Assembly (NCBI RefSeq): GCF_032444005.1
Contig: NC_091285.1
Coordinates: forward strand, 135,594,001-135,658,000
Length of the DNA: 64,000 bases
Direction of reading: 5' to 3'
From: Ranitomeya imitator
Lineage: Eukaryota
Part shown: piece after piece, positions 1 through 64,000 of the stretch
Layout of the letters: every line of letters starts with the position of its first letter
How positions within the stretch are numbered: the stretch's first letter is position 1
Notes under the pieces: model-generated
What the model was told of the DNA's origin: nothing
Seen by the model: the letters and a program-made list of their open reading frames with translations, nothing else
Database searches by the model: none
Position numbers and translations under genes: made by a program

Positions 1-694
1 AAGTTTATAATGCAGAGCCGTGAAAATAAAAAATCATTTTTCTTTCCTCAAAAATGATTTTTAGCCCGCAATTTTTTATTTTCACAATGGTAACAGGAGA
101 AATTAGACCCCAAAAGTTGTTTTCCAGTTTGTCCTGAGTACGCTGATAGCAGATATGTGGGGGTAAACCACTATTTGGGCACACGTCGGGGCTCGGAAGG
201 GAAGTTGTGACGTTTTGAAATGCAGACTTTCATGGAATGGTCTGCGGGCGTCACGTTGCGTTTGCAGAGCCCCTGATGTGCCTAAACAGTAGAAACCCTC
301 ACAAGTGAACCCATTTTGGAAACTAGACCCCCGAAGAAACTTATCTAGATGTGTGATGAACACTTTCAACCCGCAAGTGCTTCACAGTAGTTTATAACAC
401 AGGGCCGTGAAAATAAAAATCATTTTTCTTTCCTCAAAAATTATTATCTTAGCCCACAATTTTTTTATTTTCACAAGGGTAAAGGGAGAAATTGGACCCC
501 AAAAGTTGTTGTCCAGTTTGTTCTGAGTATGCTGGTACCCCATATGTGGGGTTAAACCACTGTCTGGGCACACGTCAGGGTTCGGAAGGGAAGGTGCACC
601 AGTTGACTTTTTGAATGCAAGATTGGCTGGAATCAATAGTGGCACCACGTCGCGTTTGGAGACCCCCTGATGTGTCTAAACAGTGGAAACCCCT

Positions 695-1345
695 CAATTC
701 TAACTCCAACACTAACTCCAGCACATCCCTAACCCTAATCCCAACTTTAACCATGACCATAATCACAACCCTAACCCCAACACACCCCTATCCACAACCC
801 TAACCCCAACACCCCTAACCCTAATCCCAACCATAACCCTAAACACAAGCCTAACCCTAACCCCAACACACCCCTAACCCTAATCTTAACCCTAATTCCA
901 ACCCTAACCCTAATTCCAACCCTAACTCTAATTCCAACCCTAACCCTAAGGCTATGTGCCCACGTTGCAGATTTGTGTGCGGATTTTTCTGCACCGTTTT
1001 TTAAAAATCCACAGGTGAAATGCACTGATTTCCAGTGTTTTTTGCGCGGATTTCACCAGCGGATTCCTATACATGAACAGGTGTAAAACGCTGCGGAATC
1101 CGCACAAAATATTGACATGCAGCGGAAAATATCGAGCCGTATTTTCCGCACCATGGGCACAGCAGATTTGGTTTTCCATAGGTTTACATGGTACTGTAAA
1201 CGTGATGGAAAACTGCTACGAATCTGCAGTGGCCAATCCGCTGTGGATCCGCAGCCAAATCCGAACCATGTGCACATAGCCTAATTCTAACCCTAACCCT
1301 AATTCTAACCATAATCCTAACCCTAATTCCCTAGTTCTAACCCTA
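695..1345 (+). repeat. Degenerate telomere-like (CCCTAA)n array inside the transposon, split by a MITE
   Basis: Runs of ccctaa/ccctaat/ccccaa at about 695-949 and 1282-1345. Confidence 0.85.
950..1281. mobile_element. PIF/Harbinger-type MITE
   Basis: TIRs GGCTATGTGCCCAC ... GTGCACATAGCC; TAA on both flanks (947-949, 1282-1284); internal palindromic GCGGAT/ATCCGC motifs. Confidence 0.75.
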
Positions 1346-2592
1346 GTGGAAAAACTATTTGGAAGATGGCGGTGCCCATGCAGAAGACGGATGGACACCG
1401 GAGGTTGATAAGTATGGGGGTAAGTATGGGGGGTGGGATTGGAGCATGGAGGGAGCGGACAGGAGGACGGAGGGGAGCGGAGCATCGTGGGCTCCAGCCA
1501 TGGCCGATGATATTGCAGCATCGGCCATGGCTGGATTGTAATATTTCACCAATTTTCATTGGTGAAATATTACGATTGCTCTGATTGAAAGTGAAAGTGA
1601 AACGTCACTTTCAACAGCCAATCAGAGCGATCGTAGCCATGGGGGGGGGGGCAATCCACCCCCCTGGGCTCAAGTACCACTCCCCCTGTCCCTGCAGGTC
1701 GGGTGAAATTTCAGTTAGCCCTTTCACCCGATCTGCAGGAACGCGATCCTGCCATGACGCCACATAGGCATCACAGGTCGGATTGGCACCGACTTTCATG
1801 ACACCTACGTGGCGTCACAGGTCGGGAAGGGGTTAATATGAATACTACTGATTTGAGAGCATCTTGCACCAGTATGATACAGCACCAGTATGGAGGTCTG
1901 TTTGCCTTGGAGACAGGACGCCATACACAGCAGATGATGGGCTGTGAGTATTTGGGCGTATACAGCTATTCTCAGATAGGAGCTGGGTAATATTTCCCTG
2001 GATACCCATGCTGGAGTGTAACACATAATCACAGTTTTTATATATGATTATGGTATACTTTTTATAGGTATTATGGCGTATATTTTTGCACTATGATATT
2101 AATTATATGGGTTTAACATGATTTGTAAGCACTTGACAGTGTGGAGTTTTCATGATTGCTATTGTTATACTTTATGAAACACTTGTGTATTGTAAACTTG
2201 GCAATATCAATACGTGGGAACCATTGTATTACACTGTGCAGGTCGATATGTAGTGAGATAGTGGATTTCCAATAAGGCTTTTTATATTTATTTTTTCACA
2301 AGATGCTGAAAAAACTCCTGTTTTTGGTGCTAACAACTCCTGTCCTGAAAAAGTGGAGATTTTTTCTGATGCAATCTGAATATTGTATTGTATCAGAATT
2401 GTATATGTACCACTGGTGCATAGGCTCAGACTCAGATTGGCCCACAGGGGATCAGGTGAAACCCAAGAGGGTCTCCGTGCTAGATTGGGCCAGCCACAAA
2501 CCTAGTTGGCTCCAAAGCTCCAATACCTCTATATGAGCAGTGGTTGGCACAGTACTCTTGATTCCCTATGTACAGACAAAGGTAGCATTTAA

Positions 2593-3458
2593 CCCCTTAA
2601 TGACCAGAGGAATTTCAGTTTTTGAATTTCTGTTTTTGCTCCCCTTCTTCCCAGAGCCATAACTTTTTTATTTTTCTGTAAATATGGCCATGTGAGGGAT
2701 TGTTTTTTGCAGGACAAATTGTACTTTTAAACAACACAATTGGTTTTTACATATTGTGTACTGGAAAATGGTAAAAAAAAATTCCAAGAGCAGTGAAATT
2801 GCTAAAAAAAGTGCAATTCCATTTCTCTCGTTACGCCGTTTAGCGATCAGGGTAATTCTTTTTTTATATTGATAAATTGTGCGATTCTGAACGTGGCGAT
2901 ACCAAATATGTGTATATTTGATTTTTTCATTTTTTTATTTTGAATGGGGCGAAAGGAGGGGTAATTTGAACTTTTATACTATACATTTTTTAAATATTTT
3001 TTAAAGCATTTTTTTTTACTTTTTGCATGCTGCAATAGTTTCAATGGGAGACTAGAAGCTGCAGATGTCCGATCGCCTCTGTTACACACAGGCGATGATC
3101 AGATCGCCTTTGTGTAGCAGAAATGCTCACTTGCTATGAGGACCGACCACTCGGTGGTGCCCATAGCAATCTGGCTATGACAACCATAGAGGTCTGTTGC
3201 AGACCTCTGGCTGTCATGCCGACCCATCGGTGACCCGCGATCATGTGACGGGTTCACCAAAAGGCAGGATTAGCAACGCGCCTCTGGTAAATTGCGAGTT
3301 CAATGCTGCTGTCAGAGAATGACAGCGGCATTAGCTAGATAGAAGCCGCGGCTGGATAGCTGTCATGTGCCCAGAAAGGTGCCGACTCAGCGCCGGAGCC
3401 CGCAGCAAACAGGAAAGTCCGGCAAGGGAGTACTATTATGCCTAATGTCCGAAAGGGG
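2593..3458. mobile_element. Non-autonomous piggyBac-type element
   Basis: TTAA|CCCCTT ... AAGGGG|TTAA termini (TTAA at 2589-2592 and 3459-3462). Confidence 0.75.
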
Positions 3459-4745
3459 TTAATCTAATGATCCTGGTTGGTGGACCCTTGCTACCCTAGT
3501 CCAATATGGGATACATGGGATTCCGTACTTATTCACATAGGATCAGTTATGTCATTAATTTCTTCACATGGGTCAGAAGGGGTACAGAAATGTCAGAAGG
3601 GAAATAAAACCAGATCAGCAAACAAATGTGAAGGGAGTTTCAGTTCACTCATAATATGTACCCACTTTTATGGCATTCTATTTTTTTGGCCCAATCTCGC
3701 AACATTAATGTTGGTGGGGGGTTGTTTTTATTTGTCAAATTCCCACCTATTGACTTTTGTAGTGTAGCTCCTGGACTTATCAATTCTTTTGTATGAAAAA
3801 ACCCTTCAAATCTATCCAAGTTAGACAGGAAAACAAAAAGTATTATGCTGATTTCACATTCAGGACTTAGTTCCATTTCAAGTAAAAAGACTAACAAGGG
3901 ACCAGGGGTGCAGTTGGATAAAAGCAGTGGGGAATCAGTAGGGTGAATATTACTCATTTTATTATTTTACAGCATTCTGACTTTATTTTAATTTTTAAGT
4001 GACACATAGGGCAAAGGAGTTGGGATGGGAAATAGCAAAATGTTTATTTTAAGATGTACCCTGATAAAACAATTGAGGTAGTCATTAGGGTGCACACTCT
4101 ATATTGTTAGTTTGTGCTTCGATTGCAGGGGTGGAATATACACAAAGGGAACTTAGCACAAATCTGAAAATTTTGGATACAACATTTGGCAGCATGATTG
4201 TTCATGTAAAAAGCTAAGGTTTTGTTTAGATCATGTTTATGCATCGGTTGGCTATAATGATCCTGTGGATATTCTTGTGAATACCTTTGGCATTTTCCAC
4301 TGTGTTACATTGTTATATGTCTAGGCCATAGGTGCCAATACTAAAAAGTAAGTATTGTGCATAAAGATTAGTTTTTTCGTGAGACTTCTGCATAGAAAAG
4401 CATAGTAAACAAGTGAAAGACTTAACAAGCTTTCCTGTTGTATATTCCAAAAATAGGTAAAGAACATAATATGAATGTAACCTTAAACCTGCACCATACT
4501 TTTACTATGGCACATTTAAAGACAGTTGAAAAAATGTTTCACATATTTAGACCTTTTCTTGTCATTATATGTTTCTTATATTTAAGTGGTCAAAATTTAA
4601 AAAAGTTTGTGCAAAATATTGTAAAGGCAACAATTAATAAAAAATGTTGGTTCAGTTTTTGGTACAGGTGTTTCTCACAAAATTAGAATATCATCAAAAA
4701 GTTAATTTATTTAAGTTCTTCAATACAAAAAGTGAAACTCATATA

Positions 4746-5281
4746 CAGCTCTGCCAAAAATTAAGAGACCACTGCAAAATGTTCAGTTTGTCTGATTTTT
4801 CTCTTTATAGGTATATTTTTTAGTAAAATGTAAATTGTTCATTTATTCTATAAACTTCTGACGTCTCCGAATTTCCCAGCAATAAATTTTGCAATTTTTT
4901 TTCTGAAAAGGAGAAATGGTCAAAATTAAAAAAAAAAAAAAGTGATTTCAGACCTCAAATAATGCAAAGAAAACAAGTTCTTATTCATTTATAAACAACA
5001 ATACAAATGTTTTAACTCAAGAAGAGTTCAGAAATCAATATTTTGTGGAATAACCATGATTTTTAATCACAGCTTTCATGCGTCTTGGCATGCTTTCCAC
5101 CACTTTTTCACACTGCTTCTGGTTCAAAAAAAGTAAGCAGTTCTTCTTTGTTTGATGGCTTCTGACTATCCATCATCCTCTTGATTACAGTCCAGAAGTT
5201 TTCAATAGGGGTCAGGTCTGGAGATTGGGCTGCCCATGACAGGGTTTTGATGTGGCGGTCTCTTAATTTTTGCCAGAGCTG
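4746..5281. mobile_element. Non-autonomous Tc1-type MITE inserted in the left TIR of the 4665-6407 element
   Basis: TIRs CAGCTCTG(C/G)CAAAAATTAAGAGACC; TA on both flanks; host TIR sequence resumes after removal. Confidence 0.85.
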
Positions 5282-5450
5282 TATTATATAAGGTCACAAC
5301 TAACAAAGTGATCTATTTCAAGTGTTTATCTCTGTTAATGTTGATGATTATGGTTTACAGCCAATGAAAACCCAAAAGTCATTATCTCAGTAAATTAGAA
5401 TACTTTATAACACCTGCTTGAAAAATAATTTTAAAATCCGAAATGTTGGC

Positions 5451-6131
5451 CTACTGAAATGTATGCTTGATAGCAGCCTTCAACTTGTTTGCATTGTTGG
5501 GTCTGGAATCTTTCATCTTTCTCTTGTCAATACCCCACAGATTTTCTATTGTGTTAAGGTCAGGCGAGTTTGCTGGCCAATCAAGCACAGTGATAAGGTT
5601 GTTTTCAAACCAGGTACTGGTACTTTTGGCAGTGTGGATAGCTGCCAAGTCCAGCTGGAGAATGAAATTTCCATTTCCATAAAGCTTATTGGCAAACAAA
5701 ACCTTGGACCACTTAGCAACAGTCCACTTCTTTTTCTCCTTGGCCAAGGTAAGACACTACTGGCGTTGTCTATTGGTCATGAGTGGCTTGATGCAAGAAA
5801 TGTGACACTTGTAGCCCATGTCCTGGATACGTCCATGTGTGGTGGCTCTTGAAGCAATGACTCCAGCAGCAGTCCACTCCTTGTGAATCTCCCCCAAATT
5901 TTTGAATGGCCTTTTCTTAACAATCCTTTCAAGGCTGAGGTTATCCCGGTTGCTTGCGCACCTTTTTCTACCACACTTTGTCTTTCCACTCAACTTTCCA
6001 TTAATATGCTTGGATACAGCACTCTGTGAACAGCCATCTTCTTTAGCAAAGACCTTTTGTGGCTTACCCTCCTTGTGAAGTGTGTCAGTGACTGCCTTCT
6101 GGACATCTGTCAAGTCAGCAGTCTTCCCCAT
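5451..6131 (-). pseudogene. Tc1 transposase pseudogene
   Basis: MGKTADLT...GRKRC paired-like N-terminus, in-frame stop after RQRQ, deletion around the first catalytic Asp, C-terminal WPANSPDLNTIENLW motif. Confidence 0.88.
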
Positions 6132-9013
6132 GATAGTGGAGCCTACTGAAACAGACTACAGGACATTTTAAATGCTTAGGAAGCCTTTGCAGGTATTTTT
6201 TGTTAATTATTCTAATTTACTGAGATAATGACTTTTTGACTTTCATTGGCTATAAGCCATAATCATCAACATTGACAGAAATAAACACTTGAAATAGATC
6301 ACTCTGCTTGTAATGACTTTATATAATGTATGAGTTTCACTTTTTGTATTGAAGAACTGAAATAAATTAACTTTTTGATGATATTCTAATTTTGTGAGAA
6401 CCACCTGTATTTCACAATTTTAGTACATATTTTTTCAGTGAATTCTTTTTTCACATTCATCAAATATCACATATGTATATCTACATCATGCAAAAGCCAT
6501 GCCATATTCCAGCTGATTCTCATTATAGCCGATATTGTTTTTTCTGGGCCCCGCCAGGTGTCCCTGTGGAGTAATATGTTTTCATGAATATTACACTGCC
6601 AGTGAAGCACATATTTTTATAAAAAATATAGGAACCCATAATTTATTGAGCTGCAACTTTTTACCCTGGTCCCTAAAAGCAATAAAGATTTATAAGAAGT
6701 TGCATTTTCCTTCTTATAGCTGCTCACTGGAATTTATTAGACTTCAATTCTAATGGGAGCAATGTTTTAAAATCACATTGTAAATCTGTGGTCACCACAC
6801 ACTAATATGAGAATTGGTATTTCCAATTATGCGCCCAGTGACAATATTAATTAGAGGTGTCTCTGTGCCAGGTACAATTTATCACTCAGAAATCTAAGTA
6901 CACATGGGTGAAATCTGTACATGTTCGACATGGCATTTTCATTTAATAAGTACCACCTCCAAAGAATAACTTTTTTGGTATGAATTACATTTGGATTTAC
7001 ATTCTGTGGTTTTCCACACTACTTGCTGGAGCGATCATTTTTTTTCAAGACTGGTGTTTAATTTGCCCGTCTTGCACCGAAAACCAGCTAGAATAAATTG
7101 CACTACATGAATTAAGAGATTATAATTCCTAGCTATATTATTAATTTGGGCAACAGGAAATAAAATCTGCAATATTTAAGATACAATTTATCCCAGCTTT
7201 CTCATGTGCTTTGTTTTATTGGTTGTGTTGAAGTTGCCCATGCCCATTTTTTGTGAAATCCAGGTCAAAAGTGCAATATCTTGTGCAAAACCTCTTTCAG
7301 CAAATTTTCTGACTCTTTAATGTAGAATGCATGTTTAAGGAGTTGTCCGTTGGATAGGTGAATACTTGCTGATCAGTGGATGTTTGACTGCTGAGATCCA
7401 TACAAATTGGCAGAATTGGGACTTTGTATCCCCTCTAGAATGGATCAGCAGTACGTATAGTCAACTGCTACTCGATTAATTCCCTGGTGGACTGCCAAAC
7501 ACTCTGCTAAGCTTTTTCCAGCAGTAGACAACATTCATGAACATGCATGCCATTCACCTTTGAACCATATAGAAGCTGGCTTCACACTGGCTTTACAGAT
7601 GTATCTGGGAAAAGTATTTTTTACTATTCTGACTCCATGACTAAGCTGCAAGCGTAGGGCACTGTGAGACACCATTTCTAGACTTTCTCTTTACCGTACT
7701 AACACAAAATCATGTCCTCAAACAGTTTTATCACGACCGTAGGAGGCACGTATGAAGATTCCAGAAGAAGGTTTATTTTCCTGCTGAATTCTTGTAAATA
7801 TGCACACACATACAGCAGGTAAAAATAGGACTGCAAACACATGAGCTTCTAAGATGGCTGAGAGATGGTGAAAGAGGAAGACGAATGGAGAAGAAGAGAG
7901 GGGTTACTGACATCGGAACTAGATCCGAGAGAGACAGGGAGAGTGGAAGGACAAACTTCTAAAGAGAGCAAAGCTTATTGCATTGCAATGAAACAGCAAT
8001 ATGTAACAACACAAAGTGAATGCAATACAGTCTGTAATATCCCCAAATCATGGGACATGACACTACTCAATATTGTAGAAGGAAGCAAAATATCCACATG
8101 GACACATGTGAGATCACTATAGACAATAGAGCATATTCATCTGTCCATCTGGTCAACCAGCCAAATTTCATTGACTTAATCATTACCAACATGTTTTTCC
8201 ACGCTATATTCTTAGTCTTGTCCTGAATGTCTTTGTGATTTCTAGTCTACAACACTCATCCCTGCTATCTACGGCAAGTGAGGCAGGGAGATGGCACAAT
8301 GCAAAACCAGAGGGCAGTACGATGCACTGAGCCTCTTGGCAATGCCAAGGGTGCACCTAGCACCCTAATTAGCATTTATGCTTAAACTTAAGTTGGTCAT
8401 TCACCTATGCTGGATACGGAAATGCCAAAAGAAAAAGTAGCCCCTTTAGATGGTACATTAGAAAGGGCAGACAGAAGCAGAACAAAGAATAAGCCAGGCA
8501 TCCAGCTGAAGCAGATGTCCTGGAGAAGTCAACAACAGATAAAGAACCAACCAATGGTAATATTAATGTGATTACTCTCAGTGGAATAGAACTATCAGAT
8601 GATTGTGTTCCTCTCCTATCTCATGGCTTAAACTATTGCAATGTTGAAAGTGTTGATTATTACCACTTACGAATTGATAATTTAATTTAATTTGTATAAT
8701 ACATATAGTGCAAAAAAAGGTTTTAGCATGATCTTTAATTTTTCTGATACGGATAGAACTATTTCTGGATGTACCTCATGTGAGTATAGAGCAGGCTGAG
8801 AATAATCCATTTCAGGGTGGTGTACCTTCTGAATTTGATCCTCCTTTACCGGCAGGCTCTACAATGGCGCAAGTAAGGTAAGGTGGTTAAATCTTTTATT
8901 TATCCAAATTATGAGAACACAGCATTAAAAAGGTTGAAGGAAAAAAAATGATCTAGTGGGGAGACCTGCTGACAAAGCGGGAAATGTGGATATGTTATCT
9001 AAGCAATTATATA

Positions 9014-10621
9014 CAGTGGGGCAAAAAAGTATTTAGTCAGTCAGCAATAGTGCAAGTTCCACCACTTAAAAAGATGAGAGGCGTCTGTAATTTACATCAT
9101 AGGTAGACCTCAACTATGGGAGACAAACTGAGAAAAAAAAAATCCAGAAAATCACATTGTCTGTTTTTTTATCATTTTTTTTGCATATTATGGTGGAAAA
9201 TTAGTATTTGGTCAGAAACAAACAATCAAGATTTCAGGCTCTCACAGACCTGTAACTTCTTCTTTAAGAGTTTCCTCTTTCCTCCACTCATTACCTGTAG
9301 TAATGGCACCTGTTTAAACTTGTTATCAGTATAAAAAGACACCTGTGCACACCCTCAAACAGTCTGACTCCAAACTCCACTATGGTGAAGACCAAAGAGC
9401 TGTCAAAGGACACCAGAAACAAAATTGTAGCCCTGCACCAGGCTGGGAAGACTGAATCTGCAATAGCCAACCAGCTTGGAGTGAAAAAAATCAACAGTGG
9501 GAGCAATAATTAGAAAATGGAAGATATACAAGACCACTGATAATCTCCCTCGACCTGGGGCTCCACGCAAAATCCCACCCCGTGGGGTCAGAATGATCAC
9601 AAAAACGGTGAGCAAAAATCCCAGAACCACGCGGGGGGACCTAGTGAATGAACTGCAGAGAGCTGGGACCAATGTAACAAGGCCTACCATAAGTAACACA
9701 CTACGCCACCATGGACTCAGATCCTGCAGTGCCAGACGTGTCCCACTGCTTAAGCCAGTACATGTCCGGGCCCGTCTGAAGTTTGCTAGAGAGCATTTGG
9801 ATGATCCAGAGGAGTTTTGGGAGAATGTCCTAAGATCTGATGAAACCAAACTGGAACTGTTTGGTAGAAACACAACTTGTCGCGTTTGGAGGAAAAAGAA
9901 TACTGAGTTGCATCCATCAATCACCATACCTACTGTAAAGCATGGTGGTGGAAACATCATGCTTTGGGGCTGTTTCTCTGCAAAGGGGCCAGGACGACTG
10001 ATCCGGGTACATGAAAGAATGAATGGGGCCATGTATCGTGAGATTTTGAGTGCAAACCTCCTTCCATCAGCAAGGGCATTGAAGATGAAACGTGGCTGGG
10101 TCTTTCAACATGACAATGATCCAAAGCACACCGCCAGGGCAACGAAGGAGTGGCTTCGTAAGAAGCACTTCAAGGTCCTGGAGTGGCCTAGCCAGTCTCC
10201 AGATCTCAACCCTATAGAAAACCTTTGGAGGGAGTTGAAAGTCCATGTTGCCAAGCGAAAAGCCAAAAACATCACTGCTCTAGAGGAGATCTGCATGGAG
10301 GAATGGGCCAACATACCAACAACAGTGTGTGGCAACCTTGTGAAGACTTACAGAAAACGTTTGACCTCTGTCATTGCCAACAAAGGATATATTACAAAGT
10401 ATTGAGATGAAATTTTGTTTCTGACCAAATACTTATTTTCCACCATAATATGCAAATAAAATGTTAAAAAAACAGACAATGTGATTTTCTGGATTTTTTT
10501 TTCTCAGTTTGTCTCCCATAGTTGAGGTCTACCTATGATGTAAATTACAGACGCCTCTCATCTTTTTAAGTGGTGGAACTTGCACTATTGCTGACTGACT
10601 AAATACTTTTTTGCCCCACTG
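9014..10621 (+). mobile_element. Full-length Tc1 element (1608 bp)
   Basis: Near-identical TIRs of about 210 bp starting CAGTGGGGCAAAAAAGTATTTAGTCAG; TA TSD (9012-9013, 10622-10623). Confidence 0.97.
9382..10405 (+). pseudogene. Tc1 DD34E transposase with a single frameshift
   Basis: MVKTKELSKDTRNKIV start at 9382; frame shifts in the A-run at about 9484-9490; the 302-aa ORF has [11 protein letters not shown] and [11 protein letters not shown] with 34 residues between the second D and the E. Confidence 0.92.
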
Positions 10622-11113
10622 TATGCATGAATGTCTGCGGCAATTGAATGGCATCAGAGTGTATTCTCCCTTAAAATCACACATAAAATAAAAGAAAAAC
10701 TTTTGCCACTACTGTGACGAGATGTGGAACAAGGAATGTTCTCGTTTAGTCTTGCTAACAAATTGCTGATAGAGTTTACAAAGAAACCATATTACTACTG
10801 AATTTGGAAGATTCATAAATAGATTGATAATCTTCCTGGTCGTCCAGGAGCAGGCATTAGAAGTGTGATAGAGCCCCTGTTGGAGTATATGGATTAGCAG
10901 AGGAATTTTTGCAAGAAATTGATAGGTTTGAAAGGAATGAGGGAAACATGTTGGCCCCGATTGACGTCAAGACCTATACACCTGTATCCCACAGGATGCT
11001 GGCGTGAAACTTTTTAGGCATCAGCTGGGCTATACGGAGACTGATATAGGAGTCAGTGACTTTATTTGTGAAGCTTTACATTTTATTGCTTCACATAACT
11101 CATTTCAGTTTAA

Positions 11114-11392
11114 CCCCTTTACCCCCATGGGTGGTTTGCACGGTAATGACCAGGCCAATTTTTACAATTCTGACCACTGTCCCCTTATGAGGTTATCACT
11201 CTGGAACGCTTCAACAGATCCCGGTAATTCTGACATTGTTTTCTCGTGACATATTGTACTTCGTGATAGTGGTAAAATTTCTTTGATATTACCTGCGTTT
11301 ATTTGTGAAAAAACGGAAATTTGGCGAAAATTTTGAAAATTTTGCAATTTTCCAACTTTGAATTTTTATGCAATTAAATCACAGAGATATGT
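11114..11392. mobile_element. Truncated terminus of a piggyBac-type non-autonomous element
   Basis: TTAA|CCCCTT start; similar to the reverse complement of the element end at 35700-36024. Confidence 0.6.
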
Positions 11393-11657
11393 GTAATAGT
11401 ATGCAGTTACTGAGTATGTCACCACAGAACAGACAGACCAACAGTAGAGGATTTCTTGAGAAAAGAACACTTATCAGTCTGATGAGGACTTGCTTGAAGG
11501 GTCATCTTCTCCAACGTATGTAGAAAAGCCGCAGAGATAGCATCACGTGTTTCTCAACGCAAGCAATAAATAGCCAGGTCTTTCACCGGGAAGGAACAAC
11601 CACGGGAAGGGCAGCATCCAAAAAGGAAAACCACCTATACCAAAACATGGTATCCCT

Positions 11658-11700
11658 CCACAGACAGCTGTTTTGGGGTATTTGCCCCTCATCAGTGTGG
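11658..11700 (-). ncRNA. Minimal type I hammerhead ribozyme motif, G12A variant (copy 1)
   Basis: Minus strand CCACA-CTGATGA-GGGG-CAAATA-CCCC-AAAA-CAGCTG-TC-TGTGG: stems I and II pair, palindromic stem III ACAGCTGT, GUC cleavage triplet; GAAA is AAAA. Confidence 0.78.
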
Positions 11701-12009
11701 AGTAGGACATTGGCTATTAGGAGCAGTGCCTAGTGAAAGGACTATAAACATAAGGATGAATGACCTCGGTGAGATCAAAACATCCAACACTGCGGAGACA
11801 CCATCACATGTTTCTTAACGCAGTGATCCAGAACACTGCCCCCATCCCTTATGGGAAATATGCAAATGCATGTAGAAAAGTCGTGGAGACACCATCACGT
11901 GTTTCTCAATGCAAGCAATAAATAGCCAGGTCTTTCACCGGGAAGGAACAACCATGGGAAGGACAGCATCCAAAAAGGAAAACCACCTATGCCAAAACAT
12001 GGTATCCAT

Positions 12010-12052
12010 CCACAGACAGCTGTTTTGGGGTATTTGCCCCTCATCAGTGTGG
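12010..12052 (-). ncRNA. Minimal type I hammerhead ribozyme motif, G12A variant (copy 2)
   Basis: Identical to the 11658-11700 motif. Confidence 0.78.
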
Positions 12053-12361
12053 AGTAGGACATTGGCTATTAGGAGCAGTGCCTAGTGAAAGGACTATAAA
12101 CATAAGGATGAATGACCTCGGTGAGATCAAAACATCCAACACTGCGGAGACACCATCACATGTTTCTTAACGCAGTGATCCAGAACACTGCCCCCATCCC
12201 TTATGGGAAATATGCAAATGCATGTAGAAAAGCCGTGGAGACACCATCACGTGTTTCTCAATGCAAGCAATAAATAGCCAGGTCTTTCACCGGGAAGGAA
12301 CAACCACGGGAAGGGCAGCATCCAAAAAGGAAAACCACCTATGCCAAAACATGGTATCCAT

Positions 12362-12404
12362 CCACAGACAGCTGTTTTGGGGTATTTGCCCCTCATCAGT
12401 GTGG
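12362..12404 (-). ncRNA. Minimal type I hammerhead ribozyme motif, G12A variant (copy 3)
   Basis: Identical to the 11658-11700 motif. Confidence 0.78.
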
Positions 12405-12599
12405 AGTAGGAAACTGGCTATTAGGAGCAGTGCCTAGTGAAAGGACTATAAACATAAGGATGAATGACCTCGGGGAGATCAAAACATCCAACACCGCAGA
12501 GACACCATCACGTGTTTCTCAACGCAGTGATCCAGAAAACTGCTCCCTATCCCTTAACGCAAGCAGTAAATAGTACTGATCCTGCAAGCGCATTATGAG

Positions 12600-13790
12600 T
12601 CTGCATATGAGTGCAGTCGGCATATGAGTGCAGCTTATCTATGGTGTTGGTCCGATATGACATTTATGATCATGTGCCTGCGCCGTTTTGCTCTCTTTGA
12701 TATGTTTGTGTGCTCTGTGTTAACATGCAGCAACAACACAGGCATGATTACTCCGGGGGTAAAATATGGCAGGTACTTTTGCATTGCGTTCCCCTCCCTC
12801 TTGATGGTCCCGACTGGGTGAGTGTTTTCTGACCAGCATTTGTGTATATGGCCATTGCGCAGGCGCATTTGCGCAATGCATTTTTTTTGGGGGGGGGCTT
12901 GGACTTTACCATTAGTGCGCCTGTGCGGGGGTTTCCCCTCATTGCGCATGCGTGGATCTGATTTCTATACAACTTTATTGTTAGTACACCTCTCTGGTGG
13001 ATTCACAAGATGGCCGCGTCCAGTCTGCTCCATGTGCCTTCCTTACTGCTGTTTCCTAACAGGTGAATATCATTTAGCTCATTTATTCTACATAAATATT
13101 GGATTGATATGACACACAGCATGCTACCTCTCCCTGAGGAAGCCTCAACTTTTGCGGCGATACGCATATGTTTCTTTTCCCACATCTCCTTCCCTCCTCT
13201 CTTTTCCATCGGTATACACATGGCCTTAGCCTGATCTCATCATTTGGATCCCACATGGTGTATGTATTTGATTCTTTTTCTGACATGCAGGACCTTATCA
13301 TACTTTGTGGTTCCTTCATTTAGCATGGCTGCATTGGGTAAAGGCCGTTTAGGCATTGATCTTTATTTGCCTGTGGGGTCCATTGTTTTCTATTGATACC
13401 TGTAGGGCTATATGGTACTGTGATATTAGCAGGTCTACACTTATTTACTCATATTGTTGTGTTTTTTTGATCTGTGAACCATGTGTATATATAACTAATT
13501 GTTTTGTATACTAAGCACATTGTATATGGTTATACCACAGGCCATTATATTGTATTGTATGACCATGCTGGAGTAGTTGGGGATGTGGGTTGTCACTCTT
13601 TTCCTATATTATCATATTAGGATATGACCTGCGTACAAGATTTGTGCTGTTGTTGCACTTTTAATGTTTTTATTCATTTTTCTGTGTGATGTATCTTTTT
13701 GTGTGTTGCATTATTTTTTTGTAAAAGCTTACTAATAAAAGATTTTGTATTTTTTACATATGATTGTGGTGCTCCCTTCCGTGTGGACTT
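12600..13790 (+). mobile_element. Penelope-like element terminal (pseudo-LTR/3' UTR) fragment, approximate boundaries
   Basis: Contains a hammerhead-like motif at 13131 and a T-rich 3' region with AATAAA near 13735, like the other PLE termini in the window. Confidence 0.5.
13131..13170 (+). ncRNA. Degenerate PLE-type hammerhead-like motif
   Basis: TCC-CTGAGGA-A-GCC-TCAACTTTTGC-GGC-GATA-CGCAT: core present, GATA for GAAA, stems I and III decayed. Confidence 0.42.
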
Positions 13791-13811
13791 GATCTTTCTC
13801 TATGGGTTTAG

Positions 13812-14701
13812 TTACTCCTATATAGTGCACGCAATCTAGCTGGATACGGATGGAAACACACCACTAATAGGAGAAATCAGGAAAAATGGGCTGCACTAAT
13901 GAAAAAAAGGACAATGTATGAGCAAGTGATGCACGCTGAGCGGACTACAACCAGATGTGGCTGCAGAACACACTGCAGCGAGAGCTGCACTCACACACAC
14001 AGACCTTGCAGACAGCCGTGAACGGCGCTGCAAGGCTGCAGAAAAGCTCCTCTATCTACTCCTATATACTGTTTGCACGCTATCTAGCTGGATACGGATG
14101 GAACCACAGTAATAGGAGAAATCTGGCAAAATGTGCAGCATCACAAATACAAAAAAGGACAATGTAACAGTATGAGGCAGTGACGCACGCTGAGGGAACT
14201 ACAACCAGATGTGGCTGCAGAACACACTGCAGTGTTGGCTGCACTCACACAGAGACCTTGTAGACAGCTGTGAACAGCGCTGCAAGGCAAAAACAAGGTT
14301 CTCACACAGCGGTTGCTAAATTAGCCTGGGTAAAGCACAATGAAGCAAAACACTATCTCAAACTGTCCCTCAGTCAGAAGAGCAGCATCCTGTCCCTAAC
14401 TGAATTCACAGCAGAGTGAACCCAAAATGGCGGCGGCGGCTTTTATAGTGCATCATGACTTCATTTCAGCAGCCAATCACAGCCATGCCAGTAGATACAT
14501 GCCTAATATGCATAACAGGATGTGCCCACACTTCTTATGATTCCTCAGTGGCTGAATTAAATCAAATTGGCTCATAGCATTATGGGAACTTCCGATTCCG
14601 GTATCCGATATTGCAAAAGTATCGGAACTCAGTATCGGAATTCCGATACCGCGAATATCGGCCGATACCCGATATTTGCAGTATCGGAATGCTCAACACT
14701 A
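13812..14701. mobile_element. Truncated end of a hAT-family element with two subterminal repeats of about 244 bp
   Basis: Ends ...GCTCAACACTA (reverse complement TAGTGTTGAGC, matching the TAG(A/T)G(A/T)TGAGC TIR family); repeat starts at 13815 and 14059; CCGATAC/GTATCGG motif cluster next to the TIR. Confidence 0.6.
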
Positions 14702-17033
14702 ACGAATATCATCATAGACTGGTACAGAAGGGAGAGGACCCTGCAATTGTGGGCTAACAGTATTATTGTTACACCTACTATATACTGTAATGAGATAGCA
14801 TCTTGGAAATGGGAATACCAATTTAAGGCTTAGAGGAAGTGTAATGGCACTACAATAAAGCTACATTTTAGTGTGCTACACCGCTACTTCATTTTGCATA
14901 TACTGTATGCTAATACTTCAGTTTCTGGAGAATGGAATAAGCAACAAGAACAATATTGCCTCATTCAAACATCCGTGTTGCACCTACATGTTCTAGTTTT
15001 GTGTTTTTCACAGATACAACACATACCCATTATTGTTTATGGACCTGTTCAAATGTATCTGTGCAATACTCACAGAGGACATTTCCATTTTTTTCTGGTA
15101 TCACAGATGAAAAGTGGCAATACAAGTTTGTGGTCTGTGACAAACATGTGCAGCACACGGATGCCATCCATGTGCCATCCATGTGCTATCCATGTTTAAC
15201 ATTGAAAAGCATAATAGGAGAAGCTTTGTAATTTTTTTCTTTATCCATCTTGGAAAAACACTGATGACACAATGATGGGAAAAACGGACACATGGACAAA
15301 ACATGTAAAAATTATCCAAAACACATGACACAGGAATGATGTTTTTTTATGTACGTGTTTAAACATGTGTGAATAAGGGGGTATTTTATGCTTGCGCTGA
15401 AAGGTTTCCTTTAAGAATTATCCTTAATTTTCCTACAAAATGCCAAATACTTCCCATTTTCATCAAACTTTTGGAAAGAAAAATCTAACAGCTAGTAGAC
15501 AATGGAAAATTAAGTCTCCATATGAAATAGTGTTTTATTGTATGTTCTTTATCCGTGGAGATAACAGTCATCTCCTAACACTTCATTCTGATAATCGTAC
15601 TACACGCTTCACATAGAAACTGGACACTTATTCTTTCATTAATAACTGCTGTCTTGTTAAAAACTGGAGCTTTAGCAGTGCTAGAAAATGTCTCCTATTC
15701 CTAAGAGATGTGGCAAAGGCATTACTGGACCACCAATAAAGCTCTCAACCTTACGTAAATCAGAGTAAAGCATACATTGGTATATTCTGGGACTTTTATG
15801 GCCATCTGGAAATGTTTATATTAAAAGTGAGTGTTAGCCTAGTGGGTGGTGATGTGTTTCCATGCTGACCTTGGCCTGTGACTCTGTACAGATGTATCTA
15901 AGCTCTTCTCTGAAGTACTATTTTTGTAAAATTACTAGAAATTTGGATTTTACAGGTAAGTATTTGGCATGTCTAAAGGCCATCTATTTCATAATGATAC
16001 TTTTAATCTGTCAGTCTTTTTCAACATTAGAAATATTTTATTCTTTGTTTATGCCAGTTGGCATAAAAAAGTTGCAGATTGTCATGAACGCTATATATAC
16101 TCCAAATTTGTGCCCTTTTTTTAAACTTTTTCGATACCATGCCCTTGTATTATAAAATGATTTAACTTTTTTTAAATGAATTACTAACATCTGGTTTACC
16201 ATTTTTATTTATGTCATAAATTAAATTATAGTTATACAAATAAAAGGCTGGGGCATTGGATCAATGCCAGCACGCACTGCTGAGAACAGGTAATTGAAGC
16301 AGGTTACTTGATCGAGACCAGACACAGAGTGTACACATAGTAACTAACAACTAGATAACAGTTGTTGGAAGGGCAAAATGTGACTGTCTACATCCTCATT
16401 ACTAAAGAGGTGCGAATCAATGGTAAAGAATACTGCCCCAGACTGGCAGAAGGGATGGCTCCATATCAGATGCCTCATGTGGCATTAGAAGTACAACATT
16501 TTCCATGCCATACCTATAAAATCCAATTTTCGCACAATCCATCGATATATGCATGTCCAAGGAACATATTCGCATCTGTGAGCAAAATTTCAAAAGTTTT
16601 GGTAGTTGGCAAGTTACAGGAACATAATATCTAGAAACAGTATCTTCAAAACAGAAATCATATTCAAAAAGTGTAAATAAGACCCTGTGCCTCCGTACCC
16701 GGGACCCATCAATCAATATACACTGATGCTCCTATACAGGAATCACTACCGAAAAACATGGAGCACATGGCCCAAGAATAAAATACATAAACTTTATTAA
16801 ACAATTCAAGGCAAACAATTTAGGATAAAAAATATCAAGAACTTCTATTCAAACAAAGTCAAACTAGAACAGGGACTCAGGTAAATAAACGCATGCACCA
16901 CATGTTATATCAGGGTAGGAGCATCCAATTCATATATGAATACACAGGGTGCCGGTGCTTAACTGTTTTAAACCATCAGGTGTTTAATTGCTGTAGGACA
17001 AAACTCAGTGACACACAAGGGCTGCATAGACAA

Positions 17034-18275
17034 TCTACTATATAATTGTCTAAGGGTCACTTCCGTCTGTCCTTCTGTCTTTCTGTCTGTCACGGATATT
17101 CATTGGTCGCGGGCCTCTGTCTGTCATGGCTGCCGCAACCAATGAGCGATGGCCACAGTCCGATTAGTCCCTCCCTACTCCCCTGCAGTCAGTGCCCGGC
17201 GCCCGCTCCATACTCCCCGCAGTCAGTGCACGCTCCATACTCCCCTCCAGTCAGCGCTCACACAGGGTTAATGACAGCGGTAACAGACCGCGTTATGCCG
17301 TGGGTAACTCACTCCGTTACTGCCGCTATTAACCCTGTGTGACCACGTTTTTACTATTGATGCTGCCTATGCAGCATCAATAGTAAAAAGATCTAATGTT
17401 AAAAATAATTAAAAAACAAAAACAAAAACAAAACCTGCTATTCTCACCTTCCGTAGTCCGATGATGCGTTCACGCCTGCCGCCAGCTTCCGTTCCCAGAG
17501 ATGCATTGTGAAATTACCCAGAAGACTTAGCGGTCTCGCGAGACCGCTAAGTGATCTGGGTAATTTCGCAATGCATCCTGGGAACGCAAGATGGCGGCAG
17601 CCGCGCGCGCATCGCCAGAGGTTCGCTGGATCTACGCTGGATCCCGCTGGGTGAGTATATAACTATTTTTTATTTTAATTATTTTTTTTAACAGGGATAT
17701 GGTGCCCACACTGCTAAATACTACGTGGACTGTGTTAGATACCGCGTGGCTGCTATATGCTACCTGGCCAGTGTTAGATACTATGTGGGCTGTGTTTTAT
17801 ACTGCGTGTGCTGCGTTATATACTACATGGCTGCTATATACTACGTGGGCAGTGTTATATACTACGTGGTTGTGTTCTATACTGCATGCTATATACTACG
17901 TGGCCACTGTTAGATACTATGTGGGCTGTTCTATTTATTACGTGGGCTGTGTTATATATAACGTGGCCAGTGTTACATACTACGTGGGCTGTGTTATATA
18001 CTGCGTGGCTGCTATATACTGCGTGGCTGCTATATACTGTGTGGGCTGTGTTATATACTACATGGGCTGTGTTGTTTACTGCGTGGCCTATATTAACACA
18101 TCGGGTGTTCTACAATATGTCTGTATGTGTATTGCAGCCACATGGTATATACCACAGGCCAAGTAGTACTCCTATATACTATGTAGCCTGTGCAATATAC
18201 TATGTGGCTGCTATATACATACTGTACATACATATTCTAGAATACCCGATGCGTTAGAATCGGGCCACCATCTAG
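17034..18275 (+). mobile_element. Non-autonomous Helitron with internal minisatellite of about 17 bp
   Basis: A|TC 5' end, CTAG|T 3' end, subterminal hairpin CCCGATGCGTTAGAATCGGG, no TSD; CTATATACTACGTGG repeats at about 17715-18225. Confidence 0.9.
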
Positions 18276-18315
18276 TAAGTTCATAATTGCCTTGATTGTG
18301 GTGCACCACCCGCAG

Positions 18316-18351
18316 CCCCAACACACGTTTCACGTTGTCTTCCTCAAGGGG
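18316..18351 (-). ncRNA. PLE-type hammerhead-like motif (C3U variant)
   Basis: Minus strand CCCC-TTGAGGA-A-GACAACGT-GAAA-CGTGTG-TT-GGGG. Confidence 0.5.
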
Positions 18352-19070
18352 CTGTGATCCATTGTGTGTCCAGACTAGAATTTAAGTAGTCCCAGTCCCA
18401 GGTGTAGTTTGTACTGATGAGTGCAGTTGGCGCCTGTCGACTGTTGCATGCACTGGAACTTACATCACTTCTGGTGGCCAATATGATCCTGTGGGCCAAG
18501 GGGAAATCCCCTATGACATCAATGACCCATGCACGTCAAACACAGGCGCTGACAGCAATGCCCCATAGTACCTCACACTGTGGCAGATCTTTAAGATGTA
18601 GCATTATTGTTCTTGAGCATTGATATGAGTGTTTTTTTTCAATCCCCATATAACTCACTGCTGTGGGCATATTAGCACTGTCACTTTTGTATGATTTGTG
18701 TTTTCGCATTTTATTAAATTTATTGTTTATGTTTTTTGAGTTGCTTTCACATCTGTCACTGCTTTACTGTTGATTTTAAATATACATGTTTTGTCACCTT
18801 AAGTTTGGTGTAATAGGGTGGGCACACTATTTTATGGGAATTACTGACTTAACAGTGTGTTAACATTCTCTATGGCATCCTAGAAATGGTCATATATTAC
18901 AAGTGACTGTTTCTCTTTAACATCCGATGAGTGCACATGTCCACAGTGTGATGTGCTACAGAGCATTGCTTGAGGCACCTGTGTTTGACATGCACGGGTT
19001 GTGACGTCATAGGGGATTTTCCCTTGGACCGCAGTGTCATATTGGCTGCCGGAAGTGATGTAAGTACTCA

Positions 19071-20496
19071 TGTAACAGGCCAGATTAACCTCCCAGCCCA
19101 GAATATACCCAGGGTTAAAGTGGCCTAGGCAAGATTATACCCCGGGTATATTCTGGCCTAGGCAAATTATACTCTGGGGTATACAGTAAATTGGCCAAGG
19201 CCAGTTTATACCCCTCTGGGCCAGAATATACCCCAGCTGCTGTAGATCAGATTTTTCAGGCTTTTGAGAATCATTGAGTGACATACTTAATAATGGAGCC
19301 CCAGGCAGAAACTGGGGGGGCAGAGACAGCGAACGGGGTCCCAGGCAGCACATGGGGCCCCAGGCAGCGTATGGGTCCCCAGGCAGCACATGGGGAGCAG
19401 AGCACATGGGGGCAGAGACAGTGAACGGGGCCCCAGTCAGCACACGGGGGCCCCAGGCAGTGCACAGGTCCCCAGGCATCACACTATGCCCTGGGATATA
19501 AATTGGCCTAGGCCAGATTATACCCCTCCAGGGCCAGAATATACTCCAGCTGCTGTAGATCAGATTTTTCACGCTTTTGAGAACCATTGAGTGATACACT
19601 TAATAACCGGGCCCCTGTCAGTGCACAGAGGCCCAGGCAGCACACAGGGGGCCCAGGCAGCACACAGGGGCCCCAGGCAGCGCAAGGGGCCCCAGACATG
19701 GCACAGGGGCCTCAGTCATCGCACAGGGGCCCAAGAGATCGCACAGGATTGAGTGATATATTCAAGAATGGGTCCCCAGACAGCGCACAGGGGGCAGATA
19801 CATCGCACAGGGGGGCAGAGACATCGCACAGGGGGGTGGAGACAGTGCACTGGGGGGCAGAGACAGCACGCAAGGGGGAAGAGACAGTGCTCAAGGCCTC
19901 TGTAAGCTGTCTCTGCCCACCTGTGCACTGTCTTGGACCCCCTGTGCACTGTCTGGGACCCTGGTATGCTGCCTGAGGCCCCTGTGCAGTGCCTGGGTCC
20001 CCGTGTGCTGCCTGGGACCCCGTTTGCTGTCTCTTCCCCCTGTGTGCTGCCTGGTACCTTGTTCGCTGTCTCTGCCCCCCATGTGCTGCCTGGGGCCCCA
20101 TGTGCTGCCTGGAGCCCTTGTGTGCTTCCTGGGGCCTCGTGTGCTGCCTGGGGCCCCTGTGCACCGCCTAAGGCCCCTGTGCGCTTCCTGGGCCACCGTG
20201 TGCTGCCTGGGGCCCCGTGTGCTGCCTGGGTCCCCATATGCTGCCTGGGACCCCATTCACTGTCTCTGCCCCCAGTGTGCTCCCTGGGGCCCTGTGCCCT
20301 GCCTGGGGCCCCTGTGGACTGCCTAGGGCCCTGTGTTCTACCTGGGGCCCCTGTGTGCTGCCTGGGGCACCGTGTACTGCATGGGGCACTGTGTTCTGCC
20401 TGGGACCCCATTTGCTGTCTGCCCCGTGTGCTGCCTGGGGCCCCGTTTGCTGCCTGAGGCTCCGTATTGGGCGGTGGGTTAATCTGGCCTGTTACA
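19071..20496. mobile_element. Non-autonomous TIR element with TGT...ACA termini and GC-rich minisatellite arms (possibly Ginger-type)
   Basis: Perfect 20-bp TIR TGTAACAGGCCAGATTAACC ... GGTTAATCTGGCCTGTTACA; repeated GGCCAGA(T/A)TATACCC motifs; CCCAGGCAGCACA repeats flip orientation near 19905; right flank CCGG. Confidence 0.7.
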
Positions 20497-20601
20497 CCGG
20501 CGCATACGACAGGTGGCATGCGCCAACTGCAAATATCGGTGCAAACTACTCCTGGGAAGGGGGTTACTAAAGTTTTAGTCTGGACACACAATGGATCACA
20601 A

Positions 20602-20637
20602 CCCCCTGAGGAAGCCAACGTGAAACGTGCGTTGGGG
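20602..20637 (+). ncRNA. PLE-type minimal hammerhead motif
   Basis: CCCC-CTGAGGA-A-GCCAACGT-GAAA-CGTGCG-TT-GGGG: canonical core, near-palindromic stem III, GUU triplet. Confidence 0.62.
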
Positions 20638-21330
20638 CTGCAGGCCGTGCACCATATGCAGGGCAATTATGGGTAAAAGTGGAATTATGAGTGTTTAATG
20701 TAGTTGCGTTGTGGGGCTGTTGGACCTTATATCCACTTGGAGAATTAACTTAGTATACAGTATATACAGCCCTTTTGTGTCACTGAGTTTTGTTCTACAG
20801 CAATTAAACACCTGATGGTTTAAAACATTTAAGCACCGGCACTCTATGTATTTATATATGAAATGAATACTCTTCCTACCCTGATACAACATGTGGTGCA
20901 TGCGTTTATTTACCCAAGTCCCTGTTCTATTTTGACTTTGTTTGGATAGATGTTCTTGATATTTTTTATCCTAAATTGCTTGCCTTGAATTGTATAATAA
21001 AGTTTATGTATTTTATTCTTGGACCATGCATTCCATGTTTTTCAGAAAGGAACATAATATCTCCCTGAATTATGTATATTATATTCATATGTGGCATGTA
21101 TAGAATACTTGAAGGATCTTAAGTAAGATTATGGCCATATTGCTGCTCTAGGAAGTTCATGGGGGGAAATATGGTCTAAAACTGAATTAGAATCAAATCT
21201 AATCAGCTGTCCTCTTATTTCAGCTGAGGTAAGAGTTAGGGGTATGGTGAGACCCTTTATAACATGTCATCAGGGAATATTACTGTTATACCCCAGGAGA
21301 AGCAACTAGTATTGCAGATCAGAACTTTGT

Positions 21331-22140
21331 TTGAGCAGTTTTGCATTGATGACACCTAGTCGATCTAAAAACCTCAATGAGCTCTTAATCAGAAGTCATT
21401 ACGTGCCAGGATATTTTACTTGCAGCCACTGTCTTGCCTGCGCTAATGTCTTTCGCTGCACCACTTTCGACTTAGCAGAAGGTGATAAACAGTTCCAAAT
21501 TAGACATCATATATTGTGCAGTAGCACAAATGTAACTTATTATGCCACATGTAGTTGTCCCCTGATTTATTTGGGCCTTACATCGAGAGAACTGAGACTT
21601 AGGGTGTGTAAGCATGTGCGGGACATTGGCACGGCCAAGACAGTGGCCGACTTTTCTGAATTAAAGGCAATCCCCAGACACTTTAAGGTCCATCATATTT
21701 GAGATCCAAAGTCATTCGAGGTTAGGAGCATTGATGCTATCCACACTAGGATCAGGGGATGAAATGTTAAAAAAATCCTAGCACAATGCGAAACCAAATG
21801 GATTGTGACTAGTGATGAGCGAGTGTACTCGTTGCTCGGGTGGTCTCCGAGTTTTCTTCACCTCAGCAGCATGATTTACAACTACTAGACAGCTTTATTA
21901 CATGTGGGGATTACCTAGCAACCAGGCAACCCCCACATGTACTCATCCTGGCTAATAGCTATAAATCATTCAGCTGCCGTAATGAAAATTAAATCTTCGA
22001 ACACTAACAAATACTCGAAGGTCACCCGAGCATGCTCAGGAAAACCCGAGCTACGAGTACACTCGCTCATCACTATTTGTGACATTAGGCACGATGACCC
22101 CAAATGGCCTGAATGAATCACACAGCTTTGCCTCCTTTGC
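21331..22140 (+). pseudogene. Penelope-like element GIY-YIG endonuclease region (Neptune-type Cys-rich linker), split by a hAT MITE
   Basis: CSHCLAC linker, VTYYATCSCPLIYLGLT GIY-YIG core, C-terminal CETKWIV|TLGTMTPNGLNE continuing across the MITE; frameshift and stop after 21702. Confidence 0.85.
21810..22075. mobile_element. hAT MITE
   Basis: TIRs TAGTGATGAGCGAGTGTACTCGT; 8-bp TSD ATTGTGAC / TTTGTGAC (7 of 8 match). Confidence 0.9.
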
Positions 22141-22733
22141 GAACGCGTGTTATCCATCTTGGTGACCTTATCCCTCCAACTAACTGTTCTTTTCTTTGAA
22201 AAAAAAAACCCCAAAACAAAACAGGTTTTTATTTTTGTTCTATTGCGTTCACTTTTTTTGTTCTATGTTTTCTTTCAGCTTAGTATTTAATTAAGAGGTG
22301 TCTCCATGGACCTTTGGGATTGTCCATCAGTGAATAAAAGAGAATTATCGTTAACACCTTGACAAAGACAACACAATTGGATACACATTGCAAATAATAT
22401 AGATAATTACTTATGATTGATGTACTGTAAATGCATTAATTGGATTGTGCATCCATTTTTGAGATGTCTTAGAAATATGTTTATATGTCTATTTAGGTGC
22501 TTGAAATGATCTGCAATGATGATATATTAAAGCATACTGTAACCACAGTTGGATAGACTGTGTTCAAAGAAGTTTCTCAAAAAAATCTTTTTTGTTAAAA
22601 CTGAATTTCTTTATTATAAATAGTTAAAAACATATACACAAACAAGAACCATCAATAAGGTGCTTCAAAACAAACCAACAAAGTGGATGCAGTCAGCTAG
22701 AGCTAGACACGTTATTTTCAAAGACATGAATTA

Positions 22734-23627
22734 CCGTATTTTTCGGACTACAAGATGCACTTTTTCCCCCCCAAAAAAGGGGGGAAAATTGGGGGTGCGT
22801 CTAATAGTCGCAATGCAGGCTTACCATGGCGGCAGAGGTGCGGGGATGAGGAGGCGCAGTAAGCGGGGTCCCTTTCTCCGGTGAGGTGATGCAGCAGCCC
22901 GGTAAGCAGCAGAGCCGAGTGAATCCTGTTGTTATCGGTCGGGGCGGCCATCTTCCTGAAGCCGCGCGTGCGCAGATGAAGCGCTCTGCTTCCCGGGGCT
23001 TCAGGAAAATGGCCGTCGCGATCTCCATCTGCGCATGCGCGGCCTCCTGTGGCCATTTTCCTGAAGCCCCGGGAAGCAGAGCGCTTCATCTGTGCACGCG
23101 CGGCTTCAGGAAGATGGCCGCCCCCACCGATAACAACAGGATTCACCCGGCTCTGCTGCTTACCGGGCTGCTGCATCACCTCACCGGGGAAAGGGACCCC
23201 TCTCACAGCACCTCCTCAGCCCGGGACCCCTCTCACAGCACCTCCTCAGCCCAGCACCTCCTCAGCTCGGGACCCCTCTCACAGCACCTCCTCAGCCCAG
23301 CACCTCCTCAGCCCAGCACCTCCTCAGCCCAGCACCTCTGCCAGTAATCACTGCTGCAACCCTCCCATGGACACCAGGCTGTGGCATCGCCCACCTAAGC
23401 AGGAAGGGACCCTGCTCAGGTGCACGCCACACCGCATCACCCCACCTCTGCCGACACCATGCCTCCAGTGACCCTGCTCTGCCACCGCCATCCCTCAGGT
23501 AAGATACTGTACATTCGGACAATAAGACGGACCCCCATCTTATAAAAAATCTTTTTTTCTGCAATTTTCACCCCAAATTTGGGGTGCGTCTTATGGTCCG
23601 GTGCGTCTTATAGAACGAAAAATACGG
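22734..23627. mobile_element. Tc2/pogo-group MITE with internal hairpin of about 133 bp per arm
   Basis: TA|CCGTATTTTTCG ... CGAAAAATACGG|TA; internal inverted repeat about 22882-23014 versus 23051-23183; CAGCACCTCCTCAGCC minisatellite. Confidence 0.85.
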
Positions 23628-23943
23628 TAAAGGGAACATATAAAAGGATGTAAGGATATGCATATAATTTGCTGTAGTCCTCTAAATGTACTATCAGGGG
23701 TTAAAAAAGCAAATATAAAGATATTAAGTCATGCATAAAATTTTCTGCAGTCTTCTAAATGCTGTGGAAGGACTTAAACCAAGAACCTTTTCCATGGATG
23801 AATCAAATCTCCCTGCACTTCCTATTAAGGCCCTATTGCAGTAATCATACAATAGGTAAAAAAAACACCCCATGCCTCATACATATTACTTGCTCCGTGT
23901 CTATCCCAAAGTGCTCGGCCAGGTGGCCCGCTGATCCTTCCAG

Positions 23944-23980
23944 CCCCAACGCGCGTTTCGCATTTTGCTTCTTCCTGGAA
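23944..23980 (-). ncRNA. Degenerate PLE-type hammerhead-like motif
   Basis: Minus strand TTCC-AGGAAGA-A-GC-AAAAT-GC-GAAA-CGCGCG-TT-GGGG: palindromic stem III, core altered at positions 3-4. Confidence 0.42.
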
Positions 23981-24559
23981 CTGTGGTTTCAGTATGTTTT
24001 AATGTTATGTGAAGTGTTGCCCACTCCTTAGAGAATATGGGATTGGGTGTTGTGCTTACTAATGATAATATATTGATGCTTTTATTTGCCATTGGGATTG
24101 TGAATAGCCACCATTAGTCCCACCGCTGCCCATCATCTTTATAACTTCTGCGCGTAACGGCGAGCTGTGAGGTACACTGCGTTCCCGTGGTTTAGACTTG
24201 ATAGATGGGTGGTGCTGGTATGACGTGTTTGGTGTAACGCGCATGTGCCATAAGAGCAATCCCATTGCTTGAGAGCGGGTCATGTGGTTTTCCAATTGAC
24301 CCGTTACTATGGACATAAAAGGGTCCTATTTGGCAACAATTATATACTCCCCTTGAGTAAGCAAGATAAAAACTCGCTAAACAATATACTTCATAGTACA
24401 AGCTGCTTGGGGCAGTGTTTTTGTGGCGTTTTTGCACGTTTAAATTGCTTTTAATGGTAAAAAAACATTCAACAGGAAATGCAATGTTATCATATTAATA
24501 CGTTATCTGGCCATGTGGTGTGTGAGACATGATCAGACACATTGAAAGCCACAAAAATT

Positions 24560-24950
24560 TTTTTCAGGAACATCAGTAATTGTAGATGGCCATCTGACGA
24601 CTCTTTCTATTGTTAGAGGGCCAGCAGGTCTCTTGTGTACAGATTAGACCAAGATAGAGTTTTTTGGTAAAGCACATAATTCTACTGTTAACTGTAAATG
24701 GAATGAGACCTACAAATAAAAGATGGAGGTTCAAAAATATTTTGGGGTTATTTTGCTGCCTCTGGCTTCGGGTGCTTTGACTGTGTGCAAGGCATCATGA
24801 AATGTGAAGATTACCGACGGATTTTTGGTCACAATGTAGTTCTTGGGGTCACAAAGCTGGATTTGCATCCAAGGTCATGGGTCTTACGGCAGGACCATGA
24901 CCCCAAACATACTTCAAGAACCACCCAGAAATAGATGGAAAAAAATCAAC
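24560..24950 (+). pseudogene. Old Tc1 transposase remnant
   Basis: Decayed homology to the FWGCFAASG...GIMK...[13 protein letters not shown] block of the 27.2-28.9 kb element. Confidence 0.72.
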
Positions 24951-24961
24951 ACTTTTACAAG

Positions 24962-25225
24962 TCTTGCAATATGACTTAGGATAAAAGCAAAATCAATTTG
25001 TAGACACGGTATTTCAGGCTATTGGCCCTCGTCAGTGCAAAGTATGAGAACTGATTTGGCTAGGTGAGAAGCTCTGGACTGGTGTGTAAGGGAGTAACGT
25101 TTCTTGTTGTGGAGAGTGACATACCGGCTCTGGCATGTCAAGGTAAGGAGGATTATTCGCCATGCAATGCTTCTCTTGGAAATTTAATATGCAAACTGCC
25201 TCTTCAGAGAGAAAGAGGCCTTGAA
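24962..25225 (-). repeat. Diverged partial monomer of the 316-bp hammerhead-bearing family
   Basis: Colinear similarity to the reverse complement of 46206-46530 (ATGACTTAGGATAA, AGTGCAAAGT, GGAGAGTGACAT, TATGCAAA, CTCTTCAGAGAG). Confidence 0.8.
24997..25041 (-). ncRNA. Minimal type I hammerhead motif (diverged copy)
   Basis: Minus strand TTTGCA-CTGACGA-GGGC-CAATA-GCCT-GAAA-TACCGTG-TC-TACAAA: intact core, one mismatch in stem I. Confidence 0.72.
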
Positions 25226-27238
25226 CATGGAGTTACATGAGGGGCAGGTAGCCGGACCCAGGTGCAATGCCGGAGTGGATACCTCTGTGATTGGCTCCAT
25301 GTGCTCTCAGTTCCACGGAGGTGACAGCTCATTTGGATGTTGGGAACAAGACAGTCTCCAAGCTTGTGTGAGGGAAACCACTAATCTGTGATGGCATAAT
25401 CACTGTGGCCTTCTGGTACAGAGGGATATGGAATGTTTTTTGTTGGCCCTTCTACTTTATCAGTGGGTTCATCCTTGTGCACTTTTATTTGTGTGGCAAG
25501 CTGCATGATTTTTATACATTCAAAATGGTCAACATGATCGTGGGTTCATAGAAACTAGTATGCCTTACATCCTCTAATAGACAATCTACATAAAACATCT
25601 GTCATGGGAGGCCTGATGGAAAATTTGAATCCTACCATAATGGGAATTTTATGGACGATGTCAATCTCATCCAGGAATTCATGATTAGAGGATCCAAAGC
25701 AGGGCTAGTCTAGGGGAAATGATCCCTTGTCGTATAAATCCTGACTCATTTATTTGTGCCTCGCTGCAGGTGAAACATTCATTTTTAAAAGACAGCATTG
25801 TTATTCTGACCAAAAAAATTACTTTATTATAATACAGAAATTAGCAAATGCAGTATATTGCGGTAGTGGCCAATTGGGTCAGTTAAGAGACTTCACATGT
25901 TGCATTTAAGAGTAGACCATATAATATCAGAGGCCCACGAACCATTCATCTGTACTAGAATGGAATTTCCCTAAAGGAAAGAAAGAAATTTGGAAAACAA
26001 CCAAACACTGGAGAACAGCTGATGGAGTAGCAATAAAATTTGACATAAATTGCCCATTTATGCTACTCAATAAGATTATTAGCTATTAGCAACTATCCAT
26101 TTCTGCCACTATTGCATTTTGTTACTGTAGCTGTAAGTGGACTAAATACACAAAGCCAAAGAAAGGTGGTACATTCATGCACCAAATGGGTAACCATCAA
26201 AGAAGATATTTTCCTGCCCAACGCTAAACATTTTCCAACTTCAGTGAACCTGCTTTGATGTAGAAATCCACTTAAACAAGATGTGAAGATCCTCATTTCA
26301 AGATGAAAGCCTATGTACGCAGTGACTGGGAGTGTACACCAGAGCTGCCGCTACAGAAGCTTCCTTTTAAGCTTCAGACATTGTTTAACTGGTAATTCAA
26401 GTGGTTTTCTGCAGCGGCATATGCATAGTTTTATCAATTGTGGCACTGTTATTGTTTCCATTTCTAGTCCAACCAGCAATTTTCCAGCACTTGAATATTC
26501 TCCACGGCCCAGTAATACAACTTTTTTTCTTGTGACTCACTGTCTGGCTTAAATTAACATGTCTGACACTAACTAAAAAGCCATGTCATATCATGTGGGA
26601 CAATCAACAGAGATAAAATACATTTTATAGATACTAGGCCTAATTCATCATTTGCAGTTTTTTTATCTACCTCTCTTTTCTTTTTATGTCTTGTGGTATT
26701 CTTTAATATTTTTTTGTGCCAAAGTCTTCAAAATGATGGACACTAATTTTATGCAAAATCAAAAATGCTCTTTATTTCTATGTTTAATCGTTTTTGTAGT
26801 GCAAAAAGTCACATAAATTGCTACATTGTGCAAAGTTTGAACCAAAATATCTGGAACGTAAAATCACTCTAAGGGGCTACTGGAGTACAATAGTGTCAAA
26901 TTTGGTGACTTTTTAAAAAGTTGTAATTTATAAATCACCCGAAATCCTCTTCAAACCTCAAGCCCCATCCAGAATAGAAAAAAAATAATAAACAAAATAA
27001 AATGTGAATACATATAAAATAGGCTTTAAAAAGATGCAGATTAACAGAAAAATTAGGCACAAGTAAAGTACAGGGAAAAAACGCAAAAGAAAATACATAT
27101 TTGAATAAAAAATATTATTCTAGATCAGATTAAAAATGCATATATTAGATACAGTGTGTATTCCTTTAATGCTTTGTGTCCTCATGATTGAAGTAACAGG
27201 CTCTGCATACTCTTATTTGTAATAAGAAAATGCAAGTA

Positions 27239-28873
<1,635 letters not shown>

Positions 28874-28999
28874 TAGTTAGGACCCTTTCATTGATTTGCT
28901 CATGCAGTGCAGGTATATACGATCTATGCATTTCCTAATAAACACGAGCAATACTAAATTCTCCATCTCTGATTTTCAGTTGTCTCTGAGCTAGTGAGT

Positions 29000-29620
29000 T
29001 GATCTGACCTACTATATTGTCATGTAAGTATCCACAGACTTGATACGTTCCTGCTCTCCTGTGTTTATAGAACATATATGCCAGATCATACAAGCACCAC
29101 AACACACGAGGTACCCAGGGTGCGCAGATATGTATCTACGGTTCAGTGCAACAGCAAGTAAACATAGAAACCAAAGAGAGACAGCACTACAAGAACCAAG
29201 TAAAATGTAATTAATTTTTATTAAGGTATAAGTACAAAAACAGTAAAAAAGCAATTAAAAGACAAGGGAAGGGGACAGGAAAGGACAATGGTCACCAAAC
29301 TCAGGCAGTGCGGTATCCACAGGTAGTAACTGCATTAAAGACTATTGTGATGAAATACCATGTACTGAGTACTATCACATATCGTAACACCAGAGCTTGG
29401 CACAGTGCAAAAGTGCATACCAACTAAGTGTTAAATAACGTCAGTGCCATGTATAGCACCCAACCATGCACAGCAAAGCCAGTGGTGATAGAAACCAAAA
29501 GAAATTTTTACATCACCAAAGAATTAGTCCGTCATATTACCTGAGGAGGAGACCACACTGCCAGGAACCCCAACGCGCGTTTCGGCGCGGTGCCTTCTTC
29601 CGGTGCCTTCTTCCTGTGTT
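29000..29620 (-). mobile_element. PLE terminal fragment with a variant hammerhead-like motif at 29568-29603, approximate boundaries
   Basis: Minus strand CGGAAGA-A-GGC-ACCGC-GCC-GAAA-CGCGCG-TT-GGGG; 13-bp tandem duplication GGTGCCTTCTTCC at the junction; AATAAA on minus strand near 29220. Confidence 0.5.
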
Positions 29621-30436
29621 TATGTAGCACCTGTTCAGAAGCTGCAGCATGGAGGACATTGTACACCAGTGCTGAAGAGTAGACAGTAACTGTGAATCAA
29701 GCAACTGTAAAATCCAAGATGGATTTTAGCTGTTTTTCAGCAAAAAGTAACTTCAGGAAGGGAACGTGGCTCATAAGTAGAGAAGGAAGCATATTTCTCT
29801 GATAAAATATATTGCAAAAGTTTTGACATGAAAATTGTATACTTTGTTGCAGAAATTTCTGTGACTGTTCCACATTCATCTGATTATAACTCATGGTAAA
29901 GCATGTGCTTGCCGCCAAAACAAACCAATTCGTATGAATGGAACAGATTTTCAGTTACGCCATCTGTATCTATCTGAATATTTGATTTTAGAAGCTGCCC
30001 TGCTATAATAAATATTTGCTTAAAGGGTTACCCTCATCATTTAAAGACGATATGCCATAAAGGTATGATCGTTGTGGTTCCCTCTGTCACAGAAGATGTG
30101 GCCATACAGTAAATGCAAGATATTTGTGGATCCACAGTCTGAAAAGAGGTGTGGGTCTTTCCATTCAATTATTTGGTAGATCAGAAGATTAGCAAGACCA
30201 GTTGACAATTTTTGGTCATCCCATAGAAATGAATGAAGAGAGCAAATTTTCCTCTAACCGCAGCGCGCAAAGAGGCATTTTCAAGTGGATGCAAGCAGGG
30301 TTGCCACCAGGAATTTCAGGGCCCTATACTGGCAAAAGTTTTGGGCACCCTTGAGACTCCGCCCACGTTCCACCCCAGCTACACCTCCACAACGCGAGCC
30401 ATTATGAGGCTCATGAGTCGGGGGGCCAGCAACGTA

Positions 30437-30787
30437 CAGCTCAGGCAAAAATTAAGACACCACTGCAAAATGTTCAGTTTGTCTGATTTTTCTCTTTATA
30501 GGTATATTTTTGAGTAAAATGTAAATTGTTCTTTTATTCTATAAACTACTGACAACATGTCTCTGAAGTTCCAAGCAATAAATGTTGTATTTATTTTCTG
30601 AAAATGAGAAATGGTCAAAATAACAACAAAAATCATTGCTTGCAGACCTGAAATAATGCAAAAAAAACAAGTTCATAATCATTTAGAAACAACAATACTA
30701 ATGTTTTAACTCTGAAAGAGTTCAGAAATCAATATTTTGGGGAATAACCATGATTTTTAATCACAGCTGTCATGCGTCTTGGCATGC
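30437..30787. mobile_element. Truncated copy of the Tc1-type MITE seen at 4746-5281
   Basis: TA|CAGCTCAGGCAAAAATTAAGACACCACTGCAAAATGTTCAG start, colinear with 4746-5095. Confidence 0.8.
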
Positions 30788-31217
30788 ATGCCACCATGGT
30801 TGACATGGTAATTTGTGTGAGTACAGTGGCTTGTGAGATCCAGCTATAAGTTGGGTCTCACAGGCTGTATCAGTGAGACACTGACTTCTCTTATGCACTG
30901 CAGAACACAAATACTGTACCGTGTATGAGACCAGCAATCAAAGTAAAAGGTGTACATGTTCCACAGTGGATTAAGAAAAAAAAGTGAAAAAAGTTAAATA
31001 AAACCGTAAAGAAGTAAAAAAAACATAAAAGAAAGTGCACACAAATCACTAAAATCCGTTTTACCACTCAAAACGCAGTGTTTGTGATAAAACAAAAATA
31101 AACAAAAAAAGTACACATAATTAGTATCGACACTCCTGGAATGACCCGATTTTATAAAACAGGCATGTTATTGATTTCATATGGTGAACACCATAAAAAA
31201 AACAAAAGTGTCACTTT

Positions 31218-31527
31218 TAGTGATGAGCGAGTACACTCGTTGCTCGGGTTTTCCCGAGCACACTCGGGTTGTCTTCGAGTATTTGTGACTGCTCGGAGAT
31301 TTAGTTTTTGTTGACTCAGCTGCATGACTTATGGCTGCTAGCCAGCCTTAGTACATGTGGGGGTTGCCTAGTCGCTAGGGAATCCCCACATGTATTCAAG
31401 CTGACCAGCAGCCGCAAATCATGCAGCTGAGGCTACGAAAACTAAATCTCCGAGCACTAACAAATACTCGGAGATCACCCGAGCATGCTCGGAAAACCCA
31501 AGCAACGAGTATACTTGCTCATCACTA
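31218..31527. mobile_element. hAT MITE of the TAGTGATGAGCGAG family
   Basis: TIRs TAGTGATGAGCGAGT ... ACTTGCTCATCACTA; same family as 21810-22075; TSD degenerate. Confidence 0.85.
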
Positions 31528-33125
31528 GACTCACTTTTCATCCTAGTGACTCAAAAAATTGAAGAAAAAGCAATCAAAAAGTCATATGTAAAAAAATAGT
31601 ATAAATGTAAACGCCAAACAACCCCGGAAAAAAACAAGCCATAATATGGCTCATTCAGTGAAAAAATATGAAAGTTGCAACTTTCAGAATATGGAGATGC
31701 AAAAACAAATATTATTTTTAGTGTGTAAAAATAGCAAAGCATAAAATTTTTTTATATCTGGTATTGCTATAACCGTACTGATCTGACGGACAAATCAGTC
31801 TTATCACTTTTACCGCATGGTGAACGGCACAAAAAATAAAAAATAAAAACAATAACTGAATTGCTGGTTTTTGTTAATTCTGTTTCTTAAAAATCTGAAT
31901 AAAAATGGATCCAAAAATATTATGTACCCCATTATGGTACCAAAAAAATCCACTACTTTTCCCGCATAAAATAAGCCCTCATACAGCTCTGTTCGACAAA
32001 ATGTAAAAGAGTTACAGCTCTAAGGATATAAAAAAGCATTTTTTACTGTGTGATAGCAACACAACCTAAAAAAAAAATACAGTATAAATCTAATATCTCT
32101 GTAATCGCACCGACCTAAAGAATAAACCTACTTTATCACTTATATAGGAATGGCGCAAAAATAAAAATAAGACCTATTCTTGTACTGCTGTTTATTTGTT
32201 CATTCTGCTTCTCAAAAATCGAAATAAGGCTCGGCTTATATTTTTTTCCTGCGCTCTCGGCTGAGTGCTTATATCGTGAGACTCCATGTACATTCCCCAA
32301 AAGCTCTATAAAGACAAAACCCCGGAAGGAACCACTCACTTATGAGTCAGATGGAGTCACTTTGCACTGGTCTGTGTTCCAGCAGTGTCCCATCATTTTA
32401 GTCATCTTTGTAGCGCACAAGTGTGGACAAGTACAGATCTGTGCACTCCTAAAAAAGATGGACATCACTGGAGCTGATTCCAAACGGAGTATGACGTGTT
32501 TTCATCTGCATCATTATGGTGGGTGGTTCCTTTGGGGATTTCTGAATCAAATGTTTGTGGGATTTACACGGATACTCCAATGTAAGAGCTCAGCGTGGAA
32601 CACAATATTGTGATCTCAGCCTTAAACTGGAAGTGATAAAAAAAATCTTATGAACCCCAAAATGTTACCGGTAAAAATACTAACTCATCCCACATGAAAC
32701 CAGCCCCTACTGACTGGCACTAGAATGCGAACTATAGGGGTTCTCATGTTACTGGCAGAAAAAGCCTATGGAAAAATGACATGGCTCCCGCTCCCTCAAA
32801 TAAAATCCAGTGAATTCTGTGCCCCCAAATCCAAATGCCCTCCTCCTTATGAGCCTCAATGTGCCTAAACCACAGTAAGCGGCCACATGTTTGGCATTAT
32901 TGTAATGGAGAGAAGCACTTAACAATTCATAAGTGTATATCGCTAGAACCACAAGCTGGGCACAATGTGTGGGGGCACTACAATATATGGGGGCTCTACA
33001 TGGAGTACTAGACTGGCAGATTTGCAATTCTCCAGGAAAAAAGCCTGCTGTAGATATTACAAAATAGTCTACAAATGGGTCACTTTTGTTTTTTTACATT
33101 TTTTTTCTGGTGTTCTGGCACCTTA

Positions 33126-33255
33126 GGTTTCTTTCACACTGGCGTCGGTATGCGACCGTCACTAAGCGTCGGCGTGACGTACCGACGGACATTGTGACTT
33201 ATCCCGAAACGACGCATTGCGACAGAGGCCAAATGACGCAAGTGTGAAAGAAGTC
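33126..33255. mobile_element. Short Harbinger-type MITE
   Basis: GGTTTCTTTCACACT ... AGTGTGAAAGAAGTC with TTA/TAA flanks. Confidence 0.6.
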
Positions 33256-33370
33256 TAAGGAGCTCTACAAATGTTGCCTGCAAATTATTCAAGCAAAATC
33301 TGTGCTCCAAAAACCAAATAGCTCTACTTTATTCTCAGCCCTGACATGTGGCATAACACTGTTAGGCTTA

Positions 33371-33862
33371 GGGCTCATACTCACTTGCGAGCAAAACGGA
33401 CGAGTGCAATCCGATAAAAAATTGGATTGCACTTGGACCAATGTTATTCAATAGGTGACATCTCATTTGCAATTTTTTTCTCAGCCGAAATCGGACTGAG
33501 AAAAAAATCGCAGCATGCTGCGATTTGCTGCGAGTCTCGGATGAGAGTCGCCAATGCATGCCAATGGGTGCGAGAAAAAAAACGCACGGAATATGGACCA
33601 TCCGTATTCCATCCGTCTTTTACAGATACCTTACCATTCTGTGGCATAGAACACTGTAAATGGTCCTGTAAATGATTATATAAAAATAGTTGCAGAGAAA
33701 AAAATGCATTACATACGGATGTCATACAGAAGTAAAACGGATGGTGCGATTAAAAATCGCATTGAACTCGCATGACAATCGCATGACAGTCACATAGCTT
33801 GCATCCAATTTTTTCGGTCCAGATTACGGACCATTTTTTTTCTCGCAAGTGGGTATGAGCCC
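33371..33862. mobile_element. Harbinger-type MITE
   Basis: GGGCTCATACTCACTTGCGAG ... CTCGCAAGTGGGTATGAGCCC with TTA/TAA flanks. Confidence 0.78.
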
Positions 33863-36508
33863 TAACAGTAATTTCTGACAACATATGGGGCATTACCGCA
33901 TTCGGGAGAAATTGCACAATAAACTGTGGGACCTAGTTTCACCTTGCAACCCTTCTGAAAAATTTGCAGCAAATACAAACATTACATTTTTACCACTAAA
34001 ATGTCATATTTTCACATCACATCTCACTTTTATAAAATTCTGTGAGGCACCACTGGATTCAAAATACTCACTACACCCCTACATGAAATCCTTGAAGGGT
34101 CTAGTTTCCAAAATGGGGACACTTGTGGGGGTTTCTGCTGTTTTCACATGTCAGGGGCTCTTCAATTGCAACTTGGCATTCACAATCTTGCCCAAGCAAA
34201 CAGCTTTCTTTCATTTCCAAGCCCTGCCATATGCCCAAGCAGAAGTTTTTGACCACATATAGGGTATCATCGTGTTCGGGACAAATTGTGCAACAAATCA
34301 TGGGGCCATTTTTCTCCCATTATCCATTGTGAAAATTATAAAACAGCATTTTCGTGAAAAAAATGAACATTTTCAATATGACTACCTAATGTTATCAAAT
34401 TCTGTGTAGTACCTGTGGGTTGAAAATGCTCACTATACCCCCAAATAAAATCCTTGAGGGATTTAGTTTCCAAAATGAGTTCACTTGTGAGGGGTTTCCA
34501 CTGTTTAGGTGCCTCAGGGGCTCTCCAAACACGACATGATGCCCGCAGACCATTCCATCAAAGTCTGCTTTCCAAAACGTCACTTTTTCCTTTCCGAGCT
34601 TTGCCGTGCACCCAAACAGTAGTTTTCTTCCATATACTGTATGGGGTATTGTCATACTCAGGAGAAATTGCACAACAAATTTTGGGGTCCATTTTTTCCT
34701 ATTATCCGTGTGAAAATAAAAAATTTGGGGCTAAAAGGACATTTTTGTGGGTAAAATGTGATTTTTTATTTTCACAGCTCTACATTGTAAACTTCTGTGA
34801 AGCACTTGGATGTTTAAGGTCTCGATATATTCCTTGAGGTGTGTAGTTTCCAAAATGGGGTCACTAGTTGGGGTTTTCTACTGTTTAGGCACATCAGGGG
34901 CTCTCCAAATGCAACATGGCGTCCACTCTCGATTCCAGCCATTCTTGCATTCAAAAAATAAAGTGGTGTCCCTTCTCTTTTGAACCCTGCCGTGCGCTCA
35001 AATAGTAGTATTCCCCCTCTTATGGGGTATCAGCTTAATTAGTATAAATTGAACAACAAATTTTGGGGTCCATTTTCTGCTGTTACCCTTGTGAAAATAA
35101 CAAAATTGTGGCTAGAAGTATATTTTTGTAAATAAAATGTGATTTTTTTTATTTTCATAGCTCTACTTTTTAAATTTCTGTTTAGGCACATCAGGGGTTC
35201 TACAAATGAGAAATGGTGTCCGCTCTTAATTCCTGCCATATTTGTATTTAAAAAGTCAAACGGTGCTCCTTCCATTCTGAGCCCTGCCTTGCACCCAAAC
35301 AGTGAATTTCCCCCACATATGGGGTATCAGCATACTCAGGAAAAATTGCACAACAAATTTTAGAGTCCATTTTCTCCTGTTAGCCTTGTGAAAATAACAA
35401 ATTTGGAACTAAAGTTACATTTTTGTGAAAAAAATTGAAATGTTCATTTTTTCCTTCCACATTGCTCTAGTTCTGTGAAGCACCTGAAGGGTTAATAAAC
35501 TTCTTGCATGTGGATTTGAGTACTTTGATGGGTGCAGTTTTTAGAATGGTGTCACTTTTGGGTATTTTCTATCATATAGGCCCCCTAAAGTCACTTCAAA
35601 TGGGATGTGATCCCTAAAAAAATGATTGGAAAAATGAGACATTGCTGGTCAACTTTTAACCCTTCTAACGTCCTAACAAAAACAAAATGTTTCAAATATG
35701 ATGCAGAAGTAAAGTAGACATGTGGTAAATATTATTTATTAGCTATTTTGTGTAACATAAGTTTCTGTTTTAAGGGCATAAAAATTAAAAGTTTGAAAAT
35801 TGCTATTTTTTGCCAAATTTACGATATTTTCACAAATAAATGCAAGTCATATCAAACAAATTTTACCAGTATTATGAAGTACAATATGTCACGAGAAAAA
35901 CAATCTCAGAATCAGTGGGATCTGTTGAAGCGTTCCAGAGTTATTACCACATAAAGTGACAGTAGTCAGATTTAAAAAATTTGGCCTAGTCATTAAGGTC
36001 AAAATTGGCTCTGTCACTAAGGGGTTAAGACTATGTGCATAAGCTGCATTTTTGTTATGGAAAACATAACATGTTGTTTATTTTTTCCTTGCAGATTTGT
36101 AGCAGATTGAAATCTGCATAATGTCAATTCTTGCAGGGTATATTTAATCCATATTAATGAGTGGGGGAATAAATTCAAAAAATATGTAAAAAAAAAGTGT
36201 GGAAAAAATGTATTTTATTCAGCGTTTTCCTGCAAACACATTAGTATATGCAGCAGAATTAATTGCAAAGTGTCCTATGCACTCTTCTCCCACTCCCCAA
36301 TAAATTTTAAGTCCCTTATAGTGTCATAATGAATTGTGAGATGGGGGACTTAACATCCTCCTCCACCATCCAAGTTATTTTACATCTGTATCTAACATCC
36401 TCCTCCCCCTGTTCATAAGTCCCTTATATTGTCCTCTCCCTCACAGCCCTCATATTATGCTCTCCCCCACATCCCTCATATTGTCTTCTCCCCTCATCTC
36501 CCCATATA

Positions 36509-38103
36509 CAGTACAGACAAAAAGTTTGGGCACACCTTCTCATTTAAATATTTTTCTGTGTTTTCGTGACTATGAAAATTGTAAATTCACAACTGAAGGC
36601 ATTAAAATTATGAATTAACACGTGTGGAATTATATACTGAACAAAAAAGTGTGAAACAACTGAAACTATGTCTTATATTCTAGGTTCTTCAAAGTAGCTA
36701 CCTTTTACTTTGATGACTGCTTTGCACACTCTTGGCATTCTCTTGATGAGCTTCAGGAGGTAGTCACCGGGAATGGTTTTCACTCCATAGGTGTGCCCTG
36801 TCAGGTTTAATAAGTGGGATTTCTTGCCTTATAAATGGGGTTGGGACCATCAGTTGTGTTGTGCAGAAGTCTAGTGGATACACAGCTGATAGTCCTACTG
36901 AATAGACTGTTAGAATTTGTACTATGGCAAGAAAAATGCAGCTAGGTAAAGAAAAATGAGTGGACATCATTACTTTAAGGAATGAAGGTCAGTCAGTCAG
37001 AAAAATTGGGAAAACTTTGAAAGTGTCCCCAAGTGCAGTTGCAAAAACCATCAAGCGCTACAAAGAAACTGGCTGACATGAGGACCGCAACAGGAAAAGA
37101 AGACCAAGAGTCACCTCTGCTTCTGAGGATAAGTTTAGCCGAGTCACCAGCCTCAGAAATCGCAGGTTAACAGCAGCTCAGATTAGAGACCAGGTCGATG
37201 CCACACAGAGTTCTAGCAGCAGACACATGTCTACAACAACTGTTAAGAGGAGACTTTGTGCAGCAGGCCTTCATGGTAAAATAGCTGCTAGGAAACCACT
37301 GCTAAGGACAGGCAACAAGCAGAAGAGACTTGTTTGGGCTAAAGGACACAAGGAATGGACATTAGACCAGTGGAAATCTGTGCTTTGGTCTGATGAGTTC
37401 AAAAAGGTGAACGGATGGACTCTACATGCCTGGTTCCCACCGTGAAGCATGGAGGAGGAGGTGTGATGGTGTGGGGGTGCTTTGCTGGTGACACTGTTGG
37501 GGATTTATTCAAAATTGAAGGCAAACTGAATCAGCATGGCTACCACAACATCTTGCAGAGGCATGCTATTCCATACGGTTTGCGTTTAGTTGGACCATCA
37601 TTTATTTTTCAACAGGACAATGACCCCAAACACACCTCCAGGCTTTGTAAGGGCTATTTGACCAAGAAGTAGATTGATTGGGTGCTACGCCAGATGACCT
37701 GGCCTCCACAGTCACCAGACCTGAACCCAATCGAGATGTTTTGGGGTTAGCTGAACCATAGAGTGAAACAGAGTGAAGGCAAAAGGGCCAACAAGTCCTA
37801 AGAATCTCTGGGAACTCCTTCAAGATTGTTGGAAGACCATTCCCGGTGACTACCTCTTGAAGCTTATCAAGAGAATGCCAAAAGTGTACAAAGCAGTCAT
37901 CAAAGCAAAAGGAGGCTACTTTGAAGAACCTAGAATATAAGACATATTTTCAGTTGTTTCACACTTTTTTGTTAAGTATATCATTCCACATGTGTTAATT
38001 CGTAGTTTTGATGCCTTCAGTGTGAATGTACAATTTTCATAGTCATAAAAATACAGAAAAATCTTTAAATGAGAAGGTGTGTCCATACTTTGGGTCTGTA
38101 CTG
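36509..38103 (+). mobile_element. Tc1 element with internal deletion (1595 bp)
   Basis: TIRs CAGTACAGAC(A/C)(A/C)AAAGT(T/A)TGG(G/A)CACACCTTCTCATTTAAA; TA TSD (36507-36508, 38104-38105). Confidence 0.94.
36924..37940 (+). pseudogene. Tc1 transposase pseudogene
   Basis: MARK start, [17 protein letters not shown] and SPDLNPIE motifs; stops, frameshifts and a deletion after the first Asp. Confidence 0.9.
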
Positions 38104-38122
38104 TACCTCATACTGTCCTTTC

Positions 38123-38916
38123 TGTTATGGACCTGGTGGTTAAGAGCACCCGGAATGACCTGATGGTTAAACTCACACAGGACAAGCTCTGGGAAGTGGG
38201 AACTCTGCTGACCGCAACCCCTAATCCAATCACACAACTAGAAATAGCCGTGGAGCGTACCTAACACGACCTAGACGCCTCTTCACAGCCTAAGAGCTAA
38301 CTAGCCCTAAAGATAGAAAATAAAGCCTACCTTGCCTCAGAGAAATTCCCCAAAGGAAAAGGCAGCCCCCCACATATATTGACTGTGAGTTAAGATGAAA
38401 GTCACAAACACAGAGATGAAACAGGTTTCAGCAAAGGGAGGCCAGACTTACTAAACAGACTGAGGATAGAAAAGGTATCTTTGCGGTCAGCACAAAAAAC
38501 TACAAAAAACCATGCAGAGTGTGCAAAAAGACCTCCGCACCGACTCACGGTGCGGAGGTGCCACTCTGCATCCCAGAGCTTCCAGCTAGCAAGACAAAAT
38601 CATGATAGCCAACTGGACAAGGAAACAATGAACAAATAATTAACTAGCAGGGACTTAGCTTCTGCTGGAGTAGACAGGTCACCAGAAAGATCCAAGAGCG
38701 AACTGAACCAGTACAAGAACATTGACAGCTGGCATGGAGTAACGATCTGAGTGGAGTTAAATAGAACAACCAGCCAAAGAATAAACTACGTCACCTGTGG
38801 AAGGAACCTCAGAAGCAGCAGCTCCACTCACAGCCACCAGAGGGAGTCCATGGATAGAACTCGCCAAAGTACCATTCATGACCACAGGAGGGAGTTTGAA
38901 AACAGAATTCACAACA
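38123..38916 (-). repeat. 3' LTR (794 bp)
   Basis: Minus strand TGTTGTGAATTC...CCATAACA, preceded by the polypurine tract. Confidence 0.95.
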
Positions 38917-38928
38917 GTACCCCCCTCT
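38917..38928 (-). other. Polypurine tract
   Basis: Minus strand AAGAGGGGGTAC immediately before the 3' LTR. Confidence 0.85.
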
Positions 38929-38949
38929 TGAGGAGGGGGTCACCGAACC

Positions 38950-39261
38950 CTCACCAGAGCCCCCAGGCCGATCAGGACGAGCCAAATGAAAGGCACGAAC
39001 TAGATCGGCAGCATGAACATCAGAGGCAAAAACCCAGGAATTATCTTCCTGACCATAACTCTTCCACTTGACCAGGTACTGGAGTTTCCGTCTCGAAATA
39101 CGAGAATCCAAAATCTTCTCCACCACATACTCCAACTCCCCCTCGACCAACACCGGGGCAGGAGGATCAACGGAGGGAACCATAGGCGCCACGTATCTCC
39201 GCAATAACGACCTATGGAACACATTATGGATGGCAAAAGAAGCTGGAAGGTCCAAACGAAA
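38950..39261 (-). pseudogene. Integrase C-terminus with chromodomain, cut off from pol by a premature stop
   Basis: IHNVFHRSLL (GPY/F region) then EYVVEKILDSR...YLVKWKSYGQEDNSW chromodomain; TAA after EVLNPV at 39262-39264. Confidence 0.9.
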
Positions 39262-41517
39262 TTACACAGGATTAAGAACTTCAGAAATCTTATATGGCCC
39301 AATGAAACGAGGCTTAAACTTAGGAGAGGAAACCTTCATAGGAACATGACGAGATGACAACCAAACCAAATCCCCAACACGAAGTCGGGGACCAACACAG
39401 CGCCGGCGGTTAGCGAATTGTTGAGCCTTCTCCTGGGACAATGTCAAATTGTCCACCACATGAGTCCAAATCTGCTGCAACCTGTCCACCACCGTATCCA
39501 CACCAGGACAGTCCGAAGGCTCAACCTGTCCTGAAGAGAAACGAGGATGGAAACCAGAATTACAGAAAAAAGACGAAACCAAAGTAGCCGACCTGGCCCG
39601 ATTATTAAGGGCGAACTCAGCCAAAGGCAAGAAGGACACCCAATCATCCTGATCAGCAGAAACAAAGCATCTCAGATATGTCTCCAAAGTCTGATTAGTT
39701 CGTTCGGTTTGGCCATTTGTCTGAGGATGGAAAGCCGAAGAAAAAGACAAATCAATGCCCATCTTAGCACAAAAGGACCGCCAAAACCTTGAAACAAACT
39801 GAGAACCTCTGTCCGAGACAATGTTCTCCGGAATGCCATGCAAACGAACCACATGCTGGAAAAACAATGGCACCAAATCAGAGGAGGAAATATGCGTCCA
39901 GGGCCTCTTCGGGACCGGCAAGGGCAAAAGCAACCCACTGGCACGAGAACAGCAGGGCTTAGCCCGAGCACAAATCCCACAGGACTGCACAAAAGAACGC
40001 ACATCCCGTGACAAAGAAGGCCACCAAAAGGATCTAGCCACCAAATCTCTGGTACCAAAGATTCCAGGATGACCCGCCAACACCGAACAATGAACCTCAG
40101 AGATAACTCTACTAGTCCATCTATCAGGGACAAACAGTTTCTCCGCTGGACAACGGTCAGGTCTATCAGCCTGAAACTTCTGCAGCACGCGCCGCAAATC
40201 AGGGGAGATGGCAGACAAAATTACCCCCTCTTTGAGAATACCCGCCGGCTCAGGAACACCCGGAGAGTCAGGCACAAAACTCCTTGACAGGGCATCAGCC
40301 TTCACATTCCTAGAGCCCGGAAGGTACGAAACCACAAAATCAAAATGGGAGAAAAACAGCGACCATCGAGCCTGTCTAGGATTCAAACGTTTGGCAGACT
40401 CGAGATAAGTCAAGTTCTTATGATCAGTCAATACCACCACGCGATGCTTGGCTCCTTCAAGCCAATATCGCCACTCCTCGAATGCCCACTTCATGGCCAA
40501 CAACTCTCGATTGCCAACATCATAATTGCGCTCAGCAGGCAGGAATTTTCTAGAAAAGAAGGCACATGGTTTCATCACCGAGCCATCAGAACTTCTTTGC
40601 GACAAAACAGCCCCTGCTCCAATCTCAGGAGCATCAACCTCGACCTGAAACGGGAGCGAAACATCTGGCTGGCACAACACAGGGGCAGAAGAAAAATGAC
40701 GCTTCAACTCCTGAAAAGCCTCTACAGCCACCGAGGACCAATTGACCACATCAGCACCTTTCTTGGTCAAATCAGTCAATGGTTTAACAACACTAGAAAA
40801 ATTAGCGATGAAGCGACGGTAAAAATTAGCAAAGCCCAGGAACTTCTGCAGGCTCTTCACAGATGTCGGCTGAGTCCAATCATAAATGGCCTGAACTTTA
40901 ACAGGGTCCATCTCGATAGTAGAAGGGGAAAAAATTAAACCCAAAAATGAAACCTTCTGAACCCCAAAGAGACATTTCGGCCCCTTCACAAACAAGGAAT
41001 TCACACGAAGGACCTGGAACACAATTCTGACCTGCTTCACATGAGACTCCCAATCATCCGAAAAGACCAAAATATCATCTAAATATACAATCATGAATCT
41101 ATCCAGGTACTCTCGGAAGATGTCATGCATAAAGGACTGAAACACAGATGGAGCATTAGAAAGCCCGAATGGCATAACCAGGTACTCAAAATGGCCCTCG
41201 GGCGTATTAAATGCTGTTTTCCATTCATCGCCCTGTTTAATTTGCACAAGATTATACGCCCCTCGAAGATCTATCTTGGTGAACCAACTAGCCCCCTTAA
41301 TCCTAGCAAACAAATCAGACAGCAGCGGCAAAGGGTACTGAAATTTGACTGTGATCTTATTAAGAAGGCGGTAATCAATACAAGGTCTCAAAGAGCCATC
41401 CTTCTTGGCCACAAAAAAGAACCCTGCTCCCAACGGTGATGATGACGGGCGAATATGACCTTTCTCCAAGGATTCCTTTACATAACTCCGCATAGCGGCG
41501 TGCTCTGGCACAGACAA
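39262..41517 (-). pseudogene. pol fragment: reverse transcriptase, RNase H, integrase with internal deletion
   Basis: RPCIDYRLLN, YLDDILVFS, VDAPEIGAGAVLSQ, HHCC zinc finger, VSDRGSQF; the segment normally following WTHIS, including the first catalytic Asp, is missing. Confidence 0.93.
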
Positions 41518-42863
41518 ATCAGTCGGCCCTTAGGAAACTTACTACCAGGAATCAAATTAATAGCACAATCGCAATCCCTATGAGGAGGTAAGGCACCGGA
41601 TTTGGGCTCTTCAAATACATCCCGGTAATCTGACAAAAACTCAGGGACTTCAGAAGGAGTGGAAGGCGAAATTGACAGCAATGGAACATCACCATGAACC
41701 CCCTGACAACCCCAGCCGGACACAGACATAGATTTCCAATCCAGTACTGGATCATGGACCTGTAGCCATGGCAACCCCAAAACGACCACATTATGCAGAT
41801 TATGCAACATCAAAAAGCGAATATCCTCCTGATGTGCAGGAGCCATGCACATGGTCAATTGAGTCCAGTATTGAGGCTTATTCTTGGCCAAAGGCGTAGC
41901 ATCAATTCCTCTCAATGGAATAGGATACTGCAAGGGCTCCAAGAAAAAACCACAGCACCTGGCAAACTCCAAGTCCATCAAATTCAGGGCAGCGCCTGAA
42001 TCCACAAATGCCATAACAGAATAGGACGACAGAGAGCAAATCAGAGTAACGGACAAAAGAAATTTAGACTGTACCGTACCAATGGTGGCAGACCTAGCGA
42101 ACCGCTTAGTGCGCTTAAGACAATCGGAGATAGCATGAGTGAAATCACCACAGTAAAAACACAGTCCATTCCGATGTCTGTGTTCTTGCCGTTCTGCTCT
42201 GGTCAAAGTCCTATCACATTGCATAGGCTCAGGCCTATGCTCAGAGAATACCGCCAAATGGTGCACAGCTTTGCACTCACGCAAGCGCCGATCGATCTGA
42301 ATGGTCAAGGACATAGACTCATTCAGACCAGCAGGCGTGGGAAATCCCACCATGACATCCTTAAGGGCTTCAGAAAGACCCTTTCTGAAAATTGCCGCCA
42401 GGGCACACTCATTCCACTGAGTAAGCACAGACCACTTTCTAAACTTCTGACAGTACACCTCCGCTTCATCCTGACCCTGACACAAAGCCAGCAAGATTTT
42501 CTCTGCCTGATCCACTGAATTTAGTTCATCATAAAGCAATCCAAGCGCCAGAAAAAACGCATTAACATCACGCAATGCAGGATCTCCTGGCGCAAGGGAA
42601 AATGCCCAGTCTTGAGGGTCACCACGCAACAAAGAAATAATGATTTTTACTTGTTGAACGGGGTCACCAGAGGAGCGGGGTTTCAAAGCTAGAAAGAGTA
42701 TACAATTATTTTTGAAATTCAGGAATTTAGATCTATCCCCAGAAAACAAATCAGGAATTGGAATTCTAGGCTCTAACATCGGATTCTGAACCACAAAATC
42801 TTGAATGTTTTGTACCCTTGCCGTGAGATGATCCACACAAGAGGACAGACCCTGAATGTCCAT
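41478..42863 (-). pseudogene. gag-protease part of a formerly single gag-pol ORF, frameshifted at PKGRL
   Basis: MDIQGLSS start (42863), PEG10/RTL1-like capsid, CX2CX4HX4C knuckle CFYCGDFTHAISDC, protease motif FVDSGA. Confidence 0.92.
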
Positions 42864-42988
42864 ATCTACACCTGTGTTCTGAACCACCCAGAGGTTAAGG
42901 GGAAAAGAAAGACAAAAAACACTGCAGAGAAAAAAAAATGGTCTCAGAACTTCTCTTTTCCCTCTATTGAGATGCATTAATACTTTGG

Positions 42989-42997
42989 GCCAGCTGT
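42989..42997 (-). other. Primer-binding site position, complementary to a sequence inside the LTR (candidate self-priming)
   Basis: Minus strand ACAGCTGGC starts 2 nt after the 5' LTR; its complement GCCAGCTGT is on the same strand at 43775-43767. Confidence 0.65.
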
Positions 42998-42999
42998 AC

Positions 43000-43958
43000 T
43001 GTTATGGACCTGGTGGTTAAGAGCACCCGGAACGACCTAATGGTTAAACTCACACAGGACAAGCTCTGGGAAGTGGGAACTCTGCTGACCGCAACCCCTA
43101 ATCCTATCACACAACTAGAAATAGCCGTGGAGCGTACCTAACACGACCTAGACGCCTCTTCACAGCCTAAGAGCTAACTAGCCCTAAAGATAGAAAATAA
43201 AGCCTACCTTGCCTCAGAGAAATTCCCCAAAGAAAAAGGCAGCCCCCCACATATAATGACTGTGAGTAAAGATGAAAATACAAACACAGAGATGAAATAG
43301 ATTTAGCAAAGTGAGGCCCGACTTACTGAACAGACTGAGGATAGGAAAGGTAGCTTTGCGGTCAGCACAAAAACCTACAAAAAGACCACGCAGAGGGCGC
43401 AAAAAGACCCACCGCACCGACTCACGGTGAGTTAAGATGAAAGTCACAAACACAGAGATGAAACAGGTTTCAGCAAAGGGAGGCCAGACTTACTAAACAG
43501 ACTGAGGATAGAAAAGGTATCTTTGCGGTCAGCACAAAAAACTACAAAAAACCACGCAGAGTGTGCAAAAACACCTCCGCACTGACTCACGGTGTGGAGG
43601 TGCCACTCTGCATCCCAGAGCTTCCAGCTAGCAAGACAAAATCATGATAGCCAACTGGACAAGGAAACAATGAACAAATAATTAACTAGCAGGGACTTAG
43701 CTTCTGCTGGAGTAGACAGGTCACCAGAAAGATCCAAGAGCGAACTGAACCAGTACAAGAACATTGACAGCTGGCATGGAGTAACGATCTGAGTGGAGTT
43801 AAATAGAACAACCAGCCAAAGAATAAACTACGTCACCTGTGGAAGGAACCTCAGAAGCAGCAGCTCCACTCACAGCCACCAGAGGGAGTCCATGGACAGA
43901 ACCCGCCGAAGTACCATTCATGACCACAGGAGGGAGTTCGAAAACAGAATTCACAACA
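43000..43958 (-). repeat. 5' LTR (959 bp, includes an extra 165-bp diverged duplicate)
   Basis: Matches 38123-38916 except for the extra segment at 43262-43426. Confidence 0.95.
43799..43805 (-). promoter_or_regulatory. Candidate LTR TATA box
   Basis: TATTTAA on minus strand, starting about 30 nt upstream of the GCCAGCTGT segment that would form the transcript 5' end. Confidence 0.5.
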
Positions 43959-43965
43959 CCTTTCC

Positions 43966-44616
43966 TGTTGTGAATTTTGTTGTCAAACTCCCTCCTGTGG
44001 TCGTGCCAGCTGTCAATATTTTTGCATTGGTTCAGTTCGCTCCTGGATCTCTCTGGTGACCTGCCTTCTCCTGCAGAAGCTAAGTTCCTGATAGTCATTA
44101 TTTGTTCATTGTTTTCTTGTCCAGCTGGTTATCATGATTTTGCCTTGCTAGCTGGAAGCTCTGGGATGCAGAGTGGCCCCTCCGCACCGTGAGTCGGTGC
44201 GGAGGTCTTTTTTGCACACTCTGCGTGGTCTTTTGTAGGTTTTTGTGCTGATCGCAAAGTTACCTTTCCTATCCTCTGTCTATTTAGTAAGTCTGGCCTC
44301 CCTTTGCTGAAACCTGTTTCATCTCTGCGTTTGTGATTTCCTTCTTTACTCACAGTCAATATATGTGGGGGGCTTCCTTTACCTTTGGGGAATTTCTCTG
44401 AGGCAAGGTAGGCTTTATTTTCTATCTCTAGGGCTAGCTAGATCTTAGGCTGTGATGAGGCGCCTAGGGAGCGTCAGGAGCGCTCCATGGCTATTTTTAG
44501 TGTGTGTGATAGGATTAGGGCTTGCGGTCAGCAGAGCTCCCACATCCCAGAGCTCGTCCTTTATGAGGTTTAACTATCAGGTCATTCCGGGTGCTCCTAA
44601 CCACCAGGTCATAACA
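43966..44616 (+). mobile_element. Solo LTR of a related chromovirus subfamily, opposite orientation (651 bp)
   Basis: TGTTGTGAATT...GGTCATAACA; CTTTCC on both flanks (43960-43965, 44617-44622); lacks about 140 bp of U3. Confidence 0.92.
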
Positions 44617-45439
44617 CTTTCCCCCACATCCCTCATTTTGTCCTCTCCTTCACATTGTCCTTCCATCCACACCCTCATACTGTACTCTGTACTCGCCCCC
44701 ATCCCTCATATTGTCCTCTTCATGACATCTCTCATATTGTCCTTTCCCCCATATCCCTCATATTGTCCTCTCCCCATCATCCCTCATACTATCCTCTCCC
44801 CCACATCTCTCATTTTGTCCTCTCCCCCTTATCCATCATACTGTCCTTTCCCCCATATCCCACATATTGTCCTCTCCCCTGTGTACTATAAAAAAAAAAA
44901 CAACACTCACTTGTCCATCTGTTTTACACCAGAACCACTTCTTTCTTCCTTGCCCGCAACTTTCTAAATGACACAGGTGCACATGGTGTGCTGACATCAT
45001 CAAGCTGCATGCATTCGTGTCAGAGATAGAGCCCAGCAGACAACTAAGATGGATTCCTGCGGCTCCGCTGCCATTTTCTCCTGTAGGCTGGAGAGCTGCA
45101 GGATCGCTCCCTGTCCAGCACACTGCATATGATGAGGGCAATCTGGCCATGGGTGCCCCGGAGCTCCTGGTTACCAGCAACAGGCCAGATTGTCCTCATT
45201 ATTACTGCCCTGCAATAGCTCCCCTCCACTTCTGTGCGTAGCTGCAGCGGCTGCATCGGGGACATGTCCACCCCTGCTTCCTCTCCCATCATTCCCCCTC
45301 TGTGTCTGAGCTTTGTTACGTCTCAGTGCAGAAGGCGCGATAACGTCACTACATTGCGCCCTCTGTGCTGAAGAGTATAGAGGGTCAGAAGAGACCAGAG
45401 CAGCGGGTAATGGTGAGAAGTGAGTATTTATGTATTTAT

Positions 45440-46050
45440 TTTTAATGCAGGCTCCTTTATATTGTATGTAGGACTACCTGGCACCTATAATAATGTATGT
45501 AGGACTATATGGGGCCCATAATAATGTATGGAGGACTATATGGGGCCATATTAATATATAGCTGACTATGTGGGGCACATCATACTGTATGGAGAACTGT
45601 CTTAGACCCATAATACTGTATAGATGATAGTCTGGGGCCCATTATACTGTATGGAGGCCTGTCTGAGGCCCATTATACCGAATGGAGAAATATGTGGGAC
45701 CCATTATACTTGACAGAGGAATATGTGGGGCTCATTATACTTTATGGAGGATTATTCGGGGTCCATTATACTGTGTGGAGGACTATATGGGGCCTTTATA
45801 TTGTTTGCAGGTCAATGTGAATGAGCCATTATATTGTTTGAAGGTCTAAATAGGGGGCAATATACTGTTTTCAAGTATATGAGGAGGGTCATTATACTGT
45901 TTGCAGGACTATGCTTGGGCCATTACACTGTTTGCATTACTACGTGGGTGGGCATTATATTGTTTACAGGTCTATATGGATGTGCTATTATTGCTATTAT
46001 ACTTTTTGCAGGTCTATGTGGAGGAATTATACTGTTTGCAGGGCTATATG
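45440..46050 (+). repeat. Degenerate minisatellite of about 30 bp (CATTATACTGTATGGAGGACTATATGGGGCC-like)
   Basis: Repeated ATTATACTG and TATGTGGGG motifs. Confidence 0.7.
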
Positions 46051-46329
46051 ATGCTCCTCTGAGAAATATGCAAATTGTCTCTTCAGAGAGGAAGTGAACT
46101 AGAACTCTAGTACCACCTATTGGAAGTAGCAATCCTAACAGTCAATGTCGACTCTTTAACGAGCGTTGTCACATGACTTAGGATAATAGCCAAACCAGAA
46201 TCTCAGAGGAGCATTGCGGCTTAAAGTCTCCTCACCTCAACATGCTTATCATGTCACTCTCCGCAAGGAGAAACGATACTTCTTGGATCCCGGTCAGACG
46301 CCTCTCAATCAGCCAAACCAGATCTCCAC

Positions 46330-46374
46330 TTTGCACTGATGAGGGGCAGTACCCCGAAACACAGTGTCTGCAAA
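46330..46374 (+). ncRNA. Intact minimal type I hammerhead ribozyme
   Basis: TTTGCA-CTGATGA-GGGG-CAGTA-CCCC-GAAA-CACAGTG-TC-TGCAAA: complete catalytic core, 6-bp stem I, 4-bp stem II, GUC triplet with predicted cleavage after 46368. Confidence 0.9.
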
Positions 46375-46505
46375 TTGAGATTCTGGTTTGGCTATTATCC
46401 TAAGTCATGTGACAAGGCTCGTTAAAGAGTCGACATTGACTGTTAGGATTGCTACTTCAAATAGGTGGCACCAGAGTTCTAGTTTTCTTCCTCTCTGAAG
46501 AGACA

Positions 46506-46513
46506 ATTTGCAT
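46506..46513 (+). promoter_or_regulatory. Octamer motif (ATTTGCAT) in the 316-bp monomer
   Basis: ATTTGCATATTTCCC is also present in the 352-bp family and in the inverted segment (46068-46075). Function is inferred. Confidence 0.5.
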
Positions 46514-46719
46514 ATTTCCCAGAGGAGCATTGCGGCTTTAAGTCTCCTCACCTCGACATGCTTATCATGTCACTCTCCGCAAGGAGAAACGATCCTTTGT
46601 AAGGGCAGCAAAGCTGTGACATAAGTTCTTCTTTGACCTCACCCAAGTTTTTTTTTTGGGGGGGGAAGCAATTAGAACTTCTGTTTCCATTATTGCTTTG
46701 TACGCCCCTGCCAACCATA

Positions 46720-47095
46720 TTGATGATAGTGAACTTTATTTTTCTCAGGAGCAGCCGGCTTTCAGTCATGCAATTACATTCACCAGTCAGAGAACTGAGA
46801 ATTAGGGTTATAAGCATGTCCCTGCCACTGACTGACAGCTGGCTCTACAGTACATCAGTGCATGCACAGCCGGCTGTCAGTTAGTGCCAGGGCAATCTTA
46901 CTGCCGCCTCTGTCAGTGCTCAGACTGGTGACTGTAATTTCTTTGGGTACACCTGCATGACTGAAAGCCTATAGCTCCCGGGAAAAATAAGGTTAATTTT
47001 CTAAATGGTGCTTCACTTTCAGTAATGTGGCTGGGCACCTTCATAATGTTATTAATCTGCAGGTTATTAGCGTTATTGGACCTGTCAGGTTCCCT
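46720..47095. mobile_element. Partial Kolobok/T2-type MITE (right end only), left boundary approximate
   Basis: Ends CAGGTTCCCT|TTAA like the 48175-48502 MITE; internal inverted repeat; left TIR not found. Confidence 0.5.
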
Positions 47096-47782
47096 TTAAA
47101 CTTCCACAACATTAATATGGCTTGGCTCTGTTACTGATACTGCTATTTATGTATTACTTTTGAGTGTCTGATGATTTTCACTGATTAGCAACATGTAAAC
47201 ACGGACATGTGGCAAGTGGAGTTCGGAACTCACTGTGATGCGGTACGGTACTTGCATGGCTGTTAGCAGATGTTCAGACATATGATTCAGAGACAAACAC
47301 ATGAACTTTAAGGCCAAACTGAGAATTTGAGAACTAGCCAACCTTCTTAGTTTTTGCTGGATAACAGAAAGATCTAACGGTTACTCAATACATACATGGG
47401 CCTAATCCATTTAAAACTTCAAACACTGGTTGACATGCTTTCATCACTTATTCACATTTGCCTTGCCTTTCCTTTCACTTTGCCGCTTTGCAATTTAAGG
47501 ATTCAGCTGTTGAAAATAATATTGCATGGTTAAATGGTCTGGAAAAATGTGTGAAAGGAACGAATTACAAGTTAAGAGAACAAATAAGATTTAATTCCAC
47601 AATTCCCTAGTATAGTGCAGCCTGAGACATTTTATTGAGTCTCCTATTTGGCTTTGAACATGTTTTCGAATTTTAAATTTGTGCCTTATAATTTATCCAG
47701 ATGTATTCCAGTCTGCTGTGATTTTTAACAAAATTCCTAATTACGTTTGGTGTTGCTGTTTGTCAGAACATTCTGAGCCATG

Positions 47783-48550
47783 ATAATAATTTTATTTATA
47801 TAGCGCTAACATATTCTGCAGCGCTTTACAAATTATAAAGAAGATTTGGACAGACAATAGACATTACAGCATAACAAAAATCAGTTGAAAATAGATACCA
47901 AGAGGAGTGAGGGCCCTGCTCGCAAGCTTACAAACTATGAGGAAAAGGGGAGACACGAGAGGTGGATGGTAACAATTGCTATAGTTATTCGGACCAGCCA
48001 TAGTGTAAGGCTCGGGTGTTCATGTAAAGCTGCATGAACCGGTTAACTGCCTAAGTATGTAGCAGTATAGATACAGAGGGCTATTAACTGCATAAAGTGT
48101 ATGAGAACATGATCCAAAGAACCTGATTATGGTTTAAGTTTTTTGAATGGGCCACACAGGGATAGTTAGGTTAAAGGGAACCTGTCACCTGAATTTGGCG
48201 GGACTGGTTTTGGGTCATATGGGCGGAGTTTTCGGGTGTTTTATTCACCCTTTCCTTACCTGCTGGCTGCATGCTGGCCGAAATATTGGATTGAAGTTCA
48301 TTCTCTGTCCTCCGTAGTACACGCCTGCGCAAAGTAATCTTACCTTGCGCAGGCGTGTACTATGGAAGACAGAGAATGAACTTCAATCCAATATTTCGGC
48401 CAGCATGCAGCCAGCAGGCAAGGAAAGGGTGAAGCAAACACCCGAAAACTCCGCCCATATGACCCAAAACTGGTCCCGCCAAATTCAGGTGACAGGTTCC
48501 CTTTAATGCGTTGAGGAGGTAGGCCAGTCTGAACAAATGCGTTTTTAGAA
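47783..48550 (-). mobile_element. L2/CR1-type LINE 3' tail fragment interrupted by a MITE
   Basis: ATAATAATTTTATTTATATAGCGCTAACATATTCTGCAGCGCTTTACA resembles the reverse of amphibian L2-type 3' ends; sequence resumes after the TTAA insertion. Confidence 0.55.
48175..48502. mobile_element. Kolobok/T2-family palindromic MITE
   Basis: TTAA|AGGGAACCTGTCACCTGAATTTGGCGGGAC ... GTCCCGCCAAATTCAGGTGACAGGTTCCCT|TTAA; almost fully self-complementary. Confidence 0.92.
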
Positions 48551-48720
48551 CAAAAAATGAGGTATGGAGGGCACCACTACACCATATTAAAAAAGGGGTT
48601 CACCTATGGGCAAAAAGGGTTGAAACATGCAAAACACAAAAAAAGCATGCCCATATATTTAGGGAACACCCAAACATATCAAATAATCAGTTTATTACAG
48701 GAAATGAAAAAAATCAAACA

Positions 48721-49817
48721 GTCATTACACTTAGGACACAATAGCAATTAAAATCATTTAAAAACAATCGTGAAAATCCAAAGGTCATGTCCAATAATAA
48801 GGAACATATGCCTCCCCGTAATTACCCAAACATGCTTAATATCGTAAACATAGGCTCAAAAAGACAAGTATATTAATACCACTCAAAGACTAAACCATAA
48901 ATGTCTGTCAATGAGCTGACCTATCTATTCACAGTGCCATATTGATTATGTGGTGGAAAAAAGGAGGAACATTTTTCCTATATATGCTGGCGCATATGCA
49001 TGCACACTTGCACATGTAAATATGCGACAGGTCAGATGAACAATCACGAAAACCCTATATGAATTAATAAACCTAATGAGGTGAACAATAATAACACATC
49101 AAGTATCTATAGATATCAGTTAATATACAGAACCTGTCATCCACCAAAAGGTAAGGAAAAGGAAGGCCAGCGCTCAAATCCCACAAATGGGGCATGGAAA
49201 TATCCAATAGAGAGCCATAGGAGCAGAGGGTAGTAGCGGGTAAGCACCCCACACGTATCGCCACCAAGACTGTGACTTCTTCAGGGAGAAAATTCACATG
49301 CACTGTGTCCAACAAGTGCACTATATGTAACCCATCGCTAATTAATAATATGAACCATCTGAGAGCGTACTAACCGTAGACATGGTGAGCTGTGCAAAGA
49401 GAGTGCGGATTTCAGCCATCTTGTTAGGTACAGCAAGTTGTCAGTATCAATAAAGTTATTTTTGGCACCAACTGCGCATGTGCCAAAAATCTCAGTCCGC
49501 AACTGCGCACAAGAGCCAAGTACAAGGATAGAGTGTTGTTATGAGGCATGCAGCGCAAGCACACAATTGCGTAACATCCATACCCAGCAGCACAAGCCCC
49601 ACACGCAAACAGCCACACCAAATGCAATGCAGGAATGTGCCCGCAAACAAAGAGGGGGCCCCCCTCACACACATACACACGTACACACGTATATAATTCC
49701 TCAACATCGGGGGGCAAACTCCAATTGAACCCGACATAAACAAAAACAGAAAATAAAGAAATATGTGCATATATACGCGCACTAAATGTGAGCTTAATTT
49801 ATTGTGTATGCTAAACA
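48721..49817 (-). repeat. Left arm of a second inverted pair of PLE terminal sequences
   Basis: Reverse complement of 51932-53030 (high identity by eye); hammerhead-like motif at 49247. Confidence 0.88.
49247..49287 (-). ncRNA. PLE-type hammerhead-like motif, GAUA variant
   Basis: Minus strand CC-CTGAAGA-A-GTCAC-AGTCTTG-GTGGC-GATA-CGTGT-GGGG. Confidence 0.45.
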
Positions 49818-49835
49818 GGGTTTGCGTGTAATGGT

Positions 49836-49935
49836 GGTGGACCAAGTGCATGGAAATATCCGAGGTGGGAATTTAACAAAGGAGTTACTTTGTCGAGAAT
49901 CACGCTGGATTTATGATTTGAAAAGTCTACTCCAA
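49836..49935 (+). pseudogene. C-terminal stub of a PLE GIY-YIG endonuclease
   Basis: VDQVHGNIRGGNLTKELLCRESRWIYDLKSL-(frameshift)-PNGLNEE. Confidence 0.75.
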
Positions 49936-50790
49936 ATGGTCTGAATGAAGAACTACTTTTTTCTGGCTTTTATGGGTAATGCTTTTCTCAGTTTTTTTTT
50001 CGGACCTAATGCATTTTTGGTTCTTTCTTTCTTTCAGTCTCCCCTTCATTTTGCAAGTCTTTTACCTACTACATCTTTATTCAAGAGTGATCAACTTATG
50101 ATTCATTCCCTCAACCTGATTTACTTACCATCTGGTTCTCTTCCGTTTTTGGTTCTGGATGGTCACTGACTTTGCGCCTTTTTGTATATCGAAGCCCATA
50201 CTTACCTGGTTATGGATTGCTCTAAAAAATTGTCATCTTCTTTTACCTATCTTTCAACAAAGAGCTCTCCTTATAGCTGTATGGTGTCTCTCTGAGGTAT
50301 TGTCTTTGAAGTTTTTGGACGTATACATCATGAAATAGACATCATTTAAGGTTAGAGTTGTTTGATATGTGCTGTTTTTTGCACTACTCATCTGGATTAT
50401 CATAAAATACCTTAAGGTAGTATCTCTGAGACTTATTATTGCCATTTTTTTGCCTTCCAATAACTTTTATTATACCTAGCCACTTGGGTATATGGTTGCT
50501 ATTTGTTCTCTTTTCATACTTTCATTTGTTCATATGTATGTCCTTGTAACAGTGTGTCCCTGTATGTGTGTCCTTGTATGGACTGTTTGAATCATTACCT
50601 TTCGTGCCTTATACTTCCGAATGATGGGATCACCCTTAGGACTATTTGGACACATGAAAACCATCTCTCTGGACAACTGATTTGCTTTATCTCCATCCTG
50701 GCCTTTGCCCCACAAGGGAAGAAGTGATGAAAATCAGTATGGATTGATGACCTGTTCGCCCAAGAGGGACTGTTACAATTGGTTTATATG

Positions 50791-51455
50791 TGTCACGCCG
50801 TAAGCGGTGATAAAGGGGTAGGACGACGTACTGGGACCCACACCTGTCCCTACCACTATAATGGGGCCCTGGCTTTCCCTTATCTCAGGGGTACCTATGA
50901 TGGTTTGGAGACCTAAGTCGCCAGTGTATCCCTGTCTCCTGTGCAGGCCCTATCAGTGGCCTCCTCTTCCCCCAAAGGAGGTAGACTGCACCAGTGTAAT
51001 AATACAATAACAGGGTATACAGACAAGGTAACTAAAAGTCTCAAACTCACCAAATGCTCACACAACCACAGAGGGTACACATAGAAGGGAAGAGAAGGAG
51101 AAAACTAGGAAGGAAAACAGGTTTAACATGCAACCAAAACAGCAGACACCAATCTCTGTAAATAAACCTCCAACACCAACACTACGCTCCTTCAACCTCC
51201 AAGCCAGGCAGTAGAACTGATCACTGACAATAGCTGAAGTCAGGACTGGGTCTATATAGAGGATCAGATTACAAAATCCACTTCAGCTGAGAGAGACCCA
51301 GCTCTCAGCAACTCAGCAATAAGGTTAACTCCTGCACTGCTGGCACAAAGCAGCCAGGTCAGAATACAGGTGAAGAGCTTCTGTTCACTGTGTGTGAACG
51401 AGGCCCAGAGCGCTGCAGTTCTCTGGAACCTCTCTGTCACGGTAGCCCCGTGACA
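50791..51455. mobile_element. Solo LTR (665 bp) of an unrelated family
   Basis: TGTCACG...CGTGACA termini; 5-bp TSD ATATG (50786-50790, 51456-51460). Confidence 0.88.
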
Positions 51456-51931
51456 ATATGCCTCTATATCTTTTTCCTGGATTCTTGCTCAATAAGAGAA
51501 GATGCAGTAAAAATTACCAATGGACCAATGACCTATGTATCCAATGAGGACTGTTATAATTAATACATGGTTGTATATGGGTCCAATGTTAGGTGGACCT
51601 TCCTTGCTATAGATATTGTCCAATTTAATGATAATAAAATCTTTTTACAGCATTTAGCTATATGATTGTGTGTTGTTTTCACTTTGGTTATTTACCATCT
51701 GTCTCTTGCAGGTCTTAATTGATATTCATGCATATACATATATTGTTCGTCCCATTGGTTCAGACAAGAATTGGCATGTTGGTCAGATTGTGTTTAACTG
51801 CCAGCTTTGAGCCTTTGCTTACTTATTTTCAGTATGCTCTGTGCAAGTACATAATCACTATTTCTACATCCTTCAGGTTTAGATCTAAAGAACTATGATC
51901 TTATATAAATAGTACTGTGCATTTGTGTATA

Positions 51932-53030
51932 TGTTTAGCATACACAATAAATTAAGCTCACATTTAGTGCGCGTATATATACACATATTTCTTTATTTTC
52001 TGTTTTTGTTTATGTCGGGTTCAATTTTGACCCCTGGTGTTGAGGAATTACATACGTGCGTACGTGTGTATGTGTGTGAGGGGGGCCCCCTCTTTGTTTG
52101 TGGGCACATTCGTGCGTTGCGTTTGGTGCGGCTGTTTGTGTGTGGGGCTTGTGCTGCTGGGTATGGATGCTGCGCAATTGTGCGCTTGCGTTGCATGCCT
52201 CATGACAACACTCTATCCTGGTACCTGGCTCTATTGTGCGCAGTTGCAGACTGAGATTTTTGGCGCATGCGCAGTTGGTTCCAAAAATAACTTTATTGAT
52301 ACTGACAACTTGCCATACCTAACAAGATGGCTGAAATCCACACTCTCTTTGCACAGCTCACCATGTCTCTGGTTAGTACGATCTCAGATGCTTCATATTA
52401 TTAGTTAGCGATGGGTTATATATAGTGCACTTGTTGGACACAGTGCATGTGAATTTTCTACCTGAAGAAGCCACAGTTTTGGTGGCGATACGCGTGAGGT
52501 GCGTACCCGCTACTACCCTCTGCTCCCATGGCTCTCTATTGGATATTTCGATGCCCCATTTGTGGGATTTGAGCTCTGGCCTTCCTTTTCCTTACCTTTT
52601 GTGGATGACAGGTTCTGTATATTAACTGATATCTATAGATACTTGATGTGTTATTATTGTTCACATCATTAGGTTTATTAATTCATATAGGGTTTTTGTG
52701 ATTTTTCATCTGACCTGTCGCATATTTACATGTGCAAGTGTGCACGCATATGCACAGGCATATATAGGAAACATTTTCCTCCTTTTTTCCACCACATACC
52801 GGTAATCAATATGGCACTGTGAATAGATAGGTCAGCTCATTGACAGACATTTATGGTTTAGTCTTTGAATGGTATTAATATACTTGTCTTTTGAGCCTAT
52901 GTTTACGATATTGAGCATGTTTGGGTAGTTACGGGGAAGCATATGTTCCTTATTATTGGACATGGCCTTTGGATGTTTCACGACTGTTTTTAAATTATTT
53001 TAATTGTTATTGTGTCCTAAGTGTAATGAC
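51932..53030 (+). repeat. Right arm of the second inverted PLE pair, cut by the hAT insertion
   Basis: Homology to the left arm stops exactly at the hAT TIR (53031). Confidence 0.88.
52459..52500 (+). ncRNA. PLE-type hammerhead-like motif, GAUA variant
   Basis: CTGAAGA-A-GCCAC-AGTTTTG-GTGGC-GATA-CGCGT-GAGG: 5-bp stem II, palindromic ACGCGT stem III, non-NUH triplet. Confidence 0.45.
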
Positions 53031-54225
53031 TAGAGTTGAGCGACCTTGACCTTTTTAGAGTCGAGCCGGGTTTTGCGAAACCCGACTATGTCCAAAGTCG
53101 GGTCGAGTGAAATCGGCCGATTATGACGTAAAGTCGGGATCGACCGAAACACGAAACCCAATGCAAGTCAATGGGGCAGCATAGTCGGCAGTGAGTGGGG
53201 GCCAGGAAAACACCTAGAGTACCCATTTTAATGTCAAAACCATCCATTCTTCTTAATGAAGCTTGTCAAGCGTAATTTACCTTATAATAATTGGAAGGCA
53301 TTTGAAATTGGGGGTCATTTGGCTAAAGTTGTGGGGGGTAGGGCTGGTTCAAGTAATTAGTGGGCCCAGGAAATCTGGACCACGTCACGGCAGTGGAGCA
53401 GGGAGAGGTAAGTATTTCAACTTTGCAAGTGCTGTGAACCTGAGCAAGCAGGGGGGGCCCACTCGTTGGCATTGGCACTGGCACAGGGCCCCTCAAAGTA
53501 CAGCGGTGTGTTTGCACGGCGGGGGCGCCTCCCACCGGCAGCAACACTTTTGCGTACTATGAGAGGCCCTGTGCCAGTGACGTCGCCAACTAGTATTCCT
53601 CCCCCCACCTGATGAAGGAACCTGCACTTTCATCTGCACCTTCCTCTTTGTCCCCGTGTAAGGTGGTATGGTATGCGGGAAGAGCAACCTGACTTTCAGC
53701 AGGGTCACAATGTTGTTGTGTAGCGTGCACGGGGAATGTTGCGTTATGGGGCAATGTACCAGCAGACTCATCTATCACTGGCTGGGCAATGGGCACGATG
53801 AAGTGGAAACACAGATATAGGCCCAAAGAAGAAAGTGGGCTAAATGCAGTTCAAAATTGGTAACACAGGAATAACCAGGGGGGCATTGCAGTGGAGGACA
53901 ACTGGAATGAGAGGCTGACACAGAGAGTAGGGCCAAATCAGTAAGTAGTCGAAATGCAGTTCAAAATTGGCAACCGTAGTAAACAGGCGGCACAGCTTTG
54001 TTCAGTGGAGGAGAACAGCAAGGAGTGGCAGACACCGATAGTAGGCCCCAACCCAACTAGTAGGCCAAATGCAGTCTAACATTAACAACTACTTAACGAG
54101 AGGCTGAAAATGGAATTTCAGGACAGGAAACCAGGAGAACAGCAAGGAGTGGCAGACACCGATAGTAGGCCCCAAACCAACTAGTACGCCAAATGCAGTT
54201 GTTCCATTTAACCACAATTTAATGA

Positions 54226-55965
54226 GAGCCTGAAGATCGAAGTTCAGGAAAGGCAACCTGGGGAACACCTTGGAGTGTAACACACCATCTCTCTCCACCC
54301 CATACCCATTTTTTAGGCCTAATGCAGTGTACTTTTCTACAACTACTAAACGAGAGTCGGAAGACCGAAGCAATGGCAAGGAAACCTGGGGAACACCTTG
54401 GAGTGTAACACACCATCTCTCTCCACCCCATTCCCCATTTTTTAGGCCTAATGCAGCCTACTTTCCGACACCTACTAAACGAGAGCATGAAGATCGAAGC
54501 TCAGGAAAGGCAACCTGGGGAACACCTTGGAGTGTAACACACCATCTCTCTCCACCCCATACCCATTTTGTAGGCCTAATGCTGTGTACTTTTCTACAAC
54601 TACTAAACGAGAGTCGGAAGACCGAAGCAATGGCAAGGAAACCTGGGGAACACCTTGGAGTGTAACACACCATCTCTCTCCACCCCATACCCAATTTGTA
54701 GGCCTAATGCAGCCTACTTTCCGACACCTACTAAACGAGAGCATGAAGATCGAAGCTCAGGAAAGGCAACCTGGGGAACACCTTGGAGTGTAACACACCA
54801 TCTCTCTCCACCCCATACCCAATTTGTAGGCCTAATGCAGCCTACTTTCCGACACCTACTAAACGAGAGCATGAAGATCGAAGCTCAGGAAAGGCAACCT
54901 GGGGAACACCTTGGAGTGTAACACACCATCTCTCTCCACCCCATACCCATTTTTTAGGCCTAATGCAGTGTACTTTTCTACAACTACTAAACGAGAGTCG
55001 GAAGACCGAAGCAATGGCAAGGAAACCTGGGGAACACCTTGGAGTGTAACACACCATCTCTCTCCACCCCATTCCCCATTTTTTAGGCCTAATGCAGCCT
55101 ACTTTCCGACACCTACTAAACGAGAGCATGAAGATCGAAGCTCAGGAAAGGCAACCTGGGGAACACCTTGGAGTGTAACACACCATCTCTCTCCACCCCA
55201 TACCCATTTTGTAGGCCTAATGCTGTGTACTTTTCTACAACTACTAAACGAGAGTCGGAAGACCGAAGCAATGGCAAGGAAACCTGGGGAACACCTTGGA
55301 GTGTAACACACCATCTCTCTCCACCCCATACCCATTTTGTAGGCCTAATGCTGTGTACTTTTCTACAACTACTAAACGAGAGTCGGAAGACCGAAGCAAT
55401 GGCAAGGAAACCTGGGGAACACCTTGGAGTGTAACACACCATCTCTCTCCACCCCATACCCAATTTGTAGGCCTAATGCAGTGTACTTTTCTACAACTAC
55501 TAAACGAGAGTCGGAAGACCGAAGCAATGGCAAGGAAACCTGAGGAACACCTTGGAGTGTAACACACCATCTCTCTCCACCCCATTCCCCATTTTTTAGG
55601 CCTAATGCAGCCTACTTTCCGACACCTACTAAACGAGAGCATGAAGATCGAAGCTCAGGAAAGGCAACCTGGGGAACACCTTGGAGTGTAACACACCATC
55701 TCTCTCCACCCCATACCCATTTTGTAGGCCTAATGCAGCGTACTATTCTACAACTACTAAACGAGAGCATGAAGATCGAAGCTCAGGAAAGGCAACCTGG
55801 TGAAAACCTTGGAGTGTAACACAACCTGTCTCTACACCCCATACCAAATTTGTAGGCCTAATGCAGCGTAGTTTCCACCAACTACTAAACGAGAGCCGGA
55901 AGATCGAAGCTCATGAAAGGCAACCCGGGGAACACCTTGGAGTGTAACACAACCTCTCTCTACAC
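54226..55965 (+). repeat. 128/129-bp tandem array (about 14 units, two main variants, 641-bp higher-order repeat)
   Basis: GGAGTGTAACAC recurs every 128-129 bp; identical 131-aa ORFs at 54270 and 54911 mark the higher-order repeat. Confidence 0.95.
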
Positions 55966-57815
55966 CACGAAAGGGCTGATTCTTAGGAAGGAAGGCTGTT
56001 GTAAATAAGCATTGCGCGTCCGAGGGTGATTATATTCTTATTCGGTATCTACTCACCCTCGGACGCGCCATGCTTCTTGATTTGTAATTAATGTTTATTT
56101 GCAATGTGCTTTTGACTTACTCAATTATTTTTTTAATTATTGATTTTATTAAATTAATAGTTTAACATCTTATTGGAAATAATTTAAAGGAGACGCGACA
56201 GGACAACACTCGGTGGATGCCATATCTGTGTTAACAACTCCAAAAAACTTTCAGTTAACTTCTTGCAGGAGAAAGAAATTGTAGCTGTTGGACCTTTGTA
56301 GTACAGTTCCATATATTTGTTGTGTGTTTGTTTTGATTGTTAAAATGTCTGCATTTGAGATCTCAACACGATCTTATTTTTTATAATCAAATTAATTTTT
56401 TAAATATTTTATTAGGTTGGTTCAAGGGGTACACGGGCCGCAGTAGACAGGTCAGTGGAGGCCTAGTGGAAGGAGGGACCGCAGATGCGCCACTGTTTCA
56501 CCCATACACAATTAGTAGGCCTAATGCAGCGTAGTTTCCAACAGCTACTAAACGAGAGCCGGAAGATCGAAGCTCAGGAAAGGCAACCTGGGGAACACCT
56601 TGGAGTGTAACACAACCTCTCTCTACACCACGGAAGGGCTGATTCTTAGGAAGGAAGGCTGTTTTAAATAAGCATTGCGCGTCCGAGGGTGATTATATTC
56701 TTATTCGGTATCTACTCACCCTCGGACGCGCCATGCTTCTTGATTTGTAATTAATGTTTATTTGCAATGTGCTTTTGACTTACTCAATTATTTTTTTAAT
56801 TATTGATTTTATTAAATTAATAGTTTAACATCTTATTGGAAATAATTTAAAGGAGACGCGACAGGACAACACTCGGTGGATGCCATATCTGTGTTAACAA
56901 CTCCAAAAAACTTTCAGTTAACTTCTTGCAGGAGAAAGAAATTGTAGCTGTTGGACCTTTGTAGTACAGTTCCATATATTTGTTGTGTGTTTGTTTTGAT
57001 TGTTAAAATGTCTGCATTTGAGATCTCAACACGATCTTATTTTTTATAATCAAATTAATTTTTTAAATATTTTATTAGGTTGGTTCAAGGGGTACACGGG
57101 CCGCAGTAGACAGGTCAGTGGAGGCCTAGTGGAAGGAGGGACCGCAGATGCGCCACTGTTTCACCCATACACAATTAGTAGGCCTAATGCAGCGTAGTTT
57201 CCAACAGCTACTAAACGAGAGCCGGAAGATCGAAGCTCAGGAAAGGCAACCTGGGGAACACCTTGGAGTGTAACACAACCTCTCTCTACACCACGGAAGG
57301 GCTGATTCTTAGGAAGGAAGGCTGTTTTAAATAAGCATTGCGCGTCCGAGGGTGATTATATTCTTATTCGGTATCTACTCACCCTCGGACGCGCCATGCT
57401 TCTTGATTTGTAATTAATGTTTATTTGCAATGTGCTTTTGACTTACTCAATTATTTTTTTAATTATTGATTTTATTAAATTAATAGTTTAACATCTTATT
57501 GGAAATAATTTAAAGGAGACGCGACAGGACAACACTCGGTGGATGCCATATCTGTGTTAACAACTCCAAAAAACTTTCAGTTAACTTCTTGCAGGAGAAA
57601 GAAATTGTAGCTGTTGGACCTTTGTAGTACAGTTCCAGATATTTGTTGTGTGTTTGTTTTGATTGTTAAAATGTCTGCATTTGAGATCTCAACACGAACT
57701 TATTTTTTATAATCAAATTAATTTTTTTTATATTTAATGATGTTGGTTCAAGGGGTACACAGGCAGCAATAGACAGGTCAGTGGAGGCCTAGTGGAAGGA
57801 GTGACGGCAGACAGG
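55850..57815 (+). repeat. 663-bp tandem array (3 units)
   Basis: Identical 65-aa ORFs at 56337 and 57000; third copy from about 57178. Confidence 0.95.
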
Positions 57816-57819
57816 CATC

Positions 57820-59185
57820 AAAGGCCTAACATTGGGCTGGCTGTAGGCAAGTTAAAATTGGTTCCAGGGGAACACGGCCATCAGTGGCCTGGTCAGTGTA
57901 GTTGTAGTTGAAAGAACGGGACGCAGACAGGCTTCGAAGGCCTAACATAATAACATAGGGCTGGCTGTAGGCAAGTTAAAATTGGTTCCAGGGGAACACG
58001 GCCATCAGTGGCCTGGTCAGTGTAGTTGTAGTTGAAAGAACGGGACGCAGACAGGCTTCGAAGGCCTAACATAACAAACTTGGGCTGGCTGTAGGCACTT
58101 TTAAATTGGTTCCAGGGGTACACGGGCAGCAGTGGTCTGGTCTGTGGAAGTCTAGTGGAAGGAGTGACCGCAGACAGGCTTCGAAGGCCTAACATAACAA
58201 ACTTGGGCTGGCTGTAGGCACTTTTAAATTGGTTCCAGGGGTACACGGGCAGCAGTGGTCTGGTCAGTGGAAGTCTAGTGGAAGGAGTGACCGCAGACAG
58301 GCTTCCAAGGCCTAACATAACAAACTTGGGCTGGCTGTAGGCACTTTTAAATTGGTTCCAGGGGTACACGGGCAGCAGTGGTCTGGTCAGTGGAAGTCTA
58401 GTGGAAGGAGTGACCGCAGACAGGCTTCCAAGGCCTAACATAACAAACTTGGGCTGGCTGTAGGCACTTTTAAATTGGTTCCAGGGGTACACGGGCAGCA
58501 GTGGTCTGGTCTGTGGAAGTCTAGTGGAAGGAGTGACCGCAGACAGGCTTCGAAGGCCTAACATAACAAACTTGGGCTGGCTGTAGGCACTTTTAAATTG
58601 GTTCCAGGGGTACACGGGCAGCAGTGGTCTGGTCAGTGGAAGTCTAGTGGAAGGAGTGACCGCAGACAGGCTTCCAAGGCCTAACATAACAAACTTGGGC
58701 TGGCTGTAGGCACTTTTAAATTGGTTCCAGGGGTACATGGGCAGCAGTGGTCTGGTCAGTGGAAGTCTAGTGGAAGGAGTGACCGCAGACAGGCTTCCAA
58801 GGCCTAACATAACAAACTTGGGCTGGCTGTAGGCACTTTTAAATTGGTTCCAGGGGTACACGGGCAGCAGTGGTCTGGTCTGTGGAAGTCTAGTGGAAGG
58901 AGTGACCGTAGACAGGCTTCGAAGGCCTAACATAACAAACTTGGGCTGGCTGTAGGCACTTTTAAATTGGTTCCAGGGGTACACGGGCAGCAGTGGTCTG
59001 GTCAGTGGAAGTCTAGTGGAAGGAGTGACGGCAGACAGTCTTCGAAGGCCTAACATAACAAAATTGGGCTGACTGTAGGCACTTTTAAATTGGTTCCAGG
59101 GTAACACGGCCAGCAGTGGCCTGGTCAGTGTAGTAGTTGTAGAAAGAAGGGACCGCAGACAGGCTTCGAAGGCCTAACATAACAA
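57820..59185 (+). repeat. 123-bp tandem array (about 11 units)
   Basis: GGAAGTCTAGTGGAAG at 58146, 58269, 58392, 58515, 58638, 58761, 58884 and 59007; a 41-aa repeat in the minus-strand frame. Confidence 0.95.
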
Positions 59186-59646
59186 AAATGTCAAAACAAT
59201 GGTATTGTCAGTGCCAGGCATTGAAGGATGTCAGCGCCTAGACTACACATTGGTGAAGCTGTGAGAGATAATTTTGCTAGTGGTAGAGCACTGTTTGAGC
59301 TGGGGGGGGGAACTGTCTTGTGGCCGGCGGTACAGGCACAGGGCCCCTCATATTACAACGGTGTGTCTGACGTTGGGTGCGCACCACCACCGCCAGAGAC
59401 ACTTTATTGTACTATGAGGGACCCAGTGGCAGTGCCGTCGACCAAAAGCGGCCACACCCACCTCTTCAGACAAACAGCACTCTCAAGGGTCCAAGCGCAA
59501 AGTGGCGATAGCACGGCCCCGTGTGGGGAGTTTGGCCATTTCGTGAGGTGGAAACATGTCGTATGCTGGACAATCAGGTGAAGAAAATTACGAGATTGGA
59601 AAAGTCATTCAGAATAGTCCACAGGCAAGACCTTTTCATAGGAAAG

Positions 59647-62600
59647 CTAGGTGTCAGCCGGGCAGGGTGGGGCAAAAGATTTTGAAATCCAGTTGTGGTT
59701 CATTTTAATGAAGGTTAGATCATCTACATTTTGGGTAGCCAGACGAGTCCTTTTTTCTGTTAGTATTGAACCTGCAGCACTGAATACTCTTTCTGATAGG
59801 ACACTAGCTGCCGGGCAAGCAAGCTCCTGCAATGCATATTCTGCCAATTCTGGCCAGGTGTCTAATTTGGATGCCCAGTAATCAAATGGGAATGACGGTT
59901 GAGGGAGAATGTCGATAAGGGATGAAAAATAGTTTGTAACCATACTGGACAAATGTTGTCTCCTGTCACTTTGAATTGATGCTGCAGTACCTGTCCTGTC
60001 TGCGGTCATAGAAAAATCACTCCACAACCTGGTCAGAAAACCCCTCTGGCCAACGCCACTTCTGATTTCTGCCCCTCTAACACCTCTGGTCTGCTGGCCC
60101 CTGGAGCTCGTGTGAGAACGATCACGGGCGCTGTGTGCAGGGAATGCCAGAAGCAAACGGTCAACAAGAGTTGATTGTTTTGTTGCTAATATTAGTTCCA
60201 AGTTCTCATGTGGCATAATATTTTGCAATTTGCCTTTATAGCGAGGATCAAGGAGGCAGGCCAACCAGTAATCGTCATCGTTCATCATTTTTGTAATGCG
60301 TGTGTCCCTTTTGAGGATACGCAAGGCATAATCCGCCATGTGGGCCAAAGTTCCCGTTGTCAAATCTGCGGTTGTGCTTGGTTGAGGGGCAGTTGCAGGC
60401 AAATCTACGTCACTTGTGTCCCTCAAAAAACCAGAACCCGGCCTTGCCACGCCACCAATTTCCCGTGCCCCCGGGAAAGCTTCCTCATTAAAAATATACT
60501 CATCCCCATCATCCTCCTCATCCTCCACCTCCTCTTCGCCCGGTACCTCGTCATGTACACTGCCCTGACCAGACAATCGCTGACTGTCATCAAGGCTTTC
60601 CTCTTCCTCTGGTGCAGACGCCTGATCCTTTATGTGCGTCAAACTTTGCATCAGCAGACGCATTAGGGGGATGCTCATGCTTATTATGGCGTTGTCTGCA
60701 CTAACCAGCCGTGTGCATTCCTCAAAACACTGAAGGACTTGACACATGTCTTGAATCTTCGACCACTGCACACCTGACAACTCCATGTCTGCCATCCTAC
60801 TGCCTGCCCGTGTATGTGTATCCTCCCACAAAAACATAACAGCCCGCCTCTGTTCGCACAGTCTCTGAAGCATGTGCAGTGTTGAGTTCCACCTTGTTGC
60901 AACGTCTATGATTAGGCGATGCTGGGGAAGGTTCAAAGAACGCTGATAGGTCTGCATACGGCTGGAGTGTACAGGCGAACGGCGGATATGTGCGCAAAGT
61001 CCACGCACTTTGAGGAGCAGGTCGGATAACCCCGGATAACTTTTCAGGAAGCACTGCACCACCAGGTTTAAGGTGTGAGCCAGGCAAGGAATGTGTTTCA
61101 GTTGGGAAAGGGAGATGGCAGCCATGAAATTCCTTCCGTTATCACTCACTACCTTGCCTGCCTCAAGATCTACAGTGCCCAGCCACGACTGCGTTTCTTG
61201 CTGCAAGAACTCGGACAGAACTTCCGCGGTGTGTCTATTGTCGCCCAAACACTTCATAGCCAATACAGCCTGCTGACGTATGCCAGTAGCTGCCCCATAA
61301 TGGGAGACCTGGTGTGCAACAGTGGCAGGTGCGGATGGAGTGTTTGTGCGACTGCGGTCTGTGGACGAGCTCTTGCTTCTGCAGGAGGACGAGGAGGAGG
61401 AGGAGGAGGAGGGGGTGCGAACGGCTACAGACAACTGTTTACTAGACCGTGGGCTAGGCAGAACTGTCCCAAACTTGCTGTCCCCTGTGGACCCTGAATC
61501 CACCACATTTACCCAGTGTGCCGTGATGGACACGTAACGTCCCTGGCCATGCCTACTGGTCCATGCATCTGTTGTCAGGTGCACCTTTGTGCTCACAGAT
61601 TGCCTGAGTGCATGGACGATGCGCTCTTTAACATGCTGGTGGAGGGCTGGGATGGCTTTTCTGGAAAAAAAGTGTCGACTGGGTAGCTCGTAGCGTGGTA
61701 CAGCGTAGTCCATCAGGTCTTTGAAAGCTTCGCTTTCAACTAACCGGTAGGGCATCATCTCTAACGAGATTAGTCTAGCTATGTGGGCGTTCAAACCCTG
61801 TGTACGCGGATGCGAGGCTAAGTATTTCCTTTTTCTAACCATAGTCTCATGTAGGGTGAGCTGGACTGGAGAGCTGGAGATCGTGGAACTAGCGGGGGTG
61901 CCGGTGGACATGGCAGACTGAGAGACGGTGGGAGATGGTATTGTTGCCGCCGGTGCCCTAGATGCAGTGTTTCCTACTACGAAACTGGTGATTCCCTGAC
62001 CCTGACTGCTTTGGCCTGGCAAAGATACCTGCACAGATACAGCAGGTGGTGCGCTAAATGGTGGTCCTACACTGCCGGAAGGGATGTTGCGTTGATGACT
62101 AGCTTCATTGGCCGAGGGTGCAACAACCTTAAGGGACGTTTGGTAGTTAGTCCAAGCTTTCAAATGCATGGTGGTTAAATGTCTATGCATGCAACTAGTA
62201 TTGAGACTTTTCAGATTCTGACCTCTGCTTAAGGAAGTAGAACATTTTTGACAGATGACTTTGCGCTGATCAATTGGATGTTGTTTAAAAAAATGCCAGA
62301 CTGCACTCTTTCTAGCATCGGATACCTTTTCAGGCATTGCAGACTGAGCTTTAACCGGATGGCCACGCTGTCCTCCACCAGGTTTTGGCTTTGCCACGCG
62401 TTTTGGGCAAGATACGGGCCCGGCAGATGGAACCTGTGGCGATGTTGATGCCTGCTGCGGCCCCTCCTCCTCCTCTGCTTCAGAACTGCTGCCGCCTGCA
62501 CCCTGTTCCCCCAATGGCTGCCAATCGGGGTCAAGAACTGGGTCATCTAATAACTCTTCTTGTACCTCCTGCGCAACTTCGTCTGTGTCACCGTGTCGTT

Positions 62601-63225
62601 CGGTGGTATAGCGTTCGTGATGGGGCAACATAGTCTCATCAGGGTCTGATTCTTGATCAGCACCCTGCGAGGGCAATGTTGTGGTCTGAGTCAAAGGACC
62701 AGCATAGTAGTCTGGCTGTGGCTGTGCGTCAGTGCACTCCTTGTCAGATTCAATTTGTAATGGGCATGGACTGTTAACTGCTTCACTTTCTAAGCCAGGG
62801 ACGGTATGTGTAAAGAGCTCCATGGAGTAACCCGTTGTGTCGCCTGCTGCATTCTTCTCTGTTGTTGTTTTTGCTGAAGAGGACAAGGAAGTGACTTGTC
62901 CCTGACCGTGAACATCCACTAACGACGCGCTGCTTTTACTTTTACCAGTTTCACGAGAGGAGGCAAAAGAGCTAGAGGCTGAGTCAGCAAGATAAGCCAA
63001 AACTTGCTCTTGCTGCTCCGGCTTTAAAAGCGGTTTTCCTAATCCCAGAAAAGGGAGCGTTCGAGGCCTTGTGTAGCCGGACGACGAACCTGGCTCCACA
63101 GCTCCAGACTTAGGTGCAATATTTTTTTCCCCACGACCACCTGATGCTCCACCACTACCACTACCCTCATTACCAGCTGACAATGAACGCCCCCGGCCAC
63201 GACCTCTTCCACTAGACTTCCTCAT
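59647..63225 (-). CDS. hAT transposase (ZBED1/ZBED4-like, Ac group), 1192 aa, uninterrupted
   Basis: BED finger VWHFF...CQKC...MHRHLTTMH; catalytic blocks LTTDAWTS, VVSDNGRN, CLAHTLNL, TRWNST; hATC dimerisation ASVLSERVFSAAG. Confidence 0.95.
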   Translation of the reverse strand: MRKSSGRGRGRGRSLSAGNEGSGSGGASGGRGEKNIAPKSGAVEPGSSSGYTRPRTLPFLGLGKPLLKPEQQEQVLAYLADSASSSFASSRETGKSKSSASLVDVHGQGQVTSLSSSAKTTTEKNAAGDTTGYSMELFTHTVPGLESEAVNSPCPLQIESDKECTDAQPQPDYYAGPLTQTTTLPSQGADQESDPDETMLPHHERYTTERHGDTDEVAQEVQEELLDDPVLDPDWQPLGEQGAGGSSSEAEEEEGPQQASTSPQVPSAGPVSCPKRVAKPKPGGGQRGHPVKAQSAMPEKVSDARKSAVWHFFKQHPIDQRKVICQKCSTSLSRGQNLKSLNTSCMHRHLTTMHLKAWTNYQTSLKVVAPSANEASHQRNIPSGSVGPPFSAPPAVSVQVSLPGQSSQGQGITSFVVGNTASRAPAATIPSPTVSQSAMSTGTPASSTISSSPVQLTLHETMVRKRKYLASHPRTQGLNAHIARLISLEMMPYRLVESEAFKDLMDYAVPRYELPSRHFFSRKAIPALHQHVKERIVHALRQSVSTKVHLTTDAWTSRHGQGRYVSITAHWVNVVDSGSTGDSKFGTVLPSPRSSKQLSVAVRTPSSSSSSSSSCRSKSSSTDRSRTNTPSAPATVAHQVSHYGAATGIRQQAVLAMKCLGDNRHTAEVLSEFLQQETQSWLGTVDLEAGKVVSDNGRNFMAAISLSQLKHIPCLAHTLNLVVQCFLKSYPGLSDLLLKVRGLCAHIRRSPVHSSRMQTYQRSLNLPQHRLIIDVATRWNSTLHMLQRLCEQRRAVMFLWEDTHTRAGSRMADMELSGVQWSKIQDMCQVLQCFEECTRLVSADNAIISMSIPLMRLLMQSLTHIKDQASAPEEEESLDDSQRLSGQGSVHDEVPGEEEVEDEEDDGDEYIFNEEAFPGAREIGGVARPGSGFLRDTSDVDLPATAPQPSTTADLTTGTLAHMADYALRILKRDTRITKMMNDDDYWLACLLDPRYKGKLQNIMPHENLELILATKQSTLVDRLLLAFPAHSARDRSHTSSRGQQTRGVRGAEIRSGVGQRGFLTRLWSDFSMTADRTGTAASIQSDRRQHLSSMVTNYFSSLIDILPQPSFPFDYWASKLDTWPELAEYALQELACPAASVLSERVFSAAGSILTEKRTRLATQNVDDLTFIKMNHNWISKSFAPPCPADT

Positions 63226-63729
63226 TGTTTTAAAAACGTAACCAAACTAACGTTATTTGTTGCAGTCACACAACTTACACGGTGAGCTATAACTTCAGTA
63301 TGATTTAGCTACCCCTTTACAGGTTGGTGAGACCACAGCGAAAATCAGGCCCAATGTTACACACTCTTTTTTTGGTGGCTGCAAATTAGAGAGATGCCCC
63401 ACACGCAGGACTGTCACTGAAGCACAAATGTTAATATTAATGTCACACTATTATTTTTATTTTTTTTTTATTTTTTTCAGGAACACTTTAGAAACCCCCA
63501 AAAAAAAAAAAAATAGATTTTTGCAGGGAGAATTTAGAAAACAAATGTAACAAACTATATGCTTTCTATGGGCCACTGAGTGAGAGATGACGCACACAGG
63601 AATCAGGAGTGGCACACAAGCCCAGAGGCCAATATTTTTCTACCAATGATTGATGTAGTTATTTTCTCTGGTAGATTTTGGAACCCAAATCAAGGAAAAA
63701 AAATATAGTCTTTCTATGGACCACAATTG

Positions 63730-63762
<33 letters not shown>

Positions 63763-63825
63763 CACCCAGGAGTCAAGACTGGCACACAAGCAGAAAGGCC
63801 AATATTAATCTCCCATTTTTTGGGG

Positions 63826-63856
<31 letters not shown>

Positions 63857-64000
63857 CAGGGAGACTTTAGAAAAAAAAATAATAAAAAAAAATATGATTT
63901 TATCAGGAAGAATTTAGAAACCAAATAAAATAAAATTATTTTTTCAGGGAGAATTTATAAAACAAATAAAAACAAAAATAGGCGTTCTATGGCCCACTGA

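What the first reader, a model, noticed from the sequence alone, without database searches (positions are those of the whole stretch)
46051..46593. Intact hammerhead ribozyme inside a circularly permuted 316-bp non-coding retroelement with a 5' inversion
Seen: a complete minimal type I hammerhead (46330-46374) within a forward segment of about 1.2 monomers (72-bp terminal direct repeat), preceded by an inverted copy of the region that begins about 8 nt downstream of the predicted cleavage site. Established: short hammerhead-bearing monomers of this size are the design of newt satellite 2 and metazoan non-LTR retrozymes, which give circular or multimeric RNAs and are thought to be mobilised by Penelope-like elements; 5' inversions are a hallmark of PLE insertions. 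Inference: this is a frog retrozyme family, inserted by reverse transcription running more than once around a circular or multimeric RNA. The one-nucleotide stem III loop predicts cleavage as a dimer.
Basis: partly seen in the sequence, partly recalled or inferred. Interest (0 to 1): 0.85.

Follow-up and report, generated by a model that had tools for sequence, protein, structure and literature searches.

The report
Frog hammerhead retrozyme copy, Penelope-style insertion
This is a real but ordinary copy of a very abundant, protein-free mobile repeat of frogs that carries a self-cutting hammerhead RNA motif, pasted in with one arm inverted as Penelope-type retroelements are; the kind is already described in amphibians.

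Summary
Window 46051-46597 holds 1.26 forward units of a 316-bp non-coding repeat (46201-46597). A 155-nt inverted copy of unit positions 176-316 plus 1-14 precedes it (46051-46205), joined through 5 shared letters. A hammerhead with every invariant core nucleotide lies at 46330-46374, with the predicted cut after C46368. My descriptor finds two such motifs in the window against 0.02 expected; the second is in an old, differently permuted copy at 24946-26226 minus-strand region (24946-25226). Rfam thresholds miss both.

Public contigs show a family with sharp limits at 46051 and 46597-99 and 18,787 matching contigs in one DNA run. Its commonest variant is the one free core position, N7.

The layout (partial tandem plus adjacent inverted 5'-truncated copy) is the published insertion signature of Penelope-like elements. 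Non-LTR retrozymes are already reported in all seven sampled Amphibia, with a mean unit of 316 bp. This scan already noted the same 316-nt design elsewhere in this genome.

This locus has only one forward ribozyme, so it cannot release a monomer: it is a dead-end copy. Its internal duplicates differ by about 5%, and I found no target duplication. Transcription, circles and cleavage remain untested. It is a good example, not a discovery.

The parts
46051..46205 (-). Inverted 5' arm: reverse complement of unit positions 176-316 followed by 1-14 of the next unit. Its inner end lies 8-12 nt from the hammerhead cut site.
   Evidence: I1: 155 nt, 95% complementary to 46376-46530; 7 mismatches listed
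46201..46205 (.). Inversion joint: the letters TCTCA fit both the inverted arm (complement of 46376-46380) and the start of the forward unit, giving a 5-nt microhomology.
   Evidence: three-way comparison of unit positions 1-14
46201..46516 (+). One complete 316-bp non-coding unit (unit positions 1-316).
46517..46597 (+). Partial second unit (positions 1-81), which forms the terminal direct repeat; 4 mismatches to 46201-46281.
   Evidence: depth drops from about 79,000 to 18 after 46599
46330..46374 (+). Type I hammerhead ribozyme motif: helix I 6 bp, helix II 4 bp with loop CAGUA, short palindromic helix III. Predicted cut after C46368.
   Evidence: descriptor, 0.02 expected; weak Rfam match to a hammerhead model; dimer fold; core conserved across the family; only N7 and 11.1 vary
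46311..46393 (+). Extended helix I: 25-nt arms with an internal loop that close the ribozyme and the folded monomer.
   Evidence: I5, 80% complementary; circular fold -95.7 kcal/mol, z -3.9
46506..46521 (+). Conserved box TTTGCATATTTCCCA holding the octamer ATTTGCAT. It is shared exactly with the otherwise diverged 352-bp hammerhead family at 11852-11866 and 12204-12218. A mirror copy lies at 46060-46075 in the inverted arm.
   Evidence: (4 matches, all in hammerhead elements, 0.46 expected)
24946..25226 (-). Second, old copy of the same family (unit positions 276-316 then 1-233, about 72% identical). Its own hammerhead at 25041-24997 keeps all invariant core letters.

Best explanation
Window 46051-46597 is one insertion of a very high-copy, non-autonomous, hammerhead-bearing retroelement of a frog, that is a non-LTR retrozyme with a 316-nt unit.

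Inferred life cycle, taken from the literature on this class. Tandem master copies are transcribed into multimeric RNA. The hammerheads pair two by two through their palindromic helix III and cut after the GUC. The 316-nt monomers can then be ligated into circles. RNA of more than one unit length, either multimer or circle, is copied into the genome by the reverse transcriptase and GIY-YIG endonuclease of a Penelope-like element.

Proposed history of this copy:
- Both nicked target strands primed cDNA.
- The right-hand cDNA started near unit position 81 and ran back 397 nt, through an uncut ribozyme site, to position 1.
- The left-hand cDNA started at position 14 and ran back 155 nt. It stopped 8-12 nt short of the position that a ribozyme cut would make the RNA's 5' end.
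- The two cDNAs were joined at a 5-nt microhomology.

The result is a partial tandem with an adjacent inverted 5'-truncated arm. With only one forward hammerhead, the locus cannot excise a monomer, so it is a dead-end copy. It has since drifted: its internal duplicates differ by about 5%.

Shown here: the anatomy, the motif, the family and its abundance, conservation of the core, and the predicted dimer fold. Inferred: transcription, cleavage, circles, the PLE as the mobilising enzyme, and the order of events.
For: Anatomy:
- Direct repeat at spacing 316 and a 155-nt inverted arm.
- A 5-nt overlap at the joint.

Motif:
- All invariant hammerhead letters are present. The descriptor hits only this element and its old relative, against 0.02 expected.
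- Between the two copies of the family, 7 of 8 differences inside the motif are structurally neutral: N7, loops, G.U wobbles, and one G-C to C-G swap at 10.4/11.4. None of the 13 invariant letters changed, although overall identity is only about 72%.
- Against the 352-bp family, helix I changed by three double compensatory changes (UUUGCA/UGCAAA against CCACA/UGUGG).

Family:
- 18,787 contigs of one DNA run lie on 46054-46599 at 88% or more.
- Summed depth is 1e5-1e6 against roughly 20-400 in both flanks.
- Contigs bridge both junctions of this locus (records 1 and 8).
- The commonest variant in the ribozyme is T>C at 46340, which is N7, the one free core position.
- A 'goes back 316' joint in three runs shows forms longer than one unit elsewhere.
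- The best-supported true contig ends are at 46288 (unit position 88) and at 46067 (position 314 on the other strand). Both are 3' ends in unit orientation, with long, diverse, AT-rich flanks. That is fixed 3' ends with variable 5' ends, as target-primed reverse transcription gives.

Other properties:
- Non-coding, GC 46%.
- The circular monomer folds to -95.7 kcal/mol, z -3.9.
- The two-copy co-fold gives the double hammerhead at -78.2 against 2 x -37.4 kcal/mol. The single-copy fold pairs the core CUG with the helix III loop.

Literature:
- The PLE insertion signature, AT-rich targets and extension of both strands.
- Retrozymes in all sampled Amphibia, related to PLE pLTRs, mean unit 316 bp.
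- Amphibian hammerheads work as dimers.
Against: - I found no target-site duplication at 46050/46598.
- The two outer ends (unit positions 14 and 81) do not sit exactly on the family's commonest ends (314 and 88-90).
- No run that holds the sequence is on record as RNA. Expression is therefore not shown, and contigs cannot show RNA ends or circles.
- No Penelope-like ORF lies in this window. The long ORFs are hAT, Ty3/gypsy and Tc1. That PLEs exist in this genome rests on unchecked notes of this scan.
- Rfam thresholds are not reached.
- The closeness of the inversion joint to the cut site is a single observation, with roughly a 4% chance of arising at random.
- In the only PLE studied in vitro, ribozyme cleavage was not needed for insertion.
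Confidence: 0.85

Rival explanations
1. The sequence is only the terminal part (pLTR) of a longer coding Penelope-like element, 5'-truncated on insertion, and not a separate non-autonomous family.
For: Hammerheads sit in PLE pLTRs, and Xenopus retrozymes are sister to pLTRs. The insertion architecture is the PLE one.
Against: The sequence wraps round after exactly 316 nt with no ORF between the repeats. The old copy at 24946-25226 crosses the same wrap point. A 'goes back 316' joint occurs in other runs. No frame stays open through the unit.
Confidence: 0.05
2. It is a piece of tandem satellite DNA rearranged at the DNA level (local inversion and duplication), not a retrotransposed copy.
For: No TSD was found. 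The element abuts a 31-bp minisatellite, which is a recombination-prone context.
Against: Thousands of contigs end at the same unit positions with diverse AT-rich flanks, which indicates dispersed insertions. Both arms are equally diverged, at 4.5% and 4.9%. The tandem-plus-inverted layout recurs in this genome according to the scan's notes and is the known PLE pattern.
Confidence: 0.05
3. Two independent insertions of the same family landed back to back in opposite orientation.
For: The family is very abundant.
Against: The two arms abut with a 5-nt overlap and no spacer. They have the same divergence. The inverted arm and the first forward unit share T at unit position 3, where the second unit has C.
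Confidence: 0.03
4. The hammerhead is a chance match with no ribozyme history.
For: Rfam gives no hit at gathering and only 17 bits in E-value mode. The lone motif does not fold as a hammerhead.
Against: Only 0.02 descriptor hits are expected per window. The core is invariant across copies that are 72% identical, and there are compensatory changes in helices I and II. Family-wide variation is confined to N7 and 11.1.
Confidence: 0.01

Closest known systems
Non-LTR retrozymes of vertebrates (Cervera & de la Pena 2020, PMC7229834; Li, Clavereau & Pollet 2026, bioRxiv 10.64898/2026.07.22.740005)
   Same: A small non-coding unit (316 bp, which equals the reported amphibian mean). A type I hammerhead with a 6-bp helix I, a 4-bp helix II and a short palindromic helix III that calls for a dimer. 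GC under 50%, very high copy number, and a well-paired monomer fold.
   Different: This locus is not a tandem array with two or more ribozymes. It has 1.26 units and a single ribozyme plus an inverted arm, so it fails Li et al.'s criterion for an 'active' retrozyme. No TSD was found, and RNA and circles are not shown. I could not check whether this species' family is in the published sets.
Newt satellite 2 / axolotl Rtz331 and Rtz353
   Same: A unit of about 330 nt, a dimer-dependent type I hammerhead, and an amphibian host. The unit holds an octamer (ATTTGCAT), and newt satellite 2 is reported to use an snRNA-type promoter (Coats et al. 1994, as cited in PMC2220036).
   Different: I did no sequence comparison with the newt or axolotl units, because I held no such sequences. 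Helix III here is 3 bp with a triloop, whereas HHR_Amex1 is described as 1 bp with a tetraloop. A promoter role for the octamer is untested.
Penelope-like element insertions (pLTR, inverted 5'-truncated copy, tail)
   Same: A partial tandem plus an adjacent inverted 5'-truncated copy. Family 3' ends are fixed at two sites and flanks are AT-rich. The element sits next to a simple repeat.
   Different: No RT or GIY-YIG ORF. The two family 3' ends are about 90 nt apart, against the 30-40-bp tail described for PLEs. The hammerhead is of the canonical metazoan type, not the min-HHR with a long helix II described for PLE pLTRs.
LINE-1 5' inversions by twin priming
   Same: An inverted 5' segment joined to the forward segment at a short microhomology, with a small overlap (14 nt) between the two segments.
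   Different: No poly(A) tail and no LINE. The template is longer than one unit of a ribozyme-bearing repeat.

Membership tests
Hammerhead ribozyme, type I | Invariant core C3 U4 G5 A6 N7 G8 A9, G12 A13 A14, A15.1-U16.1, H17 not G, flanked by helices I, II and III, with helix I open | tested here: met
   Sequence read. The descriptor scan returns 46330-46374 with 6/6 helix I pairs and 4/4 helix II pairs, against 0.02 hits expected by chance.
Hammerhead ribozyme, type I | Reaches the curated Rfam score of a hammerhead model | tested here: not met
   No hit at gathering. In E-value mode the only hit is RAGATH-1-hammerhead at 17 bits against 56.3. The short helix III explains this; the published surveys use descriptors instead.
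Hammerhead ribozyme, type I | Helices kept by compensatory change among relatives | tested here: met
   10.4/11.4 changes G-C to C-G, and there are two G.U changes between the two copies of the family. Helix I shows three double changes against the 352-bp family. The sample is small, with three distinct sequences.
Hammerhead ribozyme, type I | Self-cleavage at the predicted site | not testable with these tools
   Only folds are available. The dimer co-fold gives a double hammerhead; the monomer fold is inactive.
Non-LTR retrozyme | Small (about 170-400 nt) non-coding repeat unit with a type I hammerhead and without LTR, PBS or PPT | tested here: met
   316-bp unit. No open frame runs through the unit, and GC is 46%.
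Non-LTR retrozyme | Tandem copies with at least two ribozymes (needed to release a monomer) | tested here: not met
   This locus has 1.26 units and one forward hammerhead. Forms longer than one unit exist elsewhere in the runs ('goes back 316'). The family may therefore meet the criterion, but this copy does not.
Non-LTR retrozyme | Expressed as linear and circular RNA of unit length | not testable with these tools
   No holder run is on record as RNA. Contigs cannot show circles or RNA ends.
Non-LTR retrozyme | Target-site duplication longer than 4 bp, when present | tested here: not met
   No ungapped shared word between the flanks at 46050 and 46598. The nearest resemblance, TTTGCAGGGC against TTTGTAAGGGC, is gapped and not adjacent to the 5' end.
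Non-LTR retrozyme | Co-occurs with, and is related to the pLTR of, Penelope-like elements | not tested
   No PLE ORF among the long ORFs of the window. Full-length PLEs in this genome are reported only in unchecked notes of the scan.
PLE-type insertion architecture | Partial tandem (pseudo-LTR) with an inverted 5'-truncated copy directly at the 5' end | tested here: met
   compared with the description in PMC8557442.
PLE-type insertion architecture | Fixed 3' ends at internal initiation sites ('tail') and AT-rich targets | tested here: inconclusive
   Family contig ends pile up at unit positions 88-90 and 314 with AT-rich flanks (table 7). Only the best-supported ends are listed, and this copy's own ends (81 and 14) are 7 and 16 nt off.

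The most novel reading that the evidence does not exclude
The box TTTGCATATTTCCCA, which holds the octamer ATTTGCAT, is the only block besides the ribozyme region that is shared letter for letter by the 316-bp and 352-bp hammerhead families of this window. It also lies where insertions end: the family end at unit position 314, the outer end of the inverted arm 9 nt beyond it, and both ends of the 352-bp array beside it. It could be the cis signal that these protein-free elements need. That signal might be the internal site where the Penelope-like reverse transcriptase binds and starts, or an snRNA-type promoter element as reported for newt satellite 2. If so, the inversion joint 8-12 nt from the cut site would also mean that self-cleaved RNA served as template for one arm.
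Probability: 0.25. Interest if true: 0.45.

Novelty: new member of a known kind. Interest (0 to 1): 0.2.

Why it matters
The finding adds one well-resolved example to a class that is already described, namely amphibian non-LTR retrozymes that ride on Penelope-like elements. Its use is illustrative. One locus shows the intact ribozyme core, the wrap-round of the unit, the inverted arm and a microhomology joint close to the ribozyme's cut site. That fits the in vitro finding that a PLE protein primes cDNA on both target strands. It opens no new question, and the scan has already reported the same 316-nt design elsewhere in this genome.

Tried and rejected
- Rfam at gathering over the whole window gave nothing. 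In E-value mode on 45900-46750 it gave only a weak RAGATH-1-hammerhead match.
- The TSD search across both junctions found no shared word.
- Two exact-pattern scans of metagenome contigs, for the ribozyme core and for helix I 3' plus flank, looking for further copies with flanks, each gave 0 hits.
- The search of earlier findings by sequence came back blank.
- The RNA status of the small runs X10, X17 and X19 is unknown. They cover the element and not the flanks, but low-coverage DNA would do the same for a high-copy repeat. I therefore claim no expression.
- Pfam on the eight longest ORFs found no PLE RT or GIY-YIG, only hAT, Ty3/gypsy and Tc1.
- The supplement of Li et al. that is held is an oligo order form with no retrozyme sequences. 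Their amphibian species list is not in the main text.
- Coats et al. 1994 (PMC308520) is not held, so the snRNA-type promoter of newt satellite 2 is cited second-hand.
- The ungapped MAFFT alignment of the five hammerheads misaligns the 352-bp family, whose loop 2 is one letter longer. I compared the helices by eye instead of running pair counts.
- A MITE or fold-back DNA transposon reading is rejected. The right arm is not terminal, since 67 more nt of the next unit follow it, and the unit wraps round.

Full report
**What is there**

The stretch 46051-46597 has three parts.
- A forward segment 46201-46597 holds one complete 316-bp unit (46201-46516) and the first 81 nt of a second unit (46517-46597). 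The second is 95% identical to 46201-46281.
- In front of it, 46051-46205 is the reverse complement of 46376-46530 (155 nt, 95% complementary). In unit coordinates, with 46201 as position 1, this arm covers positions 176-316 and then 1-14 of the next unit.
- The letters TCTCA at 46201-46205 fit both the end of the inverted arm and the start of the forward unit, so the joint is a 5-nt microhomology.

The terminal repeat is 81 nt rather than 72, and the element ends at 46597-46599.

**The ribozyme**

46330-46374 reads TTTGCA CTGATGA GGGG-cagta-CCCC GAAA CAC-a-GTG TC / TGCAAA.
- Every invariant hammerhead position is present: C3-A9, G12-A14, A15.1-U16.1, C17 and G10.1-C11.1. The cut is predicted after C46368.
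- I wrote a descriptor requiring CTGANGA, a 4-bp helix II, GAAA, A15.1...U16.1-H17, and at least 5 of 6 helix I pairs. It hits only this site and 25041-24997 on the minus strand. The expectation is 0.02 per random window.
- Helix I continues as 25-nt arms with an internal loop (46311-46335 / 46369-46393). The motif therefore resembles the canonical metazoan type I hammerhead (helix I 6 bp, helix II 4 bp, short palindromic helix III; PMC4209133) more than a bare minimal core.
- A one-letter loop cannot close helix III. The realistic choices are 3 bp with a CAG triloop, or an intermolecular 4+4-bp helix in a dimer.
- Alone, the region folds with the core CUG paired to the helix III loop, an inactive shape.
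- Two copies co-fold into a domain-swapped double hammerhead. Both cores are unpaired and helix III is intermolecular, at -78.2 kcal/mol against 2 x -37.4.
- This agrees with what is published for amphibian hammerheads (Forster et al. 1988 and the axolotl data, as described in PMC7229834).
- Rfam does not call the motif. There is nothing at gathering. In E-value mode the best is a 17-bit match to RAGATH-1-hammerhead against a threshold of 56.3. The published surveys use descriptors for the same reason.

**It is a family, and a large one**

Laying the contigs of four public runs on 45950-46700 gave the following.
- In the DNA run X1, 18,787 contigs lie on the element at 88% or more. Summed depth is 1e5 to 1e6 between 46054 and 46599, against roughly 20-400 in the flanks. 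The limits are as sharp as the repeat analysis predicts.
- Contigs bridge both junctions of this very locus (records 1 and 8).
- Inside the ribozyme, the listed family variants are T>C at 46340 (75% of depth) and C>T at 46355 (9%). The first is N7, the one core position free to vary. The second turns G10.1-C11.1 into G.U. Other parts of the unit carry far more variable sites.
- A joint that 'goes back 316' occurs in three runs, so forms longer than one unit exist elsewhere.
- The best-supported true contig ends, with long, heterogeneous, AT-rich loose parts, are at 46288 (unit position 88) and at 46067. The latter, on the inverted arm, is position 314 read in unit orientation.
- Both of these are 3' ends, and no 5' end stands out. 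This is the pattern of target-primed reverse transcription from fixed start sites with variable 5' truncation. It also fits the AT-rich target preference of a PLE endonuclease (PMC11167929).
- These statistics come from contigs, and only the best-supported rows are listed, so I treat them as indications.

**Other copies in the window**

- An old copy lies at 24946-25226 on the minus strand, about 72% identical. It covers positions 276-316 and then 1-233, so it crosses the same wrap point and has different ends.
- Its hammerhead differs from the focal one at 8 of 45 positions. These are N7, two loop letters, two changes to G.U, a G-C to C-G swap at 10.4/11.4, and one change that breaks a helix I pair. 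None of the 13 invariant letters changed.
- A 352-bp tandem array at 11518-12556 (2.9 units) belongs to a second hammerhead family. Its helix I is CCACA/UGUGG, three double changes away from UUUGCA/UGCAAA.
- In all three units of that array G12 is A (CCCC-AAAA-C), which should cripple catalysis.

**The unit itself**

- It is non-coding. The longest stop-free run in a trimer is 78 codons, and the longest ATG-started ORF is 53 codons. GC is 46%.
- As a circle it folds to -95.7 kcal/mol, z = -3.9 against dinucleotide shuffles.

**How this copy was most likely made**

- A partial tandem with an inverted 5'-truncated copy directly at its 5' end is the textbook layout of Penelope-like element insertions (Craig et al. 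2021, PMC8557442).
- The only PLE protein studied in vitro nicks and extends both target strands. It starts reverse transcription at internal sites of the RNA (Frangieh et al. 2024, PMC11167929).
- I therefore propose two cDNAs. One was primed on the bottom strand, starting near position 81 and running back 397 nt through an uncut ribozyme site. The other was primed on the top strand, starting at position 14 and running back 155 nt.
- The second cDNA stops 8-12 nt short of the 5' end that a ribozyme cut would create. This is suggestive of a self-cleaved template, but it is a single observation with about a 4% chance expectation.
- The two ends were joined at a 5-nt microhomology.
- At unit position 3 the inverted arm and the first forward unit share T, while the second unit has C. 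This fits both arms having copied the same unit of one multimeric RNA, but it is a single site.
- The template was longer than one unit. Whether it was a linear multimer or a circle copied more than once round cannot be told from this locus.

**Condition of this copy**

- The internal duplicates differ by 4.9% (4 of 81) and 4.5% (7 of 155). The private changes are spread over both members, and one is a CpG transition.
- The copy is therefore not young. I give no date because I have no rate for this species.
- I found no target duplication.
- The element abuts a 31-bp minisatellite (45457-46050) that does not resume on the other side. A target deletion or an edge insertion is therefore possible. 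PLEs are reported to favour simple repeats.
- With one forward hammerhead the locus cannot release a monomer. By the criterion of Li et al. [quoted passage not shown]

**What is known already**

- Hammerhead repeats of about 330 bp in newts date from 1987.
- About 9,000 minimal hammerheads were reported in Xenopus tropicalis in 2014.
- Non-LTR retrozymes giving circular RNAs of 170-400 nt were described in 2020, including 126,247 motifs in the axolotl.
- A 2026 preprint finds non-LTR retrozymes in all seven sampled amphibians, with a mean unit of 316 bp. It reports 57 families in Xenopus and a sister relation to PLE pLTRs.
- This scan's own notes, which I have not checked, record many such insertions in this same genome, called a poison frog in one note. 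They include a ~316-nt unit with a 5' inversion and a 14-bp TSD on another piece, and full-length PLEs.
- The scan has therefore found this before on other DNA.

**One detail worth keeping**

- Besides the ribozyme region, the 316-bp and 352-bp families share exactly the box TTTGCATATTTCCCA. All four matches in the window lie in hammerhead elements, against 0.46 expected. The box holds the octamer ATTTGCAT.
- The box lies where insertions end: the family end at position 314, the inverted arm's outer end 9 nt beyond it, and both ends of the 352-bp array beside it.
- Part of the 316 family carries a 5-nt insertion inside the box (copy B; loose ends at 46517). Only TTTGCATATT is therefore general.
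- It might be a start or binding site for the PLE enzyme. It might instead be part of an snRNA-type promoter such as newt satellite 2 is said to use (Coats et al. 1994, as cited in PMC2220036). Both ideas are untested.

**Verdict**

The thing is a further, decayed, dead-end member of a known class, so I score its interest low.

Noticed in passing
window 11518-12556 (-): A 352-bp tandem array (2.9 units, 96% matches) of a second hammerhead family. In all three units the core reads CCCC-AAAA-C instead of GAAA, which is G12 to A and should cripple catalysis. Helix III is the palindrome ACAGCTGT. The first unit lacks about 60 nt including the octamer box, and the array ends 3 nt before that box.
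   Followed up: partly
window 11852-11866, 12204-12218, 46060-46074, 46507-46521: The box TTTGCATATTTCCCA (holding the octamer ATTTGCAT) is shared exactly by the 316-bp and 352-bp families, which are otherwise alike only around the ribozyme. All 4 matches in the window are in these elements, against 0.46 expected.
   Followed up: partly
window 24946-25226 (-): An old, differently permuted copy of the 316-bp family (positions 276-316 then 1-233, about 72% identity). Its hammerhead still meets the descriptor.
   Followed up: yes
window 45457-46050: A 31-bp minisatellite (about 19 units, unit TTATACTGTATGGAGGACTATCTGGGGCCCA) ends exactly at the element's 5' junction and does not resume after 46597. 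A similar TATACTG-rich array lies at 17711-18088.
   Followed up: no
window 700-949: An interstitial, degenerate telomere-like array (CCCTAA)n, about 37 units at 66-70% matches.
   Followed up: no
window 38809-42977 (-): Ty3/gypsy-type retrotransposon ORFs. A 751-aa ORF carries RVT_1, RNase H, the integrase zinc domain and rve; a 499-aa ORF has weak gag and aspartyl protease matches.
   Followed up: no
window 59647-63225 (-): A long open frame of 1192 aa with a BED zinc finger and the hAT C-terminal dimerisation domain, so a hAT transposase that looks intact. Tc1/mariner transposase pieces lie at 9497-10405 (+) and 27907-28536 (-).
   Followed up: no
window 54224-55966 and 57832-59186: Two further tandem arrays. 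One has a 128/385-bp period (4.5 units of 385, 91%). The other has a 123-bp period (11 units, 95%). A 404-aa ORF through the second gives only repeat-driven spurious Pfam matches.
   Followed up: no
runs X10, X17 laid on window 46364-46502: Contigs of 770 and 795 nt in two runs begin their match at 46364-46366, within 3 nt of the predicted cut site. Unrelated sequence ending in CCCAAAAAAA precedes the match. This is possibly a copy whose 5' end is the ribozyme cut site, or a composite repeat.
   Followed up: no
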